From positions 1-64,000 of the IMG/VR virus record IMGVR_UViG_3300017605_000342: a stretch of 64,000 nt of DNA. One strand, 5' to 3'. Under the pieces are notes generated by a model. The model searched no databases and was not told the origin of the DNA. It saw only the letters and a program-made list of their open reading frames with translations. Positions 1 through 64,000 of this stretch are shown here, one piece after another. The position numbers and the translations under genes were made by a program. The DNA is from a virus. Each line of letters begins with the position of its first letter. Within the stretch, counting starts at the first letter, position 1.

Positions 1-4
1 AAAT

Positions 5-48
5 TACCTTGACAAAAGGTTTAAATTCCTAAAAAAATTTAAAAACGA
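5..48 (+). promoter_or_regulatory. Conserved phage promoter-like motif (TTGACA -35 box), copy 1
   Basis: TACCTTGACAA-N7-AAATTCC-TAAAAAAATTT-AAAAACGA upstream of GGAGG RBS and ORF 63; near-identical copy at 11250-11292. Confidence 0.6.
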
Positions 49-62
49 CCTATGGAGGTTTT

Positions 63-1031
63 ATGCCAAGAATTGCCCCAGGTTTTAACTTTGGTCACGA
101 CCTAACAGTGCAAGAGCAGGGAGAAAAACTGCTTAAGCTGACCAATTGGAAAGACGTAGTGCGTACCGCACGTTTAGATTGGCACGTTGTAAAAGAAGGA
201 TTGGTAGACCAGCGTGGAAACCCTATCCCACAACAAGGAATGTTCCGCGAAGACAACCACACCTATCTCGGCCCAGTGAAAGGAAAATTTAAAGCTATTC
301 AGAATGAAGACCAGTTTTCTTGGGTTGACTCTGTAATACAAGCGGAGCCAAATGCGTTCTATGAAAATGCCGGCTGTTTGAAGGGAGGCGAAATGGTTTA
401 TTGCGCTGTTCGCCTGCCAGACAGGGACTTTTTCATTCAAGGAACAGATGACGTTCATCATAGTTATCTGTACTTCTTGAACTGGCATTCAGTAAAGTCC
501 AAGGCCATCGCATTCTTCAACAACATGCGAATGGTGTGCACCAATATGATTCGACGCATGTTACAACATGCCAAAAACCTGTTCAGAATTGGCCACAATG
601 AAAAAGCAAAGCAACGACTTGAAGAGTCCAAGAACCTGTTGCTTGCGGCGGGTCAAGATTTAAATGAAACAAAAGAACAGTTGAATTTTCTTGCAAAAAG
701 ACAGTTGAACGGAAATCAAGTGGATAACTTTATTGCCCGGTTAATTCCACCACCACAGAACCCAGAAAATACTGGGCGTCGTGACAAGGTAGTCACTAGG
801 ATTAAGGAACTCTTTGAGTCCAACGACAATAACCAGTTCCCACAAATTAGAGGCACTGCTTACGCTTTGTTCAATGCGTTCACAAACTTTGTCGATCATG
901 AGAAAGTGGTTCGGATTTCTTCGGCCCGTAAAGGTCAGGTTAAAGAAGCTGTACGCACAGAGTCTGCGATCTTCGGTGATGGTGCGAAGTTCAAAGAAGG
1001 AGTGCTGTACTCGCTGTTAGAGGCTGCGTAA
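63..1031 (+). CDS. DUF932/DUF945 family phage/plasmid-like protein
   Basis: LDWHVVK, YENAGCLKGG, RMVCTN, RGTAYALFNAFT motifs; GGAGG RBS. Confidence 0.75.
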   Translation: MPRIAPGFNFGHDLTVQEQGEKLLKLTNWKDVVRTARLDWHVVKEGLVDQRGNPIPQQGMFREDNHTYLGPVKGKFKAIQNEDQFSWVDSVIQAEPNAFYENAGCLKGGEMVYCAVRLPDRDFFIQGTDDVHHSYLYFLNWHSVKSKAIAFFNNMRMVCTNMIRRMLQHAKNLFRIGHNEKAKQRLEESKNLLLAAGQDLNETKEQLNFLAKRQLNGNQVDNFIARLIPPPQNPENTGRRDKVVTRIKELFESNDNNQFPQIRGTAYALFNAFTNFVDHEKVVRISSARKGQVKEAVRTESAIFGDGAKFKEGVLYSLLEAA

Positions 1032-1073
1032 AGTAGTAACTTTTAACACACTCAACCCAAAAGGGGAAATGAA

Positions 1074-1331
1074 ATGTCTACAACTAAGAAAGTAGTAAGC
1101 ACACTGCCGCTGGAACAGGGAGAAGCTCCTAACCGTGTGGCACGTGGCTTGTTTAGAGACACACTGAAGGGAATGACTCCCGGCAGCAAGGTGTTTTTCA
1201 AAGTGCCTTCTGCTCAACGACAGTCTGTCATTCAGGCTGCGTACAATGCTGGTTTCAAGGTTCAAACCCAGACTGAGCGGGACAAGAACAAGAAGCCTAC
1301 CGGATTTATCAAAATCTGGAGAAAGCAGTAA
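1074..1331 (+). CDS. hypothetical basic protein
   Basis: ORF with AAGGGG RBS, followed by a hairpin. Confidence 0.6.
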   Translation: MSTTKKVVSTLPLEQGEAPNRVARGLFRDTLKGMTPGSKVFFKVPSAQRQSVIQAAYNAGFKVQTQTERDKNKKPTGFIKIWRKQ

Positions 1332-1337
1332 TCTATT

Positions 1338-1380
1338 CGCGGGGCTGGGCTTCGCTATGTCGCTCAGTCCCGCGCTTTTC
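1338..1380 (+). terminator. probable intrinsic terminator or processing hairpin
   Basis: 13-bp stem CGCGGGGCTGGGC/GCTCAGTCCCGCG followed by CTTTTC. Confidence 0.55.
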
Positions 1381-1392
1381 ACGGGAGGTTTT

Positions 1393-1638
1393 GTGGAACC
1401 TGACCAGAATGTCATTGTCTGTATCCAAGAAAAATACAGTAACAAAGCTAATCCTCAACGTGGGTACCATGACTACATCACAACTGTTGAGGGTAATGTT
1501 GGTAGACTAGAGACATATTTCAAAGCGGAATTTGATAGGCTTAAAAGTATGTCCATGTGGTGTTCTAGCACCTATGAAAAGACAGGTATTGTTACAGGTA
1601 GATATACAATTAAACACGGATACGATTCGGGGGATTGA
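1393..1638 (+). CDS. hypothetical protein
   Basis: GGGAGG RBS then in-frame GTG at 1393. Confidence 0.55.
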   Translation: MEPDQNVIVCIQEKYSNKANPQRGYHDYITTVEGNVGRLETYFKAEFDRLKSMSMWCSSTYEKTGIVTGRYTIKHGYDSGD

Positions 1639-1854
1639 TGTGGGCCGAAGTTCACTTTTCATTTGAACTACCTGACGGGTATACCGTAGCAGAAGCAAGA
1701 CAAGAAACTTTTGATGAAGTGGCTGCTGCAATACGCAATTACCATCTAACGGCTGCACTGATAGTATCGACGAGTGGCAAACCTGAAAGAAAAGCCATAA
1801 CCAAACATCACAAAGATTGGGCAGAGAGGTTAAAAACCTACGAGATCATAATTC

Positions 1855-2733
1855 ATGAGCAATAAAGTTTATCTAACACGCGGCCTGCCAGCCAGTGGTA
1901 AAACCACGTGGGCAAAAGAGTTACTGGCATCACAACCTAACCTTGTCAGAGCCAACAGGGATACCATCCGGTTAGCAATGTTTTCTGACAGCAATCCGTG
2001 GCGTCCTGCAAAAGAGAAAGATGTCACCAAGCAAGAGGAACGTATTGTTGAAACCGCCTTGGGTACAAACAGATCAGTAGTCATTGACGATACAAACCTG
2101 TCAGCAAAAACTGTGTCAAGGTGGTATTCAATTGCACGGAAGTATAACGCCGAGGTTTTGATACAAGATTTTACAGAAACCCCATTGACAACTTGCATTG
2201 AACGTGATAGACTACGCCAAGGTAAAGAACGTGTTGGAGAAGTTGTCATCCAAAACATGGCGCTACGGTATAACCTAATTCCGTGGCCACACAACCCTAT
2301 TGTAATTGTAGATATCGACGGAACTTTAGCAAATGCAAACCACAGACTACACCACGTAAAGAAGAACCCTAAGAACTGGCCCGCGTTTTTCCGTGAAGCA
2401 GACAAAGATCCTGTCAACGAAATTGTTCTACGTTGGGTTGAGGTTCTACGACCAGAACACTGTATTGTAATTGTGAGCGGGCGGGCACTCGACCAATCAC
2501 AACACCTAACCGTGGATTGGTTACGTGAACGTGGCGTGCCTTACGACTTTCTGTTCATGCGCAACGGGTACGATTACCGAGAAGATTGGATTGTTAAGTC
2601 AGAAATCTTAGAGAAAATGCCACGCAATCAAGTTGTGTTTAGTATTGACGACCGTATGCAAGTGGTAGAAAAATGCTGGCGGGCAAACGGCGTGCGCTGT
2701 TTCCCTGTCTCGGAAACTGACGGAGAATTTTAA
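1855..2733 (+). CDS. pseT: polynucleotide 5'-kinase/3'-phosphatase (T4 PseT-like)
   Basis: N-terminal P-loop GLPASGKTT, RD, DDTN; C-terminal HAD DIDGT, SGR, K, DDR. Confidence 0.92.
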   Translation: MSNKVYLTRGLPASGKTTWAKELLASQPNLVRANRDTIRLAMFSDSNPWRPAKEKDVTKQEERIVETALGTNRSVVIDDTNLSAKTVSRWYSIARKYNAEVLIQDFTETPLTTCIERDRLRQGKERVGEVVIQNMALRYNLIPWPHNPIVIVDIDGTLANANHRLHHVKKNPKNWPAFFREADKDPVNEIVLRWVEVLRPEHCIVIVSGRALDQSQHLTVDWLRERGVPYDFLFMRNGYDYREDWIVKSEILEKMPRNQVVFSIDDRMQVVEKCWRANGVRCFPVSETDGEF

Positions 2734-3350
2734 TGGCATCCAAGAAACTGATATACCACGATAAGAAAGGTTACGAGGTTCCTTTGGACAATAACCTTGT
2801 ACGAAAAGTAATCAAGGTCGTTCGACGCGGCCTAACTTGGGGTGTAGGTGCTCCCAAACCGGGTAAAATGTGTGTTGAAGCAGCAGTTAATTACGCAATG
2901 GGACGCAACCATAGCGATGCCCCGCCTTGCGTTGGGCCACAACCACGCGATGCGAAGATCGAACTGAATGACAAAGAATGGTCTTCTGCCAAGGCTCGCG
3001 CAAACGGACTACTGGCCATTGCCGTAGCACAGCTAGGATCTAACACAGTTAGTGGGGCAAAGTTTGTCAAAGCATTCAAAGACAGTCTTAGAAAAAAGGT
3101 GATTGATCCCTGTATTAAGAAGATTAAGGAAAAAGATTCAATAGAGTATATATCGCTGTCCATTGCAATGGACAGATTTAACAGAGAAAAATCCGGCGAC
3201 GGGTTGGTAAATAGGGCAATCAACGTCATGGCTTTGTTGGGAGAAGTTCAAGATGCGGAGCTTAAGCTGATTGCAGACTGTATTCTTGATGCACTTAAAG
3301 CAGTAAAATCCCCCGGCGTTAAGTACTTAGGGCTAATCAATGAGGCTTAA
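2733..3350 (+). CDS. hypothetical protein
   Basis: 205 aa ORF translationally coupled on both sides. Confidence 0.65.
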   Translation: MASKKLIYHDKKGYEVPLDNNLVRKVIKVVRRGLTWGVGAPKPGKMCVEAAVNYAMGRNHSDAPPCVGPQPRDAKIELNDKEWSSAKARANGLLAIAVAQLGSNTVSGAKFVKAFKDSLRKKVIDPCIKKIKEKDSIEYISLSIAMDRFNREKSGDGLVNRAINVMALLGEVQDAELKLIADCILDALKAVKSPGVKYLGLINEA

Positions 3351-3780
3351 CTACAAACTCTTCGAGAAAGTAAAAGTACATATCCTAGAAGAGCCGCGCC
3401 GTTTGCGACAAGCATGTTGGGTTGAACATAAGTCGTCAGAAAGTAGTTGGGGCTACGACAATTACAACGCGATAATTTCCGAAGGGGCAAAAGAACCTCC
3501 GTGTGGTACCGTTGCTTGTGTTGCTGGTTGGACAGCTTTACTGGTGAAAGGGCCAAGTTTTCAAGGCAATGCTAGTTGGGTTGCCAAGAATACTTTAGTG
3601 CAAGGCGAGGACTCTGATCAAAAAGTTTACCAAGCAAGGTTGGATTTATACAACAATGTGTTCATGTGTTTTCCCGAAGACGATAAACTAAAACCAGGAA
3701 CACTCAAATACGCCAGAGCTGTAGTCAAATCTATTGACGAATTCATCGAGCGCTGGAGGCCCCATGCACGTAAACGTTAA
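3340..3780 (+). CDS. hypothetical protein, paralog A
   Basis: shares HILxEPRRLRQACW, PPCGTVACxAGW and KPGT motifs with the next ORF. Confidence 0.7.
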   Translation: MRLNYKLFEKVKVHILEEPRRLRQACWVEHKSSESSWGYDNYNAIISEGAKEPPCGTVACVAGWTALLVKGPSFQGNASWVAKNTLVQGEDSDQKVYQARLDLYNNVFMCFPEDDKLKPGTLKYARAVVKSIDEFIERWRPHARKR

Positions 3781-4168
3781 GTTGTTACAACGTGTTATCA
3801 AACATATTCTCGACGAGCCGCGTCGTTTACGGCAAGCCTGTTGGATTTCTGAAAGGGGTGGTGCTGAATACAGGTACGCTGTGATTGAAGATCTGGCACC
3901 GCCGTGTGGTACAGTGGCCTGTTTTGCTGGCTGGGTTAGTTTGCTATCCAAACGCAAACGACGCCTCATGGAACCCTATTCTGAGTTCTCGACAAGAAGT
4001 ATTATACAGGGGAATGATGTACCTGCATCCAAAGCACGTAAAGATTTGGAACGCATTTACTTTTTCTTTCCAGAACATCAAGGCAGGAAACCTAAACCAG
4101 GTACAGCTCCGTATGCTAGAGTAATAGCCAAACGCATACAAAGATTTATCGATAAACACGCAGTATAA
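3764..4168 (+). CDS. hypothetical protein, paralog B
   Basis: GGAGG RBS before ATG 3764; same motifs as 3340-3780. Confidence 0.7.
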   Translation: MHVNVKLLQRVIKHILDEPRRLRQACWISERGGAEYRYAVIEDLAPPCGTVACFAGWVSLLSKRKRRLMEPYSEFSTRSIIQGNDVPASKARKDLERIYFFFPEHQGRKPKPGTAPYARVIAKRIQRFIDKHAV

Positions 4169-4175
4169 TCTCTAT

Positions 4176-4255
4176 GGTGGCGGTCGTTTAGTCCGGTTCA
4201 AGACGGGCGATTGTGACTCGCCTCATCGTGGGTTCAAATCCCACCCGCCACCCCA
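4176..4255 (+). tRNA. tRNA-His(GTG)
   Basis: G-1, GTGGCGG/CCGCCAC acceptor, GGCGA-TTGTGAC-TCGCC anticodon arm, C73, CCA. Confidence 0.93.
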
Positions 4256-4266
4256 TTCTAGGAGCC

Positions 4267-4542
4267 ATGATGAAAAAAATCCATGAGTTTTTAACAGAAG
4301 AGTCTTGGTGCAAGCATGACTACGCACAAGACGCTGCCGGTAACACCGTAGATGCTAAAGATCCAGCCGCCGTGCGGTGGTGCTTTATTGGTGCACTTAA
4401 TTTCTGCTATGATAATTGGGAAGAAAAGGAAGAAGCTTTGCTCAGATTCGAGGCCCTGTTAGGCAACAGATACTGGGTCAAATTCAATGACACATCCACG
4501 TGGCCCGAGTTCCATGCGGCGTTGGTAAAGGCGGACATATGA
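4267..4542 (+). CDS. DUF6197-like phage protein
   Basis: WCK..YAQD..G..AVRWCFIGAL..FND pattern; GGAG RBS. Confidence 0.55.
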   Translation: MMKKIHEFLTEESWCKHDYAQDAAGNTVDAKDPAAVRWCFIGALNFCYDNWEEKEEALLRFEALLGNRYWVKFNDTSTWPEFHAALVKADI

Positions 4543-4891
4543 CATACACAAAATTCATAAAAGAAGTTAGTTTACTTCCAAAGAAGTTTACATTTACTGT
4601 AAAAGATGGTAGAATTGTCACCAATAATCTAAAAGCATACTGTCCTTGGGCTGCTTGGTGGCACCACTATCACCCTGTCAGTGATATTATTACCGATCAT
4701 GGTAGGGATATTAACTCACGGATATGGAATGCAGCAGACAACATGCCAAGACATGTTGCAAAAATTCGTCAGGACTTGCTGAAAGCGTGTAAGCTTGGTT
4801 GAATACATCTTGGAGTTCTTTGGGGCTATACTGGACGAAGTAGAGTATCGATACCACTGTTTTATGTTGCGGCACATTGCCTTTAAAGAAG

Positions 4892-5479
4892 ATGAGTAAC
4901 TGGTACATTGCATTAGACTTAGAGACGGGCGGGATCGGGTTGCCCTGCTCTCTACTAACAGGTTACTTTGCTATAGTGAATCCCAATCTCATGGTGGCCG
5001 CTGAATGCTCTTTGACTATCAAACCAGACGATGGGATATACCACGTACAAGCAAAAGGAATGGAAGTTAATGGTATAGATATTGTGAAACATGATGCAAC
5101 AGCTATGCCTTTAAAAGAAGCATCTACATGGTTGTACAATTTTTTAAATAGCGCATACTCAGAGTTTTTGAAATCAAACAAACAGAAATTCATTCCATTA
5201 GGACATGGTGTCCGACAAGACATTGAGTTCATGATTGCTTCCAAGCTTATTTCAAGAGGCACGTGGGAGCAATTTGTATCTCATAGGTCACTAGATACCA
5301 GCTCGTCAGCAAGATTTCTACAAGCGTGTGGGTTGCTGCCGTCAGATCTTAGTGGTTCTCTAGTATCACTGGCAGATTATTTTGGTGTGGTACGTGAGGG
5401 TGCGGCCCACGATGCGCGAGTTGACACACTTGCCAGCATCGAAGTTCTACGCCACCTTATGGAGGTTGTCAAAAAATGA
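4892..5479 (+). CDS. DEDDh 3'-5' exonuclease (DnaQ/oligoribonuclease-like)
   Basis: ALDLETGG, GHGVRQD, LDT, HDARVD motifs. Confidence 0.88.
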   Translation: MSNWYIALDLETGGIGLPCSLLTGYFAIVNPNLMVAAECSLTIKPDDGIYHVQAKGMEVNGIDIVKHDATAMPLKEASTWLYNFLNSAYSEFLKSNKQKFIPLGHGVRQDIEFMIASKLISRGTWEQFVSHRSLDTSSSARFLQACGLLPSDLSGSLVSLADYFGVVREGAAHDARVDTLASIEVLRHLMEVVKK

Positions 5480-5944
5480 TGCAAGAAATTATCACACTGA
5501 CGGCTGGCATCACTTCATGGCCGCAGGCTTTCGTGGCTGCTGTTATTACGATTGCTATAGTTTATTTGTTGGTTGCTATTGTAAGAGCAATTACGGGCGC
5601 ATGAGGGATATAATACCGGATGGCACGCACGTTAGAACAAAAGGCACACTAACAGGCCAAGATTTTAGTCAACCACATAACCGCTTACCAAACAAACATG
5701 GCTACATCATAGCTTACTCTGAAATCCATGATTGTTACAAAGTAGTATACTTTAACGGTATAGCTGCGTGGTATAACCCAGACGAGTTAATTATTCTAGA
5801 ACCTACGTCAAAGGTACAGTTGTACTCATGTTACAGATGGCTCTGTCCATGTTGTCAACATACAAATATTATAGATGTTGCTTACGAACACATTGACTGT
5901 GAGGAATGTCACAGAAAATTCATCGCCGAAGTGGAGGTTTGATC

Positions 5945-6319
5945 ATGATTAACAAAGATGTAATGACACAATTACGCTATGACATTGACACAGCACTGGC
6001 TGCCATTGGCGGCAAGCACGGCCTTACACTTAAAGTAGGTAACGGTACTTGGGATTTTGGTGGACAAACTGCTAAGTACTCGGTAAATATTTCTGTACCA
6101 GGTACGTCCAAAGATCAAGAAGATTTGAAGAACACCTACCCAGAATACGTGAACAAAGAGATTGTGTTAGGAGACGGCAAGCGTTACAAGGTTGTGGGGC
6201 TAGCCCCACGAGGTTCTTCTTTTATTGTGGCCAGATTGACAGACGGTAAACGTTACAGAGTCAAACAACTTGCAGTTACCCGACAACTAGGAGCAAAAAC
6301 CAATGCTGTCCTTAGATAG
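5945..6319 (+). CDS. hypothetical protein
   Basis: GGAGG RBS, coupled to the next ORF. Confidence 0.6.
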   Translation: MINKDVMTQLRYDIDTALAAIGGKHGLTLKVGNGTWDFGGQTAKYSVNISVPGTSKDQEDLKNTYPEYVNKEIVLGDGKRYKVVGLAPRGSSFIVARLTDGKRYRVKQLAVTRQLGAKTNAVLR

Positions 6320-6638
6320 CAAACTGAAACTTATACGGGCTGTAGCTAAAGCCGTAGATGATGGTTATGAAATTTGCAAAGCAATATTTTTTAGTGAACG
6401 CAGCAAAATATGTTGCCCTATCGGAGCACTGACACACGAGAATAATCCGACCGTCGATAATTCTATAGATCGTAATCGGATCGTAGAAGCTGCCAGCATA
6501 TTAGGGTGTTCGTCTTCCGATGTATGGGCTATTGTAAATGGCTTTGACGGAACACCACGCATTGAAGGCGATGCAGCGTGCTACAAGTTCGGTGCAGCAC
6601 TGTGTGAGATATTTCAACCAAAACCTCTTTATGAGTAA
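6303..6638 (+). CDS. hypothetical protein
   Basis: CCPIGA..GFD pattern seen in small phage proteins; AGGAG RBS. Confidence 0.55.
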   Translation: MLSLDSKLKLIRAVAKAVDDGYEICKAIFFSERSKICCPIGALTHENNPTVDNSIDRNRIVEAASILGCSSSDVWAIVNGFDGTPRIEGDAACYKFGAALCEIFQPKPLYE

Positions 6639-6906
6639 CATGGTCAATTGTCCTAGTTGTGGTTCAGAAAAATTTTACTATATACAAAGAGCATGGGAAT
6701 ACCATCGAGCTAACGACGTAGAATCTGATGGTAGTGCAGATCTAAGTCACCTATCAAATTGGAGTGTAGATGACTCCGTGCAGCCATATTTTGAATGCGA
6801 GCATGAGCAGTGTAAGAAAAAATTTAAGTTAGTACCTCATGTGGACTATGCCATGAGGTTTGAGGAGATTATCAATGGACAAATCGGAGAAGTGGTCGTC
6901 CATTAA
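6631..6906 (+). CDS. zinc-ribbon protein
   Basis: CPSC...CEHEQC. Confidence 0.5.
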   Translation: MSNMVNCPSCGSEKFYYIQRAWEYHRANDVESDGSADLSHLSNWSVDDSVQPYFECEHEQCKKKFKLVPHVDYAMRFEEIINGQIGEVVVH

Positions 6907-7793
6907 AGACCCACGTCACAACGGATTGGCTCTGGCAGAATTACTCGCTGTATCAATCCCGCATATTACCTCCAGTTCTACTGGAGGCACAGAGATTGTC
7001 ACCATCACATTCTCTGATCACCGCTGTATGACAGAGGCATACCAACTGCTACTGGAACTCCTAGTAACAGGGCAAAGACTATGACAGCTAGCACCATACT
7101 CGATAAAGTGTCCCAAGCAGCAGGTTGGGACACTGACTCTCAGCTAATTCTTGCGCTAAGGTTTATAGATTCTCAAACAAAAGTGGGGTTTCTCAAAGAG
7201 TGGCAACAGTTCCTAGAGCAACAGTGTGATGAAGAGAACGAACATCTCGTAAGGTTCTTAAAAAAATTCTTGGAGGAATCGTAATGTTTTATAAGAACAA
7301 ACCAGTCCACGACATGACGCTGCACGATCACTGTATCGTCGCCGCCATTCAGGGAATATCTGCGGCTGCCCCGATATATTCTGCAAACACCAAGGCTAAT
7401 GCAGAAGCTAAAGCACAGCAAGTATTAGACTTAGTGGAAGCTGTCTTTGATAAGTCAGTGACTGCTTCCGCCGCCACTAACCCTGTACCTACTAAGTAAC
7501 CCACGCAGACCCCGGTAGAGATCTGTATTATACCCCCAATTAGGAGTTTTGTCAATGGCAAAATGCATTTTCAAGGGAATTAAAATAGGTGATGTAGAAC
7601 TCACCTTGACAGCAGAGGTATATCATTGGCCGGATGAACAGAATCAGTGGCAGTTTCAGTGGGAAGCAATGGATCAGACTTTCATTGAGGCCCTAACGAA
7701 CGTGTTAACGCCTGAAGAATATCAATTAGTGATGGATGAAATTGCTAAAGATATGATTGAACAATATAAAGATAACACGGAGAAAAATGTAAG

Positions 7794-8423
7794 ATGATAC
7801 ACGTTAGAGAAGTTTCACAGGTTAAATTCCCTCTGAGGGAGAACATTAACATCAACATGATGCCGTTTATTATGGGAGATGCGCGGTCAATTCCTTGGGA
7901 ATATCGGCATTACTATCCAATGATTGAGGCATGTCGTGTACACGAGTCACAGCTAGGTAAAGTAGGATACCTGTCTATTCAAGAAAACCATGTTGAACAC
8001 AATACTAGCCAGAGGCGTGCGGGAATTCACACTGAGGGTTTTATCAACGCTGGTTGGGGTGGTGGTGGTTGGGGTGGTGGTAATGAAAAACCAAAAGTAG
8101 GTGGTTTATATCAAGGATCTACTGTTGCAAATTCCTGCCGCGTGTGGGAAACTCGTGTAGATTGTCCAGGTACGTTAGGAAACTGCGAACACCTACGATC
8201 TACGTTAGGCAGTGGGTTTTTGATGAAGCCAGATACTCTGTATTGGATGCATGATCGAGTGCCGCATGAATCTTTACCACTGAAGTTCCGCACCTACAGA
8301 CAATGGTTTCGCTTGGTAACTTCTGCTGTTGACAATTGGTATGCTGCAAATTCAACACCTAACAGACTAGGCATTGTTGCACCGTGCAACATCATTCACA
8401 AAAGTAAATTTGCGGGCGCGTAG
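7794..8423 (+). CDS. putative 2OG-Fe(II) dioxygenase-like (DSBH) protein
   Basis: RRAGIHTEG (HxE), distal PHES, RQWFRL; GWGGG repeats; stop codon lies inside the downstream tRNA. Confidence 0.5.
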   Translation: MIHVREVSQVKFPLRENININMMPFIMGDARSIPWEYRHYYPMIEACRVHESQLGKVGYLSIQENHVEHNTSQRRAGIHTEGFINAGWGGGGWGGGNEKPKVGGLYQGSTVANSCRVWETRVDCPGTLGNCEHLRSTLGSGFLMKPDTLYWMHDRVPHESLPLKFRTYRQWFRLVTSAVDNWYAANSTPNRLGIVAPCNIIHKSKFAGA

Positions 8424-8490
8424 CTCAATAGCGTAGAGCACTCCGCTCATAACGGAGCAGTTGAAGGTTCGAGTCCTTCCGCGCCCACCA
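8414..8490 (+). tRNA. tRNA with CAT anticodon (Ile2 or elongator Met)
   Basis: GGGCGCG/CGCGCCC acceptor (paired 1:72, so not initiator), CTCCG-CTCATAA-CGGAG, CCA. Confidence 0.9.
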
Positions 8491-9007
8491 TTCAGGAGAA
8501 CACCATGCCTTGGCTAACCGCCGAAGAAGCTAGAGACTGGGCTGACGATCATGGATACTACCACTACACTTGCCGAAATTGCGGGCAGTCCGGTTGGACA
8601 GATACCGTACCGGATTGTGGTTGCCGGGATCATGAAACCGAAGAGGATGAGGGGGAATGAAAACACCAAAACCTAAGATCGGTAGTTCAATGCCATATTG
8701 GTTTAACGAAGACGCTATAGTCGTAAGAGTATTTCCGTACACTGGTAGGTACCCACAGTGGTTTACGTGGGTTGTTGGGTTAACTACCAAACATGGAACA
8801 GTCATCGAAACTGTAATATGAGCCAACTTTATCGAGTCAAGTGGGAAATAGATATAGAAGATACAACGTCAGAAGGTGCTGCTGAACAAGCATTACGTAT
8901 ACAACGTGACCATGACTCAATCGCTACAGTCTTTACTGTAACAGATGAATTTAACAGAGAAGTTACCGTTGATTTATCTCAACGCTCGTTTGAAGACTAA
9001 GTTTACC

Positions 9008-9601
9008 ATGCACACACCCATTGATCCAAACGCAGTCACAGACTTTGAGCGTACTACCAGAGACTTACAACGTTTTTGGTTATTCTCAATGTTTGCGGCG
9101 GGTAAGAACTCTGACTGGGCTTCTAAAAAAGTAGAGCAATTACTAGAAGGAATGTTGGATTCCCAAATACCATTCCTCTATTTGTATGTAATGGGTGATG
9201 TGTGGTTGTGGTATAAATTGCGCAACATTAAATCAGGGCAGTACAAACGGTTGGAGCGGGCTATTACAGAGTCGCTGGCGCTAGACTTACGTCGCTGTAC
9301 TCTCGACGACCTGACTGCTATCTTTGGGGTAGGCCCCAAGACTGCCAGATTTTTCTTGGTACACTCACGTAAAGGTGCAGAACATGCTGTGTTGGATACC
9401 CACGTCCTACGGTGGATGAATTCACATGGGGTAATAGTACCCAAAACTACTCCAGGACGCCTAACATATTTGCGTTTAGAAAAAGTATGTTTAGAACTAA
9501 TGGCAAAACATTATCCCAAAGACACAGTTGCGGAGGCAGACCTTAAGATATGGAAGCACCAACGGCATCTAAAAGATTTGAACGCTATAGACCTTCTGTA
9601 G
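9008..9601 (+). CDS. HhH-GPD DNA glycosylase/AP lyase (OGG-like)
   Basis: IFGVGPKTARFFL helix-hairpin-helix with catalytic Lys, AVLDTHVLRW catalytic Asp. Confidence 0.8.
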   Translation: MHTPIDPNAVTDFERTTRDLQRFWLFSMFAAGKNSDWASKKVEQLLEGMLDSQIPFLYLYVMGDVWLWYKLRNIKSGQYKRLERAITESLALDLRRCTLDDLTAIFGVGPKTARFFLVHSRKGAEHAVLDTHVLRWMNSHGVIVPKTTPGRLTYLRLEKVCLELMAKHYPKDTVAEADLKIWKHQRHLKDLNAIDLL

Positions 9602-9777
9602 GACAAGTGATGATTAGGTGGGGACGCATAATGGAAGATACTCCGTATCAATTAGCAGAACTAGATTTGGATACGCATGAGTTAGATGATATCTTACAAT
9701 CACTTATCACAGCACGTGTAGAACATACCGAAGATTACCTACGAAGAACACAAGATGATTATTGAAAGGAGATTACC

Positions 9778-10404
9778 TTGAGGGTTTTTTATTTGGGGCG
9801 TTCCAAAAACAGAAAGACGGGAGACATCCCCCAGCAATTCATAGGTGGCACAAGGGCTGAGTCGATGGCTTCTTGTGTCGGGTGTAAATTGCTGGCATCC
9901 AAGGTTTGTTATTCACAGTATGGTAGTGAAGGTTGGGCGCATTCAAGTATAATTAAAAGACAGGAGTTTAAAGATTACACTCTACAACATGCACTGGAGA
10001 AACGAAACCCAAATGCAAGATATTTCAGATTTGGTACTATCGGCGATCCTTCTGGCATTGATGCGAGCGCTTACGATATGGCTGAAATACTCGTTAGAAA
10101 AGCGGGGCTGGGCATTCTTAACTATACTCATTTCTGGGCTAGCCGTGGTAGTCACCTTATTCACCGGGCGATGGCTTCTTGTGATACTTTTCAAGACGCT
10201 TTGCGAGCTATAAAGAAAGGTTGGAGAGCCACAGTAGTTGTGTCAAAGAATTTTGTTGACAAGAACGGTACTAAAGGTGTATATATGGGAAGACGTTGGG
10301 CGCTGTGTCCTTATCAAAGTCACGGCACGCAATGCAACAAGTGTGGGTTGTGTGATGCCTCACGTAAGGACTTACTGCCCATTATTGTATTTCAAGAACA
10401 TTAA
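9778..10404 (+). CDS. Cys-rich phage protein (Gp88-like, possible Fe-S/radical-SAM-like)
   Basis: NRKTG, SCVGC..CY, RFGTIGD, YTH, CP..CNKCGLC..FQEH. Confidence 0.5.
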   Translation: MRVFYLGRSKNRKTGDIPQQFIGGTRAESMASCVGCKLLASKVCYSQYGSEGWAHSSIIKRQEFKDYTLQHALEKRNPNARYFRFGTIGDPSGIDASAYDMAEILVRKAGLGILNYTHFWASRGSHLIHRAMASCDTFQDALRAIKKGWRATVVVSKNFVDKNGTKGVYMGRRWALCPYQSHGTQCNKCGLCDASRKDLLPIIVFQEH

Positions 10405-10415
10405 CGGAGATTACT

Positions 10416-10868
10416 ATGATTACAGATATCAGTGACCGGAAGCTAATCACTTCCTTCAAGCATGTACGACCAGACCAAAGCGCAGGAATCCCTGGTGGAA
10501 CTTACGCATACATCAAAGTCTTTGACGCAACAAAGAAAGACGAAGACCGTGAAGTAGTGGCGGTCGGGTACGCCCAAATGTATTTCAAAGATAAGGAATT
10601 TAGTAAACAGTTGGGACGCAAGTGGGCGCTACAGTACGCGCTGGGTCTTAACAAAGTCGCATTGCGTCGGCAGCAAAAGCCGGGGCATAAGCCACAAGAA
10701 TCCGTGTACAGCGGCGAGTTTACAAAAGAATTCCGTCAAGCAATTTGGAAGTCTTATTGGGAACAACACCGTATGGGGCCACTAAGCAAGGTGGCTAGAC
10801 TGCAAGCTAAGATTGCAGAACTTGAAGCCACGATCAGTGGTGGCAAGGTGACTAGCGCCAATGGGTAA
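10416..10868 (+). CDS. hypothetical protein
   Basis: GGAG RBS; D.F.K..GR..AL pattern. Confidence 0.6.
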   Translation: MITDISDRKLITSFKHVRPDQSAGIPGGTYAYIKVFDATKKDEDREVVAVGYAQMYFKDKEFSKQLGRKWALQYALGLNKVALRRQQKPGHKPQESVYSGEFTKEFRQAIWKSYWEQHRMGPLSKVARLQAKIAELEATISGGKVTSANG

Positions 10869-11139
10869 TGCGTGGGTTGTTTGGCGTATGGATTGGGAAG
10901 AATCTGAACGTGGGTGGGGCGTGCGGCCTGATGGGTACTCGCTCCACCTTACCCCAGAAGCTTGGACAAAATTCTACGCTGAATTTGTACGCAAAGAAAG
11001 AGAACGTAATCCTTCCGGTATAGTACCAGACGAATACTCACGCCCCTGTTCTGATAACCCCCGTCTTGTAGAAGTAATTAAAAAAGTTTACGATGAAGTG
11101 CATGTAGCTTCCACAAAACATGGTAAGTGGTATCTTTAA
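10861..11139 (+). CDS. conserved-type phage hypothetical protein
   Basis: WEESERGWGVRPDGYSLH...PDEYSRP. Confidence 0.6.
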   Translation: MGNAWVVWRMDWEESERGWGVRPDGYSLHLTPEAWTKFYAEFVRKERERNPSGIVPDEYSRPCSDNPRLVEVIKKVYDEVHVASTKHGKWYL

Positions 11140-11146
11140 TTTCTCC

Positions 11147-11240
11147 GGGTGTCGTTCCCCACGGGCGGCTGTAACCCGCCTGCCTTATCAAATAAGTGGG
11201 GGCGCGTTGGCGTGAGGTTCAAGTCCTTCGGCACCCACCA
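11147..11240 (+). tRNA. atypical tRNA-Tyr(GTA)-like RNA lacking a local D-arm
   Basis: GGGTGTCG/CGGCACCC acceptor, GGCGG-CTGTAAC-CCGCC anticodon arm, GAGG-TTCAAGT-CCTT T-arm, A73-CCA; only 8 nt between acceptor and anticodon arms. Confidence 0.8.
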
Positions 11241-11249
11241 CCCACCAAC

Positions 11250-11292
11250 TACCTTGACAACCGCATCAAATTCCAAAAAAATTTCAAAACGA
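11250..11292 (+). promoter_or_regulatory. Conserved phage promoter-like motif, copy 2
   Basis: TACCTTGACAA-N7-AAATTCC-AAAAAAATTT-CAAAACGA running into the GAGG RBS of ORF 11301. Confidence 0.6.
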
Positions 11293-11300
11293 GGTTTAGC

Positions 11301-11759
11301 ATGATCCTTCAAAAAGCAATTCCCATGAATGCAAGGGGCATTTTTTATGCCACTAAAGACCACCTGTTGGAACAGAACGAAGCAGCGTTCTTGGAGCACA
11401 TGAATAACACGTGTGCCTATCATATAGAAGAAGGCGGTAAACTTCTGGCTTGCGCCATTGGGTTTAGAATACCTAACGCTCTATACAAAGAAGAGTTCGA
11501 AGAAAGAAATGTAATTGATCTAGTAGATGCAGAAATTGAACTACAGTTCTTACGACCTACTGACATGGATGTTGAAGAAGGGAACATCTTCTTGGAGGCG
11601 TTACAGTCTTTGCACGATAGAGTAGACGTTGAAAACTGGCCAAAGGCTTTTGCCATATTAGAAAATTGGTGGTTTCCCAACGAACACTCTATACCGGATA
11701 TGTGGTCTTTACCGTTAGAATTTTCTCATCTATTGAAAGATAGGGCGGTGGATGCATGA
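11301..11759 (+). CDS. hypothetical acidic protein
   Basis: GAGG RBS before ATG 11301; upstream in-frame extension overlaps the tRNA-like RNA. Confidence 0.6.
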   Translation: MILQKAIPMNARGIFYATKDHLLEQNEAAFLEHMNNTCAYHIEEGGKLLACAIGFRIPNALYKEEFEERNVIDLVDAEIELQFLRPTDMDVEEGNIFLEALQSLHDRVDVENWPKAFAILENWWFPNEHSIPDMWSLPLEFSHLLKDRAVDA

Positions 11760-12529
11760 TCCCAGAAGAAATACTACAATCAGACGAGGGTATATCTAAG
11801 TGGTCAATTGTTGTAGCTAAGCGTGGTAGTCAAGCCGATGGTACAGCCACCGCCGCATCAGACACTGACTTGATTTCTATCTGTGTACCGCCAAAGAAAT
11901 ACTACTTAGGTCTATCACAGTATGGCAGTGATGGTTCTAAAGAAGTAAAACAATTTGAGGGATGGGATATAGTTGTGTATGAGTTACACAAGCTTATGCG
12001 GTTGCTTAAAGGTGCTAACCCAAACGTAATGCCGCTGCTATTTCTCGAAGACTTCATGTATGTCCGTAACAGCGAGGCAATGCGGGCGCTGGTAGATCAC
12101 CGCGACCTGTTCATCTCAAAGCAATGCTACGCACCGTTTGTTGGTATGGGCAGAGGCCAACTAACACGCATGACAGTATGGGAAAGCACTCGCAAGCTGG
12201 GCGAGAAGCGTAAGAAACTTGTGGAAACCTACGGCTATGATACCCACAATGCAGCCAGCTTAATCAAAACTGTGCGTCAAGGCATCGAGTTGTTAAACAC
12301 TGGTAGAATGTTTCTTGATAGACGTAGCATAGATGCACAAGAAATTACAGATATCAAACGTGGCAAGTGGAGCATGGAAAAGATTAAAACTGAAGCTGAC
12401 AGCTTGTTTGAACGGGCAAAAGAAGCACTAGAAAAATCACCACTACCAGAGAACGTTGACTTTGATAAGATCAATGACCTGACAGTGAAGCTTGTTCAGG
12501 TTGCTTGGAAAGGACGCGACGAACGGTAA
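11756..12529 (+). CDS. Pol-beta superfamily nucleotidyltransferase (RlaP/YcgL-like)
   Basis: RGSQA.G....SDTDL, DIVVYEL, NPN, YGYDT, L.TG, IKRGK motifs. Confidence 0.85.
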   Translation: MIPEEILQSDEGISKWSIVVAKRGSQADGTATAASDTDLISICVPPKKYYLGLSQYGSDGSKEVKQFEGWDIVVYELHKLMRLLKGANPNVMPLLFLEDFMYVRNSEAMRALVDHRDLFISKQCYAPFVGMGRGQLTRMTVWESTRKLGEKRKKLVETYGYDTHNAASLIKTVRQGIELLNTGRMFLDRRSIDAQEITDIKRGKWSMEKIKTEADSLFERAKEALEKSPLPENVDFDKINDLTVKLVQVAWKGRDER

Positions 12530-12969
12530 TGCCTAAATACATCTTCGCAACCGGAAGTAGTGACGAGAACTACGATGCCAATTGTGGCTGTGGTTTGGTA
12601 GAAATCGATGAACTGTATGCAGCACACCTGTTGGTGTTGATGAACACTGCCAAACAACTTGAGGCAGAAGACAATAATTTACTGCGCATAAGTTACTTCG
12701 ATTATTCAGTTCAATACTTTGACTTAGAAAGCACAAGCGCAATTGAAGATGAAGTAATAGCCGGGTTATACGCGGGTGAGATTCGTGAGCTACCAGAAGG
12801 GGTTGACATCCCTGAAAAACTTTTCCAGAACATTGATGTAGCATCGGTGCATGTAGACGGAGACGATCTCTTTTATGAAGCCATCCCCAAACACACAAGC
12901 ATCACACTTACCTCACCGTATTTCACCCGCCAGTTTTTGGAGGATGTATGTCAGCAGACCACAAAGTAA
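12529..12969 (+). CDS. hypothetical acidic protein
   Basis: TAATG coupling to the upstream gene. Confidence 0.6.
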   Translation: MPKYIFATGSSDENYDANCGCGLVEIDELYAAHLLVLMNTAKQLEAEDNNLLRISYFDYSVQYFDLESTSAIEDEVIAGLYAGEIRELPEGVDIPEKLFQNIDVASVHVDGDDLFYEAIPKHTSITLTSPYFTRQFLEDVCQQTTK

Positions 12970-13621
12970 CACCAGAACTTGTGATGACATTGATTGTGTT
13001 AGCCGTCATGCTCATAGGCTGCGTCTTGGTATACCTAGTCACATGATTCAAATTAATTGGGAACGCGGCAAGCAGAAACACGCTGTCATCGTTAACACAC
13101 AAGTACAGTCGGATGTAGAATACGTAGCAATAGAGCTAGGGTTAACCAAGTACTGGTTGTCTTATCCTAAAAAGATAAATGACATTCTAATAATTAAAGA
13201 TTACAGTTTGTTGTGCCCAGAAGGAAATATATTCTACGGCCCCAAAGGGGAGGTTCCTCACATGACAGTAGCTGATGCATACGCCCTTATTGCAGATAAG
13301 AAGGGTAGGTTTTTCACGGTAACATTCCGTAGAAAGACCGCGAAGTTTGAAGTAATCAACGGTAAACGTACCAAAGTTGCAGACAAAGGTGACTTGCGCA
13401 CCATGCTGTGTCGTCGTGGTGTAAAGCAATTCACCAACACGGCGCTTGGCTTTAAAGGTAAGGTCAAGAATACTGATTGGGAAGACTTGCGTAATGACAC
13501 TCTCACTGTGTTTGATGTTGGATTGTATAATGCTTACAGGGCGGGCGGCCTGCGGGCAGTTACTGCCGGTCGTAGAGCCTACCGCAAAATCAACCTGCGA
13601 GAAATTGTATCAGTGTCATGA
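12944..13621 (+). CDS. hypothetical protein; C-terminal SH3-like phage domain with its own internal start at 13262
   Basis: FFTVTFRRK..GDLRTM.CR.GV..VFD..YRKINL; GGGGAGG RBS before internal ATG. Confidence 0.55.
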   Translation: MYVSRPQSNTRTCDDIDCVSRHAHRLRLGIPSHMIQINWERGKQKHAVIVNTQVQSDVEYVAIELGLTKYWLSYPKKINDILIIKDYSLLCPEGNIFYGPKGEVPHMTVADAYALIADKKGRFFTVTFRRKTAKFEVINGKRTKVADKGDLRTMLCRRGVKQFTNTALGFKGKVKNTDWEDLRNDTLTVFDVGLYNAYRAGGLRAVTAGRRAYRKINLREIVSVS

Positions 13622-14295
13622 CCACTGAGCAAGAAAAGCTGGTACTGGAAAACCAGCACCTTATCCCCAAAATCGTGGGAAGATGCCTCCGTCTTATCGG
13701 CGGAGGTATCGCCTTGCACGCCGAAGATCTAGTCTCCGAAGGTTACCTAGCCCTAATAGAAGCAGCGAAAAAGTATGACTCTACCAAAGACGTTTCGTTT
13801 AAATATCTCACCAACCTCCTTGTTCCTTACCGTATCATTGACTACTTACGTCGAATAGATGCTCTCACCAAACTAGAAAGAAAACTCTTAAAGAAAGATC
13901 TTGCAACACGGCAAGTAACAGCTAAAAGTAAAAGCCTACAACTTAGAGAACCTGGGTGGGTAGAACAATTACCTGTAGGTAGGTTATCGCTGAACGATGC
14001 ACAACGTACAGAAAAGGTTGTTGTGTGGGAAAAAATAGATACCCATACCCCAGAGATTGATGTTAATCGCAAAGAAGCTTTGCACCTAATCAAAAGCTTG
14101 GGGTTAAAGTATCTAGGTAAAAGAAACTTAGAGATCTTGCTGGATTTGTACATCAAAGAAGATCCTGCTGTAGATCTTGCAAAGAAGCATGACGTTAATG
14201 AGTCCTACATATCTCAAGTCAAAACCAAAAATCTAGCTGTATTAAAGAAACAATTGGCACGACGTGGATATTCCCAATTGAACCATCTACTATGA
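13618..14295 (+). CDS. RNA polymerase sigma-70 family factor (FliA/WhiG-like)
   Basis: EDLVSEGYLALIEAAKKYD region 2, IIDYLRRID, C-terminal region 4 HTH LAKKHDVNESYISQ. Confidence 0.88.
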   Translation: MTTEQEKLVLENQHLIPKIVGRCLRLIGGGIALHAEDLVSEGYLALIEAAKKYDSTKDVSFKYLTNLLVPYRIIDYLRRIDALTKLERKLLKKDLATRQVTAKSKSLQLREPGWVEQLPVGRLSLNDAQRTEKVVVWEKIDTHTPEIDVNRKEALHLIKSLGLKYLGKRNLEILLDLYIKEDPAVDLAKKHDVNESYISQVKTKNLAVLKKQLARRGYSQLNHLL

Positions 14296-14302
14296 GGGCA
14301 TA

Positions 14303-15424
14303 ATGTACCTACCTACGCTCTACAAAAGAGCAACAACTGGAGCAATCCAGCAATGGACTATCGAAGTTGACGGTGACAAATACCGTACAATCGCGGGCCA
14401 ACGTGGTGGTCAATTAACCACTACCGAATGGACTGACTGTGAAGGTAAGAACGTTGGGCGGTCTAATGAAACAACGCCTGCCGAACAATCCCTAGCTGAA
14501 GCTAAAGCTAAATGGAAAAAGAAATCTGAAAAGGGGTACGTTGAAAACATCCAGAAAGTAGACGACTCCGGGTTCATGCAGGTTATGCTGGCACAGAACT
14601 ACGAAGACCGCGTTGAAGAGATTGATTTTACCAACGATGGGGCTGTAGTCAGTCCTAAGTTAGACGGTATACGCTGTGTGGTTGACAATAAAGGCATGTG
14701 GTCACGTGAGGGGAAATCTTTACTGGCAGGTAGCCCACATATCTTTAGAGCCTTGAAACCATTCTTAGATAGCTATCCACAACTGACAGATGGTGAGCTA
14801 TACAATCACCAATTCAAAGATAATTTCAATAAGATAGTTTCCTTAATCAAAAAACAAAAACCTACGCCAGAAGAACTCGAAGAGTCAGAGAGACTAGTGC
14901 AATACTGGATCTTTGATTGCGTGGAAGATAACCTGTCTTGGTTTGTGCGCTTTATTAACAACAGTGAACTACGTAAGTATATAACAAAGCACCCATGTAT
15001 AAAGATGGTTATAAATCATTCCGTGGCATCGCCCAAAGACGTTGATGACGCTTTTAAGAAATATCGTAGAGAAGGGTTTGAGGGTGCTATGGTTAGATGG
15101 GGTATCCACAACATAGGGTATGACCACAAACGTAGTAAGTATCTCTTGAAGTACAAGGATTTTGTCACAGATGAATTCGAGATTGTCGATGTTCTTACCG
15201 GGCGTGGTAACAAGGCAGACAAAGCAGCCAAGATTAAATGCAGGGATAAGCGCGGAGTCACCTTCGAAGCTAACATTGAGGGTGACTGGGATTTTTGTAC
15301 ACAACTGTTGGCCGACAAGAGCCAGGTGATAGGCAAACAAGGTACAGTTAGATACCAGAATCTAACACCAGACGAACAGGTGCCACGCATTGGGTACCTG
15401 ATTGCGATCAGAGACTATGAGTAA
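14303..15424 (+). CDS. ATP-dependent DNA ligase with N-terminal WGR-like extension
   Basis: SPKLDGIRC, DGELY, FD, EGAMVR, KRS..LLKYK, OB domain. Confidence 0.93.
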   Translation: MYLPTLYKRATTGAIQQWTIEVDGDKYRTIAGQRGGQLTTTEWTDCEGKNVGRSNETTPAEQSLAEAKAKWKKKSEKGYVENIQKVDDSGFMQVMLAQNYEDRVEEIDFTNDGAVVSPKLDGIRCVVDNKGMWSREGKSLLAGSPHIFRALKPFLDSYPQLTDGELYNHQFKDNFNKIVSLIKKQKPTPEELEESERLVQYWIFDCVEDNLSWFVRFINNSELRKYITKHPCIKMVINHSVASPKDVDDAFKKYRREGFEGAMVRWGIHNIGYDHKRSKYLLKYKDFVTDEFEIVDVLTGRGNKADKAAKIKCRDKRGVTFEANIEGDWDFCTQLLADKSQVIGKQGTVRYQNLTPDEQVPRIGYLIAIRDYE

Positions 15425-15622
15425 AACCAGAACATACTACAAACACTCTCAGTTAGTGTTAGTAGAGTTTAATAATACTTGTCCATTTGTTGAAAAGTTT
15501 GTAAGTAACGAACCCATAACCATAGATAGAGTTGCAGAGTTTATTGATGAGCGCGATGGCTTTGATGAAGGACGTGACGCTATCACGTTTGTTGATGACC
15601 TAGACGACGGAGGGACAGAGTT

Positions 15623-15802
15623 ATGAAACTAACAATAACATTTAAAGATCCAGATGCAGTAGACCAAGCATTGAGTAGCTTAGATGAGTTTGATGAAGAA
15701 AAAGCTTCTCTAGCAATCTACAACTGGGTGAAGTACGGAGAGTACCTGTCGGTTGTTATAGATACTGATACTGGAGAATGTACCCCAGTGAGGGCACAAT
15801 GA
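15623..15802 (+). CDS. small hypothetical protein (below the ORF-track cut-off)
   Basis: MKLTITFKDPD...WVKYGEYLSVVIDT; ATGA overlaps at both ends. Confidence 0.6.
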   Translation: MKLTITFKDPDAVDQALSSLDEFDEEKASLAIYNWVKYGEYLSVVIDTDTGECTPVRAQ

Positions 15803-16024
15803 AACTACGAAAACTCAATGATTTAATCTTGGAGTGCGGTGAAGTTAAAAGATATAAGCCAGGTAACTTGGCTTCTATTTTAGAAGACCGTCTTGCTGAC
15901 CTATTTGTACATGGTACTATTGATTCTATTGAAGAGTTGATTGAGTTAGTGGTAAATGACGTAAGAGCAGACAATGCTCGGGGTGGTGCTATACCCTACA
16001 TGAACGAGAAGTCACTAAGAGAAT

Positions 16025-16627
16025 ATGCGAGTCCTTGTTGCTTGTGAGTTCTCTGGGGTAGTGCGGAATGCTTTCAGGGCGCGTGGTCATGATGCTTGGT
16101 CTTGCGATTTACTGCCTGCCTCTGACAATTCCAACTACCACATAGAAACGGATATAATCCACGTCCTTACAGCACGTCCTTGGGATTTAATGATAGCCCA
16201 CCCACCCTGCACATACCTCACAAACGCGGGGGTATGTCATTTACACACAGACAAGGATCGTTGGAAAAAGATGGAAGCTGGTGCTAAGTTTTTTAAATCC
16301 TTGCTTAATGCGCCAATTCCCCACATTGCAGTAGAAAACCCCATCATGCATAAATACGCTGTAAATATTATAGGTCGCCGACAAGACCAAGTTATACAGC
16401 CGTGGATGTTCGGACACAAGGAACAAAAAGCCACTTGCTTATGGTTAAAAGGCGTCCCAAAATTAGTGCCAACAAAAGACGTACGCAAAGCAATGATGCA
16501 ATTACCCAAAGCGCAGAGAGAACGTGTGCACTGGTTACCGCCTAGCAAGGACAGGTGGAAACTACGCAGCATAACCTATTATGGCATTGCGGAAGCAATG
16601 GCCCAACAGTGGGGAGGTTTAGCATGA
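16025..16627 (+). CDS. phage DNA cytosine methyltransferase-like protein
   Basis: VLVACEFSG, HPPCT, ENP, QPWMFG, GIAEAMAQQWG. Confidence 0.8.
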   Translation: MRVLVACEFSGVVRNAFRARGHDAWSCDLLPASDNSNYHIETDIIHVLTARPWDLMIAHPPCTYLTNAGVCHLHTDKDRWKKMEAGAKFFKSLLNAPIPHIAVENPIMHKYAVNIIGRRQDQVIQPWMFGHKEQKATCLWLKGVPKLVPTKDVRKAMMQLPKAQRERVHWLPPSKDRWKLRSITYYGIAEAMAQQWGGLA

Positions 16628-17466
16628 AAATCTACAAAGATCCTAGCCGTGGTACGGGAGAACGTAGATTCTTTTATCATTGGTTTAAACAAAAGCAGGC
16701 ATGGTCAGTGCATTTTGCCAACGCATGCCACGTAGTAAATGACATTCACTGTTTTGTACCATGTGAAACCAAGAGACGGAAGACTCAACCCAAAGCAGTA
16801 ATGCAGGGTTGGGCACACGAAGTCAAAATTAAAAACGGCGTTGCGCAAATCATATGATGCTCAAGTGGGTCGTTGAATTTTATGTACATGATACGTGGGT
16901 TTCAGATGGCTTCGAGTTAGATGACGAACGGGCGCTGGACATGCTGTCTAACGATCTTGCATACGCTATACCCGGTGTAGAGTTAGAAGCTAAAGTTATC
17001 AAAAAACCTAATCCGAAAGTGATTGCCAAACTACAGGGGTTTAGCAATGGGAATGATTGAATGCTTTATGCGCAAAGTACCTGACAGCCAAACAGCCGTC
17101 AAGTACATGAACACTGTGGCCCGCAACATTGATAGGAATGAGAGTGAGAAAGAAGGCTATGAGGTACGCACCCTCAAACCAGAAGATTTTGATTGGGCGT
17201 GGGATGCACAAGACAATCTAAAAAAAGAAGCTGACATAAGAGAAAAATATAAGTTGCTGACTGACCAAGGGCGTGTTATATTTGTGGAGATAGACTGGTG
17301 AGAACTTTCTCAGGCCACATGACACGGTGGGGATCACTGGCTAGCTTGGCTACGTGTATTAAAGTATCAATTACAGCAGCGATAGCACACGAACCAAGCC
17401 CAAGAGCTGTACTGTATTTAGTATTGTCTGGAATTCTTTGGTGGTTTGCATGGGAGGCTGACCGTT

Positions 17467-18858
17467 ATGGCCCTTAAATCCTACGATCACGGCACACAGC
17501 CGTTTCCTGCAACGTATGATGTTGTTAAAATACACACGTTGCAGATGACAAACATGGGAGAAGGTAACAATAAGTTTTACAATATTGAATTACAGAGATC
17601 AGGCAGCCAATACAGAATATATACTTCGTACGGACGTACAGGTGCTGCCTATGTAAAAAACGAAGACAGGTTCCCGTCAGAGTACAATGCAGATTCAGAG
17701 TACCAATCCATTCTTAGTTCAAAGCTAAAGAAGGGATACCGGGAAGTCAAAGTCGCAACTGCAAAGCACGCATCGGCTGTAGGTCAATCACAGATTCTGT
17801 CACAAGATTTCGCAAAGCCTGCCACAGTACCTAGCACAACTGCCAGTGCTGTTACCACAGACTCTCGTATCATTCCGTTAATCGAGCGGCTATATGCAGA
17901 GGCAGGGCAGGGCTGTCAGTCACAGTTGCACGGCTCACTTAAAACATCAGCGGACAACCCACTAGGTACACTAACCCTCGGGCAGATTGACGCCGGCAAG
18001 CAAGTGTTAAACGAAGTTAATGCGTGGTTAGTTGCAAACCCGCACGAAGTTAATAAACTACACGCTAAAATTATTAGCTGGACAAATGACTTTTACTCTG
18101 CAATACCACAGCAGATCCCGCTGCGTCCAAAAGATCCGGTTGGCCGCGAGCAATACCTTAAGCAGTATTGTTTGAACCGTCCAGAAATCTTGGACGAAAA
18201 GTATGACTTACTAGATCTTCTGGCCAAGGTAGATGACATGAAGATTGGGTTCCACTCCAATGACATTGACAAGAAGTACGAAGAAACCAACACTGTCTAT
18301 GCGCCAGCCACGGCACAAGAAACAGAATATGCAAAGACTTACATGGTCAATTCACAGTCTAAGCACCACAATTGGAACCTAGTACCTGTCAGGGTGTGGT
18401 CAGTAGCCTCACGTGCACAGAAAAACAACTTGACTTACATGCAACCAATTGGTAATATCCAACGGTTGTTTCATGGCACTGGTGCCCAGAACGTTTTGGG
18501 TATTTGCCGTAAAGGCTTCTTGTTGAAGCCTGCTGGTGTTTACGTTTCCGGTAAGATGTTTGGTGAGGGTACATACTTTGCAGACCAGTCTACTAAATCT
18601 TCACAGTATGCCACTGGCCGTTTCGGTGGCTATGCGTCACACCACGGCGATACATCATTTATGTTCATCGTAGACGTGGCGTTGGGACGTATCAAAGAAT
18701 ATGAAAACAGTCAATGGAATCTTGTCAAGCCTCCAGCAGGATTTGACTCCGTAAAAGGTGTGAAGGGTTCTTCACTGTTGCACAACGAATTCATTGTATA
18801 TTCTGAAAAGCAAAATGTAATCACCCTACTAATAGAGTTCAAACAAACATACAGATGA
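17467..18858 (+). CDS. poly(ADP-ribose) polymerase: WGR + helical regulatory + ART catalytic domain
   Basis: NNKFYNIEL..YGRTG..KLKKGY; PLGTLT..QI, FYSAIP; LFHGT, GKMFGEGTYFAD..KSSQY, VALG, DSVKG, LLHNEFIVY (H-Y-E triad). Confidence 0.92.
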   Translation: MALKSYDHGTQPFPATYDVVKIHTLQMTNMGEGNNKFYNIELQRSGSQYRIYTSYGRTGAAYVKNEDRFPSEYNADSEYQSILSSKLKKGYREVKVATAKHASAVGQSQILSQDFAKPATVPSTTASAVTTDSRIIPLIERLYAEAGQGCQSQLHGSLKTSADNPLGTLTLGQIDAGKQVLNEVNAWLVANPHEVNKLHAKIISWTNDFYSAIPQQIPLRPKDPVGREQYLKQYCLNRPEILDEKYDLLDLLAKVDDMKIGFHSNDIDKKYEETNTVYAPATAQETEYAKTYMVNSQSKHHNWNLVPVRVWSVASRAQKNNLTYMQPIGNIQRLFHGTGAQNVLGICRKGFLLKPAGVYVSGKMFGEGTYFADQSTKSSQYATGRFGGYASHHGDTSFMFIVDVALGRIKEYENSQWNLVKPPAGFDSVKGVKGSSLLHNEFIVYSEKQNVITLLIEFKQTYR

Positions 18859-19129
18859 TTATCAACGAAGATCACATCCTGAAGACCATAGCCGAAGAGT
18901 TACAACGTATTGCTGACCAATATGAAATCAAGGTGTTGTGGCCGCCGACACCAACGCCTAATGACCCGTGGGCAAGGGGCAAGAACAGACGTAATCTAGC
19001 ATGTTACATTGTAGATTACATTAACCACGAACAAGAGCGACATGGTAAAACCTTTGTTGTAGATGATACAATGATTCTTGATGCCATCGCTGCTTACAAG
19101 TCTATCAATGAATTAACAATGGTAGTTAT

Positions 19130-19657
19130 ATGAAACTCTCACACGTTAAATCTCGCGTACATGTACCGGATGACTTTGATTATTTACGATCACGTAAAGC
19201 AATACATCCTAGCTGTCCCACTGCTGACAACGACTATTGTGAGTGCACGCTAGATCAAGGTACATTTGGGGAAAGCAAACCAGCACGGTGGTTAGCTGAC
19301 CAATTATCAACCCCAGAACATCTACGCCATATTCGTAGTGTGTCTGCACTGCTGGAAAAATATAATCGTAGGCTTAACATTCTAGAAAACATGTTTCGTA
19401 GAGAACACCTGGCAATTGTATGGGGTGTTGGGTCAGCGTACGAACGCCCTATACAGAAACATTTCCACGAACTTGCGGTGGTGGTGGTGAAAGCCTTAAA
19501 GAAGGAAACATCTACCAAAGTGTTCAGCCACGAGTGGCCTCAAAAAATTAAAGACTGTGTTAATAATCTTGTAACGGCAAAAACAAATAAGCTGTTAAAA
19601 ACTCTGGTAGACTGGAGGCGTCGTGGAAAGATCGACATTTCGGACTGCGGTTTTTGA
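19130..19657 (+). CDS. hypothetical protein
   Basis: 175 aa ORF, ATGA-coupled. Confidence 0.55.
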   Translation: MKLSHVKSRVHVPDDFDYLRSRKAIHPSCPTADNDYCECTLDQGTFGESKPARWLADQLSTPEHLRHIRSVSALLEKYNRRLNILENMFRREHLAIVWGVGSAYERPIQKHFHELAVVVVKALKKETSTKVFSHEWPQKIKDCVNNLVTAKTNKLLKTLVDWRRRGKIDISDCGF

Positions 19658-20621
19658 GCGTGATAATGGGGCATGTGTGGTGTGTGGTCAACCAGCACAA
19701 GACGCACACCACATCCTAGAACGTCGTTTGTGGAACGACGGTGGGTACCACTTAGATAACGGTGCCAGTCTGTGTGGCCCGCATCACCTAGATGCTGAGT
19801 CCACGATTATCTCGGTAGAAGATTTGCGCCTCAAGTGTGGTATTACTCGCAAAGTTATACCGGAACATATGTATGATGACGAGGTATATGACAAGTGGGG
19901 CAACTGCGTACTGCCTAACGGGCAGCGTACAAAGGGAGAATTGTTCAATGACGAGTCTGTTCAAAAGGTGCTGGCTCCCGTATTACATCTGTTCACTGAT
20001 CGTGTTAAGTATCCTCGTACATACCATCTTCCATTTTCACGTAATATTACAGATGATGACCGTGTTATTAGCGATCTTAACATATTTTGTGGGAAACAGG
20101 TTGTTATAACAGAAAAGATGGATGGCGAGAACACCACCATGTACCGTGACGCAATACATGCCCGCTCCATAGACTCTGGAGCACACCCATCACGAACATG
20201 GGTGAAGCAATTTTGGGCACAGATCAAGCACGATATCCCGCCAGGTTGGCGTATCTGTGGTGAGAATGTTTACGCAAAGCATTCCATATATTACGAAGAT
20301 CTTAAGAGTTACTTCTATGGATTTTCTATCTGGGATAGTAACAACCTGTGTTTGGACTGGCATGATACTCTAGTGTGGTTTCAGCTATTTGGTATAGAGC
20401 CTGTACCCACATTATATTTAGGGCTTTATGACCAACAAGTTCTTGATGATCTTACTAATCGAGATTGGAAAACATCAGAGGGCTATGTTGTACGTTTAGA
20501 TAGTGTGTTTTCATATAGGAATTTTAGAGACAGTGTTGCAAAGTATGTGAGAGAGAAGCATGTCCAAACAGTAAAGCACTGGATGCATGGGCAACCAGTA
20601 ATACCAAATAAACTACTCTAG
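19623..20621 (+). CDS. HNH domain fused to Rnl2-family RNA ligase
   Basis: RD..CVVC..DAHH..N..SLC..HH; KYPRTYHLP, TEKMDGEN, GEN, EGYVVR, KYVR. Confidence 0.85.
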   Translation: MERSTFRTAVFERDNGACVVCGQPAQDAHHILERRLWNDGGYHLDNGASLCGPHHLDAESTIISVEDLRLKCGITRKVIPEHMYDDEVYDKWGNCVLPNGQRTKGELFNDESVQKVLAPVLHLFTDRVKYPRTYHLPFSRNITDDDRVISDLNIFCGKQVVITEKMDGENTTMYRDAIHARSIDSGAHPSRTWVKQFWAQIKHDIPPGWRICGENVYAKHSIYYEDLKSYFYGFSIWDSNNLCLDWHDTLVWFQLFGIEPVPTLYLGLYDQQVLDDLTNRDWKTSEGYVVRLDSVFSYRNFRDSVAKYVREKHVQTVKHWMHGQPVIPNKLL

Positions 20622-20631
20622 GAGTTTAACC

Positions 20632-21321
20632 ATGTCCGCTATCGGAGCCATTCTTTCTGGAACTACCACCATCCGCGAAGCCATAAAGAAGTACATTGAC
20701 GCACTTCCTGTAGGCAGCGACTTCACTGTAAAAGAAATCACTGACCACATTCGTACCAATGTTAACAACAGAACCATTACTATCAACAGCATTCCCGTCA
20801 ATGATGCCCTGTCACAACGTTTCTATGCTCAAGACGGAACGTTTGAACGTCAGACAATTCATTACAGCGTTGTGCGTGATGTTTTCTTGGCGCTGTTGAA
20901 CAGCGAACTTTCTGGAACACCCTATGTTATAGATCCTACCGGTATGTTTAAGATCTATACCAAAACCACAAGCCCAAGTACGGGTTTGAATCTTCCTCTA
21001 ACAACCCCATTGGGAACGGTTGTGGCTGCGGCCCCGGCCCCCGCGCCTGCACCGCCAGTTGCACCACGGCCTCAAGTAGCAGTGAAATCGTTGGCTGAAA
21101 AAATTCTAGATGGTACTATCACCCACACATATAGAGTTGAGCTTAATGGCCAAACTCTTACGTTGGGTGGAGAATCTCAGTTCTTTTCAAAAGCTGACGC
21201 TGAGTCTGCCGTTAAGGACAAGCTATCTACCGTGCTTGTTACCAGCACGAAAAAGCTTCGTAGAGAAATCAGGTCACTAGTTAGTTCCGGCAAGTTGATC
21301 TTTAGACGCGAACGAATCTAA
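20632..21321 (+). CDS. hypothetical two-domain protein with Pro/Ala linker
   Basis: AGGAG RBS; AAAPAPAPAPP linker. Confidence 0.6.
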   Translation: MSAIGAILSGTTTIREAIKKYIDALPVGSDFTVKEITDHIRTNVNNRTITINSIPVNDALSQRFYAQDGTFERQTIHYSVVRDVFLALLNSELSGTPYVIDPTGMFKIYTKTTSPSTGLNLPLTTPLGTVVAAAPAPAPAPPVAPRPQVAVKSLAEKILDGTITHTYRVELNGQTLTLGGESQFFSKADAESAVKDKLSTVLVTSTKKLRREIRSLVSSGKLIFRRERI

Positions 21322-21530
21322 TGACCCCCAACGACAGGATTCAGACTGCCCTCGATACCATCCTGCAATATGGTGGTATCGATGGTGGTCACCACAAGCA
21401 GTGGGTTTTAGACCAAGTAGTACAGCAACTGCTAGGTCACAAAGAAGCATATAAGGCTTGGATAAAAAGCTATGAAGGTGGTGAAGATGGTCCCAAAACT
21501 TACGAGTGGGATAAGGGCATAGCCCCGTAG
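21321..21530 (+). CDS. conserved-type small phage protein
   Basis: YGGIDGGHHKQWVLDQ...YEWDKGIAP. Confidence 0.65.
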   Translation: MTPNDRIQTALDTILQYGGIDGGHHKQWVLDQVVQQLLGHKEAYKAWIKSYEGGEDGPKTYEWDKGIAP

Positions 21531-21853
21531 GAGGCACACATGGAACAACATTGTATAGTCAAGGACTGTAAGAACGTTAGCATTGATATGATTTTTTATA
21601 ACGGTATCTGTGCACAATGCTATATGTATCTAACACAGGGCATCGGTGATGGCCAAGTTTATCGTAACTTGGTTAAAATGTTATTGAAAAGACTGTTTAA
21701 CTATCTAAAACAAGTAGATGAAACATTTGACGAAGAGCTACCGGAACCAACAACACCGGAACCTTCTGTCAATCCAGCACCACCAGTATCAGATCAACAT
21801 GCACTAGCTTTCAAAGAAGTATTACCCGGAGGTCGAATCAACGATATTAACCC

Positions 21854-23320
21854 ATGAGCTATTACGGAATTGTCGTCCAACTGGACGGGGTGCGCAAGCA
21901 CCCCGGAGCGGATCGTCTGCAACTTGCTAACTGTTTGGGTAACCAAGTGGTGGTAGGATTGGAGGCACGCGACGGGGATGTTACTGCGTTCTTTCCTGTT
22001 GACGGAAAACTATCAGAAGATTTTTTGAATGCAAACAACCTGTTACCTGTACTTGATGCCCAAGGTAAGCGTATTGGTGGAGGATTCTTTGATGTTAAAG
22101 GTAGAGTTCGCGCTCAAAAATTCAGAGGCGAACGTAGCGAAGGTTTTGCAATCCCGGTTGACGCACTTACGTACACAGGTTATTCAATTGCCAAGCTTAA
22201 GGTCGGCGATCAGATTACGGAACTTAATGGTCACCAAGTTTGCACCAAATACATTAACGAAAAAACTATCAGGGCACAAAAGGAAGCTTCACTTAGAGCA
22301 GCCAAAGTTAAAGTACTAAACTTCCCAGAGCATGTGGACACCGAACAATTCCGGTTTGTAGCGAAGGATATCCCTGCCGGATCATTGGTGTACATCTCTG
22401 CAAAAGAACATGGTACTTCACAGAGATACGCACACACGTTGATGACACGTAATTGGGCACAAGCTCATGTCATTAAGGTAGTGCCGCCACTGAAGTCTTT
22501 GCTGCGTAAGACACCGTTAAGAAAGTATGCTAACGAAGTATGTCGGCGACTTAACAATGTTCTGATCAAGCTAACTTCTAGACATTGTTTTACTATCAAG
22601 CCTAAGTACATACATGCTATTGGTACGCGGCGTACTGTGTTGGATCAGAATTCAAGCACGTCGTTCTATCAGTTAGAACATGGGTCAGAACAGTTTCGTT
22701 ACAATGTTATGCGTGGGGTTGTTTTGCGTAAGGGAGAAATCCTTTACGGTGAAGTTGTGGGCTGGGTATTGCCAGACAAGCCGATTATGTCCCAGTCAAT
22801 TTCAAAAGAAATTAAAAAGTCTTTCGATAAAATCTTCTCACAGCAATACCCTGGTGACCAGATGATTTACAAGTATGGCGTCCCCAACGGTGGTGCTGAA
22901 TTCCACGTGTACCGTATTGCCCACGTTAATGAAGACGGTAACATGGTTGACTTGCCGTGGACCCAAGTCGTACGTCGTTGTAAAGAACTGGGATTGAAGA
23001 CTGTTCAGTTAATGAACTTGAATTACTCCAAAGTGCAAGATGGAGTATTTCCGGTTATAACATACAACTATCAAAACCCATTTATCTACGACGGCAATGT
23101 ACGAGACTTACAGGAATTGGTTAATAGTCTGTTAGAAAAGCCCGCCATCTCAGATCCGTCACACATTGAAGAGGGCGTTGTGCTGCGTGTAGAACAGCCT
23201 GACGGTGAGATCAAATACATCAAGCAAAAGAGCTTTGCCTTCGGGGTCCTAGAAGGTTACGCAAAGCTTGACGAAAATTATGTTGACACTGAAGAAGCAG
23301 CCAGTGCCGAATCTGCTTGA
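21854..23320 (+). CDS. RNA ligase, DRB0094/Rnl5-like, with N-terminal tRNA-binding OB fold
   Basis: KHPGADRLQL, FRGERSEG; motif I KEHGTS, YGE, EGVVLR, KQKS. Confidence 0.8.
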   Translation: MSYYGIVVQLDGVRKHPGADRLQLANCLGNQVVVGLEARDGDVTAFFPVDGKLSEDFLNANNLLPVLDAQGKRIGGGFFDVKGRVRAQKFRGERSEGFAIPVDALTYTGYSIAKLKVGDQITELNGHQVCTKYINEKTIRAQKEASLRAAKVKVLNFPEHVDTEQFRFVAKDIPAGSLVYISAKEHGTSQRYAHTLMTRNWAQAHVIKVVPPLKSLLRKTPLRKYANEVCRRLNNVLIKLTSRHCFTIKPKYIHAIGTRRTVLDQNSSTSFYQLEHGSEQFRYNVMRGVVLRKGEILYGEVVGWVLPDKPIMSQSISKEIKKSFDKIFSQQYPGDQMIYKYGVPNGGAEFHVYRIAHVNEDGNMVDLPWTQVVRRCKELGLKTVQLMNLNYSKVQDGVFPVITYNYQNPFIYDGNVRDLQELVNSLLEKPAISDPSHIEEGVVLRVEQPDGEIKYIKQKSFAFGVLEGYAKLDENYVDTEEAASAESA

Positions 23321-23345
23321 TTTTCTAACAACTTTGTGGTAGTCT
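23317..23345 (+). promoter_or_regulatory. sigma70-type promoter with extended -10
   Basis: TTGATT-17 nt-TAGTCT with TG at -15/-14, then AGGAG RBS of ORF 23358. Confidence 0.6.
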
Positions 23346-23357
23346 TTAGGAGATCAT

Positions 23358-23579
23358 ATGGAACGTACTTATGAAGTAAAAGTTTATAGAGTAGAACTAA
23401 TATGTGATGCGTGCGGTCAAGGAACAATGAAGCCAACCGGAACCATGATCGGCGGTTGGCCTCCCAAGTTTCCACATCAGTGTACAGAATGTTTAACCAT
23501 TAACAGTTATTTATTAGAACAATACCCAAGAACAGTATATAAAAAGATACCCAATCAACCAGAGGAAATCACAAAATGA
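23358..23579 (+). CDS. zinc-ribbon protein
   Basis: CDAC...HQCTEC; AGGAG RBS. Confidence 0.6.
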   Translation: MERTYEVKVYRVELICDACGQGTMKPTGTMIGGWPPKFPHQCTECLTINSYLLEQYPRTVYKKIPNQPEEITK

Positions 23580-24394
23580 AGAAAGTGCATCTAATTACCA
23601 TCGATGGACAGAATGACTTCTGCTCCTTCAGTAACAAGCGTGGTGCATTGTATGTCGGAGCAGACGCATCTGCGGCTGAGGCTGACATTAAGCGGTTGGC
23701 CAACTTCGTTACCAAAGTTGGTGACCGCCTAACAATGATCCACAGCACGTTGGACTCACATCACCCACAACACATTGCCCACGCCATTATGTGGACAAAC
23801 TCTAAGGGTGAGCAACCGCCAATTTTCAACCCGATCTTCAAGGCAGATGTTGAGTCGGGCAAGTGGTTTGCACACAACCCACGCCTGCGTGCTGCATTCC
23901 AGAACTATGTAAACGAACTGGAAAAACACAACCGTTATGTCTTGGTCATTTGGCCTCAGCATTGTATCATTGGCTCGTGGGGCCACGCGCTGTACCCGGA
24001 ACTGTCAGATGCATTTATCGAATGGCAGAACCGTTACCACAAGCGTATTAACTACGTTGCTAAAGGCAGCAACATGTTGACCGAACATTACTCCGCTGTG
24101 CAGGCTGACGTGCCGGACGATGCTGATCCGACCACCAAGCTGAACACACAGTTGATTGACTTGCTGGCAAAGAACGCTGACGAAATCCTGATCACTGGTC
24201 AGGCACTGTCCCATTGCGTTGCCAACACAATCACGGACATCGCCAATAACTTTGGCGAAGAGAACATTAAGAAGTTTACATTACTAGAAGATACTTGCTC
24301 TAATGTTCCTACCTTTGAAAAGCTAGGACAAGACTTCGTTAAAGATATGACTAAGCGTGGAATGCGCACTACCACTACATCTAACTGGAGCTAA
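23576..24394 (+). CDS. nicotinamidase/isochorismatase-family cysteine hydrolase
   Basis: DGQNDF, DSH, WPQHC, KG...EHYSA, GQALSHCV (Asp-Lys-Cys triad and metal ligands). Confidence 0.85.
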   Translation: MKKVHLITIDGQNDFCSFSNKRGALYVGADASAAEADIKRLANFVTKVGDRLTMIHSTLDSHHPQHIAHAIMWTNSKGEQPPIFNPIFKADVESGKWFAHNPRLRAAFQNYVNELEKHNRYVLVIWPQHCIIGSWGHALYPELSDAFIEWQNRYHKRINYVAKGSNMLTEHYSAVQADVPDDADPTTKLNTQLIDLLAKNADEILITGQALSHCVANTITDIANNFGEENIKKFTLLEDTCSNVPTFEKLGQDFVKDMTKRGMRTTTTSNWS

Positions 24395-24395
24395 C

Positions 24396-25145
24396 ATGAA
24401 TTCGGTAGATTTGAACGACGGTCTAGCACAGTTTAATACAACCTCAAACTACAAGTTTTCTGCAATACCTGTAGACCAGGTTGGTGCTTCTGAAATCACG
24501 TTGGTGACTCTGGTCACTGACGTTAGTGGCTCTGTTATTGATTTTGCAAAACGTATTGAAGAGATGCTTAAGACTGTGGTAAAATCCTGTCAGTCTCCGA
24601 AATGTCCACGTGCTGACAACCTGATGTTTCGGTTGATTGACTTTGCAGATTATGTTACAGAACTGCATGGGTTCAAGCCTGTGGAGTCCATCAAAGGTGA
24701 TGCCTACAATGGAATTATCCAAATCAAAGGGTCAACCGCCCTCTTCGATGCAGTTGCGCAGGCTGTCGAAGCTACTACAAAGTATGGCAAAGAATTATAC
24801 GATCAGGATTTTACTCCCAACGCCATTATCTTCATCATCACCGATGGAGAAAACAATCGACCTCCAATGGACGCCTCTGTTGTTGCAAAGGCCATTGGTG
24901 AAGCCCGAAAGTCAGAAGCTTTGGTGTCGATCACAACGGTCTTGATCGGTGTCACGGATAATTCTGCGTCCTTGTCACAGTACTTACAAGAGTTCAAGGA
25001 CACAGCAAAGATCGATCAGTACATTGACATTGGCAGTGCTACACCCGGCAAGCTGGCGAAGCTCGCTGACTTTGTGAGTAAGTCTGTGAGTTCTACATCA
25101 CAGGCTATTACAACTGGTGCGGCTTCTGCTCCATTAACATTCTAA
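24396..25145 (+). CDS. vWA domain protein (TerY-like)
   Basis: MIDAS DVSGS, GSTALFDA, IITDGENN. Confidence 0.85.
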   Translation: MNSVDLNDGLAQFNTTSNYKFSAIPVDQVGASEITLVTLVTDVSGSVIDFAKRIEEMLKTVVKSCQSPKCPRADNLMFRLIDFADYVTELHGFKPVESIKGDAYNGIIQIKGSTALFDAVAQAVEATTKYGKELYDQDFTPNAIIFIITDGENNRPPMDASVVAKAIGEARKSEALVSITTVLIGVTDNSASLSQYLQEFKDTAKIDQYIDIGSATPGKLAKLADFVSKSVSSTSQAITTGAASAPLTF

Positions 25146-25152
25146 GTATATT

Positions 25153-25228
25153 GCACGGATCGACAAGAGGCTTAAGTCGCATGGCTGCAACCCATGCATC
25201 GGGGGTTCGAATCCCTCTCCGTGCTCCA
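25153..25228 (+). tRNA. tRNA-Cys(GCA)
   Basis: GCACGGA/TCCGTGC, CATGG-CTGCAAC-CCATG, U73, CCA. Confidence 0.92.
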
Positions 25229-25234
25229 GTTTAT

Positions 25235-25312
25235 AGGGTCGCATGCTCCAAGGCTGGCGAGTTCGCCTCCAAAGCTTACTGTGGATGGGTTCGATTCCCT
25301 CCGGCCCTGCCA
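25235..25312 (+). tRNA. tRNA-Trp(CCA), irregular anticodon stem
   Basis: AGGGTCG/CGGCCCT, loop CTCCAAA, T-loop TTCGATT, G73-CCA. Confidence 0.78.
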
Positions 25313-25329
25313 TAATAAAAGTATAAATA

Positions 25330-25406
25330 CGGCTCATAGTATAACGGACAATTACACTAGCCTTTTAAGCTGTGAGATCGGGGTTCAAATCCTCGTGGGC
25401 CGACCA
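25330..25406 (+). tRNA. tRNA-Lys(TTT)
   Basis: CGGCTCA/TGGGCCG, loop CTTTTAA, CCA. Confidence 0.88.
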
Positions 25407-25408
25407 AA

Positions 25409-25484
25409 CGTTTCGTAGTATAGTGGCAATTACATCCGACTCTTAATCGGTAAGACGGAGGTTCAAGTCCTCCCGAAACGACCA
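25409..25484 (+). tRNA. tRNA-Lys(CTT)
   Basis: CGTTTCG/CGAAACG, loop CTCTTAA, CCA. Confidence 0.9.
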
Positions 25485-25488
25485 CAAC

Positions 25489-25564
25489 CGGACTATAGCT
25501 CAGTTGGTTAGAGCAGGCGGCTGATAACCGTCCGACTCAGGTTCGACTCCTGATAGTCCGACCA
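25489..25564 (+). tRNA. tRNA-Ile(GAT)
   Basis: CGGACTA/TAGTCCG, loop CTGATAA, CCA. Confidence 0.92.
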
Positions 25565-25581
25565 TCCTTTTAGGAGACAAT

Positions 25582-26238
25582 ATGCTGGATTCATTGTTGA
25601 AGAAAGCAAAGTCATTCGTAGTTGAAGATGTTCCTGAAGCAGCACCGCTTAAAGCACGCCCTACAGTTGCTCCCCAACCAGCACCCGCCCAAGATGTAGA
25701 TTTCGGACACCAGTCTTCTACCAATGTTGAACCAAAGGTAGAAGAACTACGCACACAATTGCTCCCTACATCCGGGCCGCTGGTTATGTTCACCAGTGTT
25801 CTTAACTCATTGCAAGGGGCCATCCCCAACGAAGCTACCAGATTCCGCACAGCAGTCCAAGTACTGGGAGCACAGGGCATAACTTTACAGTTAGTATCTC
25901 AAGAAATAAATACAGTGTTAGGAAAAATAGAAGCGCATAAAAACGCAGCAGAAGAAGCCCGCGCAAGAAAGTACAAAGAACGTGTCACAGACAAACAGGG
26001 AGAAATTGACAGAGTAGAAAAACAGCTTGAGGCTAAACAAGCAGAAATTGCTCAACTCATTCTACAGAAAGATACCCTCCAAGCTGAGATTCAGACTTCT
26101 GAAACTCAAATCAAAGAGCGGGCATGGCAGTGGGAAGCAGCACGTGCTACATTGTCTGACGAGTATAATGATTTGTCTAAGAAGTTGGATATTTATTTTG
26201 ACAACAACAGCAAAGCAACTCAAGGAGCATCAAAGTGA
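25582..26238 (+). CDS. coiled-coil protein
   Basis: AGGAG RBS; Pro-rich N-terminus, heptad-rich C-terminal half. Confidence 0.7.
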   Translation: MLDSLLKKAKSFVVEDVPEAAPLKARPTVAPQPAPAQDVDFGHQSSTNVEPKVEELRTQLLPTSGPLVMFTSVLNSLQGAIPNEATRFRTAVQVLGAQGITLQLVSQEINTVLGKIEAHKNAAEEARARKYKERVTDKQGEIDRVEKQLEAKQAEIAQLILQKDTLQAEIQTSETQIKERAWQWEAARATLSDEYNDLSKKLDIYFDNNSKATQGASK

Positions 26239-27275
26239 CGACATTACCTACCGTCGCATCAGAACCAGGTAAGAAGAGTTTTTGGAAGCGACCAGAAGGC
26301 ATCACCGGAATTGTTTTTAACGTAGCACTGGGTGCAGCTATCTTCTTCGGTTGGGGTACTATCGTGCCGTTTGTGTTAGCGGCTGCGGTCAATACTCTTA
26401 ACCTGATTGTGGTATCCCTCGCAGCGGCTGGCATCGTGTACGTCATGTTCGACAAGAACTTCAGACGGTTCTTGTGGTACTTGTACCGATCTGCAATGCG
26501 TTGGGTAACACAGTTCATCGTCGATATCGACCCTATCGGTATCTTGAAAAGCTATATAGAAAAGCTTATTGAAAAACGTACAGAGTTAAACGACTCAGTA
26601 GCTGAGATTCAAGGCCAGAGACAAAAGCTGGTTAGATTACTAGCTAAAAATAAAGAAGAGTTTAAAACTAGCCTAGCAAAACTACAAGCAGCTAAGGCTC
26701 AACTGAACGACTCTGACCCACTCAAGGCGAGACAAGCGGTTAGAATCGAGGCACTGGAATCAAAGCAGGCGGATCGCCTGCACCAAATGGTTACGACACA
26801 GGAAGGTCACGAAAAGAAATATGACTTCATCGTCCAAGCATTGACAAGATACGGAGAAGTGTGCGACGATAGTATCACGGACATGCGCAATGAAGTCTCT
26901 TTCAGGGAGCAAGAACAGGAGCAGGCCCGATCCTTCAAGAAGGGAATGTCTGCTGCTTTTGGAATCCTGAAAGGGTTGCCAGACGATCAGGAAATGTACG
27001 ACATGGCTTTGGAAACTCTCGAAAGAGAATACACAGAGAACATGGGTAGGGTTGAAAATGTTTTGGACATCACCAAGAATGTTATTTTACAGGCAGACTT
27101 TAACGATGCAGCTTCTTTAGCAAAAGCAGATGCATTGTTGTCTGACTGGAATAACAGTCACACAATACTACCTACTAAAAAAGAACAAGCAGCAATTACA
27201 GCAGCGCCTTTTTACATCAGCCCGTCAGAAGTTGTGCAAGTAAAAGCTAAGACGGCTGACAAATTGTTCGACTAG
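26235..27275 (+). CDS. membrane-anchored coiled-coil protein (PspA-like architecture)
   Basis: SFWKRPEGITG, two N-terminal TM segments, DPIGILK then long coiled coil; AAGGAG RBS. Confidence 0.7.
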   Translation: MTTLPTVASEPGKKSFWKRPEGITGIVFNVALGAAIFFGWGTIVPFVLAAAVNTLNLIVVSLAAAGIVYVMFDKNFRRFLWYLYRSAMRWVTQFIVDIDPIGILKSYIEKLIEKRTELNDSVAEIQGQRQKLVRLLAKNKEEFKTSLAKLQAAKAQLNDSDPLKARQAVRIEALESKQADRLHQMVTTQEGHEKKYDFIVQALTRYGEVCDDSITDMRNEVSFREQEQEQARSFKKGMSAAFGILKGLPDDQEMYDMALETLEREYTENMGRVENVLDITKNVILQADFNDAASLAKADALLSDWNNSHTILPTKKEQAAITAAPFYISPSEVVQVKAKTADKLFD

Positions 27276-27286
27276 GAGCGTCACTC

Positions 27287-29074
27287 ATGGCTACTCGTGT
27301 TAAGCTACTGCCCAAATTAGTGGGCATTTTCGCCATCGCTGCAATCTTTGCGTTCGGCTACAGGTCGTTGATTTATCATGGTATCGTCAAGCGGCCTGAT
27401 GCTTTGAAATCGCTTGTTCCGATTCAAACAGAAGACATTCAGGCAGAAGTGTTACAGCATGACACTAACGTTAAAGTAGTTCCTTTACCTAAAAGCATTG
27501 TTACGCAGATAAGTGGGCCTGTTATCAAAGGCTCATTGTGGTTCTGGAATTCACAGTTCGGAGTCATGGTGGCTAACGGCGGGCCACTTACCACACAAGG
27601 CTCATTGGTCGAAGCTCAAGGCGTGAAGTTACGTTTAGAGCGTCAAGATGACCCAGAGCAAATGCGTAATGAACTTGCGGTGTTTGCGACGGCTCTAGCC
27701 GGGGGTAACCCACACCCAACTGTTGGTACCCATTTTGTGTTTATCATGGGCGACGGTTCTGCTGCGTTCTTGGCACCGCTCAATGAACGGCTAAAGAAGC
27801 TTGGGCCGGAATACATTGCTGAAGTTGTGGACAGTGTTGGGTACTCACGTGGCGAAGACGGCTTTTGGGGACCTGCGACTTGGAAGTCGGAACCTAAGTT
27901 AGCCAGAGGTTCTTTGATTGCTGTCGTGCTACGTGACGGTGATTGGAATTTGATTTTGCGTTGGGCGCACATCAACGATATTCCAGTTAATCCAGATGAA
28001 AAAACGTATGACCCCAATGCCATCAATTTACTGGCAACGGCTACATACATTGAAGCATCACAGCGCTACATCGCTGGTTACTGTGATGAACGACCGCTTA
28101 AAGACAAGCCTGCTGAAATGGCAAAGCTCTGCGTTAACGGTGTTGCTACGTGGACACCCGGCGACGTGATGATTGCCGAAAAGAAAGGCGGCTTAGTTCC
28201 TTTGATGACTACCAAGTCAGCGTTCTTCCAGATGCCGAATACTGTAATCGGTATTAAAAAGTGGAACGCCGCAAACGCAGACAAGGTTGCTGGTATGATA
28301 GCCGCGTTTGCCCAAGGTGCGGATCAGGTGCGCACTAATCCAAACGCCTTCCGTAAAGCAGCAGAAATCAGTGTAGCTGTTTACAAAGAACAGGATGCCG
28401 AATATTGTATGCGATACTTCAAGGGTGTTACTAAAAAAGATCTACAAGGTAACACTGTAGAACTAGGTGGCTCTGCTGTATCTAACCTAGCAGACGTGCG
28501 ACAACTGTTTGGTATGGATGGTGGCCCTAACATTTTCAAGAAGACTTACGAAACATGGGGCAATGCTGTTATCCAACAGTATCCGACGTTGATGGCGGCG
28601 TATCCTCCGACTGAGGAAATCCTCAACACTCGGTACGTTGCATTGGCGTCAGCTAAAATCAACCAAGCTGAAGCATTACCTGCTGATGCTCCGACCTATT
28701 CTGAGAACGCTCCTATCACAGAAGTGATTGGGCATAGGGCATACAGTATTAATTTCCGTACAGGGTCTGCTGAAATCCTACCTAATTCTTACTCTGTACT
28801 AAATGAAATTGTAGACGACTTGGTTACGTCTAACACCCAAGTAATTGTACATGGTCATACCGATAACACAGGCACGGCGGCTGGCAATGAGTCCTTGTCA
28901 AACGCTCGTGCGCTTTCTGTCAAGCGGTACTTCACTGTCAAGGGTGGAACAGCAGTTCCGGCTGTCAGAGTGAAGACAGTTCCCCACGGACAAGACGAGC
29001 CTGTGGCTGATAACAGCAGTGAGGCTGGTCGTGCTAAAAACCGTAGAGTGGAGATTGTTCTAGGAAAACAGTAA
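27287..29074 (+). CDS. ABC substrate-binding protein (SsuA/THI5-like) fused to OmpA_C peptidoglycan-binding domain
   Basis: N-terminal TM; SRGEDG, TWTPGD; C-terminal HGHTDNTG..NESLSNARA..PVADN..GRAKNRRVEI. Confidence 0.8.
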   Translation: MATRVKLLPKLVGIFAIAAIFAFGYRSLIYHGIVKRPDALKSLVPIQTEDIQAEVLQHDTNVKVVPLPKSIVTQISGPVIKGSLWFWNSQFGVMVANGGPLTTQGSLVEAQGVKLRLERQDDPEQMRNELAVFATALAGGNPHPTVGTHFVFIMGDGSAAFLAPLNERLKKLGPEYIAEVVDSVGYSRGEDGFWGPATWKSEPKLARGSLIAVVLRDGDWNLILRWAHINDIPVNPDEKTYDPNAINLLATATYIEASQRYIAGYCDERPLKDKPAEMAKLCVNGVATWTPGDVMIAEKKGGLVPLMTTKSAFFQMPNTVIGIKKWNAANADKVAGMIAAFAQGADQVRTNPNAFRKAAEISVAVYKEQDAEYCMRYFKGVTKKDLQGNTVELGGSAVSNLADVRQLFGMDGGPNIFKKTYETWGNAVIQQYPTLMAAYPPTEEILNTRYVALASAKINQAEALPADAPTYSENAPITEVIGHRAYSINFRTGSAEILPNSYSVLNEIVDDLVTSNTQVIVHGHTDNTGTAAGNESLSNARALSVKRYFTVKGGTAVPAVRVKTVPHGQDEPVADNSSEAGRAKNRRVEIVLGKQ

Positions 29075-29886
29075 TGACTTCAATCAAGGGTGCGGGTACC
29101 TTAAGGCTAGCCCGCACCTTATTCACCCCAAACGAAAGTGTTCCCACCAAAATTTATTACTGTATACTTTTAGCTTATTTGTTAAGTTCTGTGTTCATGT
29201 GGGCATTCTACCCCTCGCCCATATTCCCAACCCCATTAGGTGTTATCGAAGCCCTGCCTGGTTTATGGAACCAAGGATTAGGTTATGAGTTATGGGTAAG
29301 TATCACACTCAACATGCAGGCGGTTGCTATAATGTCTGTGGTATCCCTGCTTATTGGGTACGCTGACACCATTACGGCTCTACGACCACTACCTACGTGG
29401 GTGAGTGCCTTCCGGTCTAACGGGTTTGTTGGATTGCCGTTGTTGCTGACGTTCCTTATTAGCAGTCAGCATTGGATTAAGGTCATGTTACTAGTCATCG
29501 GCATGTCAGTGTTTACGGTGCCGTCAATCGTTGCTATGATCCACGGAATGCATCGTAATGTCTTTGACCATGCGCGAGTACTGCGTATGAACGAGTGGCG
29601 GGTGCTGTGGGAGGTAGTAGTACTAGGCAAGTTCCATGAAGTGTTGGATATCTTGCGCACCAACATGGCAATTGGTTGGATGATGCTACCAATGGTAGAA
29701 GGGCTGTTCAAAACTGAAGGTGGCATCGGAGCTATGATCCTAGCTCAAAACAAATTCTTTAGATTAGAAGAAGTATATTGTATTATCTTTGTAGTCATTG
29801 CGGCGGGATTACTCCAAGACGCAGCAATAAAGGGAGTGCGACGGTTGTTATGCCCGCACGCATACATTAACACGGAGAAGAAGTAA
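29074..29886 (+). CDS. ABC importer permease (SsuC/TauC-like)
   Basis: about 6 TM helices, FPTP, EAA-like loop FDHARVLRMNEWRV, E..GGIG. Confidence 0.85.
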   Translation: MTSIKGAGTLRLARTLFTPNESVPTKIYYCILLAYLLSSVFMWAFYPSPIFPTPLGVIEALPGLWNQGLGYELWVSITLNMQAVAIMSVVSLLIGYADTITALRPLPTWVSAFRSNGFVGLPLLLTFLISSQHWIKVMLLVIGMSVFTVPSIVAMIHGMHRNVFDHARVLRMNEWRVLWEVVVLGKFHEVLDILRTNMAIGWMMLPMVEGLFKTEGGIGAMILAQNKFFRLEEVYCIIFVVIAAGLLQDAAIKGVRRLLCPHAYINTEKK

Positions 29887-30194
29887 TGTTATACAAAGAC
29901 AAACTAGGACAAGACATTAAAGTCGGTGATTACATAGCGTATGGTGCGGCATTGGGTAGGTGTTCTACGATTCATTTAGGGCGAGTGCTAGAACTTACAC
30001 AAAGTAAAGTAACTGAGTGGCATCACGACAAGCCAACACCTAAGCTAAAAGTACGCGCATGTACCAATCATAGTTGGGATGAAACTAGAGGCATGCAGCT
30101 ACTGTCAAAACCAGTGTCGTTAGGTTTCTTTGAACGTTTGGTTGTGTTGCATCCAGACACCGTACCTCAAAACATTAAGGAACTACTACAATGA
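29886..30194 (+). CDS. hypothetical SH3-like phage protein
   Basis: KDKLGQDIKVGDYIAY. Confidence 0.6.
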   Translation: MLYKDKLGQDIKVGDYIAYGAALGRCSTIHLGRVLELTQSKVTEWHHDKPTPKLKVRACTNHSWDETRGMQLLSKPVSLGFFERLVVLHPDTVPQNIKELLQ

Positions 30195-30596
30195 GCCAAA
30201 GTAAGCGTTTACCACTTGCAGAAGTTAGAGTAGCCTGTGGGCGGTGCTTCTTGTCAGTCGCTGGTATCGCAGTGGCAATGGAAACGGACCCATGCAGGGA
30301 GATATCTATACCGGAAGCATTACTAGAACCTATACCACAACATGAATTGGACAATGCGTACATTGGAGGAAAGGCAGCAAAGGATTTACCAATTGAAGTT
30401 GTTAGGTATTTTCGTGGTGACAGTTGGACTCCCAAGATGCTTGACTACGTGGCTGACAAGATAAATAAGGCGGTGGAGAATGGATTGTAGTTGTATTTTA
30501 GGGCTTATCGGGCCTGTAGGTGGCTTCATTGTGGGTGTTATGTGCCTGTATGGACTATATAGGATCACATGGAAAATAATGTTTGGAGAGTAACGA

Positions 30597-31442
30597 GTGT
30601 ACACCAGAGACGAAGTGTTATTGCACATAGAAAACGTATCTCAAAAATATGAAGATAAAGTTGTTTTAGAAAACTTAAGTATTAAGATACATAATCTACA
30701 TGCAACAGACGCGGCGGTAACTGCCGGACAGGTTGTAGGATTCTTAGGGCCTTCCGGTTGTGGTAAGACACAGTTGTTGCGTATCATATCTGGGCTACAG
30801 CGCCCAACCACTGGAGAAGTATTTATAGATGCAGATAAAAAACGTATGCGTAAAGGTATGTGTGGTGTGGTTTTCCAAACGTACCCACTGTTCTTGCATC
30901 GAACAGTTATGGGAAATTTGTTGCTAGCCGGAAGCATGGCTGGCATGACTCATGCAGAAGCTATGAACACCGCCAATGAACTGCTGGCTACGTTTGAGTT
31001 AGAAGGATCAGCAGAGAAATTTCCAGGTGAGTTGTCTGGCGGTATGCAACAACGTGTTGCTATCTGCCAACAACTTATTAACATGGACAGTAAGCTAGGG
31101 CATACAGATACACGCTTGATGTTGCTGGACGAGCCGTTTGCTGCATTGGACCCGCGCAATACCTTTAAGACGTGCAAACTACTACGTAAGGTCGCTGACA
31201 TGCACGACCTAAACACCATCGTTGTCGTCACACACGACATACGTGCGGCGTTATCAGTTAGTGACGTGCTGTGGATCATGGGCAGAGATAGAGACGAGAA
31301 CGGTAAGGTATGCTCTGGCGGAAAGATAATCCAAGAGTTGGATCTAGTCAACCAAGGGCTAACGTGGCACCCAGAAGTAGAGTCACTACCAGCATTTATA
31401 AAGCTTAACAAAGATATCAACGAACTATTCCACATACTGTGA
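30597..31442 (+). CDS. ABC transporter ATPase (SsuB/TauB-like)
   Basis: GPSGCGKT, VFQ, LSGGMQQRVAI, LLDEPFAALD, VTHD. Confidence 0.95.
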   Translation: MYTRDEVLLHIENVSQKYEDKVVLENLSIKIHNLHATDAAVTAGQVVGFLGPSGCGKTQLLRIISGLQRPTTGEVFIDADKKRMRKGMCGVVFQTYPLFLHRTVMGNLLLAGSMAGMTHAEAMNTANELLATFELEGSAEKFPGELSGGMQQRVAICQQLINMDSKLGHTDTRLMLLDEPFAALDPRNTFKTCKLLRKVADMHDLNTIVVVTHDIRAALSVSDVLWIMGRDRDENGKVCSGGKIIQELDLVNQGLTWHPEVESLPAFIKLNKDINELFHIL

Positions 31443-31449
31443 GGACACT

Positions 31450-31761
31450 ATGAACTTTAATTTGGCAGTAGGTGTAGCACAAAAAGACTCAGGCATCGCG
31501 GCTGCAAAAGCAGCCAGGGTACAGCTTGTTAAGTTGGCGCGTGAGGTTGCCAAAGCCACAGCAGCAGAGAGAGAACTTCGACTCGTCACGATAGACGATG
31601 TATATCGTGTACTTGCCATGAAAGGCCATGACGTTAGCCAGCTAGGAAATGCTGCTGGGTCAGTGTTCAAAGAATCGTGTTGGGAATTTGTCGGATGGAG
31701 GCCATCTGAACGAGTCAGTAACCATGCAAGACCTGTTCGAATCTGGAAATATGCAAACTAA
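31450..31761 (+). CDS. hypothetical protein (possible wHTH)
   Basis: GAGG RBS; VTIDDV..GNAAGSVF..HAR..W. Confidence 0.6.
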   Translation: MNFNLAVGVAQKDSGIAAAKAARVQLVKLAREVAKATAAERELRLVTIDDVYRVLAMKGHDVSQLGNAAGSVFKESCWEFVGWRPSERVSNHARPVRIWKYAN

Positions 31762-32572
31762 TCATTACACTGCTATCGGGGCTGATCACAAAGTTTGTCA
31801 AGACTACGCTGCATCAGGGCTAGTAAACAACGTGGAGTTCGGCCCCACATTCTATGGTATAGTGTGCGATGGATGTTCTTCTGCACCACACACAGAGTTT
31901 GGTGCACAGGTTATCACCCACGCTGCTATCCATCAACTTAAAGTAAATCCATACAAGGTGCCAGAAGACTTCATACGTGAAGTTATGAACCGCGCAAGAA
32001 AAGCTATCGAGCCACTAGATATTAATCCTCGGTGTTTGTTAGCTACGTTACTGCTTGTGCGGGCCGACGACAAAGACACCATCGTGTGGCTGTGGGGTGA
32101 CGGGTTATGCCGCATCTCTTATCAAGGTGGCACAACAGTTACACAAGAAGTGGAGTATGACTCCAACGCTCCGTTTTATCCATACTACAGCACCACTAGA
32201 ACAGAGCGTGATTCTTACCTCAGTTCTTTTGATCTTGTCAAACGAGTGCGCCACTCAGATGTTTACCATGATGGCCGGGAGCGCGGTGGAGAAGAAATAC
32301 TTAAAGGTCCCGAAGCAATGCTGGTATCAGGCTTGTGTGTTAATACAGCAGACATTAAAGCAGTGACGGTAATGTCAGATGGTATCAAGTCGTTTCAAGA
32401 CGTGAATCAGGCTCCTGTGTCACAGCACACGACGATCAACGAAGCAACGATATTCAAAACCACAACCGGACAGTACATTGAACGCAGAATGCACGCCTTC
32501 AAGCAACGCCTCTGTGTGGCTAATGGCTGGACACACTACGACGATCTTGGTATCGCGGGAGTAGCGCAATGA
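31751..32572 (+). CDS. PP2C-like protein phosphatase (TerY-P type)
   Basis: H.VCQD, VCDGCSS, ATLL, GDG, MSDG, DDLG. Confidence 0.88.
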   Translation: MQTNHYTAIGADHKVCQDYAASGLVNNVEFGPTFYGIVCDGCSSAPHTEFGAQVITHAAIHQLKVNPYKVPEDFIREVMNRARKAIEPLDINPRCLLATLLLVRADDKDTIVWLWGDGLCRISYQGGTTVTQEVEYDSNAPFYPYYSTTRTERDSYLSSFDLVKRVRHSDVYHDGRERGGEEILKGPEAMLVSGLCVNTADIKAVTVMSDGIKSFQDVNQAPVSQHTTINEATIFKTTTGQYIERRMHAFKQRLCVANGWTHYDDLGIAGVAQ

Positions 32573-32663
32573 AAGACAGAATCTTTTGGTGGTTAGTTGA
32601 ATACGCACAGATTATATCTTGGATAGTTTTGATTATCACATTGTTTCTTCTGAGATTTTGTCA

Positions 32664-33044
32664 ATGAACGCAATACAAGCAGCAAAGAAAACTAAGGCGG
32701 CAATAGCAAGACAAAAGAAAGAAGAGCGGCTAAAGGAATTGCAGCAAGAAAGAGAATCCAAGAAACGGGTTGCTACGGCCCTAGCACAGCTTGATTGGTA
32801 CATGCGGGAAGTTAATAAGAGAATCAGAGAAGCCATCAATGCGGGTGTACACAAGGCAAACTACGACTTTGGGGATGATGACACTGGTAGAGCACTCATG
32901 CACGCGGTACGAAAAAGATTAGAGAAACGAAAGTTCATCGTTCATACAGGATACTACTCTGAAACACACGACTACGGAGATTTTAACGCGCCATGTGTAG
33001 TAGAGGAATCCGGTTTTAATATGACCATTTCGTGGGGTGCGTAA
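32664..33044 (+). CDS. hypothetical basic protein
   Basis: ORF between the phosphatase and the kinase. Confidence 0.55.
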   Translation: MNAIQAAKKTKAAIARQKKEERLKELQQERESKKRVATALAQLDWYMREVNKRIREAINAGVHKANYDFGDDDTGRALMHAVRKRLEKRKFIVHTGYYSETHDYGDFNAPCVVEESGFNMTISWGA

Positions 33045-33046
33045 GA

Positions 33047-34729
33047 ATGAAGAAGACACTCACAATTGCGGGGCACAACGAGGTAATTACCGACAAGAAT
33101 TATCTCGGTGCCGGCGGGGAGGCTGCGGTGTACACCAGCGCCAATGGGCTGTTGGTATACAAGCTTTACCACGACCCGCAAAAGGCGGTAGCAATCCTTA
33201 ACAAGATTGCAGAGTTAAAAGCAATTCAATCAAAGGACGTTCTGATTCCACGCGATGTTATCTACGAAGGCGGCAGCCCCGTAGGATACTCGATGGATTT
33301 TTTAAGTAAGACAGATCCTTTGTGTAAGTTTTTTACCAAAGCTTTTAAGAATTCTCAAAAGATAACTCCAGATCAAATAAAGGAATTGATAACAAACATA
33401 CAAAAGATCGTACCGCACATCCACAAAGCACGGTGCCTAATTGTGGATTTCAATGAGCTAAATGTGCTGGTAGAAGCTGACAGGATTACACCGCACATTA
33501 TAGACACAGATAGTTTTCAAACACCAAACTATCCTGCCACAGCAATCATGCCGTCGATCAGAGATCCTAAAGCAACGAAGTTCACAGAACTGTCTGACTG
33601 GTTTTCGTGGGGCATCCTAGCCTTTCAAGCTTACATTAACATCCACCCGTACAAGGGCAATCATCCAGACTACACGGCAATGGACTGGCCGCGTAGAATG
33701 CAGGATAATGTCAGTGTCTTTGACAAGAAAGTAACCCTGCCTCCGGTATGTAATCCGCTGTCTGTAATTCCAAAAAACCACCTACATTGGTTTGAGGCGG
33801 TATTCCAGAAAGGTGATAGAAGCGTGCCGCCGTTAGCCGACGCAGTGGCTATCCCTGTACCACAGGCAATACAGATCGTAAAGTCCTCTGGTAAGTTTAT
33901 TGTAGCTCCTGTACAACAGTATGACTCTAAGATACGCTTCCATATAACATATGGTGGGGCAAACTGGGTAGCAACCCAGACAGCTATCTACAAGCCGCGC
34001 AACATAGGTGCTACTGTATCAAACACAGGACGTACTCGGTTGGTCCCTACTCATGACGGTGAACTGGTCGTTGTAGAAGTCAGTGGCGATTACATTGCGT
34101 TCAAGGACGCGGCCATGCATGAGTTCGGCCACACTACGTCTAATGGCGGGCGGTGCTTTGTCAAGAACAACGCACTGTATACCACCATTGCAGGCAAGCT
34201 TATCGAAACTACCTTCATTACTATGGGCAAGAAGATCATACCCCGCACTGTAGACCTTGACAATGTTTCAGAAATATCTTCCAGAATGTGTGAAGGTATT
34301 ATTGTACAGGATCTATTGGGTGAGATTTTTATAACAGTACCATATGTTGTGGGTCGTAGCAAGACCACCAAGCTACCGGAAGTTAAAGGCTACAGGGTCT
34401 TGGAGGCCCGCTCAGAAAGAAACGTTGTTGTTCTTGTTACAGAGAAGGGTGGCGAGTACTGGAGATTTGTTTTAACCTTCGACAACACGTGGGGCGCACA
34501 TACTTTCCGCTTGACAAAAATGCAGCAGTATGGTAGCATTAATATGACGGTGAAACCAAATGGCGTTGGTATCCTTGTCTCTGACCTTGACGAGATCGAA
34601 GTCTTCAAGGAAGACAAGGTTGTGGTTTATAAGAACCCGCCCTTTGATGAATCCATGTGGCTCTTTAATGTCAATGACAATGTTTGTTTTATCTCAGGTA
34701 ATCAAATCTACCAAGTTAAAATAACATGA
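33047..34729 (+). CDS. Ser/Thr protein kinase (TerY-P type) with beta-rich C-terminal region
   Basis: LGAGGEAAVY, VYKLY, IVDFNELNVLV, IDTDS, SDWFS, IHPYKG. Confidence 0.85.
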   Translation: MKKTLTIAGHNEVITDKNYLGAGGEAAVYTSANGLLVYKLYHDPQKAVAILNKIAELKAIQSKDVLIPRDVIYEGGSPVGYSMDFLSKTDPLCKFFTKAFKNSQKITPDQIKELITNIQKIVPHIHKARCLIVDFNELNVLVEADRITPHIIDTDSFQTPNYPATAIMPSIRDPKATKFTELSDWFSWGILAFQAYINIHPYKGNHPDYTAMDWPRRMQDNVSVFDKKVTLPPVCNPLSVIPKNHLHWFEAVFQKGDRSVPPLADAVAIPVPQAIQIVKSSGKFIVAPVQQYDSKIRFHITYGGANWVATQTAIYKPRNIGATVSNTGRTRLVPTHDGELVVVEVSGDYIAFKDAAMHEFGHTTSNGGRCFVKNNALYTTIAGKLIETTFITMGKKIIPRTVDLDNVSEISSRMCEGIIVQDLLGEIFITVPYVVGRSKTTKLPEVKGYRVLEARSERNVVVLVTEKGGEYWRFVLTFDNTWGAHTFRLTKMQQYGSINMTVKPNGVGILVSDLDEIEVFKEDKVVVYKNPPFDESMWLFNVNDNVCFISGNQIYQVKIT

Positions 34730-35279
34730 CCGATAATCAGACACCAGGTAACATCGTAAAGATAACATCTAACAACGTCATTTACTTTACTTGTATTGAT
34801 TGTCACGCGCTTAATAGGACGACGTTTTACCCAGCAGTATTAAAACCGTGTAAGAAGTGTAAACTGAGTAAAGAAACTGTAGTAGTTAAAAACAAAGTTG
34901 CATACTATCAATATCGATGTTCTTACTGTGGTGTGGCTTTCTGTAGTGAACAGCTTAAACGATCCTACTGCTCTAAGCAGTGTTACGCATTTGACAACAG
35001 GAGGAAAATTGATAACATACAATGACAACATCATAGGCACTTGCAGCATTTGCAGTGGACCTGTCACTGTACCTACTGTGTATTGGTCTACAACTCCACC
35101 AGTGCCACAATGTCAGCGTTGTGGTGCTTATGCTCAAGAGTCCTATGGAAAAGTAATACCCATGCGGCCAGCAGGTAAACGCTATCGCCCGGAAGATATA
35201 TTTGGGCCAAGAGATTCCGGCTTCAACGATAATGTGTTTGATGATGGTCACAAGGTTGATATAAAGTGGGGCTAAAACA

Positions 35280-35624
35280 ATGCGAGTCCGTTGGGCAACC
35301 AAGCAGAAAAAGACCCGCAAAGATTTAATGAGACATGCAAAACGTAGAGCCGCATCCCGGTATGATTCCTCGTTTACGAACAATGATATTAACACGATAT
35401 CAACTAGGATTCAACAGGGGTTAGCACTGTACTCGGAACGGATATCTAACACAAGATCGTTACATATCATACAGTACAATGATAAGTACATTCGGGTGGT
35501 GTACGATAAGATGAAAAAAGCACCCGCAACATTTTTACCTATATACGATAAAAGAGATTTACCACATGAACCAAGAAACAGCGTTAACCAAAGTACCACA
35601 GCAATTGCCGACAACGGGAATTGA
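35280..35624 (+). CDS. hypothetical basic protein
   Basis: HAKRRA..RY, VVYDK..ATFLP. Confidence 0.55.
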   Translation: MRVRWATKQKKTRKDLMRHAKRRAASRYDSSFTNNDINTISTRIQQGLALYSERISNTRSLHIIQYNDKYIRVVYDKMKKAPATFLPIYDKRDLPHEPRNSVNQSTTAIADNGN

Positions 35625-36375
35625 AGACTACGCAACAAAGCCTACAGTAATTCAGCTTATCCAGTCTAACCATTTGAACACCTATCCTGACGCAGTTGTG
35701 GGTGCCTTCAGAGACGTGGCTGGCCAACGTAATTTCGTTGACGAAAAGAACAAACCACGACCTATCAGTATTGTACCACTGGCAGGTTTGAAGCAGCGCG
35801 TGTTGTTCCCATCACAAGAATTGGGAGTACCACCGCTATGTAGATCACTTGATGGGGAATATCCCATCATTGGAAAATTGGCCGAGAACTTTGGGTTAGT
35901 ACCGCAGCACACAGACTGCAAGACTTGCCCTAAGAATGACTGGTCAGAATACAACGATAACAAGTCTCCTAAATATCAAGTTGTTCCTCCATGCCGCGAA
36001 CGTCCACGGTTATTGTTCGTTGACTTGGAAGATGAAATGCCATACATTATTACGTTCACGTCTAAATCAATCTCTCCGTTTAGAAAATTGATGCAGACGA
36101 TTCAACGTAACATTACGTCAGAAGCAAACAAAAATAAAAGAAATCCTAATTACACTGCGTATAACCTGTACGACTATGTGATTAGCATGTCGTCACAACC
36201 CTCGGTAAATGCAAAAGGGAAGTTTCATGTTGTGTACTTCGAAGCCCCCGAACGTGTTGCTGAACCAGGTAAGTATTACGAGTTCTTTGAAAAGTATGTC
36301 ATAAAACCTCAGTCTAAATACGGACACAACTTCGTACCACAAGACGCGGGAGTCGAAGGCAAGGGAAATGAGTAA
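35566..36375 (+). CDS. putative ssDNA-binding/annealing replication protein
   Basis: CRSLDG, CKTCP.N.W, PPCR, S.KS, KGKFHV; located at the start of the replication module. Confidence 0.45.
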   Translation: MNQETALTKVPQQLPTTGIEDYATKPTVIQLIQSNHLNTYPDAVVGAFRDVAGQRNFVDEKNKPRPISIVPLAGLKQRVLFPSQELGVPPLCRSLDGEYPIIGKLAENFGLVPQHTDCKTCPKNDWSEYNDNKSPKYQVVPPCRERPRLLFVDLEDEMPYIITFTSKSISPFRKLMQTIQRNITSEANKNKRNPNYTAYNLYDYVISMSSQPSVNAKGKFHVVYFEAPERVAEPGKYYEFFEKYVIKPQSKYGHNFVPQDAGVEGKGNE

Positions 36376-36979
36376 CGAGCTAATTGTATATGGTAGTGTA
36401 ACAGCAGACCGACCTGCCCAAGTCCTTGAACGGATTGGGCAGGTTAAGAAAAAGTTTGTTGAGTACTTCTTGGAGCTATGCTTTCTACTTGGAGAAATAG
36501 TAGAGAACAAATACTATGAAGTATGGAAGTTCAACAGCTTTAAAGAGTATGTAGAAAACAGTGGGTTAGACATTCAGGTAGGAGCAGCATACCGGATGGT
36601 TAAGCTCTACGAAGGCGCAAAGAAACTAGGACTCACACATGAGCAACTAGCCGTCGCCAAACCCACGAAGCTGCTGGAAATTTTTTCTCTAGACCCTGTA
36701 CAGAATGAGCAAGCCATTCGAGGTCTGCTCGAAGAAGGCGATACGAACTCTGTTGAAGATGTTCGTAACAAAGTCAAAGCAGAGAAAGGGTTGTCGGAAG
36801 ATGTTTTCCTGAAGTTCAAAGTAGAAAAAGAAGTTCACGAAGATATCATCCTACCCGCACTGGAACGTTGCCGACAAATACACGGATCTGACAGGGACAA
36901 ACATGGAGAAGTCTACGACATATCAGATTCAAAATGTTTGATGCTGATATGCATGGACTTTTTGGGGTCATCTGAATGA
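36368..36979 (+). CDS. hypothetical protein
   Basis: 203 aa; FNSFKEYV helical motif. Confidence 0.6.
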   Translation: MSNELIVYGSVTADRPAQVLERIGQVKKKFVEYFLELCFLLGEIVENKYYEVWKFNSFKEYVENSGLDIQVGAAYRMVKLYEGAKKLGLTHEQLAVAKPTKLLEIFSLDPVQNEQAIRGLLEEGDTNSVEDVRNKVKAEKGLSEDVFLKFKVEKEVHEDIILPALERCRQIHGSDRDKHGEVYDISDSKCLMLICMDFLGSSE

Positions 36980-37203
36980 TAGAAGCAGAAGTTGAACTGA
37001 TCAGAGAATCAAAAAGATTTTGGTCTTTCAGAATCAGGTATCCATCTAAGGATGCCAACAGAACTTGTTTACACTTCGGGCCTATCCGCTATACGAAGCG
37101 AAAGGCCACCAGAGAAGCAGCAATAGAATTTCTAGTTTACCTGTTTCCGAAAGACGAAATTCATATTACGGTTACGGAACTCAAAGTCATTAAGCACCAA
37201 TAG
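36976..37203 (+). CDS. hypothetical protein (stop codon inside tRNA-Thr)
   Basis: ATGA-coupled; TAG is tRNA positions 8-10. Confidence 0.55.
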   Translation: MIEAEVELIRESKRFWSFRIRYPSKDANRTCLHFGPIRYTKRKATREAAIEFLVYLFPKDEIHITVTELKVIKHQ

Positions 37204-37268
37204 CTCAACTGGCAGAGCGGCGGATTTGTAACCCGCTGACCGGGGTTCAAGTCCTCGTTGGTGCTCCA
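37194..37268 (+). tRNA. tRNA-Thr(TGT)
   Basis: GCACCAA/TTGGTGC, loop TTTGTAA, CCA. Confidence 0.9.
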
Positions 37269-37503
37269 CTCAACCATGACACCTGAAGAAAGACTACTTC
37301 AAACTATAACAAAGTTACAGTCACAGGTTTACGAAGACCAAGAAGAGATTAAGCAACTCTGTATAACAGCTATAAAAGAATATGGTAGTATGAAAAATAG
37401 TGAAGGCCACATGGAGGCCCATCTGCCGGATGGCATGTGGCACATGGACTAGGGAGATGCTAAAATACAACCTGTAAAGCTATCTAAAGAACAATACCGA
37501 AAG

Positions 37504-37758
37504 TTGGCTTTAAGGATTATACTGCGAGACGGCAGTAAGTGCCGCAAGTGTGGCATACGTCAAGGATTAACTGTTCATCATATCATCAAGCGTAGCAAAC
37601 TGCGCTTGGACGTTGCTTGGAACTTGATCACGTTGTGTCAGTTTCCATGCCACGCTGCTGTTGAAGATCACACACTCGTCATAGAACAGGACAACCACCT
37701 GAAATTCGAGGATGAAATCGACGCCAATAACCACGTAAGTTTCGTGAGGATTCCATGA
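37504..37758 (+). CDS. HNH endonuclease (start uncertain)
   Basis: RD..CRKC..VHHI..NLITLC..CH. Confidence 0.7.
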   Translation: MALRIILRDGSKCRKCGIRQGLTVHHIIKRSKLRLDVAWNLITLCQFPCHAAVEDHTLVIEQDNHLKFEDEIDANNHVSFVRIP

Positions 37759-38193
37759 AACCGCAATGTATGGGGTGCAAGCGTTTCCCCGATCAGATTT
37801 CTGAATACACAGACATGGTACTAGCGGGCGAAGCTGCCACTGCCGATGAATATGTTATGCAAGAGGAAGGTACGTACAACAAAGCCAACGGTCATTTCTT
37901 ATGCACGGCATGTTACGTTAAGGCAGGAATGCCATCCTCACCTAGAGGGTGGGTTTGTCCGTGATAAAGTTAACTGGACAGGACGCAAGTTTTTTGTCGC
38001 ACATTGCGGAGATAATGGTTTCTACCAAACTAACTTCCCGCAAACAAACTAAATACGCAAAGACATTTATGTCTTTGATAGTAGAAGAAGAAGCAAAACT
38101 AATTGCAGCCGCCATAATAAAACCAACCAAAAAGATGTTACCTAGACATCTTGATACGGCGGAAAAAATACTACACTGGGCAAAAACTAATTA

Positions 38194-40026
38194 ATGGAAC
38201 TTACAAGAGCAGAGCAGTATGTAATTCTAAAAGGCTGGGAGTACAAGCTCAACGGGGATGAAATTGAAATAACCAAATGTCCCTTCTGCGGTAAAGAAAA
38301 TCACTTCTCTTTAAATACAGAAACAGAGAAGTCAAATTGTTTTAGGTGTGGTAAGGGTAGTAAAACTCTAGCATCTTTAAAAAAGAAACTTGGAGATAAA
38401 ATTGATGGGGTGTTTGACACCAAGGGGCGTATCAGTCCTACAGTCATAGACCCTATAGACCCAAAAGAAATCGAAGCAAATCACCAAGCCCTGATGGAAG
38501 ACGACGATGCCATTGATTGGTTAGTGTCTACACGCGGCTTTACACTGAAAGTGATTGAGGCAAAGAAACTAGGCTTAACCGAAAAGTTCTTCAGAAAGTT
38601 AGGACGCAAGGCACGAGCATTAGCAATGCCGTATTACAGAAACGGTAAGCCAATCTTCATTAAGTACCGCACGCTGCCTCCAGACGAGAAAGACTTTGTG
38701 TCAACGACAATCGATGACTTGCCGTTGTACAACGAAGATGCATTGCTGCAAGGCCACACAGAAGCCTTTGCAGTCGAGGGAGAATCTGATACACTGGCCA
38801 TGCTGTCGGCTGGCCTACCTAATGTGGTGGGCATACCGGGCGCTGGTACCAAGAAGACAGAATGGGTTACGCAGATAGACGAGGCTAATCTGTCCAAGAT
38901 CTATCTATGTTATGACAACGACGAAGCAGGGCAAACAAACGTTGTCAAGATGGCAGAAAAGATCGGGCTTGACAAATGCTACCTTATTAAACTGCCAGAG
39001 TTTGAAACAGTCTTTGGGGAACCGGGCAAAGATCTTAACGACTTCTTAAGATTACCGGACGGACTTGAGAGATTTCAGAAGCTTAAGGAAAGAGCTAGAC
39101 TTGTCCAAATACCCGGAGTCATGCCTGTTGCTGACATCCTGATGGATCAGCAAGACAAGCTAGAACGTGGCGATGATGCTATCCCTGAGTTCGATACACC
39201 GTGGTCTGATCTTACTGCCATTACTGGTCGGTTTGATCGCGGCGACGTGATCGGCATTACGGCCCAAGCTAAGCAGGGCAAAACCACGGTAGCTATTAAC
39301 TGGCTAGACTACTACGCCAGAATAAAGAAGTATTCTGTGTTTATGTATTGCTTAGAAATGTCTCAAGAAAGATTAGTTAAGAAGTGGATGTCTTATTTGC
39401 TAGAGAAACCAGATATTGTCAGCACACTTGTAGATGATGGTGGGGTTTTGAAGGAAGTTCAAAAAACCAACTTTACAATCGACGATTACAAACGTATGCG
39501 GGAAATGGTAGCTCAGATGGAATCTGACTACTTGTTTGGATTTACGCGATTCAAAACTTCACAAGATATTTTCGAAACGATATATCAAACGAAGCGTAGG
39601 TACGGTATAGACGTTGTTTGCTTTGACAACCTACATTTGCTAGCCCGCGAAGTAGAACATCGGGCATCTGAGTTAGACAACTTGTCAAAGCAGTTCAAAC
39701 AAATAACGATGGAACTAAAGATATTAGACATCTTGCTGATGCAGCCAACAAAGCCACCTAAAGGCGGAAACCTTACATCGTTCGCCGATGCACGTGGTTC
39801 TGTTGCAATGACACAAGACGTTGACTGTGGTATCTCGTTGTCCCGACCTCCTAAGCAACAAGTAACTGCTAGAGATTTGAGATCTGGTGGCCGCATAGAA
39901 TTCGTGGATGCATTTGAACCACGCGTTGTGGCAATGGTTGAATTCGCTAGGAACGCACCTGGTGGTGCTTGCACCTTAAACTTTGAAGGTGCAATTTCCA
40001 AAGTAAGTGCGTTAGAAAGGGTTTAG
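38194..40026 (+). CDS. primase-helicase (Zn finger + TOPRIM + DnaB-like; T7 gp4/Twinkle type)
   Basis: CPFC..CFRC, KYR, VEGESD, YDNDEAG, KDLND, QAKQGKT, LEM, FDNLH. Confidence 0.92.
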   Translation: MELTRAEQYVILKGWEYKLNGDEIEITKCPFCGKENHFSLNTETEKSNCFRCGKGSKTLASLKKKLGDKIDGVFDTKGRISPTVIDPIDPKEIEANHQALMEDDDAIDWLVSTRGFTLKVIEAKKLGLTEKFFRKLGRKARALAMPYYRNGKPIFIKYRTLPPDEKDFVSTTIDDLPLYNEDALLQGHTEAFAVEGESDTLAMLSAGLPNVVGIPGAGTKKTEWVTQIDEANLSKIYLCYDNDEAGQTNVVKMAEKIGLDKCYLIKLPEFETVFGEPGKDLNDFLRLPDGLERFQKLKERARLVQIPGVMPVADILMDQQDKLERGDDAIPEFDTPWSDLTAITGRFDRGDVIGITAQAKQGKTTVAINWLDYYARIKKYSVFMYCLEMSQERLVKKWMSYLLEKPDIVSTLVDDGGVLKEVQKTNFTIDDYKRMREMVAQMESDYLFGFTRFKTSQDIFETIYQTKRRYGIDVVCFDNLHLLAREVEHRASELDNLSKQFKQITMELKILDILLMQPTKPPKGGNLTSFADARGSVAMTQDVDCGISLSRPPKQQVTARDLRSGGRIEFVDAFEPRVVAMVEFARNAPGGACTLNFEGAISKVSALERV

Positions 40027-40267
40027 TGCGCTGTTCTCATTGCAAGTCTCACGAAGTAAAGAAGGCACATATACTGTGCCGTCACTGTATAGATATTCTG
40101 TCAGTAGAAGTTAAACAACTACACCACACAGTAATTGAAGATGGGTCAGTGTGTGTAGCATGTAAGAAAAATCTTATAGTTGGTGGCGAATTCTTTATTA
40201 AACAAGGAAAGTGCTTTTGTAATGTGCACTGTGCTTCTAGATACTCTTGGAGAGAGCTTACCCTACC

Positions 40268-40495
40268 ATGAAAGTCTACATACTCTGGGAACAAACATTC
40301 TACGAAGAGTGGGCAGTACGAGCAGTAACAGCTAGCAAAGAAAGAGCAGAAAGTTGGTGTATACCACAACGAAGATACTATGATACACATGAAATTCAGG
40401 ATTGGCCGAGTGGCGTAACGGTAGCCGCAGCAGGCTCAAACCCTGCCGCCTTCGGGCGTGAAGGTTCAACTCCTTCCTCGGCCACCAAACCATGA
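40268..40495 (+). CDS. small phage protein whose reading frame runs through tRNA-Leu
   Basis: MKVYIL..AV..SKERAE pattern; first stop is the ATGA overlap at 40492-40495. Confidence 0.5.
   Translation: MKVYILWEQTFYEEWAVRAVTASKERAESWCIPQRRYYDTHEIQDWPSGVTVAAAGSNPAAFGREGSTPSSATKP
40404..40487 (+). tRNA. tRNA-Leu(CAA)
   Basis: GGCCGAG/CTCGGCC, GCAGG-CTCAAAC-CCTGC, CGCC-TTCG-GGCG variable arm, CCA. Confidence 0.92.
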
Positions 40496-41082
40496 CATTC
40501 ATACAACAATTCCCCAATGCAAAGATAAATACACTACGCTATCTTACGGTGCATGATCCGTATGACCAGACACCAAACTGGTCTAGGCGCTATGAATGGA
40601 ACTACGCCATTAACGCCGTCATGTCCGAGTCTCCGTCTCCATTCTCTGTATTAAATGCGGCGTGTGGGTTTGCTGGCATACACGCAACGTTCTCTATGCG
40701 CCTAGAACCCCTGTGTGGCAGGGTATTTAACTGCGATATGCAGACACCGGACTTCGAAGATAACTTTAAGAACTTCTTTAAGCACGACATTTTCCAACCA
40801 TTCCCACAAATGTATGATGTCACATTATGCATTTCAACCTTAGAGGACTTCTTAGATCCTGTGCTGATTGAGCGGGCTTTATGCAACCTAGCGCAGTACA
40901 CAAGACGTAGGTTAATTATAACAGCAGACATATACGATAGAGTAAAGCCTGAATGGTTTACCCACATGGTCGGTCGTGACTCGGCACTCAACGACAACCA
41001 CGCACTGACGGGTGCTAACTCAAGCTATGCACAGCACGAGTTTGCACACCTTAAAATACTTGTACTGGACATATCGCTATGA
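40492..41082 (+). CDS. class I SAM-dependent methyltransferase-like protein
   Basis: SRRYEW, VLNAACG, YDVTLCISTLE, LIITAD. Confidence 0.65.
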   Translation: MTFIQQFPNAKINTLRYLTVHDPYDQTPNWSRRYEWNYAINAVMSESPSPFSVLNAACGFAGIHATFSMRLEPLCGRVFNCDMQTPDFEDNFKNFFKHDIFQPFPQMYDVTLCISTLEDFLDPVLIERALCNLAQYTRRRLIITADIYDRVKPEWFTHMVGRDSALNDNHALTGANSSYAQHEFAHLKILVLDISL

Positions 41083-41269
41083 ATCCAAACAAAGAAGTAT
41101 TTAAGTACACAATGAACGGTAGAAGTCAGTGCACCCTCACACTATATGAATACCTTATAGTCGAGGTTGTTAAGTCTTTATCCAGAAAGAAAACTGTGTA
41201 CTCAACTACGGAAGCAGCTACCAATGCTGTAGCCATCGTAGATAAGATATTTGAGTTAACAAAACACAA

Positions 41270-42958
41270 ATGCTAAGACCCTACCAGAAAGAATGCTTGG
41301 AAGCCATCAAACGTAATGCTGGGTTGATTAACAAACAGCTTGTTGTTATGCCCACAGGCACGGGCAAATCCCACGTCTTTGCTGAACTACGAAATTATCT
41401 AGGACTAAAGCGTAAGGTTCTAGTCCTAGCTCACCGTGAAGAACTGCTATCCCAAGCTGTCCGACACTTGAAGCGGGCTAACCCACACGTCAAAATTGGC
41501 CTAGAAAAAGCTGAGTCATACGCTGCATCTGACTGTGATATCGTAGTAGTTTCCAAGGACTCAATAGGGCGTGCTGACTCAGATAGAATTAAACGCTTTA
41601 ATCCCGCCGACTATTCAGCGCTAATCATTGACGAAGCGCACCATGCAACAAGTAAGTCATATGAAATGATCCTGAACCACTTCGGAGTATCGAAGCTAAG
41701 GAATCAAACTAGCGACATTTTATTGTTAGGTGTTACAGCCACACCTTTCAGATCCGACCGTGTAGGTCTGGACAACGTGTTTGATCAAATTGTGTTTGAA
41801 TATGGCATCAATGACGCTGTAGGTTCGGGCTGGTTAGTACAACCCGTAGGTAGATCGGTACGCACAGAGGTTAACTTGGATGAAATTCCTGTACATTCTG
41901 GGGACTTTACCAAGGAAGAGATAGAAGCTGCCATAAATGTTCACGCTAGAAACGAGCGCATCATTAAAGGATACTTAGAGTATGGGGAGGGCAGGTCTAC
42001 CATTGTCTTCTGTTCAAGTATTGCGCACTCCCGTAAGATAGCAGAGATGTTTGTAAAACGTGGAGTTAATGCAGAAGCTGTTTGGTTCGATGATCCTGGC
42101 CGCACAAATAAACTGAAACTGTTTAATGCTGGAAAGATTGCAGTGTTGTGTAATGCGTTCTTGTTAGGCGAGGGAGTAGACATTCCTAACATTTCCTGCG
42201 TCATTCAGGCACGTCCCACCAAGTCTCAGTTGGTATTCATACAACAGGCTGGCCGTGGGTTACGCTTACAGGACGGGACTGGCAACCTGCATGAAGAGGT
42301 TAGTAAAGGAACTACCCCACTTAAGGTCGATTGCTTGATAATCGATGTAGTGGATAACACAGAGAAGCACTCACTGGTCACTCTGGCATCCCTGCTGGGG
42401 CTACCATCTAAATTAAACCTAGATGGTATGACTATGGAAGAAGCTCTAGAAAAAGTTAAAAAGGTTAAGGAACAGCATCCTAACATTGACTTGTCAAAGT
42501 TAGAAAACATACGTGACTTAGACATCTACGTGCGGGATGTTAATCTCTTACAGGAAAAGTTTGATCCAGAAGTAGTCAAGCACTCTAAACTAGCTTGGAC
42601 TAAAGTAGGAGATAAGAAGTGGGTTCTGTCCCTGCCCACCAAAAGCAACATCGTTGTAGCAGAGAATGTTCTAGGTGAGTATGCAGCTTATGGTTCTGCC
42701 AAAGATAAAGCATTTAGAGAAGTCTTTAACACATTACGCGAGGCGCTTGTTTATTCAGAGCATTGGGCGGGTGCCATGCTTGGTAAATGGGTACTAAAAC
42801 CCCTCAAACGTGATGCAAAATGGCGTGCCGAACCTGCATCAGAACAGCAAAAGGATTTTATTAGAAAGCTAATGAGAAATCAGAACGTAGAAAGTATTGA
42901 CAAGTTATCTTCTGGTAGGGCATCTGACATTATAACTACCCTAAAAAATAAGGCTTGA
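41270..42958 (+). CDS. SF2 DEAH-type helicase
   Basis: LRPYQ, PTGTGKS, DEAHH, TATP, EGVD, QQAGRGLR. Confidence 0.93.
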   Translation: MLRPYQKECLEAIKRNAGLINKQLVVMPTGTGKSHVFAELRNYLGLKRKVLVLAHREELLSQAVRHLKRANPHVKIGLEKAESYAASDCDIVVVSKDSIGRADSDRIKRFNPADYSALIIDEAHHATSKSYEMILNHFGVSKLRNQTSDILLLGVTATPFRSDRVGLDNVFDQIVFEYGINDAVGSGWLVQPVGRSVRTEVNLDEIPVHSGDFTKEEIEAAINVHARNERIIKGYLEYGEGRSTIVFCSSIAHSRKIAEMFVKRGVNAEAVWFDDPGRTNKLKLFNAGKIAVLCNAFLLGEGVDIPNISCVIQARPTKSQLVFIQQAGRGLRLQDGTGNLHEEVSKGTTPLKVDCLIIDVVDNTEKHSLVTLASLLGLPSKLNLDGMTMEEALEKVKKVKEQHPNIDLSKLENIRDLDIYVRDVNLLQEKFDPEVVKHSKLAWTKVGDKKWVLSLPTKSNIVVAENVLGEYAAYGSAKDKAFREVFNTLREALVYSEHWAGAMLGKWVLKPLKRDAKWRAEPASEQQKDFIRKLMRNQNVESIDKLSSGRASDIITTLKNKA

Positions 42959-42983
42959 CTTGTTTTAAGCTTTATGGTAAGAT
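42955..42983 (+). promoter_or_regulatory. sigma70-type promoter with extended -10
   Basis: TTGACT-17 nt-TAAGAT with TG at -15/-14; ATG 42990 lies 6 nt downstream. Confidence 0.7.
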
Positions 42984-42989
42984 GCAGCC

Positions 42990-43403
42990 ATGAAGCTTAA
43001 AAGAAGTCGTCGTAGAAGACGCACGAAAACAGACTGGTATACATGGAAATCGAAATCACTGGCCGCATCTTTTAACAAAAGATTCAAGGATCTGGGTGAC
43101 TCGTCACGTCTATCCTCAAAGCAAATCAAGACATGGTTAGTAGATGTTCCACTGATATGCCATTACTGCACGATAAAACTAGATCAAAAGAACTTTGGAG
43201 TTGACCACGCAATAGCAATCGCACGCGGTGGAACTAATACCGTCAGCAACTTGCGACAATGTTGCAGGGGCTGTAATATAGCAAAGGGCGCATACTCCGA
43301 AGATCAATTTAAAGAATTGCTCGCACTCATTTCCAAGTGGGATGACGGAGGAAAAGCTCTTCTCGCTCAGTTAAAGCGCGGCTTTGCTTTTTACAGAAAA
43401 TAA
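42990..43403 (+). CDS. HNH endonuclease
   Basis: CHYC..VDHAIA..GG.N..NL..CC..CNIAKG. Confidence 0.85.
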   Translation: MKLKRSRRRRRTKTDWYTWKSKSLAASFNKRFKDLGDSSRLSSKQIKTWLVDVPLICHYCTIKLDQKNFGVDHAIAIARGGTNTVSNLRQCCRGCNIAKGAYSEDQFKELLALISKWDDGGKALLAQLKRGFAFYRK

Positions 43404-43730
43404 CGGTGTTTAAGTCTAAAGTGTACTATAATAAAATCTACGCCAATACGTTGTCCATGTACCGTGAGTTGAAGTCCATCAGCGGAACGGCAAGCTGTTC
43501 TACATTGTATGGAAGTACCCACGAAGTATCAATGTTCCCTCTCATTATTGAGTTCATTGCTGACGTAGAAAAGACACTTAAACGCATGGTGAACTTGCCC
43601 ACCTACAAGATAGGCATCGAGTTTGAACGCCTCCAGTTATACCCCTTCAATTCTTATACCAAAAAAATTAAAACCCCAATAACAGCAGCAAGTACAGTGA
43701 TTGATTATATAGCTCCAATAGAGAATATTC

Positions 43731-44777
43731 ATGGCGAAAAAGACGACGGAACAGATTGCAAACTTCAACCACGTAATAGAAAAGATAAACAAAAAGTATA
43801 AATCAAACCCACTCATCTCATTGGCAGGCACGGAACGTCGTGCAATGCCACATATCCGCACCGGAATTTACTCCCTAGATAAAAATGTTTTTGGTATCGG
43901 AGGAATTGCCAGAGGCAGAGTTCAAGAATGGTTTGGCCCTGAGGGTGGGGGAAAGACAACATTACTCTACACTGCAATTGCAGCAGCCCAGCGCCAGTTC
44001 CCCGAAGAAGCTTGCGTCTTGATTGATGCAGAACACGCAACCGATCCTGCATGGCTTGCTAAGAATGACGTGGATCTAAACAAACTGCTTTTCTTTCAGC
44101 CCACCTGTGGCGAAGAGGGATTAGCACTTGCTGAAGATGTTATCAAAGAAACCCAATGTTCTTTAGTTGGTATTGACTCAGTTGCGGCGTTGGTCCCTAA
44201 GGCCGAACTTGAAGGGGACATGGGAGAAGCACACGTAGGGCGTCAGGGACGTATGATGGGACAAGCCCTGCGCAAGTTGATTGGGCTAACATCACAGAAG
44301 GGCACCGCACTTATCTTTATTAATCAGGTACGTGATGTTATCGGACAGTCAGGACCAGGCATGGGGCCTCGCACATCAACACCGGGCGGTCGTGCTTTGA
44401 AGTTTGCTGCCAGTGTTAGATTGAAAATCGCCCGCACCGCAACTGTTAAGGTTGAGGGCGAAGCACTACGTAACGCAGTAAACATTCGAGCAGAAAAGAA
44501 CAAGCTCTTTGCACCGTATCGAGAAGCGGACGTTGAATTGTCCTACGATTCTGGGTTCGATAAGCTAGGTAATGTTGTTGATGAATTGATCTGGGCTGGA
44601 GTTATCGAGAAAAAAGGTGCGTGGTATTCGTATAACGGTGAGAGTTTGGGTCAAGGAAAACAATCTTGTTACACAAGAGTACAAGATAGTTTTGAAAAGT
44701 TTATCATTACGTTAGATGAGCATTATAAAAACAATCTACCAAAAATAGGAGAAAGACCAACTGAGGAAGAAGAATGA
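43731..44777 (+). CDS. recA: RecA recombinase
   Basis: GPEGGGKTT, IDAEHA, DSVAALVPKAE, FINQVR, PGGRALKFAASVR, KNK, KKGAWY. Confidence 0.96.
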   Translation: MAKKTTEQIANFNHVIEKINKKYKSNPLISLAGTERRAMPHIRTGIYSLDKNVFGIGGIARGRVQEWFGPEGGGKTTLLYTAIAAAQRQFPEEACVLIDAEHATDPAWLAKNDVDLNKLLFFQPTCGEEGLALAEDVIKETQCSLVGIDSVAALVPKAELEGDMGEAHVGRQGRMMGQALRKLIGLTSQKGTALIFINQVRDVIGQSGPGMGPRTSTPGGRALKFAASVRLKIARTATVKVEGEALRNAVNIRAEKNKLFAPYREADVELSYDSGFDKLGNVVDELIWAGVIEKKGAWYSYNGESLGQGKQSCYTRVQDSFEKFIITLDEHYKNNLPKIGERPTEEEE

Positions 44778-44973
44778 ATTATAAAGTAAACATGGGCATA
44801 CATGAAGAAGTTTTGGTCGATTATTTATTAGTTAAGGTATTGTATAAAAAAGAAGCAGAATCCACCAAAGATATATCAGATACGGACTGGGCATACCACT
44901 TAGGACAAGCTTCTGTTGCCGAAGAACTATTAAAATCTTTGACCGTTCCTGACCAACATCGGTGGATTTTACA

Positions 44974-45507
44974 ATGAAAGATGCAGTTTTATTAAGCGCT
45001 ATCAAAGCAATAGCAGAACATCAATCTAGAATAGTTTTCTTGGACACCAAGCTAGACACTGGTCGGCACTGGCCATATGTGGGGTGTGATTTGGACCGTT
45101 TCTATGACACACTGACAGAGGTCGGAGAACGACTGGGGTGTTTGCCCAACACTGTTGAGTTCTTTAACATCACCCCGACAAAGAAATTCCTTGACATTGG
45201 GTGTGGTACTGGTCTAACATTACACATTGCGCGTGCCTTGGGGTTTGATGCTTACGGTTTGGAGACAGATCCAACAACCTTAAAGCTACTTGACGCAACA
45301 CATGGTAGAACAAAACACGTGTTGGTGGAAGATGCCCTGTCTTTTAAGAAGTATGGGGATTTTCAAGTGCTGTTCATGTACCGCCCGTTTAGAGATGAAC
45401 AAGTACAGCTTCAATTAGAACAGCGTGTGATGGCCAGCATGCAGAAAAATGCAATACTAATACCACAACATCTTATCTCTATAAAGCATTTATGGATAAA
45501 GATCTAA
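44974..45507 (+). CDS. class I SAM-dependent methyltransferase
   Basis: FLDIGCGTG, GLE, DAL, FMYRPF. Confidence 0.75.
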   Translation: MKDAVLLSAIKAIAEHQSRIVFLDTKLDTGRHWPYVGCDLDRFYDTLTEVGERLGCLPNTVEFFNITPTKKFLDIGCGTGLTLHIARALGFDAYGLETDPTTLKLLDATHGRTKHVLVEDALSFKKYGDFQVLFMYRPFRDEQVQLQLEQRVMASMQKNAILIPQHLISIKHLWIKI

Positions 45508-46175
45508 AAGATTGCAGCAAATGTGGGGCAACTCTACCTATAGATTGTTTTGATCGTAGGGGTGGTATTGATGCTCATAATAAACCACGGAGACGCTCTT
45601 GGTGCAAACCTTGTGGAAAGTCTTACAGAGATAGTCGAAAATCAAAAATATCAGAAAACCGAAGACAGCATTATCAAAATAACAAAGAGCGTGTGAATAC
45701 GGCGTGTAAGATATATTACGAAAAGAACAAAGTCAAAATTAAAAAATCTAGAACTAATTATTATAAAGCCAATAGAGATAAATGTCTTGAAAAGCAGAAG
45801 AAATATAATGCTAGATTAGAAACCAAGCTTAGAAAAAGAGAGACAAATAAACAACGACAAAAATTTGATATACCATACAAACTTGCAAGTAATCTCAGAC
45901 GCCGCGTACTTTGCGCAATCAAGTCTAACCTCAAATCAGGATCAGCCGTTAGAGACTTGGGGTGCTCCGTGCAGGAATTTAAAAACTACATAGAGCAGCA
46001 GTTTAAACATGGTATGAACTGGGGTAATTATGGACAATTTGGTTGGCATTTAGATCATATAGTACCACTATCTAAATTCGATTTGACTAATAGAAAAGAC
46101 TTTTTGAAAGCTGCCCACTTTACAAACTATCAACCACTATGGTGGAATGAAAACATTTCAAAGGGAGCCAAGTAA
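45492..46175 (+). CDS. free-standing HNH homing-type endonuclease
   Basis: CSKC..WCKPC, NLRRR, LGCS, WHLDHIVP, HFTNYQPLW..NISKG; visibly AT-rich. Confidence 0.8.
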   Translation: MDKDLKDCSKCGATLPIDCFDRRGGIDAHNKPRRRSWCKPCGKSYRDSRKSKISENRRQHYQNNKERVNTACKIYYEKNKVKIKKSRTNYYKANRDKCLEKQKKYNARLETKLRKRETNKQRQKFDIPYKLASNLRRRVLCAIKSNLKSGSAVRDLGCSVQEFKNYIEQQFKHGMNWGNYGQFGWHLDHIVPLSKFDLTNRKDFLKAAHFTNYQPLWWNENISKGAK

Positions 46176-46620
46176 GATAAAACCATGAAAGACTTAGGAA
46201 CAGGTTTTCTAGTAATCGTAGTATCCGTTATAGCCGGATTGCTTTTATTTCTAGTACCCATTAAAACGGAGCCTGCGGTATGGACCCAACCAATATGGTC
46301 ATCGTATACGTACAATGGTCATAGATACGTCATAGTTAAATTTGGCGAAAGTATAGCGGTTACACACGATGAAAGTTGCACAACACGTTAAGCCATTTGT
46401 AATAGTTACAGAACATCCCGACGACGAATCTAAGGATGTTATACGACATTTTAAAGCTGCGGGTATTAACCTCAAATGCACGTGGGTCAACGGCTATGGC
46501 ATTACAGATTATGGCTGGGGATACCATCTCGTATTTGGTGCAAACAGCACGGAGATTAAGCCACTGTTAAAAGAGGTACAAAAACAGCTAGTAGAAGATG
46601 ACATTTAATACAGGAGAGAG

Positions 46621-48492
46621 ATGGATCAGGCTCAAAAATTCATTTACACACGCACATATTCCAGATGGCTTGAAGAAGAATCTCGAAGGGAAGCATATGA
46701 AGAAACAGTAGACAGATACCTTAACTTTATCAAAGAAAAGTGGGCGGACACGGTACCCACAAAAGTGTTTAAAAAAATACGCGCTAGAATGCTAGAGCTA
46801 TCCGTGTTACCCTCTATGCGTGCGTTGTGGGCCGCCGGCCCCGCCGCCACTAACACCAACGTAGCAATGTACAACTGCGCATACGCTGATATTGACAGCG
46901 TAGATGCCTTTGCAGAAGCACTGTACATTTTAATGTGCGGGACTGGCTACGGGTTTTCCGTCCAGCATGAGTGCATTAAACACTTACCAGAAGTACCCAA
47001 GATTAACTGGGAAGACAAAGAACTTGTCACGATAGAAGACTCAAAAGAAGGTTGGGCATCGAGCATTAAGGTGCTGATGCGGGCGCTGTACAACGGTAAG
47101 ACCATAGACTTTGACTACTCGTTGTTGCGTACCAAAGGTAGCCGTCTTAAAACTTTCGGAGGCAGAGCATCAGGCCCCGAACCGTTGATTGTTTTACACT
47201 CGTTCATTAAGGAAGTTTTTCAAACTGCACAAGAGCGTAAACTAACTTCTTTAGAGTGCTTAGATATTTTAAACCAAATAGCCGAAGTAGTTGTTGTTGG
47301 TGGTGTGCGTAGGTCATCAGAAATCAGTCTGTCGGACTTGGCGGATGATCTAGTGCGTAACGCTAAAGTCTGGCCGTTTCCACAACGCCGCGCTATGTCC
47401 AATAATAGCGCGGTGTACATGGAAAAACCTACAGCTATTGAGTTCCTGAAAGAATGGGCAGCACTGGCAGATTCTGGTACAGGTGAGCGTGGCATTTTTA
47501 ATCTTGAAGGTGTGCGCAAGCACGCACCAGGCCGCAGGGACGTGGAGAAAATTCACGGAACAAACCCATGCGGTGAGATTATGTTGCGCTCCAACCAGTT
47601 CTGCAATCTCTCAGAAGTGGTTGTACGCTCTGGCGATGACTTGGACGATCTGCTAGAAAAGGTTGAGACAGCGACTTGGATCGGTGCTATTCAGAGTACT
47701 TACACAGACTTTCCATTTCTGTCAAAGAAGTGGCGCAAAAACTGTGAAGAAGAACGGTTGCTAGGAGTGTCCCTCACAGGACAGATGGACAATCCGGCAC
47801 TGCTAACGGCTGATGCGTTAAAGGCACTGAAGGCACGTGCAATTAGGGTAGCCAAGCACGCAGCAGGTATTCTAGGCATCAACGTACCTACAGCGATCAC
47901 TTGTGTTAAACCATCAGGGACTGTATCACAATTAGTTAACTCAGCGAGCGGATTACACCCACGTTACGCAGCTTATTACATCCGTCGCTACCGCATTGCA
48001 GCAACTGATCCGCTGTGCAAGCTGCTTAAGAGTCAGGGCATTGATTTGGTACCAGAAAACGGACAAGAGAAATACCCAGAAGATAAGGTTAACACATGGG
48101 TTGTATCCTTCCCGGTTAAGTCTCCAGACAAGGCTATTACTAGAGACAAGGTGGCTGCCCTAGCCCAATTGGATTGGTACAAGCGTATTCAAACTAACTG
48201 GTGTGAACACAATGCCAGTTGTACAGTGTATGTCAAAGACATTGAGTGGTTTGAAGTTGGTAATTGGGTCTATGCTAATTGGGAAATTGTAAACGGTATT
48301 TCATTCTTGCCATATGACGGCGGGCACTACAAAAACGCCCCATACGAGGAAATTACCGAGGCACAATACAAAGAATTCCTTGACAAATTCCCTGAAATAG
48401 ACTACAGTAGATTGTCTGAATTTGAACAGGAAGATCTGACAGAAGGAAACAAATCCTATTCATGTGTCGGGGATCGTTGTGAACTTAACTAA
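46621..48492 (+). CDS. nrdJ: class II (adenosylcobalamin) ribonucleotide reductase, monomeric type
   Basis: PSMR, YNC, GTGYG, GGVRRS, TNPCGE, FCNL, TCVKPSGT, C-terminal CxxxxC; no beta subunit nearby. Confidence 0.9.
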   Translation: MDQAQKFIYTRTYSRWLEEESRREAYEETVDRYLNFIKEKWADTVPTKVFKKIRARMLELSVLPSMRALWAAGPAATNTNVAMYNCAYADIDSVDAFAEALYILMCGTGYGFSVQHECIKHLPEVPKINWEDKELVTIEDSKEGWASSIKVLMRALYNGKTIDFDYSLLRTKGSRLKTFGGRASGPEPLIVLHSFIKEVFQTAQERKLTSLECLDILNQIAEVVVVGGVRRSSEISLSDLADDLVRNAKVWPFPQRRAMSNNSAVYMEKPTAIEFLKEWAALADSGTGERGIFNLEGVRKHAPGRRDVEKIHGTNPCGEIMLRSNQFCNLSEVVVRSGDDLDDLLEKVETATWIGAIQSTYTDFPFLSKKWRKNCEEERLLGVSLTGQMDNPALLTADALKALKARAIRVAKHAAGILGINVPTAITCVKPSGTVSQLVNSASGLHPRYAAYYIRRYRIAATDPLCKLLKSQGIDLVPENGQEKYPEDKVNTWVVSFPVKSPDKAITRDKVAALAQLDWYKRIQTNWCEHNASCTVYVKDIEWFEVGNWVYANWEIVNGISFLPYDGGHYKNAPYEEITEAQYKEFLDKFPEIDYSRLSEFEQEDLTEGNKSYSCVGDRCELN

Positions 48493-48663
48493 CTCAATTG
48501 TCGCGCCGTTCAACTGGGAACTTGATAGACTAAATCAGCCTTGCGAAAAATGCCACGATGGTGTCTATGTAGAAACCAGTCTCTTTGATGATTGGGACGG
48601 TTTCTTACACTGTAATAAATGTGACCACAAGGTTATTAGACACGAGTCAATGAAGAAATACTA

Positions 48664-49080
48664 ATGAGAATATTAACTCCAGGCAAAAGGTTAAAAGGTA
48701 GAGTATCTATATCCAGAGCACACGGACATGCAGATACTTATATTCATTTTGAAATCGTAGATGATTTGTCTGGGTGTATTGTAGCTGAGTTAGAAATGAC
48801 ACCAGAAGACTTCGGCAACGCGGTCACTGGAATGTCCATGCAACCCTGTGTGTTGGAGTATTACGCAGACTGTCCGGCTGGTAAGCGTAGAGAAGTTAAG
48901 CACGAAGTTGTACCAGTACCTTCAGCTTTTGATCGTAAAAACGCTAAGAAGTTTCTCAAGAACTTTGAGGTAGATGGTTGGATAGGTTCCGCTGACGACA
49001 TAGGAAACCATCACAGATACGTTGCAGGAAAAAAGGGATACAACGTAACGTTTGTAAGATTCGTTGACGCTACAGAATAA
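48664..49080 (+). CDS. hypothetical protein
   Basis: TAATG-coupled ORF. Confidence 0.6.
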   Translation: MRILTPGKRLKGRVSISRAHGHADTYIHFEIVDDLSGCIVAELEMTPEDFGNAVTGMSMQPCVLEYYADCPAGKRREVKHEVVPVPSAFDRKNAKKFLKNFEVDGWIGSADDIGNHHRYVAGKKGYNVTFVRFVDATE

Positions 49081-49083
49081 TAC

Positions 49084-49157
49084 TCTGGGATCTTCTAACG
49101 GCAGGAAAGGTGGCTTTGACCCACCGAATCGAGGTTCGAATCCTCGTCCCAGATCCA
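49084..49157 (+). tRNA. tRNA-Gln(TTG)
   Basis: TCTGGGA/TCCCAGA, GGTGG-CTTTGAC-CCACC, CCA. Confidence 0.92.
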
Positions 49158-49159
49158 AC

Positions 49160-49234
49160 TCTAGGATCATACAATCGGCAGTATGCTTGGCTCTGAACCA
49201 AGTCATCGAGGTTCGAATCCTTGTCCTAGAACCA
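49160..49234 (+). tRNA. tRNA-Gln(CTG)
   Basis: TCTAGGA/TCCTAGA, CTTGG-CTCTGAA-CCAAG, CCA. Confidence 0.92.
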
Positions 49235-49545
49235 AACTTTGGAGAACACATGGAAGACACAAGAAGAGAAGAGGAAAAAGAACAAGAACGCAGACGTAAA
49301 AAACTTTTAGAGGAAGAAGAGCGCGAACGCAAGAGGCAGCAAGACAACATTAACCAACTCAATGCTGTTATCTCAGCAGTCATTTCTACAATGTGAGAAG
49401 CAAACATGGCACAACAAAAAACAAAAAACGGTATCGATGAAGTGATAGACACAATATCAGATATCTTAGACATTGGCGCTGATGCGGCAGACGACGTAAT
49501 AGATTGCCTAGCAGATGTGCTAGACGACTTCGACTTTGGAGACTA

Positions 49546-50160
49546 ATGAAATCATACCCTTCGATTCCCTCGTGGAAATCAGTCATCGGTGATTGGGCGG
49601 GCCTAGAATGCTTTGCCTTTGAGAAGATCGATGGTAGTAATATCAGGTGTGAATGGTCACGTAAAAGAGGTTGGTACAAATTTGGTAGTAGGACGCGGTT
49701 ATTGTCAGAGTCGGATACGACGCTAGGCAGAGCCATCCCAGTATTCAAACACAAGTATGGGGATGCTATCCATGACATACTTGTTAAAGGATTAAAGAAT
49801 CCAGAGTCTGCGATTGTGTACTGCGAGTTCTTCGGGCCAGGTAGCTTCGCGGGAAACCACCGCATGGTCGATAAACAGCACATGGACTTGGTGCTGTTTG
49901 ACGTTGACATTTACCGTAAAGGGCTACTACCACCTGACCAGTTTGTAGATCATTTTGGCGCTTTAGACATACCAGTGCTTTGTTACAGAGGTCCCCTTAC
50001 CACTGCTTACGTAGAGAATGTTAAGGCGGACTCAGAGGAACTGGAAGAAGGAGTAGTAGTTAAAACTGTATACAAAAAACAAGTTGATATGTGTAAGATC
50101 AAAACAAGATTTTGGCTTCAACGTCTTAAAACAAAGACCGGAGAAGTCGAAGATTGTTGA
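49546..50160 (+). CDS. compact RNA ligase-like nucleotidyltransferase
   Basis: YPSI, EKIDGSN, FGSR, CEFFG, LFDV, EGVVVK, KIK. Confidence 0.75.
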   Translation: MKSYPSIPSWKSVIGDWAGLECFAFEKIDGSNIRCEWSRKRGWYKFGSRTRLLSESDTTLGRAIPVFKHKYGDAIHDILVKGLKNPESAIVYCEFFGPGSFAGNHRMVDKQHMDLVLFDVDIYRKGLLPPDQFVDHFGALDIPVLCYRGPLTTAYVENVKADSEELEEGVVVKTVYKKQVDMCKIKTRFWLQRLKTKTGEVEDC

Positions 50161-50164
50161 ATGT

Positions 50165-50242
50165 GGCCCCATCTTCTAAACGGACTAGGAAATCACCCTT
50201 TCAAGGTGCAAAATGAGAGTTCGAATCTCTCTGGGGCTACCA
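50165..50242 (+). tRNA. tRNA-Glu(TTC)
   Basis: GGCCCCA/TGGGGCT, loop CTTTCAA, CCA. Confidence 0.9.
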
Positions 50243-50457
50243 TATAAGAGGTTATATCATGGATGACGGCAACGTATTTCAATGGAAGTTTTCTTTGTAC
50301 GCACAAGATCCTAGCAGCGGCGTACAAATGTTTTTAGGAAGTGCAATGTTTGGCAAAGATCATGACGCTGACAAAATCAAAGAATCTCTAATGAAAGCTT
50401 TTTGGACTGCTGACTTGGCAGGACAAGTCCCTGTTGTAAAAGAGGCAGACAAATAAC

Positions 50458-50535
50458 CCCTCGTGTAGCTCACCGGTAGAGCGGCTGGTTGAAGCCCAGC
50501 GCGATCATCAGGTTCAATTCCTGACCGAGGGACCA
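50458..50535 (+). tRNA. tRNA-Phe(GAA) copy 1, bulged acceptor stem
   Basis: CCCTCG(T)G/CCGAGGG, GCTGG-TTGAAGC-CCAGC, CCA. Confidence 0.85.
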
Positions 50536-50539
50536 CAGA

Positions 50540-50615
50540 TCTCTGTGTAGCTCACCGGTAGAGCGGCTGCCTGAAGAGCAGCGCGTAGCGGGTTCGACTC
50601 CCGCCCAGAGAACCA
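50540..50615 (+). tRNA. tRNA-Phe(GAA) copy 2, bulged acceptor stem
   Basis: TCTCTG(T)G/CCAGAGA, GCTGC-CTGAAGA-GCAGC, CCA. Confidence 0.85.
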
Positions 50616-50845
50616 AAACTATGAGCGTATACAGCACACTAACTGTTAGTAAATCTAAAGCGATAGAAAAAATACTTCAAGGTATCATGCTATCTAGTAA
50701 TGAAGTGTTGGCTGACTTGCTGTTTGATATGTACGGCAGTGAGTATTTAAGTAACGGTTTTTTACACAATTTTAGAGTAACAAATAGTTCGCGTGAGCCT
50801 GACGATGACGTGTCATGGCCAACACCAGGAGAAAGCTTTTGACAT

Positions 50846-50923
50846 AGCTTCGTGACGCCCAGCGGCTAAGGCATTTCCCTTACAAGGAAGAGATCGTGGG
50901 TTCGAGTCCCACCGAGGCTACCA
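50846..50923 (+). tRNA. tRNA-Val(TAC)
   Basis: AGCTTCG/CGAGGCT, TTTCC-CTTACAA-GGAAG, CCA. Confidence 0.88.
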
Positions 50924-50927
50924 CTAT

Positions 50928-51012
50928 CGGGGCGTGGCGGAATGTAGACGCAGCGGTCTTAAGAACCGCCGAGTTAGTTCTCGTGAAGGTTCAAATCCTT
51001 CCGCCCCGACCA
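50928..51012 (+). tRNA. tRNA-Leu(TAA)
   Basis: CGGGGCG/CGCCCCG, GCGGT-CTTAAGA-ACCGC, long variable arm, CCA. Confidence 0.9.
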
Positions 51013-51062
51013 ACATTCACAGTAGCAGTGAATATACCACTTGCAGTGAATAACAAACTTAT

Positions 51063-51146
51063 GGCTAGGTGGCGTAATGGCAGCCGCAGTGCGCTTAGAA
51101 CGCACCGCCTTCGGGCGTGGGGGTTCAAGTCCCTCCCTAGCTACCA
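51063..51146 (+). tRNA. tRNA-Leu(TAG)
   Basis: GGCTAGG/CCTAGCT, GTGCG-CTTAGAA-CGCAC, long variable arm, CCA. Confidence 0.92.
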
Positions 51147-51150
51147 AACT

Positions 51151-51717
51151 ATGGAAAGTATAATCAAAACATACTCAGGCAATTTTATAGATCTTTTAAA
51201 TCTAGATGTACGTAAAATAACGTTACAAGATATTGCACAAGGGTGTTCTCAAACTTGTAGGTATGGTGGGCAATGTAACAAATTCTATTCCACTGCCGAG
51301 CATACCTGCCTAGTTGTAGGCTTAGCTAAACGCGCAGACGAGCCGCTAGCAATACAACAATTAAGTATGGGCCATGATACCTCTGAAGGAATTGGCATGG
51401 GGGACATGGTACGCCCACTCAAGCAGGTTGTTTCCAAGTACAGGGCTATCGAAGACGTTACCCTGACTAGAATGCTCCGAGCATTTAATATTAAAGAAAC
51501 AGCTAAGCTATGGAAAACTGTTAAAGTCTACGATCATGCAGCGTATATGATTGAAAGACAACTATTGTTCGACGACATTCCTGCAAAAGACCGTCAGGAA
51601 GCCATGTTTTTATTTAAGTCGGCGACACACTGGAAGTTTGCATTACCGCCTAAAGCGGCTAAATCTCTGTTCTTGGAGACATGGCATGACCTCGGTATCC
51701 CTACTACCCCGAAGTAG
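51151..51717 (+). CDS. HD phosphohydrolase (YfbR-like 5'-deoxynucleotidase)
   Basis: TYSG..DIAQG.S..RYGG..YSTAEH, HDTSE, GDM.RPLK; upstream in-frame extension is tRNA sequence. Confidence 0.85.
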   Translation: MESIIKTYSGNFIDLLNLDVRKITLQDIAQGCSQTCRYGGQCNKFYSTAEHTCLVVGLAKRADEPLAIQQLSMGHDTSEGIGMGDMVRPLKQVVSKYRAIEDVTLTRMLRAFNIKETAKLWKTVKVYDHAAYMIERQLLFDDIPAKDRQEAMFLFKSATHWKFALPPKAAKSLFLETWHDLGIPTTPK

Positions 51718-51884
51718 TATTGAAGTAGAGAAGCTAGCTATTTTCGTCCACGGTATGTTGGCCGGTGGACACCTGTTAGGAGTTGTATACAACGCAAAAC
51801 ATGGTAATACTGGTGATGTAATAGCGCACAGTCTAGCGTTTGTCTATGATATTTATGCAACATCAAAACACCTGAAGAAATCTA

Positions 51885-52250
51885 ATGCGTCCCATACTTG
51901 AGTTTGAAATCTCAGACCATCCAGAGCATAGAACTATTGCAATAGTACCAGACGGACGAGAATATCACATTTTGCTTAATGGCAAGGTGCATTACGGTGG
52001 TACCAAGTTTTCCCTGAATGATGCAAAAGATAAAATAGATTTCTTAAAAAAGTATTTAAACATAAAAGAACCTGTAGCACGAACACAAGACGGGCAAGTG
52101 CTTAAGCCAAAACGTAAACGTCGCACTAAAGCTGAGATGCAAGAAGCCCGAAGGGAGATGGAACATGCCAAGCGAAAAAGGGTCCGAGTTAATAGAGCTG
52201 TCACAAAAAAACCTCGTGGGCGTCCACCCGCGCCTAAAAGAAATCGCTGA
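51885..52250 (+). CDS. hypothetical protein with basic AT-hook-like tail
   Basis: KRKRRTKAEM...KKPRGRP. Confidence 0.55.
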   Translation: MRPILEFEISDHPEHRTIAIVPDGREYHILLNGKVHYGGTKFSLNDAKDKIDFLKKYLNIKEPVARTQDGQVLKPKRKRRTKAEMQEARREMEHAKRKRVRVNRAVTKKPRGRPPAPKRNR

Positions 52251-52761
52251 GATTATCATTGACAACCTGGCACTGAATGGTGTATATTTTGGTGTTCATA
52301 TGGGACTACGCTCGTGGGCAGTGCAACATGCGTTGTATTCTCAGGGCCGAGAAACCCTAGCAAACGTTAACTTGTACAGAAAGGCTGCGGGATTGCCACC
52401 CATACCAGCATCCGAGAACGAACACAGAGTTACAAAAGCCCCAGCAGGAAGCTCGTGGCATAACTTTGGGTTAGCCGTAGACTTAGTAGAAGATGGTGAC
52501 CCGAATAAAGCAGGTATTCAGTGGTCGTGGGCATCAACTGTAAACTATCTTAAGATAGGCACAGAATCTAAAAACTTTCCTGAACTAGAGTATGGTGGAT
52601 TTTGGAAATCGTTGAAAGATTACCCACATATTGAGATGCATGGCACACTTACACTTGCTACGGCAAGGGTGCTACTTTCAAGGGGTGATGTACAAGCTGT
52701 GTGGGATGTTGTTGATGAAGAAACTAGATTACGGAGGATAACTGGTGCCAACCGAAATTAA
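52165..52761 (+). CDS. M15 family peptidoglycan peptidase (L-Ala-D-Glu type endolysin-like)
   Basis: LVGVHP, GLRS..Q..LY.QGR, VTKA..SWHNFGLAVD, GGFW..DYPHIE. Confidence 0.88.
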   Translation: MPSEKGSELIELSQKNLVGVHPRLKEIAEIIIDNLALNGVYFGVHMGLRSWAVQHALYSQGRETLANVNLYRKAAGLPPIPASENEHRVTKAPAGSSWHNFGLAVDLVEDGDPNKAGIQWSWASTVNYLKIGTESKNFPELEYGGFWKSLKDYPHIEMHGTLTLATARVLLSRGDVQAVWDVVDEETRLRRITGANRN

Positions 52762-53399
52762 AGTTGATGGTGGAGAACAACACGCGTTGTACACCCACGC
52801 TTATGTAACATGGGAAACAGCGGTCGAAGTTGTATGCAAGCTTGCAGCACAATACGGACGAGACAATGTATTTTCAACGTATGACGCTGAACGGTTGTTG
52901 CAGGCGGCTGGTAACATCATTAAGGGAAAAACTGCTTTGGGTAAAGAAGAGATCGGATGGCAGAACGCTAACCCAGCAACGGGCATGACACCTAACATCT
53001 GGGTTGAGCAAGACCCACGAGACAAGGCGAAGAACTTACTAAAAAGACTATGACACTTATGGATGAAGTCATTGAAGAAACACGTAAGAAAGCTGTAATG
53101 TTACTACAAGAAAAAATAGATAGCATAGTCACTGTGGATCACTATAACTTAGCTGAGTTTATAGTAACTGAAGACTTCTTGAAAAAATTCAGGGAGCTAT
53201 TTCTAGATGACACGTATAGAAGTCATACCTAACTTTGAAACGATGCTATGGACAGTCCACATAGACGGAGTAGAAGTTGGTAGATCAAATTCTAGCCTAG
53301 ACTGTGACGTGTGGGCTGCCCACATTGCTAAAGCATACACAGAAGTGGTTGTAGATAAGCATCGGACGGATCGTGGTTTTCTTATGGGGCAACTGGAGA

Positions 53400-53819
53400 A
53401 TGCTAGAAAAGAAAAAGCAGCGACAGATAAAAAGTCTAGGGCTAAAGGTACGACAGAGAGTAAAGAGCCTCAACAGCAAAGTTTTACGTGGGGAGCTATG
53501 TTGGAACTTTAACATGGCAGGTGGTTGCCTGATGGCCTCATACATGCTAAACCGAGTTTTGACAAAACACGGTATTCCCTCAAAACTCATTAAAGGCAAC
53601 TACAACGGGATGTACCACTGGTGGGTTGTTGTAGACAACTTTGTTGTAGATATCACAGCAACTCAGTTTGGAATGAAAGATAGAGTTTACATAACACGCG
53701 CATCAAACAAGAAGTATGTCGGCAAAGAACATCAAGCAAAGACATTTGCACAATGGCCCAAAAGATTGTGGCCAACAAAATTTGTTTCTTACTTTAGGGG
53801 TATTAGCATAAAAGAGTAG
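53400..53819 (+). CDS. transglutaminase/papain-like Cys-His-Asp protein (start uncertain, possibly 53514)
   Basis: GGCLMAS, HWWV, VDITATQF; stop codon inside tRNA-Asp. Confidence 0.55.
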   Translation: MLEKKKQRQIKSLGLKVRQRVKSLNSKVLRGELCWNFNMAGGCLMASYMLNRVLTKHGIPSKLIKGNYNGMYHWWVVVDNFVVDITATQFGMKDRVYITRASNKKYVGKEHQAKTFAQWPKRLWPTKFVSYFRGISIKE

Positions 53820-53873
53820 TGCGCTTCCCCGTCACGGAAGAAGGTGCCGGTTCAAGCCCGGTATGCCCCGCCA
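53797..53873 (+). tRNA. tRNA-Asp(GTC) with C33
   Basis: GGGGTAT/ATGCCCC, CTTCC-CCGTCAC-GGAAG, G73-CCA. Confidence 0.85.
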
Positions 53874-53880
53874 ACACACC

Positions 53881-54438
53881 ATGAAAACAACAATATTTAA
53901 CCTGTACGGTGGACCAGGTACAGGTAAGTCTACAAGCGCAGCATTCATGTACTTCGTACTTAAAAGCCTTGGAAAAAATTCTGAGCTAGTACGTGAGTAT
54001 GTTAAAGAGTGGGCATGGGAAGGACGACAGTTTGGGATCTTCGACCAGATTTACTTTTTGGGTAAGCAGGTCAGAAAAGAATCCATGCTGTACGGGAAGG
54101 TTGATTTCATTATCACAGATTCTCCCATCATGCTTAATGCGTACTACGGCACAAAGCACTGTAGCACGTCAATAGGTACAAGCATAGCAACACTAGTCTC
54201 CAGCTTCTACAGACAAGCTGAGGTAGAAGGTCACAAACACGTGCATGTAATGTTGCAGCGATCAAAGGATTACAACCCAGCAGGTAGGTACCAAACAGAG
54301 GCTGAAGCTAGGCACATTGACATAGACATGCGTGATTTTTTAAATCAGTACAACATACCATATCAAATGTCTAGAACTGACAACGACAGTTTAACTAGCG
54401 TATTAAAAACCACACTATGTACGGATATACTCTTGTAG
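53881..54438 (+). CDS. P-loop kinase (AAA_28/NadR-like)
   Basis: NLYGGPGTGKST, EYVK, ITDSP, GRYQ. Confidence 0.8.
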   Translation: MKTTIFNLYGGPGTGKSTSAAFMYFVLKSLGKNSELVREYVKEWAWEGRQFGIFDQIYFLGKQVRKESMLYGKVDFIITDSPIMLNAYYGTKHCSTSIGTSIATLVSSFYRQAEVEGHKHVHVMLQRSKDYNPAGRYQTEAEARHIDIDMRDFLNQYNIPYQMSRTDNDSLTSVLKTTLCTDILL

Positions 54439-54594
54439 GCGACAAAGCGTACATATTTGGAAAAGACGAGCAGGGTGTATATCTTTCTCTCGTGGCAAAG
54501 ATAATATGCAAAACCGATATTAAGTCTCCATTTGTAAACATTGTCACTAGAGAAGCAACTGAGAAAGATCTGGAAGAGTTACAGGAGAGTACAC

Positions 54595-54831
54595 ATGGAA
54601 GATACTAATGTAGTATTTATTATTAAAGGATTAGTTGATGGTGACAGAAAGCTGGTTGTGTCTAAAGAAAATGTAGCAGCGGTGTCAATGGGCGCTGAGA
54701 TTGTAGACTCCAGTAATACATACAAAGTTATCCGAATAGTTAGCTATTTGTCTATCACATCAAGTAACGTCTACCTAAACGCAACTCCAGTAGTTGAAGT
54801 GGAACTAATTACCAAGGCACCCGTCGTCTAA
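54595..54831 (+). CDS. hypothetical protein (stop codon inside tRNA-Arg)
   Basis: AGGAG RBS. Confidence 0.5.
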   Translation: MEDTNVVFIIKGLVDGDRKLVVSKENVAAVSMGAEIVDSSNTYKVIRIVSYLSITSSNVYLNATPVVEVELITKAPVV

Positions 54832-54892
54832 TCGGAAAGGCCCTGCGCTACGAACGCAGTGATTGAAGGTTCAAGTCCTTCCGGGTGTTCCA
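54817..54892 (+). tRNA. tRNA-Arg(ACG)
   Basis: GCACCCG/CGGGTGT, CTGCG-CTACGAA-CGCAG, CCA. Confidence 0.9.
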
Positions 54893-54896
54893 ACAC

Positions 54897-55397
54897 ATGA
54901 TTACAATTAAACTTACAGAGACAGAAATAGAAATAGCAAAGTTAATCGCTGAACACCGTTATAGCACAAATCGTGCGGACGGGGTACCAAACGCAAAGAT
55001 GGGCAACCAGGCAAACGACTTCACAGACCTTAACGGATTTTGTGGAGAACTGGCGTTCTGTAAAGCCATGAACTTGTACCCAGACTTTAGGATTGTACCC
55101 GGTGGTGCTGGACTAACAGATGCTGTATTACACGATGGCAAAAGCGTTGACGTTAAAACGTCCAAGCATCCTAAAGCAAACCTGATCGCCCGCAAGATAC
55201 CAGATGATGTTGACCTCTTTGTGTTAGTGCGGGGAGAAATACCAGAGTTTGATATTCTAGGATACGCATCGCGTGCGGAATTACTAGCTCTTCCAAAGAA
55301 GGACTTAGGTTATGGCCTCACACACTTCATGTCAGCCGATGACTTGCACCCAATAGAAGATCTGCTGTGGGCCAACGCGATTGAGGCGTTGCTGTGA
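54897..55397 (+). CDS. PD-(D/E)XK nuclease-like protein
   Basis: GELAF, D, VDVKT, DLFVLV, GYA. Confidence 0.6.
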   Translation: MITIKLTETEIEIAKLIAEHRYSTNRADGVPNAKMGNQANDFTDLNGFCGELAFCKAMNLYPDFRIVPGGAGLTDAVLHDGKSVDVKTSKHPKANLIARKIPDDVDLFVLVRGEIPEFDILGYASRAELLALPKKDLGYGLTHFMSADDLHPIEDLLWANAIEALL

Positions 55398-56056
55398 CTG
55401 CGAACGAGTACTTTACAAAAGTCTTCTACGTGAATTTGACGAGACGCTCCGACAGGCGCGATGCCATAGAACGTCAGCTAGTTGCCAACAACATAGAAGC
55501 AGAACGCTGGGAAGCCCAAGACGGTAACCCTTGGGGCTACTCCAAAGGGTTGTTACGTCAGGAAGTTGGTTGCCTGATTTCCCACTTGAAGCTGATTAAG
55601 CATTGTCGAATACAGGGCTATGCCAAGGTATTAATCTTGGAAGATGACGCTGAATTCTTGCCGAAGTTTGAGTATAACTTTAGCGAGCGGGTACGTGGGG
55701 TACCGGATAAATGGACGATGCTTTACTTTGGTGGAAATCATAACCTGACGGACCCAGATGCCCGCAGAGCACACCCCATACCAGGTTCAAAGTATGTAAT
55801 TAAGTGTTGTTATACTTTGACAACACATGCTTATGGTTTAAAACAGGAAGCGTACACACCCATAATAGAAGCTCTAGAGCCGCCAGACAAAGTATTCAAT
55901 GACTCTCTGAGACAGTCCTTGGACTTGTACTACGCAGAGTTACAGTGGCGCAAGCAGGTTACAGCCTATGCATTTCATCCGGCATTGATAACACAGTCTG
56001 ATGGATTCTCTGACATTCAACAAAAGCACGTTTCTTACAAAGGAATGATTACGTGA
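55394..56056 (+). CDS. glycosyltransferase family 25
   Basis: VNLTRRSDRR, GCLISH, ILEDDA, THAY, Q..FSDI. Confidence 0.85.
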   Translation: MTANEYFTKVFYVNLTRRSDRRDAIERQLVANNIEAERWEAQDGNPWGYSKGLLRQEVGCLISHLKLIKHCRIQGYAKVLILEDDAEFLPKFEYNFSERVRGVPDKWTMLYFGGNHNLTDPDARRAHPIPGSKYVIKCCYTLTTHAYGLKQEAYTPIIEALEPPDKVFNDSLRQSLDLYYAELQWRKQVTAYAFHPALITQSDGFSDIQQKHVSYKGMIT

Positions 56057-56763
56057 AACACAAGTGGGGCAAATGGACTTATACCGATCTAGAGATAGAG
56101 GCCCAAATTACCACAGCAATCAAGAGAGGTCGCAAAGGCCCAAAGCTACTAGACTTGTTCTGTGGTGCTGGTGGGGCGGCTATGGGGTACCACCAAGCCG
56201 GGTTTGATAACATCTTAGGTGTTGACATTAACCCCCAACCGCGCTACCCTTTTAAGTTCGTGCAAGCGGACGCTATAGAGTTTGCCATTGCAAATATCTA
56301 TGACTTTGATTACGTACATGCCAGTCCTCCATGCCAGCATTACACGCGCATGTTGAACCACGGCCTGACAGATAGAGGCAATCATCCTGACCTTATTAGG
56401 CTTGTGCGAAACATAGTAAAGATCAGACCGTATGTGATCGAGAATGTAGTAGGGGCACCGTTGCTTGTGCCCACTGTATTATGTGGTGAGATGTTCGGTT
56501 TGCGCGTAACACGTCACAGACTGTTTGAATCTAACATGTTTATTGCTCAACCCAGACATATACCACACCGCAAAGAAGGCGGGATACGCAAACAGAATGA
56601 CGGTGGGTATTACTACCGTGTCTACGGCCACGAAACTGGTAAGGCATCTTGGGGCAAGGCAATGGGGATCGATTGGATGAAGTCATGGGAACTGGCTCAA
56701 GCAATACCACCAGCATTTACGAAATACATCGGAAAGGAAATACTACATGGCAGTCGTAACTAA
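56053..56763 (+). CDS. C5 DNA cytosine methyltransferase
   Basis: LLDLFCGAGG, ASPPCQ, IENV, RHRLFE, AIPP. Confidence 0.88.
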   Translation: MKHKWGKWTYTDLEIEAQITTAIKRGRKGPKLLDLFCGAGGAAMGYHQAGFDNILGVDINPQPRYPFKFVQADAIEFAIANIYDFDYVHASPPCQHYTRMLNHGLTDRGNHPDLIRLVRNIVKIRPYVIENVVGAPLLVPTVLCGEMFGLRVTRHRLFESNMFIAQPRHIPHRKEGGIRKQNDGGYYYRVYGHETGKASWGKAMGIDWMKSWELAQAIPPAFTKYIGKEILHGSRN

Positions 56764-57292
56764 CAAGGGGGTACCGCACAGACCATCACCAGCTCATTTC
56801 TGCGATAGGTGCCATACAAGATACGTTAGAAAGTGGAAAGATAAACATATAGCTTTATGCACTCTAGAAGAATTAAACGAAGCTATCGAACACCTTGAAA
56901 AACGAAGATATGATTGGGAAGAACGGCTAGATATCGGTGCAATGTCGGAGTTAGTATCTTTACGAGATCAACTTCTAGGTGCCCACGAAAAATACGCACC
57001 AGAAATAGTTCAATTTGCAATTAAAGAAGATTGTATACTAGTTATATTTCATGGTGAGCGCACGTTCATCTCTAAGGATGAAATACCAGAAGGTGCTACA
57101 AAACTGTTCATCGAATACAAATGGGAAAAAGACAGCCGTGAGCAAGAACACACCAAAATTGCTTGGTTTACAGACATAGATCATGGACCAGCAGTTATGC
57201 CGTGGCGAGTAATTGGTAAATTGGAGTTAACAAATGAAACATTCAAACTGGTATGTGTCGAAGAAACACCAAGCACACCAGAAAGAAATTAA
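56747..57292 (+). CDS. hypothetical protein
   Basis: 181 aa ORF with AAGG RBS. Confidence 0.55.
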   Translation: MAVVTNKGVPHRPSPAHFCDRCHTRYVRKWKDKHIALCTLEELNEAIEHLEKRRYDWEERLDIGAMSELVSLRDQLLGAHEKYAPEIVQFAIKEDCILVIFHGERTFISKDEIPEGATKLFIEYKWEKDSREQEHTKIAWFTDIDHGPAVMPWRVIGKLELTNETFKLVCVEETPSTPERN

Positions 57293-57450
57293 TATAGTAG
57301 TACCAGATACAACAAAAGTAGACATACATGCAGTGATAAACTGTAAGGCATGTTATGGTCGTGGGTATATAGGCAAGAACCTGACCACTGGAGAAATTGT
57401 ACCATGTAAGTGCCTAACGCTGAAAGCAAAGATTGAACATCAGGAGCCAG

Positions 57451-57930
57451 ATGAGCGACCCGTTACCTAAGTTAGAGAAGTTAGCAAAGCACATCCATCA
57501 TGTTCAAGAGTCTGCAACTATTTTGGCCGAACGCTGTATACAGACAGGAAATACAAACTTGGGGATAGCCTTGATGCAGAACGCAGCACGCCACGACAAC
57601 AGTAAGTACAGTGGTATAGAACTACGTTACCTTGTTCTGGACGAAACAGACAATGGTGAACTAATACGTTTAGCAGTTGACCACCACAACAAAACAAATT
57701 TACACCACCCCGAAGCGTGGGTTGGGGGCATTAAAGAAATGTCCGATCTATACATGATGGAAATGGTGTGCGACTGGCGAGCTAGATCTACTGAGTTTGG
57801 TACTGACTTGCGTGAGTGGATAGCAGAGTGCGCTACTGAAAAATTTAGCTTTAGAAAGAACGACAGGGTGTTCAAAGACATTCAAAAATATTTAAGAATC
57901 ATTTTGGACATGCCATTCAAAAAACTATGA
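57451..57930 (+). CDS. DUF5662-like HD-related protein
   Basis: HI.HV, HDNSK, HH..N.HHPE, EMVCDW.A. Confidence 0.7.
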   Translation: MSDPLPKLEKLAKHIHHVQESATILAERCIQTGNTNLGIALMQNAARHDNSKYSGIELRYLVLDETDNGELIRLAVDHHNKTNLHHPEAWVGGIKEMSDLYMMEMVCDWRARSTEFGTDLREWIAECATEKFSFRKNDRVFKDIQKYLRIILDMPFKKL

Positions 57931-58474
57931 GCAAATTTATAATCCTAACCCAACCTAACGACAACAAACTTGCCGTACGCAAAGAGCATGTAAAAAGATT
58001 CTACGAATTATCTAATGCTTCCTTGGGCAAACAAACTGCCGTGGATACCGGCGATTATACGTGGAATGTCAAAGAATCTGTCGATGAAATACATAAATTG
58101 CTTTACAAAAAGGGGAAAAAATGATAGGATTGTTGCTAGGTATTTACTTTGGCGGGTTTTTTGTATCACTGTGCTGGTCGATCTCTGAGGCTGCAAACTT
58201 TGGCGTTAGCACAAGCCCTGTAGCACACGTGACAGCCACAGCAATATGGCCTCTAGTCATGGCTTGGTTGGTAGTTGAGTTTATTAGGAGGCTAGCTTAA
58301 TGTCAACTCTTTTGGGAATCTATATTGGTGGTTTGTTTGTTTGCATAATGTGGCGCATAACAGATCTTGAGTATGCAGACTTCGAATACGAAGACGTACC
58401 AATGATTCTACTATGGCCTTTGACAATGTTGTGGATGTTGTACAATTTAGTGCGGCATAACTTATAAAGTATGT

Positions 58475-58551
58475 TCCAGAGTGGCGGAATAGGTAAGCGC
58501 GTCTGACTGTTAATCAGAAATATGCAGGTTCGATTCCTGCCTCTGGAGCCA
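58475..58551 (+). tRNA. tRNA-Asn(GTT)
   Basis: TCCAGAG/CTCTGGA, TCTGA-CTGTTAA-TCAGA, G73-CCA. Confidence 0.92.
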
Positions 58552-58553
58552 TC

Positions 58554-58628
58554 GCGGGCTTGGTGTAGCGGCAACATCTACGCCTTCCAAGCGTTAAGAC
58601 GAGGGTTCGAGTCCCTCAGCCCGCTCCA
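58554..58628 (+). tRNA. tRNA-Gly(TCC)
   Basis: GCGGGCT/AGCCCGC, loop CTTCCAA, U73-CCA. Confidence 0.92.
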
Positions 58629-58634
58629 AACAAA

Positions 58635-58925
58635 ATGTTCTCTAACGTACGAAAGCAAGAAATTTATTGCCATGCCTGTGACGGGCACGTACAGTTTGAA
58701 TTAGATTTAGACTTAGATGGTAACTATGAACTTAACTGCCCCAACTGTGGGCACACACATTATAGACTAGTACGCAAAGGACGAATCACAGACCAGCGTT
58801 GGCGATCTTCTAGTATGATGTACACTACCATCACCAGCGCGACGTTTACATGGACGGCCACAGCCACCACCTGTACTGGCACTGGGGCCTTCCACCTGTA
58901 TTATTGCAACTCTTCTACGACATGA
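58635..58925 (+). CDS. zinc-ribbon protein with Thr-rich tail
   Basis: CHAC...CPNCGHTH. Confidence 0.55.
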   Translation: MFSNVRKQEIYCHACDGHVQFELDLDLDGNYELNCPNCGHTHYRLVRKGRITDQRWRSSSMMYTTITSATFTWTATATTCTGTGAFHLYYCNSSTT

Positions 58926-59293
58926 AAATTCTCTTCTTAGACGACGACCATTCTCGGATCAAACTAGCAAAACGACAATGTATAGGCCACGATTTAATCG
59001 TTGCAGAAACCGCTAAACAAGCCATCTATGCTCTCGGTACTGGCGCTGTCTTTGACGTTGTGTCTTTAGACCATGACTTAGGCGGCGAAACTATGGTTAA
59101 ATCCGGTGATGGTACTGGCTATGAAGTAGCTGTGTTCATTAGTCAAATGGATCTCCCGCCACAGCGCGTTATCTTACACACGTTCAATCCAGCCGGTGCC
59201 AGAACCATGTGGTACAAACTGGCACAGGTACCAGAATTAGTACAAGAATTTTTTGGAAGCCCTGCATATTTTAGAATACTAACAACACCATGA
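58922..59293 (+). CDS. cyclic-phosphate-processing receiver (REC-like) domain protein
   Basis: ILFLDDD, SLDHDLG, TGYEV, HTFNP.G. Confidence 0.8.
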   Translation: MKILFLDDDHSRIKLAKRQCIGHDLIVAETAKQAIYALGTGAVFDVVSLDHDLGGETMVKSGDGTGYEVAVFISQMDLPPQRVILHTFNPAGARTMWYKLAQVPELVQEFFGSPAYFRILTTP

Positions 59294-59627
59294 AACTAAA
59301 TCCATGTACAAAATGTGGTTGTGCTATGGTGCTAAAGCACTATAAACAACCAGACAGTGACGGCCCGTTCAATTCTCATAACCCACAACATGAATGGGAT
59401 TACATAGAGTGTATTGAGTGCCACGCTCAGTGGATATATGTCACGCCTCTAAGCGAAGTTGTTAACCCCGAAGATTTAGCAGATGCTATTGCTGAAAAAT
59501 TCGCAGCCAGCTTGGTACTGGGTGGAGGCAAACCGCGAAAGAAAGAAACACCTATACCTAACATTGTTACAGCGTGGAATACAGGAGATGACATACACTG
59601 CTCCTGTAATGGAGGAACGAGGTTCGG

Positions 59628-60089
59628 ATGATTACAGAATTTAGGGGCAAATACGCTAAGTTCTCAAACTTCTACGATTGCCCTGTAGAGTGGGAAGGCA
59701 GACACTACCCCACCACAGAGCACGCATTCGCGGCTGCCAAGACAACGGACTTGATCGAAGAAGAGGCTATCCGTACAGCACCCACACCGGGAGAAGCCAA
59801 AAAGCTTGGACGTTTGGTGGTACACAAGCGTACAGACTGGGGCAAAATAAAACCCGTCATTATGTTAGGGCTATTGCGCATCAAGTTCTCTAAAGAGCCA
59901 TTCAAATCGTTACTGCTATCTACAGGTGACGAAGAGATCTGTGAAGGCAACTGGTGGCACGATAACTATTGGGGCAACTGTACTTGTGACGGATGTAGTC
60001 ACATAGACGGACATAACACACTAGGCAAAACACTAATGCTAATTAGGAAAGAGTTACAACTTACATCATGGATGAAATCTCTCAGCTAA
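59628..60089 (+). CDS. NADAR (YbiA-like) family protein
   Basis: FSNFY, TTEHAF.A.K, AKKLGR, KF, LLSTG, EGN.W.D.YWG, G.N.LGK.LM.IR. Confidence 0.9.
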   Translation: MITEFRGKYAKFSNFYDCPVEWEGRHYPTTEHAFAAAKTTDLIEEEAIRTAPTPGEAKKLGRLVVHKRTDWGKIKPVIMLGLLRIKFSKEPFKSLLLSTGDEEICEGNWWHDNYWGNCTCDGCSHIDGHNTLGKTLMLIRKELQLTSWMKSLS

Positions 60090-60324
60090 CACAACGCAAT
60101 GCTTTTAGATCAGCAAAGTGGTGGGAAATGTTTTATAGATACTACCCTTATATGAGGAATCAAACATCAGTACAAAACAGTGCGGTAAATGCAAAAAAGT
60201 CTTATCAGAAAAAAAGTTCTACAAAAAAGGTAAAGGGTTAACCTCTAAGTGTCAGGTATGTTCTCGGTCATATCAGAATACATACTATGATCGTACAAAG
60301 ACTAGTCATATTATCTTACAAGAA

Positions 60325-61158
60325 TTGCATGTGTTAAACTTAGGTGCCGGCGTGCAGTCAACTACGCTGTACTTGATGAATCTTCAAGGACTATTCCAGC
60401 CTCGATTTGATTGTGCGATATTCGCAGACACACAAGAAGAACCGGAAGAAGTGTATCATCACCTACAATGGTTACAGCAGCACCCAATCCCGGTGCTAGT
60501 AGGCACGTTCGGTAAGCTAGGAGACGACCTGATCCACGGTAAAGCTACCACAGTTGGCACCAGACGCTGGGCATCTATTCCTGCATTTGTGGTGTCACAG
60601 GATGGTAAGATAGGACGCATTAAGCGCCAGTGTACTGCAACCTATAAGATTGATGTAGTAGAAAACGTGCTACGGCAAGAGGTTCTTAAGCTACCGGCGG
60701 GCAAACATATACGTGGTACCCGCACAAAGATACACCAATACTATGGCATATCTGTTGATGAAAAGAGTAGGGCCTCCCGTATCTACGAAAACAACTTGGA
60801 CAAACCGTGGTCTGAAGCACACTTTCCGCTGTTGGATTTAGGAATGACTCGTACTGATTGTGTACAGTGGTTAAGCACTCAAAACATCCCCCACACTGTG
60901 CCTAGATCAGCCTGTACGTTCTGCCCTTTCCACACTAACGCAGAGTGGCTACGTATCAAGACAGAAGATTCTGCGGCATGGAATAGGTCAGTGCAAATAG
61001 ATCGAGCATTGCGGGAAACTACAACACAATGTAATCAAGGACTATATGGAGAAATGTATTTACACAGTTCTTGTAAACCATTAGAAGAAGTAGAATTTAC
61101 TAAGAAAGGTCCAGAGGTAAGCTTTGAATCTGAATGCACTGGAATGTGTGGCAACTAG
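60325..61158 (+). CDS. PAPS-reductase-like/PP-loop (HUP) protein, probably Fe-S; may start at ATC 60166
   Basis: LGAGVQST, FADT, RQCT..YK, GIS.DE..R, FPL, RSACTFCPF, ECTGMCG. Confidence 0.75.
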   Translation: MHVLNLGAGVQSTTLYLMNLQGLFQPRFDCAIFADTQEEPEEVYHHLQWLQQHPIPVLVGTFGKLGDDLIHGKATTVGTRRWASIPAFVVSQDGKIGRIKRQCTATYKIDVVENVLRQEVLKLPAGKHIRGTRTKIHQYYGISVDEKSRASRIYENNLDKPWSEAHFPLLDLGMTRTDCVQWLSTQNIPHTVPRSACTFCPFHTNAEWLRIKTEDSAAWNRSVQIDRALRETTTQCNQGLYGEMYLHSSCKPLEEVEFTKKGPEVSFESECTGMCGN

Positions 61159-62052
61159 ATGATAGCATTTAAAAAATTAGGTCAAATGGGGCGGCTAGGC
61201 AATCAGATGTTTCAGATTGCTTCTACCATAGGTATAGCCAAAACACTCAAGCAGGATTACGCATTTCCCAAATGGGAATACCAATCTTTTTTTGAAAAAC
61301 CGCTGCCCTCTTTGGACGGCCCCTATGCGCTAAGCTCTGGTATTCTCACGATAGATTCTACCCCACCCACAATAGAACGTGGGTATCACTTTAAATCTTA
61401 TGCAGAAACGGTTGTGGAGAACTTGGTATTGGAAGGATACCTGCAATCCCCTAAGTATTGGGAAGGCCATGAAGACGAGGTACTATCGTACCTCAAACTC
61501 AACGAAAAAACCTTCCGCAAAGTCTTTGAAAACTTTGTCAGTCTCGCACAAAAGTTCCCTCCCAGATTAAAACTAGAACTGGTAGGAATACATGTACGCA
61601 GGGGAGATTACGCAGGTAACGACCTGTATCACACCAACCTAGCTAATACAAAGTACTATCAATTAGCTTTAATGAAACTAGCCCTTTTAGTAAAACACTA
61701 TCAACTTAACGCTGTAGTTTTTTCTGACGATATTGAGTTCTGTAAACAGTACTTTGATCAACCCCCATATTCTTGGGAGCACCTGTCGTCACCTGGAGTA
61801 CACAATGTTAACTTTGTATACAGTGACACACAAGATCCTATCGTAGATATGTTTACCATGTCCTTGATGGATCACCAAATCATTGCCAATTCAAGCTTTA
61901 GTTGGTGGGCGGCATACCTATCTGGCAGGAGAAAGAAAGTACCCGGTCATGTAATTAGCCCCGGAGATATGATACCGTGGTTCGGCCCCAAGTACGATCA
62001 GCAAGAATACAACACTGAAGATTTAATCCCGAAAGAGTGGCATCAAATATGA
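61159..62052 (+). CDS. alpha-1,2-fucosyltransferase-like glycosyltransferase family 11
   Basis: GRLGNQMFQ, GYLQS, HVRRGDY, FSDD, IIANSSFSWWAAYL. Confidence 0.9.
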   Translation: MIAFKKLGQMGRLGNQMFQIASTIGIAKTLKQDYAFPKWEYQSFFEKPLPSLDGPYALSSGILTIDSTPPTIERGYHFKSYAETVVENLVLEGYLQSPKYWEGHEDEVLSYLKLNEKTFRKVFENFVSLAQKFPPRLKLELVGIHVRRGDYAGNDLYHTNLANTKYYQLALMKLALLVKHYQLNAVVFSDDIEFCKQYFDQPPYSWEHLSSPGVHNVNFVYSDTQDPIVDMFTMSLMDHQIIANSSFSWWAAYLSGRRKKVPGHVISPGDMIPWFGPKYDQQEYNTEDLIPKEWHQI

Positions 62053-62444
62053 AAGCCAAGCTAGCGAAGGTTTACTACGAATACGAAGAATGTTGCGATG
62101 ATTATACGAAGAGGATGTACATCTCTACTATCTCTGACTGGGAAGAATTAGACGTAAAGCAGTTAGCAGCTCTGCACAAGTTCGTGCGGGAGTTTAATTA
62201 CCGCAGATCCCACGACACTGGAAAATACATTGTATTAGAAGAGATCCCAAACGCCATGATCTTTGAGTGTATAGAAAAACAAATGCTTAAAGAGAAAGCT
62301 GCCCTAGAACGTGCAGCCAAGCTTGACAAGCTGCGAGAACTAGACAAAAAGAAAAAAGAGATGGATCGTAAGCTCAAAAAAGAATTACGTGAACAAGCTA
62401 TGTTTGCAAAACTCTCTAAAAAATACGCGGGAGCCACAACATGA
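62049..62444 (+). CDS. hypothetical protein with charged coiled-coil tail
   Basis: ATGA-coupled on both sides. Confidence 0.55.
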   Translation: MKAKLAKVYYEYEECCDDYTKRMYISTISDWEELDVKQLAALHKFVREFNYRRSHDTGKYIVLEEIPNAMIFECIEKQMLKEKAALERAAKLDKLRELDKKKKEMDRKLKKELREQAMFAKLSKKYAGATT

Positions 62445-62803
62445 AAAAATTATTTTTGTTACTGCTGTTAGTATTACCCAAAAATTCATTTAGTCAATGC
62501 AATTTGATGGCTGATGGTGGTATTCAAGCATTTGTAAAGTGGAACACTGCATTGACGTTTAGCTGGGTCCCTCCCGAAAATACGTCAGGACTACTGTATT
62601 ACAGGATACGCAGGGCAAGCACAATCTCTGGAACTTACACCGTTATAGCGACAATCCCATTTGACAGAAACAGCTACAACATAGTATGGAAGGGTGGAGA
62701 TTACCACTACTTTGTCACGTCATGGTATTCAATCATGGAAAATGGTGTCTCTGTTATCAGAGAATCTGTCGGTTCTAACCAAGTACGCGTAAGGACACGG
62801 TAA
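62441..62803 (+). CDS. secreted FN3-like beta-sandwich protein
   Basis: signal peptide MKKLFLLLLLVLP; LTFSW.PP..YYRIRR..YHYFVTS..ES..SN. Confidence 0.55.
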   Translation: MKKLFLLLLLVLPKNSFSQCNLMADGGIQAFVKWNTALTFSWVPPENTSGLLYYRIRRASTISGTYTVIATIPFDRNSYNIVWKGGDYHYFVTSWYSIMENGVSVIRESVGSNQVRVRTR

Positions 62804-63249
62804 TGATCACAGTCATTCAAGGTAATATCTGGGATTACCATGCACAAGGGCATTACATTACAGTTACTACAAACTGCAATCGGAAAGCCAACGGTCACGT
62901 AGTTATGGGTAAGGGTATTGCGTTGGAGGCCAAACAGCGCTTTCCAGATATCCCTCGAAAGCTGGGAGAGGTCGCAGACCTACGCTCTGTCGTGGTGTTC
63001 CCCGATGAACGGATTATCACGTTCCCAACCAAGATGAACTGGTATGAGAATTCAACCATAGAGCTAATATCATCCAGCTTCGCACAACTTATCATAGCGG
63101 CTGAACGGCTGTTACCCTTACGCAAGAAGCCTATATACTGTGTAAAATTTGGCTGTGCTAACGGACGACTCTCATGGGAAAAAGATGTACGTCCCTTCCT
63201 AGAGCCGTTCATAGATGAAAAGGAATTTGTATTTGTAGACCGCTCATGA
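62803..63249 (+). CDS. macrodomain (DarG-like ADP-ribose hydrolase)
   Basis: GNIWD, TTNC, VMGKGIA..KQRFP, ITFPTK..W, FGCANG.L.W. Confidence 0.85.
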   Translation: MITVIQGNIWDYHAQGHYITVTTNCNRKANGHVVMGKGIALEAKQRFPDIPRKLGEVADLRSVVVFPDERIITFPTKMNWYENSTIELISSSFAQLIIAAERLLPLRKKPIYCVKFGCANGRLSWEKDVRPFLEPFIDEKEFVFVDRS

Positions 63250-64000
63250 TACATGTATATACCATAGTCTACGACAATGCATCATTTTTGGAATTACAGT
63301 TTCATTCTTTCAGGAAACACTTTCCATTACAAAGGTTCATTGTTATAGATAATGCCCCAAACCCAGAAGTCAGCAATGACATTAAGAACTTTGTAACTAC
63401 CCACCAGAAGTGTTACTCAATACGAGTAGCTAATCCACGCTTCGACAATGGCGGGTTGTCTCATCAGCGAGCCTTACAGACTGCCCTAGACCACATGGAA
63501 GGTATATCGATTATCTGCGATCCAGACGTGTTTGTTCTTAAGCCATTCATGGAAAGTATGGATGACTATGAGTTTGCGGGGCTAATGCAGGGAACTCCTG
63601 ACGTGCGTTATCTGTGGCCAGGATTCATGATCGTTGCAACATATGCGCTCAAAGATAAACTTGATTTACGCGGGGCGCTGGTTAACCCCAACGATCTAAA
63701 TGACTTCATCGTACCAGACCCAGCAGCGGGCTGGACATGGGAACAATATCCATATCAAATACAAACACGTATAAGCACGGATAGCGGTGGTTTACTGTGC
63801 CGCTACATTCAAAAACATAACCCAAAAATTAGAGAGTTATCTCTTGACTTTTGTACAGAAATATGCGACAATACCGGAATAATTCCAGTAGGTTTGCAAC
63901 ACAAATACTCAGACCTATATCATTTTTGGGTCATAGGCGGTGGGGTGCTGCACTCTGGAAGGTTGTCTAATTGGGACAACCGCCCTTCTAATGAAGTTGC
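63246..64000 (+). CDS. GT-A fold glycosyltransferase-like protein (runs off the window end)
   Basis: ATGA-coupled start; MIHVYTIV..FLELQ..IVIDNA..HQRALQ..ICDPDVF (DxD); open to the end of the window. Confidence 0.55.
   Translation, partial: MIHVYTIVYDNASFLELQFHSFRKHFPLQRFIVIDNAPNPEVSNDIKNFVTTHQKCYSIRVANPRFDNGGLSHQRALQTALDHMEGISIICDPDVFVLKPFMESMDDYEFAGLMQGTPDVRYLWPGFMIVATYALKDKLDLRGALVNPNDLNDFIVPDPAAGWTWEQYPYQIQTRISTDSGGLLCRYIQKHNPKIRELSLDFCTEICDNTGIIPVGLQHKYSDLYHFWVIGGGVLHSGRLSNWDNRPSNEV

Follow-up and report, generated by a model that had tools for sequence, protein, structure and literature searches.

A candidate tRNA-Tyr(GUA) with a D arm permuted into its variable loop, encoded by a phage and by a family of phage and Planctomycetota tRNA genes

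To our knowledge, the cloverleaf order of strands is regarded as universal among tRNAs that work on bacterial ribosomes, and the known exceptions either lose arms, as in mitochondria, or are mimics. The normal order is acceptor, 5' D strand, D loop, 3' D strand, anticodon arm, variable arm and T arm. The canonical class II tRNA-Tyr(GUA) (RF00005; T5 and Felix O1 genes) follows it, and the locus described here shares its G1-C72 pair, A73, GUA anticodon, G26-U44, T loop and CCA, as well as a short variable stem followed by two to three unpaired bases before the T stem. The 8/4 allo-tRNAs and the (8/4) tRNA-Ser/His of bacteria and phages have in common with our element the 8/4 branch, a long D helix whose loop is short and contains GG, a long variable region and an occurrence in phage tRNA clusters; they were described as compatible with bacterial translation, and are cloverleaves with a tRNA-Sec-like D stem-loop and mostly G73 or U73, with no mention of a Tyr species or of a pseudoknot (PMC5389517). 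tRNA-Sec shares a 6-bp D helix, a 4-base loop and the pyrimidine 16-59 contact described for it, but is a cloverleaf with a 13-bp branch and a UCA anticodon, and the D-armless mitochondrial tRNA-Ser likewise has no D hairpin between acceptor and anticodon arms (PMC7609411).

The first natural non-circular permutations to be reported, in which the same three-dimensional core is reached through a different strand order, were those of hammerhead ribozymes; for permuted tRNA genes, maturation is stated to yield the standard form (PMC10085705). Pseudoknotted tRNA mimicry is found in the TYMV and BMV tRNA-like structures and in Y RNA, and the paper covering them adds viral mimics only (PMC11472068). 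We found no prior description of a permuted tRNA fold in the open literature. Two anonymous candidates listed by Fremin and Kyrpides (2023; PMC10690425), DNAVirus_1423 and DNAVirus_2961, in some cases overlap with calls of Tyr and Arg; they could represent the tRNA class described below.

The window, that is, the whole stretch analyzed, covers the opening 64 kb of a virus record 160,874 bases long, in which tRNA genes are dispersed. A Tyr(GUA) element of 94 bases lies on the + strand at 11147-11240, between the end of an upstream ORF at 11139 and the start of the next ORF at 11301, among genes for unknown proteins and an RlaP nucleotidyltransferase. The window also encodes an RNA-repair set (1855-2733, 11756-12529, 19623-20621, 21854-23320, 49504-50160, and 58850-59293) made up of PNKP, RlaP, three RNA ligases, and a cyclic-phosphate receiver domain. 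The parts of the gene, read against its homologues, are the following:

11147..11240, +, whole permuted-D-arm tRNA-Tyr(GUA) gene (putative) with encoded CCA; 86/94 bases identical in the syntenic contig L664, flanks differ
11147..11154, +, acceptor 5' strand, 8 bp, G1-C72, partner 11229-11236; two-sided changes at all 8 pairs, 8/4 geometry
11155..11156, +, UU connector, equivalent to positions 8-9; second base U in 178/193
11157..11162, +, 3' D-strand equivalent CCCCAC, adjoining the anticodon stem, partner 11196-11201; covariation
11163..11181, +, G26, anticodon arm (stem 11164-68/11176-80, GTA 11171-73) and U44; two compensatory pairs relative to L664
11182..11184, +, variable-arm stem 5' strand GCC, partner 11209-11211, crossing the D helix; APC-MI 1.47 and 0.47, 3/3 pairs in 228/231
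11185..11195, +, unpaired A/U-rich linker, 11 nt in this copy, 7-9 nt in most members (family comparison)
11196..11201, +, relocated 5' D-strand equivalent GTGGGG; covariation
11202..11208, +, relocated D-loop equivalent, G11202 fitting the family 16-59 covariation with G11223, usual GG absent (family comparison)
11209..11213, +, variable-arm stem 3' strand GGC, followed by two unpaired bases; covariation
11214..11228, +, T arm, 4-bp stem and 7-base loop (sequence, family geometry)
11229..11240, +, acceptor 3' strand, discriminator A73 (11237) and CCA (sequence, family geometry)

The initial annotation had described an 8-bp acceptor stem (11147-54/11229-36, one G-U pair), a 4-bp T stem (11214-17/11225-28), the GTA anticodon arm, and A73 followed by CCA (11238-40), as well as the complementarity of CCCCAC with GTGGGG and a GCC/GGC helix crossing it, and each of these is present in the sequence where it was placed. 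The spacer between acceptor and anticodon stems, given as eight bases, is in fact nine bases long, G11163 corresponding to position 26, and it has this length in 191 of 193 family members. A TTAT/ATAA hairpin described in the variable region can form but appears incidental, being possible in only 1/231 members (this copy) and broken in L664. The 8/4 branch, rather than 7/5, is indicated by the family, in which an eighth acceptor pair is possible in 193/193 members and an alternative fifth T pair in 28/193.

A profile built from 231 homologues, from which this copy and its nearest relative were excluded, matched 11147-11237 with an E-value of 9.8e-14, the next match in the genome having an E-value of only 0.016; the element is thus beyond chance. 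The element had been noted as the sole Tyr gene of the window, and this holds for the entire 160,874-base genome, whose cloverleaf tRNAs cover 19 amino acids, Tyr being the one missing, and in which no other GUA arm was found in a tRNA frame. ARAGORN at default settings and Rfam, at both the gathering and E-value thresholds, made no call on the element, and the intron-bearing Gly tRNA called there by ARAGORN at a relaxed score is a miscall. A tRNA-Trp(CCA) at 25235-25312 of the window was also missed by default ARAGORN and Rfam, and called at the relaxed score. A blastn search of the element against cultured phages returned no homologue, and no promoter was found immediately upstream, where candidate sites were no more frequent than expected by chance. 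A coding explanation was rejected, since a GTG-started extension of the downstream ORF runs into a stop in L664, where its frame relative to the element also differs, and an opposite-strand ORF belongs to no family. An origin as a homing cassette at this locus found no support, with no HNH nuclease flanking this copy. Outside the window, several elements combining a T arm and an acceptor without an ordinary anticodon arm lie at 141300-144914 of the genome.

A first scan, in which the long-range helix was fixed, gave about 17 members, and a scan fixing the anticodon loop, one G and the T arm, but neither crossing helix, gave at least about 80 distinct members. Scans of GTDB and metagenomes added further ones, leading to 231 distinct parsed Tyr RNAs, a lower bound, from phages and from Planctomycetota tRNA arrays. 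Most search patterns fixed GUA and A73, whereas G1-C72 and the variable stem were left free; the G1-C72 pair, fixed by no pattern, occurs in 226/231 members. A scan for the exact linker of this copy gave no match. None of 12 tested members was matched by Rfam, and ARAGORN calls only 4 of 258 copies of the rewired gene. GTDB members lie mostly inside Planctomycetota tRNA arrays: on a complete Schlesneria chromosome, a 39-gene array contains every amino acid but Tyr, and the element sits between Glu and Leu, filling the gap. The gene is also present, unannotated, in the cultured Pseudomonas phages SCYZ1 and Rembedalsseter and in cultured planctomycetes. Rewired and canonical Tyr genes lie side by side in L229 (5255-5427), L653 (3061-3240), and L282 (1999-2203), loci that are useful for the origin of the permutation.

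Since the parser selected members on their acceptor, anticodon, and T stems, the crossing helices alone are independent tests of the fold. The 6-bp long-range helix is fully paired in 211/231 members and the 3-bp variable stem in 228/231. In a sequence-only MAFFT alignment of 80 sequences, 96.7% of the cells pair, compared to 38-56% in slid-partner controls, with 92-98% for the 6-bp helix, 98-100% for the variable stem, and many two-sided changes. Covariation was scored as APC-MI on 182 sequences against a tree-based null from our own 100-run simulation, used in place of R-scape, with a 95% family-wise cut of 0.375. Five of the six pairs of the long-range helix score above it (0.60, 1.06, 1.00, 1.10, and 0.40), and the sixth is nearly invariant (C-G in 179/182), while the variable stem pairs, at 1.47 and 0.47, covary as strongly as the anticodon stem. 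Homologues with compensatory changes at 11157-62/11196-201 thus exist, and because both crossing helices covary strongly, the alternative, pseudoknotted architecture proposed initially is upheld.

The absence of a D hairpin between acceptor and anticodon arms was correctly noted, but the D arm itself, initially described as missing, is, judged from the sequence comparisons, permuted and not lost, the 5' D strand and the D-loop GG lying inside the variable loop. Past the 3' strand of the long-range helix, a relocated GG or AG is found in 229/231 members, and the relocated D-loop bases covary with T-loop bases 55 and 59. The base preceding the GG covaries with T-loop base 59 (score 0.51; U-U in 147, C-C in 48, and also G-G), and with one inserted base the 16-59 combination becomes U-A (10) or C-G (3). 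In six of the seven members with G55, AG replaces GG, the exchange expected of an 18-55 pair. A D/T elbow (G18-55, G19-56) is therefore backed by covariation in the family; this copy has no GG, but retains the 16-59 contact. The order of the strands would thus be acceptor, UU, 3' D strand, anticodon arm, 5' strand of the variable stem, linker, 5' D strand, D-loop bases, 3' strand of the variable stem and T arm, a non-circular permutation of the cloverleaf backbone. The short path from bases 8-9 to the 3' D strand should be sterically easy because ordinary tRNA contains a U8-A14-A21 triple. The D helix would stack on the anticodon stem, and the ordinary L shape would result.

At the same place on L664, the gene differs by 8 of its 94 bases, corresponding to two compensatory anticodon-stem pairs and four linker bases, with acceptor, D helix, variable stem, and T arm unchanged; the flanks cannot be aligned and the neighbouring proteins are 48-82% identical. 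These two copies are the only ones of the 231 without the relocated GG or AG, and both keep G16-G59. The copy of the cultured phage Rembedalsseter also has no relocated GG, and the D-loop GG is missing in 3 of the 25 cloverleaf tRNAs of this genome (CAU, 8414-8490; Leu UAA, 50928-51012; Asp, 53797-53873 of the window). The loss may reflect a relaxed elbow rather than decay, although it lowers our confidence for this copy.

The element would work as a class II tRNA-Tyr built on an 8/4 framework resembling that of allo-tRNAs, but it belongs to none of the cloverleaf, allo-tRNA, or D-armless classes. Unlike canonical tRNA-Tyr, the rewired RNA has no D hairpin, carries the 5' D strand and D loop in its variable loop, has an 8/4 instead of a 7/5 branch and does not match RF00005; compared with an allo-tRNA, its D helix is long-range and crossing and its discriminator is A73. 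Mitochondrial tRNA-Ser has lost the arm and is flexible in its fold, whereas here the helix and the elbow contacts would be rebuilt in a bacterial translation system. The viral and Y RNA structures are mimics, and in contrast to known permuted tRNA genes, the permutation stays in what is apparently a decoding tRNA. A tmRNA or Y RNA tRNA-like domain was rejected, as no Rfam model matches and the GUA arm is intact, and the unexplained stable RNAs of T5 do not have this fold. Altogether, the element is real and conserved, probably functions as a tRNA-Tyr, and represents a new variant of tRNA architecture.

Repeating the scan with a UCU loop revealed a sister family of Arg tRNAs, in which the whole D loop (A14, purine 15, GG, and A20) is found behind the anticodon arm and which retain, after relocation, U8, A9, A14, and the 15-48 pair (A-U in 53, G-C in 3). 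A20, an ArgRS determinant, is present in 56/56 Arg versions versus 38/228 Tyr versions, Cys versions carry U73, and Ile/Met versions also exist. As far as the sequences tell, identity bases track the anticodon across isotypes. Rewired Arg(UCU) genes, mostly unannotated, occur in Felix O1-like, phi92-like, jumbo E. coli, and Klebsiella phages, for instance at about 3997-4082 in L425 (Felix O1) and at 2155-2236 in L321, and some records carry an HNH protein annotated over or beside them. The Cys form (GCA, U73, 8/4, pseudoknotted) was seen at L442 1054-1142, L462 1199-1287, and L498 995-1083, in planctomycete arrays in which the Tyr form is present too. Tandem rewired tRNAs with UCU, CCU, and CCG anticodons, together with rewired GAU, CAU, and UAU forms, were observed at L354 8180-8420, L345 8849-9013, L100 8422-8501, and L314 8487-8566. 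Finally, L003, L224, L279, and L326 contain GCU tRNAs in which a spacer of only 10-11 bases separates the acceptor arm from the anticodon arm and the variable hairpin is plain; these may be phage tRNA-Ser that truly have no D arm.

We favor, with a probability of roughly three in four, the reading that the element is a tRNA-Tyr(GUA) active in translation, with a cloverleaf backbone permuted non-circularly. This copy carries the Tyr identity set (G1-C72, A73, GUA, and a variable stem), and the 12-bp acceptor/T branch, 5-bp anticodon stem, 7-base loop, and CCA are all present. The RNA would be cut from the phage transcript at its sharp ends, charged by the host TyrRS through these identity elements, and carried by EF-Tu on the 12-bp branch, to read UAC and UAU codons. 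Its role would be that of the other tRNAs of the phage, replenishing the pool when infection destroys host tRNA; a phage tRNA-Tyr has been reported to protect phages against retron-Eco7 (PMC11555353). A canonical Tyr gene is present in 3/56 rewired viral loci versus 27/49 controls, and a canonical Arg(UCU) gene in 1/22 rewired loci versus 40/99 controls (Fisher tests, relatedness ignored); none of the 72 GTDB arrays with a rewired gene has a canonical Tyr gene. Against this reading, a few loci contain both forms and a canonical housekeeping tRNA-Tyr is kept in all five bacterial genomes checked, so that the rewired gene need not be essential.

The initial annotation had offered two functions, a working tRNA-Tyr or a decoy, and the first fits better, given the isotype-specific identity bases and the loci at which the rewired gene stands in for the canonical one. 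A decoy of the same fold, which TyrRS would charge or bind or anticodon nucleases would cleave instead of genuine tRNA, and which would never enter the ribosome, has a precedent in irregular tRNAs, some of which are charged in vitro with no decoding in E. coli (PMC5389517). The RNA-repair set of the phage indicates that it faces RNA-cutting defences, and five viral loci hold both canonical and rewired Tyr genes. However, a decoy would be expected to accompany the canonical gene and not to replace it, and several isotypes retain the 12-bp branch, the 7-base loop of the anticodon arm, the elbow contacts, and the synthetase identity bases, which makes this alternative unlikely. That the family is functional while this copy decays would account for the GG that is absent here, but seems very improbable: all helices are preserved in L664 despite the same loss and the divergence of the neighbouring proteins, two anticodon-stem pairs having changed in a compensatory way, the 16-59 rule is obeyed in this copy (G-G), and the phage has no other Tyr gene. 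We give slightly less credence still to a D-armless tRNA with a nested fold, made of the long helix and a hairpin at 11202-13, or to a switch between two folds, the crossing helices never coexisting. The minimum-energy fold of the single sequence does favor the nested hairpin over the variable stem, by a method that cannot model pseudoknots, and covariation reveals selection on each helix, not their simultaneous formation. Nevertheless, the 11202-13 hairpin is impossible in L664, the variable stem equals the anticodon stem in covariation, and the linkers are conserved at 7-9 and 1-3 bases, lengths that fit a pseudoknot.

Several reasons may be considered for which a translating tRNA-Tyr would keep this topology. 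It may persist as a neutral isomer, which is plausible but short of even odds; an escape from nucleases that read tRNA shape is a weaker, still credible possibility, the nuclease resistance of the permuted fold being a guess; and an evasion of integrases or homing nucleases directed at tRNA genes seems rather improbable. It is possible, if doubtful, that natural non-cloverleaf, non-circularly permuted tRNAs (Tyr, Arg, Ile, and Cys) are widespread and decode on bacterial ribosomes, phages and mobile arrays keeping the fold to escape tRNA-targeting defences while it still serves synthetase, EF-Tu, and ribosome.

If confirmed, a natural tRNA that makes the L-shaped contacts through a different strand order would allow shape to be distinguished from topology. 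What is actually recognized by RNase P, modification enzymes, synthetases, EF-Tu, the ribosome, and tRNA nucleases could then be tested directly. The permuted fold may also serve as a new scaffold for engineered tRNAs. With so few copies called by ARAGORN, the tRNA gene sets of phages and tRNA arrays are undercounted, which affects claims on the tRNAs that phages lack.

Follow-up and report, generated by a model that had tools for sequence, protein, structure and literature searches.

A gene of the window (the whole 64,000-nucleotide stretch of viral DNA analysed here) encodes a phage poly(ADP-ribose) polymerase (PARP) whose layout is confirmed as that of the DNA-dependent PARP core: a WGR domain, a helical regulatory domain (HD) and an ADP-ribosyltransferase (ART) catalytic domain carrying the H-Y-E triad. 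The explanation that we consider best, with somewhat better than even confidence, is an ADP-ribosyltransferase of this WGR-HD-ART type which is activated by DNA breaks, or manages them, and acts with a downstream partner protein in a repair setting.

The PARP gene is the open reading frame at 17467-18858 (+ strand), whose product (P0001) comprises 463 amino acids followed by a stop codon. The ATG at 17467, which has a Shine-Dalgarno sequence 9 nt before it (GGGAGG, 17450-17455, + strand, read directly off the sequence), was considered a more likely start than an alternative TTG at 17446, and both the open reading frame and the ATG start are confirmed as genuine. The sequence comes from an IMG/VR virus contig 160,874 bp long (estimated completeness 77%), and the phage setting is upheld by the primase-helicase, UvsX, ribonucleotide reductase, polynucleotide kinase and ligases encoded in the window. 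Megablast of positions 14000-24000 against 50,697 phage records gave zero matches, indicating that the phage has no close cultured relative; a promoter and terminator scan of positions 13000-24000 was uninformative (promoter-like sites were fewer than in shuffled sequence).

The three domains (all + strand) exceed their Pfam gathering cut-offs: WGR (PF05406, amino acids 24-95, 17536-17751; 49.6 bits, cut-off 22; E 4.3e-13), with the YGR motif at amino acids 55-57; HD, or PARP_reg (PF02877, amino acids ~136-273, 17872-18285; 33.9 bits at amino acids 163-253, cut-off 26.8; E 3.8e-8); and the ART domain (PF00644, amino acids 286-463, 18322-18855; 90.7 bits at amino acids 286-433, cut-off 26.7; E 1.2e-25), with H336, Y370 and E441. 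The initial annotation had proposed a WGR domain with a YGR motif, a helical segment and a catalytic domain, and this is borne out by the three Pfam matches and by the motifs SYGRTG (54-59), NPLGTLTLGQI (164-174) and FYSAIP (209-214); its treatment of YGR as a special variant does not hold, since the WGR motif of bacterial PARPs begins with tyrosine more often than with any other residue (PMC5966428). A conserved, structured 23-amino-acid N-terminal extension precedes the WGR domain. Pfam detected no further domain in the phage PARP, the zinc fingers and BRCT of the PARP1-type architecture being absent. The AlphaFold2 model (mean pLDDT 90, pTM 0.84) has HD helices at 136-154, 171-190, 200-212, 224-234 and 239-273, and matches the PARP1 WGR-HD-ART on a DNA break (4dqy_C, TM 0.72/0.73) and PARP2 (6x0l, TM ~0.7), with Foldseek E values of 1e-27 to 1e-29 against PARP1 and PARP2; the ART fold presupposed by the proposed activity is present in this model.

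Human PARP1 aligned with the phage PARP at E 7.7e-24 across amino acids 24-432. The pairing of LFHGT with LWHGS, GTYFAD with GIYFAD, and LLHNEFIVY with LLYNEYIVY (phage/human) locates the triad at H336, Y370 and E441. The triad is intact, as had been claimed, and none of the three residues varies among 76 homologues. The phage residues H336, G337, Y370, K377, S378, Y381 and E441 correspond to PARP1 H862, G863, Y896, K903, S904, Y907 and E988, and all seven are invariant in the clade alignment; in the 76-sequence set, Y381 is also invariant, and G337 and K377 are nearly so. The equivalents of PARP1 M890 and K903 are retained, the loop before the catalytic glutamate is ~30 residues shorter than that of PARP1, and PARP1 Y986 is replaced by histidine. 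Two leucines of the HD core, L181 and L236, are also conserved. In the WGR domain, G56 and R57 are nearly invariant, and the conserved K36, Y38, R57 and K86 are the equivalents of the PARP2 DNA contacts K130, Y132, R153 and K183; PARP2 W151 is replaced by the aromatic Y55, N127 by glycine, and Q159 is not retained. The assignment to the PARP2/3 type made in the initial annotation stands as regards layout (without zinc fingers or BRCT, it is PARP2/3-like or bacterial), but the affinity is mixed, the whole protein scoring best against PARP1 (87.9 bits; PARP2 75) and the WGR domain by itself having its best solved match in the PARP3 WGR (2eoc).

The clade to which the phage PARP belongs is large and clearly under selection (more than 100 sequence clusters, 43-71% identity; the contigs reach 250 kb, several being 200-250 kb long); related loci were scanned for with a 24-sequence clade alignment. 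The clade was monophyletic (support 100) and grouped with Armatimonadota and amoebozoan PARPs, and the PARPs of cultured phages fell on a different major branch (support 99). The relationship to bacterial and eukaryotic PARPs, a point raised by the initial annotation, is addressed in part by this tree, in which the named human PARP1, PARP2 and PARP3 are not represented. The closest bacterial sequences found (Armatimonadota, Bacillota) were only 29-34% identical. A Pelomyxa protein consists of an RNA ligase domain fused to BRCT-WGR-HD-PARP; the idea that the window RNA ligase is a relative of this fusion was rejected, the two having no pairwise similarity and only the Pfam family in common.

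Phages with a PARP are already known, and the novelty is lower than the initial annotation assumed. PARPs are annotated in Cellulophaga phage phi4:1 (gp031), Xanthomonas phage XacN1 (ORF414, BBA65562.1) and Klebsiella phage FBKp34 (gp111), and phage PARPs are mentioned in PMC4245714 and also treated in PMC7824862. The protein described here matches PHROG 23333, a phage 'polymerase' family that corresponds to PARP (E 3.5e-39, amino acids 26-459 against positions 10-383 of 383). The three annotated proteins have the same architecture, belong to the same PHROG and are named poly(ADP-ribose) polymerases, but are only 22-28% identical to the phage PARP here; in phi4:1 a DNA ligase and a DNA methylase adjoin the PARP gene, likewise in the window. 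No member of the downstream partner family was detected next to the PARPs of these three phages. What is new is the large separate clade, together with the undescribed small partner gene downstream. The literature searched contains no biochemical or genetic characterisation of a phage PARP.

The partner gene (20632-21321, + strand) encodes 229 amino acids, has no Pfam family and carries an N-terminal domain that appears winged-helix-like. Its family was found downstream of PARP, on the same strand, in 13 of the 14 clade relatives as well as in the window, and a profile made from the relatives, with the window protein left out, matched the product at E 3.8e-6. Nine Armatimonadota loci have a partner-related gene after PARP (hhalign of the partner against the Armatimonadota PARP neighbours: probability 88.6%, E 2.6e-6). 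The partner model reached a pLDDT of 64 overall and of 77-94 over most of amino acids 10-111; its best VIA-align fold matches (Z 5.3-6.7) were mostly winged-helix domains, and Foldseek gave none at E <= 0.001. Prediction of a complex between PARP and the partner N-domain yielded a median score of 0.00, which was counted neither for nor against an association. We consider it probable that the PARP is functionally coupled to this partner. Apart from the partner, the neighbourhoods varied widely across the clade loci; the small open reading frames at 17023-17301, 18855-19133 and 19130-19657, considered as parts of a conserved unit, were discarded, since neither Pfam nor PHROG matched them and the relatives have no homologues of them next to PARP.

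The genes around PARP in the window include (all + strand) an ATP-dependent DNA ligase 2 kb upstream (14303-15424; PHROG 114, E 4e-60; PF01068), an HNH endonuclease-RNA ligase fusion (19623-20621; PHROG 24030, E 8.7e-134; PF09414) and a second RNA ligase (21854-23320; PHROG 968, E 9.9e-52; PF09414). RlaP and polynucleotide kinase are also encoded in this region, and a phage sigma factor adjoins it. Proximity of PARP to a DNA ligase gene is seen in the window, in one related locus (L003) and in phi4:1, a very distant phage. A WGR-like N-terminus seen by eye on the DNA ligase (first 95 amino acids) was dismissed, both Pfam at E <= 10 and BLASTP against the PARP WGR being negative; the vWA protein encoded after the XacN1 PARP was likewise not equated with the window vWA (24357-25145), the match being short and at motif level (E 5e-4).

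Genes related to NAD and ADP-ribose also occur in the window. The product of 23576-24394 (+ strand) is a nicotinamidase-like (PncA/Pnc1-type) hydrolase (Pfam Isochorismatase 27.3 bits, cut-off 27): its five best solved matches are all nicotinamidases, with the DxQNDF, WPxHC and HCV motifs aligned, the match to NCBIfam PncA (E 3.9e-12) is under the family cut-off, and the gene is syntenic with PARP in loci L005-L008. A NADAR-domain protein encoded 41 kb from PARP (59628-60089, + strand; PF08719 84.1 bits, above cut-off; PHROG 1017) is a candidate hydrolase of base-linked ADP-ribose (for the activity of the family see PMC11543638 and PMC11125620). The Pfam Macro search of the genome missed a divergent DarG/TARG1-like macrodomain of 148 amino acids, 44 kb from PARP (62803-63249, + strand), which was detected with a profile from the relatives' neighbours. 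As a single sequence it matched the DarG macrodomains 5m31 and 5m3i at E ~2e-6, its FPTKMNW aligning to FPTKKHW with the catalytic Lys and Trp retained (PMC5179494), and the family profile matched 5m3i at 3e-29 and OARD1/TARG1 at 7e-19. Eight loci, those of one bacterium and of the Klebsiella phage FBKp34 among them, encode related macrodomain proteins within ~3 kb of PARP; the relatives' PARP-adjacent macrodomains have Gln at the catalytic Lys position of DarG/TARG1. In other loci, a NADAR gene directly follows PARP (L037), NAMPT and NUDIX lie within ~6 kb upstream (L002), and NAPRTase lies ~7-9 kb downstream (L005 and L008). Macrodomain, NADAR and NAD-salvage genes recur near PARP, but not universally: among 9 PARP-bearing IMG/VR records, NADAR was found in one, Pfam-level Macro in none and ATP DNA ligase in three (never adjacent). 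No PARG (PF10021, PF05028), ARH, NAMPT or NUDIX match was obtained in the 160,874 bp (~77% of the genome). The window NADAR and DarG-like macrodomain, 41-45 kb off, could simply protect against DarT-type ADP-ribosylation of DNA by the host.

If the enzyme works as PARP1-3 and the bacterial HaPARP do, its WGR domain would bind a DNA strand break, break binding would loosen the autoinhibitory HD and open the NAD+ site, and ADP-ribose, perhaps in short chains, would then be attached to the enzyme and to targets in its vicinity. The partner most likely works with PARP, as a possible substrate, targeting factor or cofactor, and the nicotinamidase-like protein would clear the inhibitory nicotinamide released by PARP. 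All this would take place in a repair/replication region (DNA ligase, two RNA ligases, RlaP, polynucleotide kinase, UvsX), and the favoured role would be to mark or manage, during infection, breaks in the DNA of the phage or its host. The roles suggested by the initial annotation (break-dependent signals, genome protection, host takeover or NAD draw-down) are plausible candidates. The neighbouring genes point rather to nucleic-acid repair or to an ADP-ribose cycle; in phages, early and repair genes are grouped together anyway. The elements of this proposal differ in strength. The phage PARP is very probably an NAD+-dependent ADP-ribosyltransferase, and its dependence on DNA breaks is slightly favoured. 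Polymers and mono-ADP-ribose appear equally plausible products, H-Y-E being no guarantee of polymers because PARP3 and PARP4 carry it and are yet described as mono-transferases (PDB names). The role in repair or break management is put forward tentatively, at less than even confidence.

It is unlikely that the phage PARP is a host-takeover effector whose WGR merely tethers it to DNA. Its location in an early/middle-type region adjoining a phage sigma factor would suit such a function, as would the sigma-like gene directly before PARP in L003, the rIIA and rIIB genes just upstream in one sub-clade (with at most one small gene between), and the proposal of Iyer et al. (PMC7824862) that the action of phage PARPs resembles that of the T4 ARTs, except that chains are added. 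However, a full autoinhibitory HD together with WGR argues for ligand-gated and not constitutive activity, the conserved partner has a predicted fold of nucleic-acid-binding type and not that of a host mimic, and takeover would be senseless for the related PARPs that are encoded, together with the same partner, in bacterial chromosomes. PARP1-3 can ADP-ribosylate phosphorylated DNA and RNA termini in vitro. That the phage enzyme does the same, capping ends which macrodomain/NADAR hydrolases and ligases then process, seems quite unlikely: PARP adjoins DNA and RNA ligases, RlaP and polynucleotide kinase, the nucleic-acid ADP-ribose hydrolase families (DarG/TARG1-like macrodomains and NADAR) recur beside its orthologues, Pelomyxa has the RNA-ligase-PARP fusion, and PARP2 is reported to modify DNA besides proteins (PMC8190142), but these erasers are absent, at the Pfam level, from most complete PARP-bearing relatives, and phages often carry NADAR and DarG-like genes as counter-defences in their own right (PMC11125620).

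We regard as very improbable an enzyme that mainly depletes host NAD+, or a non-catalytic sensor that binds DNA ends without meaningful transferase output. The invariance of the NAD+-binding and catalytic residues across the clade argues for catalysis on targets, a gated, break-dependent enzyme would be a poor bulk NADase, and NAD+ depletion would harm the ribonucleotide reductase and the ligase-dependent replication of the phage; the NAMPT, NAPRTase and nicotinamidase-like genes that accompany many orthologues, as expected under heavy NAD+ use, may simply be counter-defence. In a speculative and rather doubtful proposal, PARP, the winged-helix-like partner and, in many relatives, the adjacent TARG1/DarG-like macrodomain or NADAR would form a portable break-sensing module of reversible ADP-ribosylation common to jumbo phages and Armatimonadota, the partner being substrate-directing or DNA-targeting (loosely like a PARP accessory factor) and the target maybe DNA or RNA ends besides proteins. 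The partner, found in phages and bacteria, gives a concrete starting question: is it bound, modified or required by PARP? If the enzyme is break-activated, DNA-damage-type ADP-ribose signalling would operate during phage infection, and the old question of whether eukaryotic PARPs arose in prokaryotes or in viruses would be affected too.

Among known systems, T4 Alt, ModA and ModB are also phage-encoded NAD+-dependent ARTs but, as the initial annotation correctly stated, of another type: these R-S-E enzymes resemble cholera toxin and have neither WGR nor HD (PMC8120803), whereas the phage PARP is diphtheria-toxin/PARP-like (H-Y-E), was negative in the R-S-E motif test and had its best matches in PARP families only. 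HaPARP of Herpetosiphon aurantiacus and CdPARP of Clostridioides difficile CD160 are likewise compact WGR-HD-ART proteins (~420-470 amino acids) with H-Y-E, have, as the phage PARP does, a Y/W/F-G-R motif, usually with Tyr, lack zinc fingers and BRCT, and auto-PARylate in vitro with activated DNA (PMC8120803, PMC5966428). They are bacterial, whereas the phage PARP is encoded in the genome of a large phage, and they are paired with a DUF2263-type PARG, a gene not found in the 160,874 bp of the phage (~77% complete). Human PARP1-3 are ~20-25% identical to the phage PARP, in which the WGR Trp is replaced by Tyr and the disordered basic N-terminus of human PARP2/3 is missing, but PARP2/PARP3 and the PARP1 core have the three-domain core and the fold in common with it, and the phage WGR contains the NNKFY motif of the PARP2/3 type.

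A PARP of the WGR-HD-ART type, real, intact and conserved, is encoded by this large uncultured phage. The open reading frame lies on the + strand (ATG at 17467, stop at 18856-18858, 463 residues; protein P0001), and since GGGAGG is found 9 nt upstream of the ATG, the coordinates 17467-18858 proposed in the initial annotation are likely those of the gene. Three Pfam domains were detected over their gathering scores: WGR (aa 24-95, 49.6 bits), the helical regulatory domain PARP_reg (HD; aa 163-253, 33.9 bits) and the PARP catalytic domain (ART; aa 286-433, 90.7 bits). The top PDB match in a sequence search was human PARP1 WGR-HD-ART (E 7.7e-24, aa 24-432), followed by PARP2 (about 5e-20), and then by PARP3, PARP4 and the tankyrases. 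The three-domain architecture with an H-Y-E triad described initially was confirmed, the alignment with PARP1 placing the triad at H336 (LFHGT), Y370 (GTYFAD) and E441 (LLHNEFIVY); K377, S378 and Y381 pair with PARP1 K903, S904 and Y907, and M364 with M890. The AlphaFold2 model (alignment of 76 homologues; mean pLDDT 90, pTM 0.84) contains the ART fold, superposed on PARP1/PARP2; Foldseek matched it to break-bound PARP1 (4dqy_C, TM 0.72/0.73) and to PARP2-nucleosome complexes.

Among the DNA-contact residues of PARP2 defined by Obaji et al. (PMC6294510), K130, Y132, R153 and K183 align with the conserved K36, Y38, R57 and K86 of P0001, whereas W151 is replaced by Tyr55, N127 by Gly (likewise Gly in PARP1), and no equivalent of Q159 is kept. 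Compared with PARP1, P0001 lacks about 30 residues of the stretch from SVKG to the catalytic NE and has His at the position of Y986; the PARP4 and tankyrase alignments extend through this region. From this residue comparison with PARP1 and PARP2, the predicted DNA binding and catalysis are plausible. The YGR motif, initially reported as a variant, is present and invariant within the clade (the monophyletic group containing P0001, apart from the cultured-phage PARPs), but it is not unusual, being the usual state of the WGR motif in bacterial PARPs (PMC5966428).

In a collection of 5.8 billion proteins, the clade is represented by over 100 clusters with identities of 43-71%, on contigs of up to 250 kb (several of 200-250 kb); an exhaustive profile search gave 3,373 representatives at E <= 1e-3. 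In a FastTree phylogeny of 154 sequences, the 24 clade members sampled all fell in one group (support 100), the three cultured-phage PARPs included were placed in a different major branch (support 99), and the clade joined Armatimonadota and amoebozoan PARPs (support 95); as this tree is quick and midpoint-rooted, only the separateness of the clade is drawn from it.

Clustering of the + strand ORFs located up to 2.5 kb from PARP in 35 loci identified a partner family downstream of PARP in 13 of the 14 clade loci (distance 4-1,900 nt), with the common core FSAHDVTKxLR ... HxxVR ... GYxR. Even with the window protein left out of its construction, a profile of the family matched the window ORF 20632-21321 (229 aa; E 3.8e-6), from which PARP is separated by three inserted genes: two small ORFs and an HNH endonuclease-RNA ligase (19623-20621, +; HNH motif at aa 1-60, RNA ligase at aa 159-309) matching PHROG 24030 end to end (E 8.7e-134). 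Nine Armatimonadota loci harbour a gene of ~230 aa, 31-1,570 nt 3' of PARP, and profile-profile alignment relates this gene to the partner (probability 88.6%, E 2.6e-6). The partner matched no family in the Pfam search; its model is confident in the N-domain (aa 10-111), for which most of the top structural hits are winged-helix domains, with modest Z (5.3-6.7). Our analysis suggests that the phage PARP would most likely work by break-activated ADP-ribosylation together with this winged-helix-like protein; a putative role in DNA or RNA damage handling during infection is plausible.

The record is a linear IMG/VR virus of 160,874 bp (CheckV completeness 77%), the window being its first 64 kb; almost all window genes are on the + strand, and no close cultured phage was found at the nucleotide level. 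The window encodes polynucleotide kinase, primase-helicase, helicase, UvsX, ribonucleotide reductase, a sigma factor, an ATP-dependent DNA ligase, a DNA methyltransferase and two RNA ligases. A full RNA-repair kit was observed (polynucleotide kinase, RlaP nucleotidyltransferase, two RNA ligases; 1855-2733, 11756-12529, 19623-20621 and 21854-23320), and a helix-hairpin-helix protein (8945-9601, +) with a sub-threshold 8-oxoguanine DNA glycosylase match (23.6 vs a cut-off of 27 bits) may be the product of an additional repair gene. Genes found near PARP, in the window and in compared loci carrying PARP homologues, include DNA ligase (window, L003, Cellulophaga phage phi4:1), RlaP (window, L003, FBKp34) and CCA-adding or poly(A) polymerase (L002, phi4:1). 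Pelomyxa schiedti encodes an RNA_ligase (PF09414)-BRCT-WGR-HD-PARP fusion (P0131, KAH3762714.1, 1025 aa); because PF09414 is the Pfam family of both RNA ligases near the phage PARP, this fusion hints, in the manner of a Rosetta stone, at coupling between PARP and ligase. As repair context, the ligases, RlaP, the CCA-adding/poly(A) polymerases and the fusion are suggestive, not statistical. Directly 5' of PARP in L006 lies a pyrimidine-dimer excision gene (7549-8043; T4 endonuclease V-like, weak Pfam match).

The second neighbour family is a macrodomain, whose profile matches DarG (5m3i, 3e-29; PMC5179494) and TARG1/OARD1 (7e-19). It is found within ~3 kb of PARP in L002, L005, L006, L007, L015 and L035, in one Armatimonadota locus and in Klebsiella phage FBKp34. 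These PARP-adjacent macrodomains have Gln at the position of the DarG catalytic Lys, whereas the window macrodomain (62803-63249, +), 44 kb from PARP and close to a NADAR gene (59628-60089), keeps the DarG Lys and Trp (FPTKMNW). Other genes of this kind are NADAR directly 3' of PARP in L037, a nicotinamidase-like gene (window 23576-24394, +) syntenic with PARP in L005-L008, NAPRTase near PARP in L005 and L008, and NAMPT and NUDIX in L002. In nine PARP-bearing IMG/VR records, NADAR was found in one, PF04095 in five, Pfam-level Macro in none and ATP DNA ligase in three (adjacent to PARP in none); the ADP-ribose/NAD gene links to PARP are not universal. PARG, ARH, NAMPT, NAPRTase, NUDIX and RtcB were not found in the 160,874 bp (~77% of the genome). 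The NADAR and DarG-like genes may equally be counter-defence against host DarT toxins (PMC11125620). In the window, a small cREC_REC-like protein (58850-59293) is encoded two genes before NADAR, and its L002 homologue (6095-6505) two genes before the macrodomain preceding PARP.

Further neighbours were observed among the PARP relatives. In one sub-clade (L012, L013, L014, L036, L037), rIIA-like (~700 aa, HATPase_c_3) and rIIB genes lie upstream of PARP, either immediately or separated from it by a single small gene. A vWA-domain protein is encoded directly 3' of PARP in XacN1 (7282-7932); the similarity of the window vWA protein (24357-25145) to it is confined to the motif level (E 5e-4). Within the sub-lineage of the window, the gene for this window protein is syntenic with both PARP and the nicotinamidase-like gene. 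It forms part of a series of genes for vWA, PP2C phosphatase and Ser/Thr-kinase-like proteins (24357-25145, 31649-32572, 33032-34729) that L005-L008 likewise keep 3' of their PARP and nicotinamidase-like genes.

Phage PARPs as such are not very new. PARPs were listed in Aeromonas phage Aeh1 and Cellulophaga phi4:1 by Perina et al. 2014 (PMC4245714), and those of jumbo phages were commented on by Iyer et al. 2021 (PMC7824862); our literature search found no biochemical or genetic test of any phage PARP. P0001 matched 22 phage records by tblastn (identity below 30% over full-length matches), XacN1, Xoo-sp13, FBKp34 and phi4:1 being among those annotated as "poly(ADP-ribose) polymerase"; PHROG 23333 matches it end to end, and BFVD contains only a few full-length viral look-alikes. 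P0001 is a further member of this already known kind. In phi4:1 the gene order (5229-10303) is CCA-adding/poly(A) polymerase, PARP, hypothetical protein, DNA ligase and DNA methylase, paralleling the DNA ligase, methyltransferase and PARP of the window, despite an identity of only 22% between the two PARPs.

Follow-up and report, generated by a model that had tools for sequence, protein, structure and literature searches.

A widespread four-gene phage cassette predicted to link a nicotinamidase-like enzyme to a TerY-P-type phosphorylation switch, and a separable importer operon nested within it in a jumbo phage

In the jumbo phage record examined here, genes for a nicotinamidase-like hydrolase, a vWA protein, a PP2C phosphatase and a Ser/Thr kinase surround tRNA genes, coiled-coil proteins and an ABC importer, raising the question of whether all of these form one system. 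An earlier note on this DNA had proposed that they do, as an 11-gene system under one promoter. The gene calls of the block were confirmed on the + strand of the window (the whole 64-kb stretch of DNA that was analysed) and the listed genes are real. However, they belong to two separable modules, not one, and the importer is missing from nearly all loci that carry the other four genes. The features of the block are as follows.

23358..23579, + strand: two-CxxC small protein, Zn-ribbon-like, 73 aa (from the translation; sole match a PHROG of unknown function)
23576..24394, + strand: module A gene 1, PncA/Pnc1-type nicotinamidase-like cysteine amidohydrolase (isochorismatase fold), 272 aa (Pfam, NCBIfam, PDB profile)
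24396..25145, + strand: module A gene 2, vWA protein with intact MIDAS motif and conserved Ser-rich C-terminal tail, ~249 aa (VWA_2, 21 bits)
25153..25564, + strand: tRNA block (ARAGORN and Rfam)
25153-25228, + strand: tRNA-Cys(GCA) (ARAGORN, Rfam)
~25235-25311, + strand: tRNA-like element (acceptor stem, T arm, CCA; 4-nt loop at the anticodon-loop position)
25330-25406, + strand: tRNA-Lys(UUU) (ARAGORN, Rfam)
25409-25484, + strand: tRNA-Lys(CUU) (ARAGORN, Rfam)
25489-25564, + strand: tRNA-Ile(GAU) (ARAGORN, Rfam)
25582..26238, + strand: module B gene 1, soluble coiled-coil protein, 218 aa (only coiled-coil families match)
26235..27275, + strand: 346-aa membrane protein, module B gene 2; long coiled coil, two TM helices (~22-59) (hydropathy)
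27287..29074, + strand: module B gene 3, membrane-anchored substrate-binding protein with OmpA_C, 595 aa (OmpA, 72.8 bits)
29074..29886, + strand: module B gene 4, ABC permease, TauC-like, 270 aa (BPD_transp_1 16 bits, TauC 30 bits, both under cut-off)
29886..30490, + strand: two small ORFs (102 and 99 aa) in the permease-ATPase gap, variable phage accessory ORFs
30597..31442, + strand: module B gene 5, ABC ATPase, 281 aa (ABC_tran, 84.5 bits)
31450..31761, + strand: small ORF, 103 aa, overlapping the PP2C start, not conserved
31751..32572, + strand: module A gene 3, PP2C-type Ser/Thr phosphatase, ~273 aa (PP2C_2 49.9 bits, cut-off 24)
32619..33044, + strand: small ORF, 141 aa, in the PP2C-kinase gap, not conserved
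33032..34729, + strand: module A gene 4, YegI-type Ser/Thr kinase (~1-265) with an all-beta propeller (~284-559) (Pkinase, 25.7 bits)

The shared orientation of these genes was borne out but is not special, as ~54 kb of the window codes on the + strand. The single extended -10 promoter (23317-23345) that was to drive them all, TTGATT-17 nt-TGgTAGTCT, is weak: apart from the TG, just 7 of the 12 consensus positions match. It is absent from the list produced by a promoter scan, and the region's 25 promoter-like sites are no more than chance would give (20.1 +/- 5.4 expected).

The nicotinamidase-like protein is recognised by the Pfam Isochorismatase model (27.3 bits), and when the profile of its family was compared to the PDB, yeast Pnc1 was the best match (E 2.9e-17) and the top seven matches are all nicotinamidases, as are most of the 14. 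Residues D10/K163/C214 and D60/H62/H129, which make up an intact Asp-Lys-Cys triad and a metal site, are invariant in 33 sequences, and on these grounds the earlier assignment as a nicotinamidase-like hydrolase stands. The score against NCBIfam PncA (46 bits) is far under the curated equivalog cut-off of 174 and the protein has ~60-80 extra residues, and hence its substrate could be another amide.

The vWA gene likely starts at 24396, not 24357, as alignments of homologues start near residue 14-19 of the long ORF, and the likely PP2C start is 31751, not 31649. The MIDAS residues of the vWA protein (D42, S46, T114 and D150; 34 sequences) and the metal-binding residues of PP2C (D18, D40, D117, D210, D264 and D265; 31 sequences) are invariant, as are the Gly loop (G23, G24), E56, D134, N139 and D153 of the kinase, the catalytic K39 being present in at least 90 % of sequences. 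Serines S228/S230/S235 in the vWA tail are conserved. When compared to E. coli proteins using hhalign, the kinase family matched YegI (97.3 % probability, E 1.6e-11, 250 columns) and PP2C matched PphC (88.5 % probability, E 2.7e-6), with only 42 % probability for the vWA protein and YegL. The E. coli genes, yegL-pphC-yegI, are in the same order as vWA-PP2C-kinase here, and the matches to YegI and PphC together with this order uphold the identification of a TerY-P/YegI kind of triad, coupled to the nicotinamidase-like enzyme. Foldseek matches of the kinase-propeller protein (AF2 model, pLDDT 87) include LRRK2 (kinase + WD40), BamB and virginiamycin B lyase, and one uncultured myovirus kinase in BFVD shares the kinase-propeller architecture. 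Judged from these comparisons, module A is a TerY-P-type phosphorylation switch kept physically linked to a putative nicotinamidase. Hydropathy revealed no TM segment in any of the four cassette proteins and the kinase is, therefore, not a direct envelope sensor; a link of these cytoplasmic proteins to 'envelope-sensing', suggested previously, is unsupported.

The main carriers of module A are jumbo and huge phages. The order nicotinamidase-vWA-PP2C-kinase was found in 67 of 80 kinase-centred IMG/VR jumbo/huge-phage loci (sampled from 141 contigs found), and a nicotinamidase-centred search (248 contigs found, 70 loci with enough flank) recovered it in 55/70, with all four genes in any order in ~60/70. 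In GTDB, 23 of 43 MAG loci have the canonical order and six more have nicotinamidase-vWA-kinase without PP2C. The cassette family is overwhelmingly on viral contigs and this copy lies in a phage-dominated clade, so the triad, previously described as normally bacterial, is in its module A version mostly phage-borne. Long residence in phages, as was suggested, is upheld by this position, by a cassette GC content equal to that of the flanks (host GC at the loci spans 27% to 74%) and by retention of the insertion described below in a relative with a 68 %-identical kinase. As no description of module A was found in the literature searched, it is a widespread, undescribed four-gene set.

The neighbourhood of the cassette in other phages is informative with respect to its role. 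PncB lies within +/-8 kb in 31/80 loci, requiring at least 12 changes on the tree, and NadE in 15/80. PncB, with or without NadE, occupies the vWA|PP2C junction in L106, L107, L116, L118, L119 and L125, and adjoins the cassette on its upstream side in L042, L089, L102 and L135 or directly follows the kinase gene in L018 and L075. The neighbouring PncB proteins score 303-402 bits on the TIGR01514 equivalog (cut-off 269.55). The 73-aa CxxC protein is outside the conserved cassette; in relatives, a Nudix/NadM-like or PncB gene is found upstream of the nicotinamidase-like gene. No gene for PncB, NadE, Nudix, Tpt1 or ADP-ribosylglycohydrolase was found in 161 kb of this phage (77 % complete) and the NAD context is, hence, borrowed from relatives. 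The location of PncB/NadE beside or inside the cassette in those relatives points to a regulated nicotinamide-to-NAD+ salvage, and the four-gene set probably recycles nicotinamide into NAD+.

Module B is an autonomous bacterial-type operon with a predicted envelope-uptake function, and 78 IMG/VR phage contigs carry it. The same five genes make up an operon in Chitinimonas (proteins of 209, 345, 604, 263 and 276 aa), with identities of 26 % (E 9e-7) for the first gene, 28 % (E 3e-35) for the second, 43 % for the permease, in the same operon position, and 40 % for the ATPase. Bacterial operons of this type adjoin two-component or PspA/AAA genes, not NAD genes; a likeness of the first protein itself to PspA was unsupported on comparison. 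In at least 50 of 78 IMG/VR loci, the binding-protein gene comes after the second coiled-coil gene. The binding protein, which has more than 3000 homologues of ~600 aa, includes an N-terminal hydrophobic segment (residues 4-22), a TauA/SsuA/NrtA/CmpA/ThiY fold (~65-470) and a peptidoglycan-binding OmpA_C domain (490-586), and a model of residues 40-485 (pLDDT 88, pTM 0.89) has TauA 6ssy (E 1.4e-10), NrtA 2g29 and CmpA 2i49 as its Foldseek leaders. The permease contains at least four hydrophobic segments, and the best NCBIfam matches of the ATPase are importer ATPases, including PhnT2, CysA, PotA and TauB.

Both in this phage and in the closest relative, module B and four tRNAs are nested at the variable vWA|PP2C junction of module A, where phage copies frequently carry an insertion, up to 4.4 kb long. 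Five tRNAs had been claimed, but ARAGORN and Rfam each find four and the fifth is without a 7-nt anticodon loop. One of the 102/99-aa ORFs matches PHROGs of unknown function, and homologues of this pair were not detected in L006 or the bacterial operons. The 103-aa ORF does not resemble the small ORFs that L005 and L008 have in this place, and the 141-aa ORF has no significant family and no match in related loci.

We propose that module A is a phosphorylation-switched nicotinamide-to-NAD+ salvage cassette and module B an inserted uptake operon, a reading to which we give an even chance of being correct. Nicotinamide would be released by NAD+-cleaving host defences, which would give the cassette a counter-defence role, or by NAD+-consuming phage reactions, and the module A enzyme would deamidate it to nicotinate, the substrate of PncB. 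NAD+ could then be rebuilt by the phage's own PncB/NadM-like/NadE, as in many relatives, or by host enzymes, as in this phage. Deamidation would be switched on and off by the kinase and PP2C, whose target is probably the vWA tail or the enzyme itself, with the propeller as the likely input domain. The module B binding protein would be membrane-anchored and tethered to peptidoglycan via OmpA_C. Jumbo phages have, on this reading, acquired module B repeatedly, and here it entered the vWA|PP2C junction together with tRNA genes.

Though we consider it unlikely, the two modules may work together, in that the peptidoglycan-tethered binding protein would capture either a pyridine NAD precursor or a signal derived from the envelope, which the transporter would import and the cassette would process or sense. 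The modules lie within ~12 kb of one another in five lineages and in five different arrangements, namely module B at the vWA|PP2C junction (the window and L006); PP2C-kinase-nicotinamidase-vWA-coiled-coil gene 2-binding protein (G051); the cassette, 3.3 kb, then binding protein-permease-ABC ATPase (G026); NadE-PncB-coiled-coil gene 2-binding protein-permease-ABC ATPase-PP2C-kinase-nicotinamidase-vWA (G042); and divergent, 9.9 kb apart (G011). In two of the five records of at least 200 kb with both modules they are close (p ~0.04, n=5), which together with the five arrangements argues against full independence, and the proximity is no more than suggestive of joint working. PncB/NadE occupy the same junction in other phages, the fold family of the binding protein includes heterocycle binders (e.g. 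ThiY, a thiamin binder, and PqqT), and NARP3, as outlined in PMC13464706, sets a precedent for a phage transporter-plus-enzyme NAD+ pathway, consisting of PnuC and a NadR-like enzyme. Against this, module B is in none of the 80 kinase-centred cassette loci and in one of 78 nicotinamidase-centred loci (L204 only), and 71 of the 78 module B contigs do not include the nicotinamidase-like gene (present in seven). It is also absent from 24 of the 27 module B phages that are at least 90 % complete (present in three). In three large phages over 80 kb separates the modules, short contigs are biased towards seeing only close module pairs, the cassette proteins have no membrane segment, and the bacterial operons have the neighbours noted above. 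The neighbourhood co-occurrence check called for earlier thus bears out the recurrence of the four-gene cassette and finds the importer mostly without it. Independent occurrence of the components, which the earlier note said would count against it, applies to the ABC part, as the importer is absent at cassette loci and free-standing in bacteria; the nicotinamidase, vWA, PP2C and kinase genes stay linked.

Somewhat less probable again is a role in defence or superinfection exclusion in the manner of TerY-P, in which the propeller-kinase would sense a competing infection and the nicotinamidase, as effector, would destroy nicotinamide and block nicotinamide-dependent rebuilding of NAD+ by rivals. 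TerY-P-like triads work against phages in their own right (Gao et al. 2020, cited through PMC11090510), the kinase is of the YegI type in a matching gene order, and NARP1 and NARP2, as they are outlined, both use up nicotinamide. Cellular-looking copies, found on an Armatimonadota contig where a PIN/RHH pair and a STAND-like NTPase adjoin the cassette and on Myxococcota contigs, would also suit such a role. However, the family is overwhelmingly viral, all 43 GTDB matches are MAGs with zero isolates, and the frequent tight linkage to PncB/NadE suits nicotinate use rather than disposal. Furthermore, described TerY-P systems have a C-terminal Zn ribbon or OB fold whereas the module A kinase has neither, and the cassette includes no nuclease or other toxic effector.

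That the four genes merely share inherited synteny within one phage lineage, the nicotinamidase being an ordinary auxiliary metabolic gene beside a signalling triad, appears improbable. Gene order can be kept by descent among related phages and the tree has a mostly vertical structure. However, order and adjacency persist at 30-45 % kinase and PP2C identity, over the full GC range and in both phage and cellular contexts, while flanking genes vary widely between loci. The nicotinamidase-vWA and PP2C-kinase pairs are retained in rearranged loci (L023, L051, L052, L099 and L204), and the triad is found in most loci sampled from the nicotinamidase side.

Finally, an origin of the block in host DNA, through mis-assembly into the phage contig or recent transduction, can be given almost no credence. 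GC at 24-34 kb is ~2 points above the window mean (0.454-0.468 versus ~0.44) and the importer proteins share 40-51 % identity with bacterial counterparts, but there are zero DNA-level matches to any record, the block is interspersed with phage tRNAs and small phage ORFs, the nearest relatives of the cassette are viral contigs, and the junctions on both sides are repeated in an independent ENA assembly from another sample (L006, L007), where the genes for the binding protein, permease, ATPase, PP2C and kinase follow in this order and homologues of the next two phage genes come after them.

The protein genes that the earlier note had reported in this region were all found in place, though the single system that it built from them (nicotinamidase, TerY-P and ABC import, 23317-34729) is best read as a nested pair of modules, one inserted into the other. 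Module A, hereafter the cassette, consists of genes for a nicotinamidase-like protein, a vWA protein, a PP2C phosphatase and a kinase. Module B, the importer, consists of genes for two coiled-coil proteins (cc1 and the membrane protein cc2), a binding protein ending in an OmpA_C domain, a permease and an ABC ATPase. The start positions of the vWA and PP2C genes were set by homologue alignments. The cassette genes and others discussed below are as follows.

19620-20615, RNA ligase gene 1, shortly upstream of the cassette, sharing 52% identity with the RNA ligase adjoining the cassette in another phage contig (L004)
21854-23320, RNA ligase gene 2, just upstream of the cassette, different from RNA ligase gene 1
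23576-24394, nicotinamidase-like gene
from ~24396, vWA gene
31751-32572 (start ~31751), PP2C gene
33032-34729, kinase gene
59649-60059, NADAR-domain gene (84 bits, above cut-off)

The window covers the initial 64 kb of an IMG/VR viral contig of 160,874 bp, estimated by CheckV to be 77% complete. Two features that had been taken to mark out the block did not hold up. ORFs on the + strand cover ~54 kb of the 64-kb window versus 4 kb for those on the - strand, most of which are spurious, and because the whole window shares one orientation, the co-oriented run was dropped as operon evidence. The extended -10 promoter that had been proposed agrees with the consensus at only 7 of 12 positions, and promoter-like sites occur in the region at chance level. 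The GC content at 24-34 kb is ~2 points higher than in the remainder of the window, and a megablast search of the phage collection found no DNA-level match to the block.

Full-length homologues of the kinase, all unnamed and 555-585 aa long, number at least 222, on contigs of up to 368 kb, and in every informative neighbourhood the kinase gene is preceded, in order, by genes for a ~265-aa protein, a ~248-aa vWA protein and a PP2C. The same four genes are present in the published huge phages LR756511 and LR745208, with 29-47% identity. A scan of IMG/VR with the single kinase sequence gave no matches and an alignment query was needed; this found 141 contigs, from which 80 loci were kept. The order nicotinamidase-like, vWA, PP2C, kinase was seen in 67 of the 80 kinase-centred loci, and a further four include all four genes, rearranged. 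Sampling of IMG/VR that started from the nicotinamidase-like protein gave 248 contigs, 70 loci having enough flank, and here the canonical order was present in 55 and all four genes in ~60, most of the others adjoining PncB or NadE. The cassette is thus found on a large scale (at least 248 IMG/VR contigs), mostly in jumbo and huge phages. Of 43 GTDB loci, all from MAGs, 23 show the canonical order and six have the nicotinamidase-like, vWA and kinase genes without PP2C. Cellular-looking contexts include an Armatimonadota contig with BTAD/NB-ARC/TPR, RHH and PIN genes and a Nannocystales contig with ordinary kinases. Cassette and flanks have equal GC contents over a range from 27% to 74%. A FastTree tree of 100 rows, built on the nicotinamidase-like, vWA and kinase sequences joined end to end, puts the window in a clade that has full support and contains 17 rows, of which 13 are viral; in the same tree a Myxococcota clade of 11 rows is nested among viral rows.

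In most relatives the PP2C gene adjoins the vWA gene; in the window a 6.5-kb insertion parts them. Phage copies often have insertions at this junction. The gaps measure up to 4.4 kb, some being filled by PncB/NadE and others by ORFs without a family match; the gap-filling genes of two huge phages gave a single match to Pfam, which was sulfotransferase-like. A small ORF preceding PP2C was considered as a conserved fifth cassette gene and rejected, there being no similarity between loci.

The neighbourhood search that the earlier note had called for as a check on its single system gave a divided answer: the cassette genes do occur together (67/80), while the importer was found in none of the 80 kinase-centred loci. 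From the other side, the nicotinamidase-like gene is present in only 7 of the 78 importer records; 27 of the 78 are rated at least 90% complete, and only 3 of these have it. The insertion of the importer is common to the window and its closest relative (kinases 68% identical), and the two modules lie within ~12 kb of one another in four further lineages, in differing arrangements. One 416-kb phage carries NadE, PncB, cc2, binding protein, permease, ATPase, PP2C, kinase, nicotinamidase-like and vWA genes in that order. Among records of at least 200 kb the modules are close in two of five (p about 0.04 under uniform placement), a figure that is not decisive because there are only five such records; short contigs also skew the sample towards close pairs. 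Module B is best read as an independent operon for a bacterial-type importer.

A profile search of the PDB gave no sequence-level match to solved structures for the first 440 residues of the binding protein (595 aa). The model of the binding domain (pLDDT 88, pTM 0.89) has a class II periplasmic binding-protein fold, for which Foldseek returned TauA, NrtA, CmpA, SsuA and ThiY (E 1e-10 to 1e-7), and it is followed by the OmpA_C domain. Homologues of ~600 aa number more than 3000, many of them bacterial with ~50% identity. Matches of the permease are weak (BPD_transp_1, 16.1 bits, cut-off 26.4; TauC, 30 bits, cut-off 342), and its hydrophobic profile and conserved operon position fit the BPD_transp_1 type. 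The ATPase scores 84.5 bits for ABC_tran (cut-off 25), in keeping with an ABC ATPase of the kind that bears Walker A/B and signature motifs, and its best NCBIfam matches are importer ATPases. Similarity of cc1 to PspA/IM30 was unsupported. In the fold of its binding protein, in the order binding protein, putative TauC-like permease, ATPase and in its importer-type ATPase, the module resembles type I ABC importers of the NitT/TauT family (TauABC, SsuABC, NrtABCD, CmpABCD, ThiXYZ), but its binding protein is predicted to be membrane-anchored and is fused to a peptidoglycan-binding OmpA_C domain, and the operon starts with the two coiled-coil genes. A bacterial 'OmpA family protein' operon, for example that of Chitinimonas (JAYRLZ010000019), matches the module gene for gene, with all five in identical order and with proteins of similar length (identity 28% for cc2, 46% for the binding protein, 43% for the permease and 40% for the ATPase); that operon adjoins a two-component system, whereas the phage copy lies inside the cassette with small ORFs and tRNAs interleaved. 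In an Acidobacteria contig, genes for PspA and an AAA protein stand ahead of the last three importer genes, and another jumbo phage has all five with no cassette nearby. The 78 IMG/VR contigs carrying the binding protein are mostly jumbo or huge phages of up to 578 kb, and the order cc2, binding protein, permease, ATPase is retained in at least 50 of them. Hence, this predicted peptidoglycan-anchored ABC importer is a recurrent auxiliary operon of such phages.

The TerY-P triad of a TerY-like vWA protein, a PP2C and a Ser/Thr kinase was reportedly defined by Anantharaman et al. in 2012, and is said to have been identified as a defence system by Gao et al. in 2020. To our knowledge, no output has been established for a phospho-switch of the YegI/TerY-P type, even in E. 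coli. The vWA, PP2C and kinase of the cassette belong to the same three families and are in the same order as those of TerY-P sets, including E. coli YegL-PphC-YegI, where the K-12 gene order is yegL(vWA)-pphC-yegJ-yegI. The MIDAS residues of the phage vWA (D42, S46, T114 and D150) are conserved, as is a Ser-rich tail that aligns with the tail of YegL, though overall the protein resembles YegL only weakly (hhalign 42% probability, E 2.7e-4). The phosphatase scores 49.9 bits for PP2C_2 (cut-off 24), its metal-binding and catalytic Asp residues are invariant, and it aligns with PphC at 88.5% hhalign probability. The kinase family (41 members) aligns with YegI over the whole kinase domain (hhalign 97.3%, E 1.6e-11) and its catalytic residues are conserved. 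Transmembrane segments were found in none of the four cassette proteins.

The placement of these genes with TerY-P in the earlier note is borne out for the PP2C and the YegI-type kinase, and fails at the kinase C-terminus. Described TerY-P kinases have a C-terminal Zn ribbon or OB fold (PMC11090510), whereas the C-terminal 275 residues of the phage kinase are confidently modelled as a beta-propeller (AlphaFold, pLDDT 87), with LRRK2, BamB and virginiamycin B lyase as the top structural matches. One uncultured myovirus kinase shares this kinase and propeller architecture. The cassette differs from TerY-P, too, in that the nicotinamidase-like gene is always ahead of the vWA gene, and in being mainly phage-borne, and its linkage is to PncB/NadE, not to genes of the Ter, restriction or CoCoNuT kinds. 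PADLOC matched the phage vWA, PP2C and kinase to no defence model, a negative that is uninformative for such triads because the E. coli control, YegL, PphC and YegI, likewise gave no TerY-P match. In PADLOC-DB v2.0.0, YegI matched the PD-T4-6 and MkoA kinase models only, and weakly. Module A is best read as a new variant of the TerY-P/YegI triad that would be hard-wired to the nicotinamidase-like enzyme.

In 33 sequences of the nicotinamidase-like family, D10, K163 and C214 are invariant and align with the Pnc1 motifs that form the Asp-Lys-Cys triad of the isochorismatase fold. D60, H62, H129 and W126 are also invariant, and D60, H62 and H129 would correspond to the Asp/His/His metal ligands (DxH ... 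WPxHC) of the Pnc1/PncA structures. A family profile matched yeast Pnc1 in the PDB (E 2.9e-17), and the best seven and most of the 14 matches listed are nicotinamidases. The phage protein thus shares the fold, the triad and the putative metal site with PncA/Pnc1, but at 46.4 bits it is well under the cut-off of 174 for the curated PncA equivalog (NF008623), it is permanently tied to the vWA/PP2C/kinase set, and members of its family are ~265-275 aa, compared with 180-216 aa for solved nicotinamidases. Hence, it is a putative nicotinamidase, and it belongs to a subfamily of its own, for which 1430 representative clusters were counted at E <= 1e-30. No fusions to vWA were found among long family members, and a complex predicted for the nicotinamidase-like and vWA proteins scored 0.00, which counts neither for nor against binding. 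The subfamily domain is also C-terminal in two very long eukaryote-type proteins, P0243 and P0374, one with ankyrin repeats and an ion-transport domain (1629 aa) and the other with DOMON and cytochrome b561 domains (1452 aa), architectures that may point to a role of the domain in ligand sensing or as a 'chanzyme'.

In relatives, the genes around the cassette include those for Nudix/NrtR-like and NADAR proteins, ADP-ribosylglycohydrolase, Tpt1, RNA ligase, NAPRTase and NAD synthase. A PncB homologue is within 8 kb of the cassette in 31 of the 80 kinase-centred loci, with at least 12 changes on the tree, and NadE in 15. PncB, with or without NadE, lies between vWA and PP2C in L106/L107, L116, L118/L119 and L125, immediately upstream of the cassette in L042, L089, L102 and L135, and immediately 3' of the kinase in L018 and L075; a further locus, L005, adds a NadM-like gene and a NadE of the glutamine-dependent type. 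The cassette-linked PncBs are true equivalogs (303-402 bits, cut-off 269.55), and in these relatives the nicotinamidase-like gene adjoins true PncB and NadE, as would suit the Preiss-Handler route (PncA, PncB, NadD, NadE). PncB/Nampt, NadE, Nudix, Tpt1 and ADP-ribosylglycohydrolase genes were not found in the phage's own 161-kb contig, where the NADAR gene was the only other NAD/ADP-ribose-related family found.

Depletion of NAD+ is a common bacterial antiphage strategy. Three phage pathways for NAD+ reconstitution have been described so far, NARP1 (Adps and Namat), NARP2 (Nampt and Nmnat) and NARP3 (PnuC and an NadR-like protein), and the NARP1-3 papers and a 2022 survey of viral NAD+-ADPr systems make no mention of a nicotinamidase, PncB or such a cassette. 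NARP1-3, too, are encoded by phages and regenerate NAD+ out of its breakdown products or of precursors, and NARP3 couples a transporter to an enzyme, but they include no nicotinamidase, PncB or NadE and no kinase, phosphatase, vWA or other signalling switch. Judging from gene content and neighbourhood, module A most likely would provide a regulated entry step from nicotinamide into NAD+ salvage in very large phages. A fuller scheme, which we consider unlikely though worth stating, is that the cassette represents a fourth, deamidating route of NAD+ reconstitution (PncA-like, PncB, adenylyltransferase, NadE) which, unlike NARP1-3, would be gated by a vWA/PP2C/kinase-propeller switch detecting NAD+-depleting immunity, with the peptidoglycan-tethered ABC importer supplying an external pyridine precursor in a subset of lineages that includes this phage. 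Taking module A as a regulated entry step, the cassette would tie a phospho-switch of the YegI/TerY-P type to a defined small-molecule enzyme, and so offers a testable handle on the targets of TerY-P-type triads and on NAD+ management in very large phages.

The window has 20 tRNA genes. Four of the five tRNAs previously placed within the block were borne out, and the fifth, at 25235-25311 between tRNA-Cys and tRNA-Lys, is a tRNA-like element without a normal anticodon loop. It has an acceptor stem of 7-8 bp, a canonical T arm (GGGTTCGATTCCC) and an encoded CCA, with a 4-bp stem and 4-nt loop in the position of the anticodon arm; neither ARAGORN nor Rfam called it, and its folding energy is no better than that of shuffled sequences (z = -0.33). 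RNA-repair genes also flank the cassettes of relatives (a Pnkp-like AAA_33 and HD protein, and Tpt1). In the huge phage LR745208, five tRNA-Leu genes with five different anticodons (taa, caa, tag, gag and cag) are tightly clustered ~12 kb downstream of the cassette (28928-29418 of its locus, L003). In the cassette-bearing phage contig L004, the stretch 14925-20135 holds a gene for a 1031-aa hybrid histidine kinase with HisKA, HATPase, receiver and Hpt domains, adjoined by an IS605-type Y1 transposase/TnpB pair.
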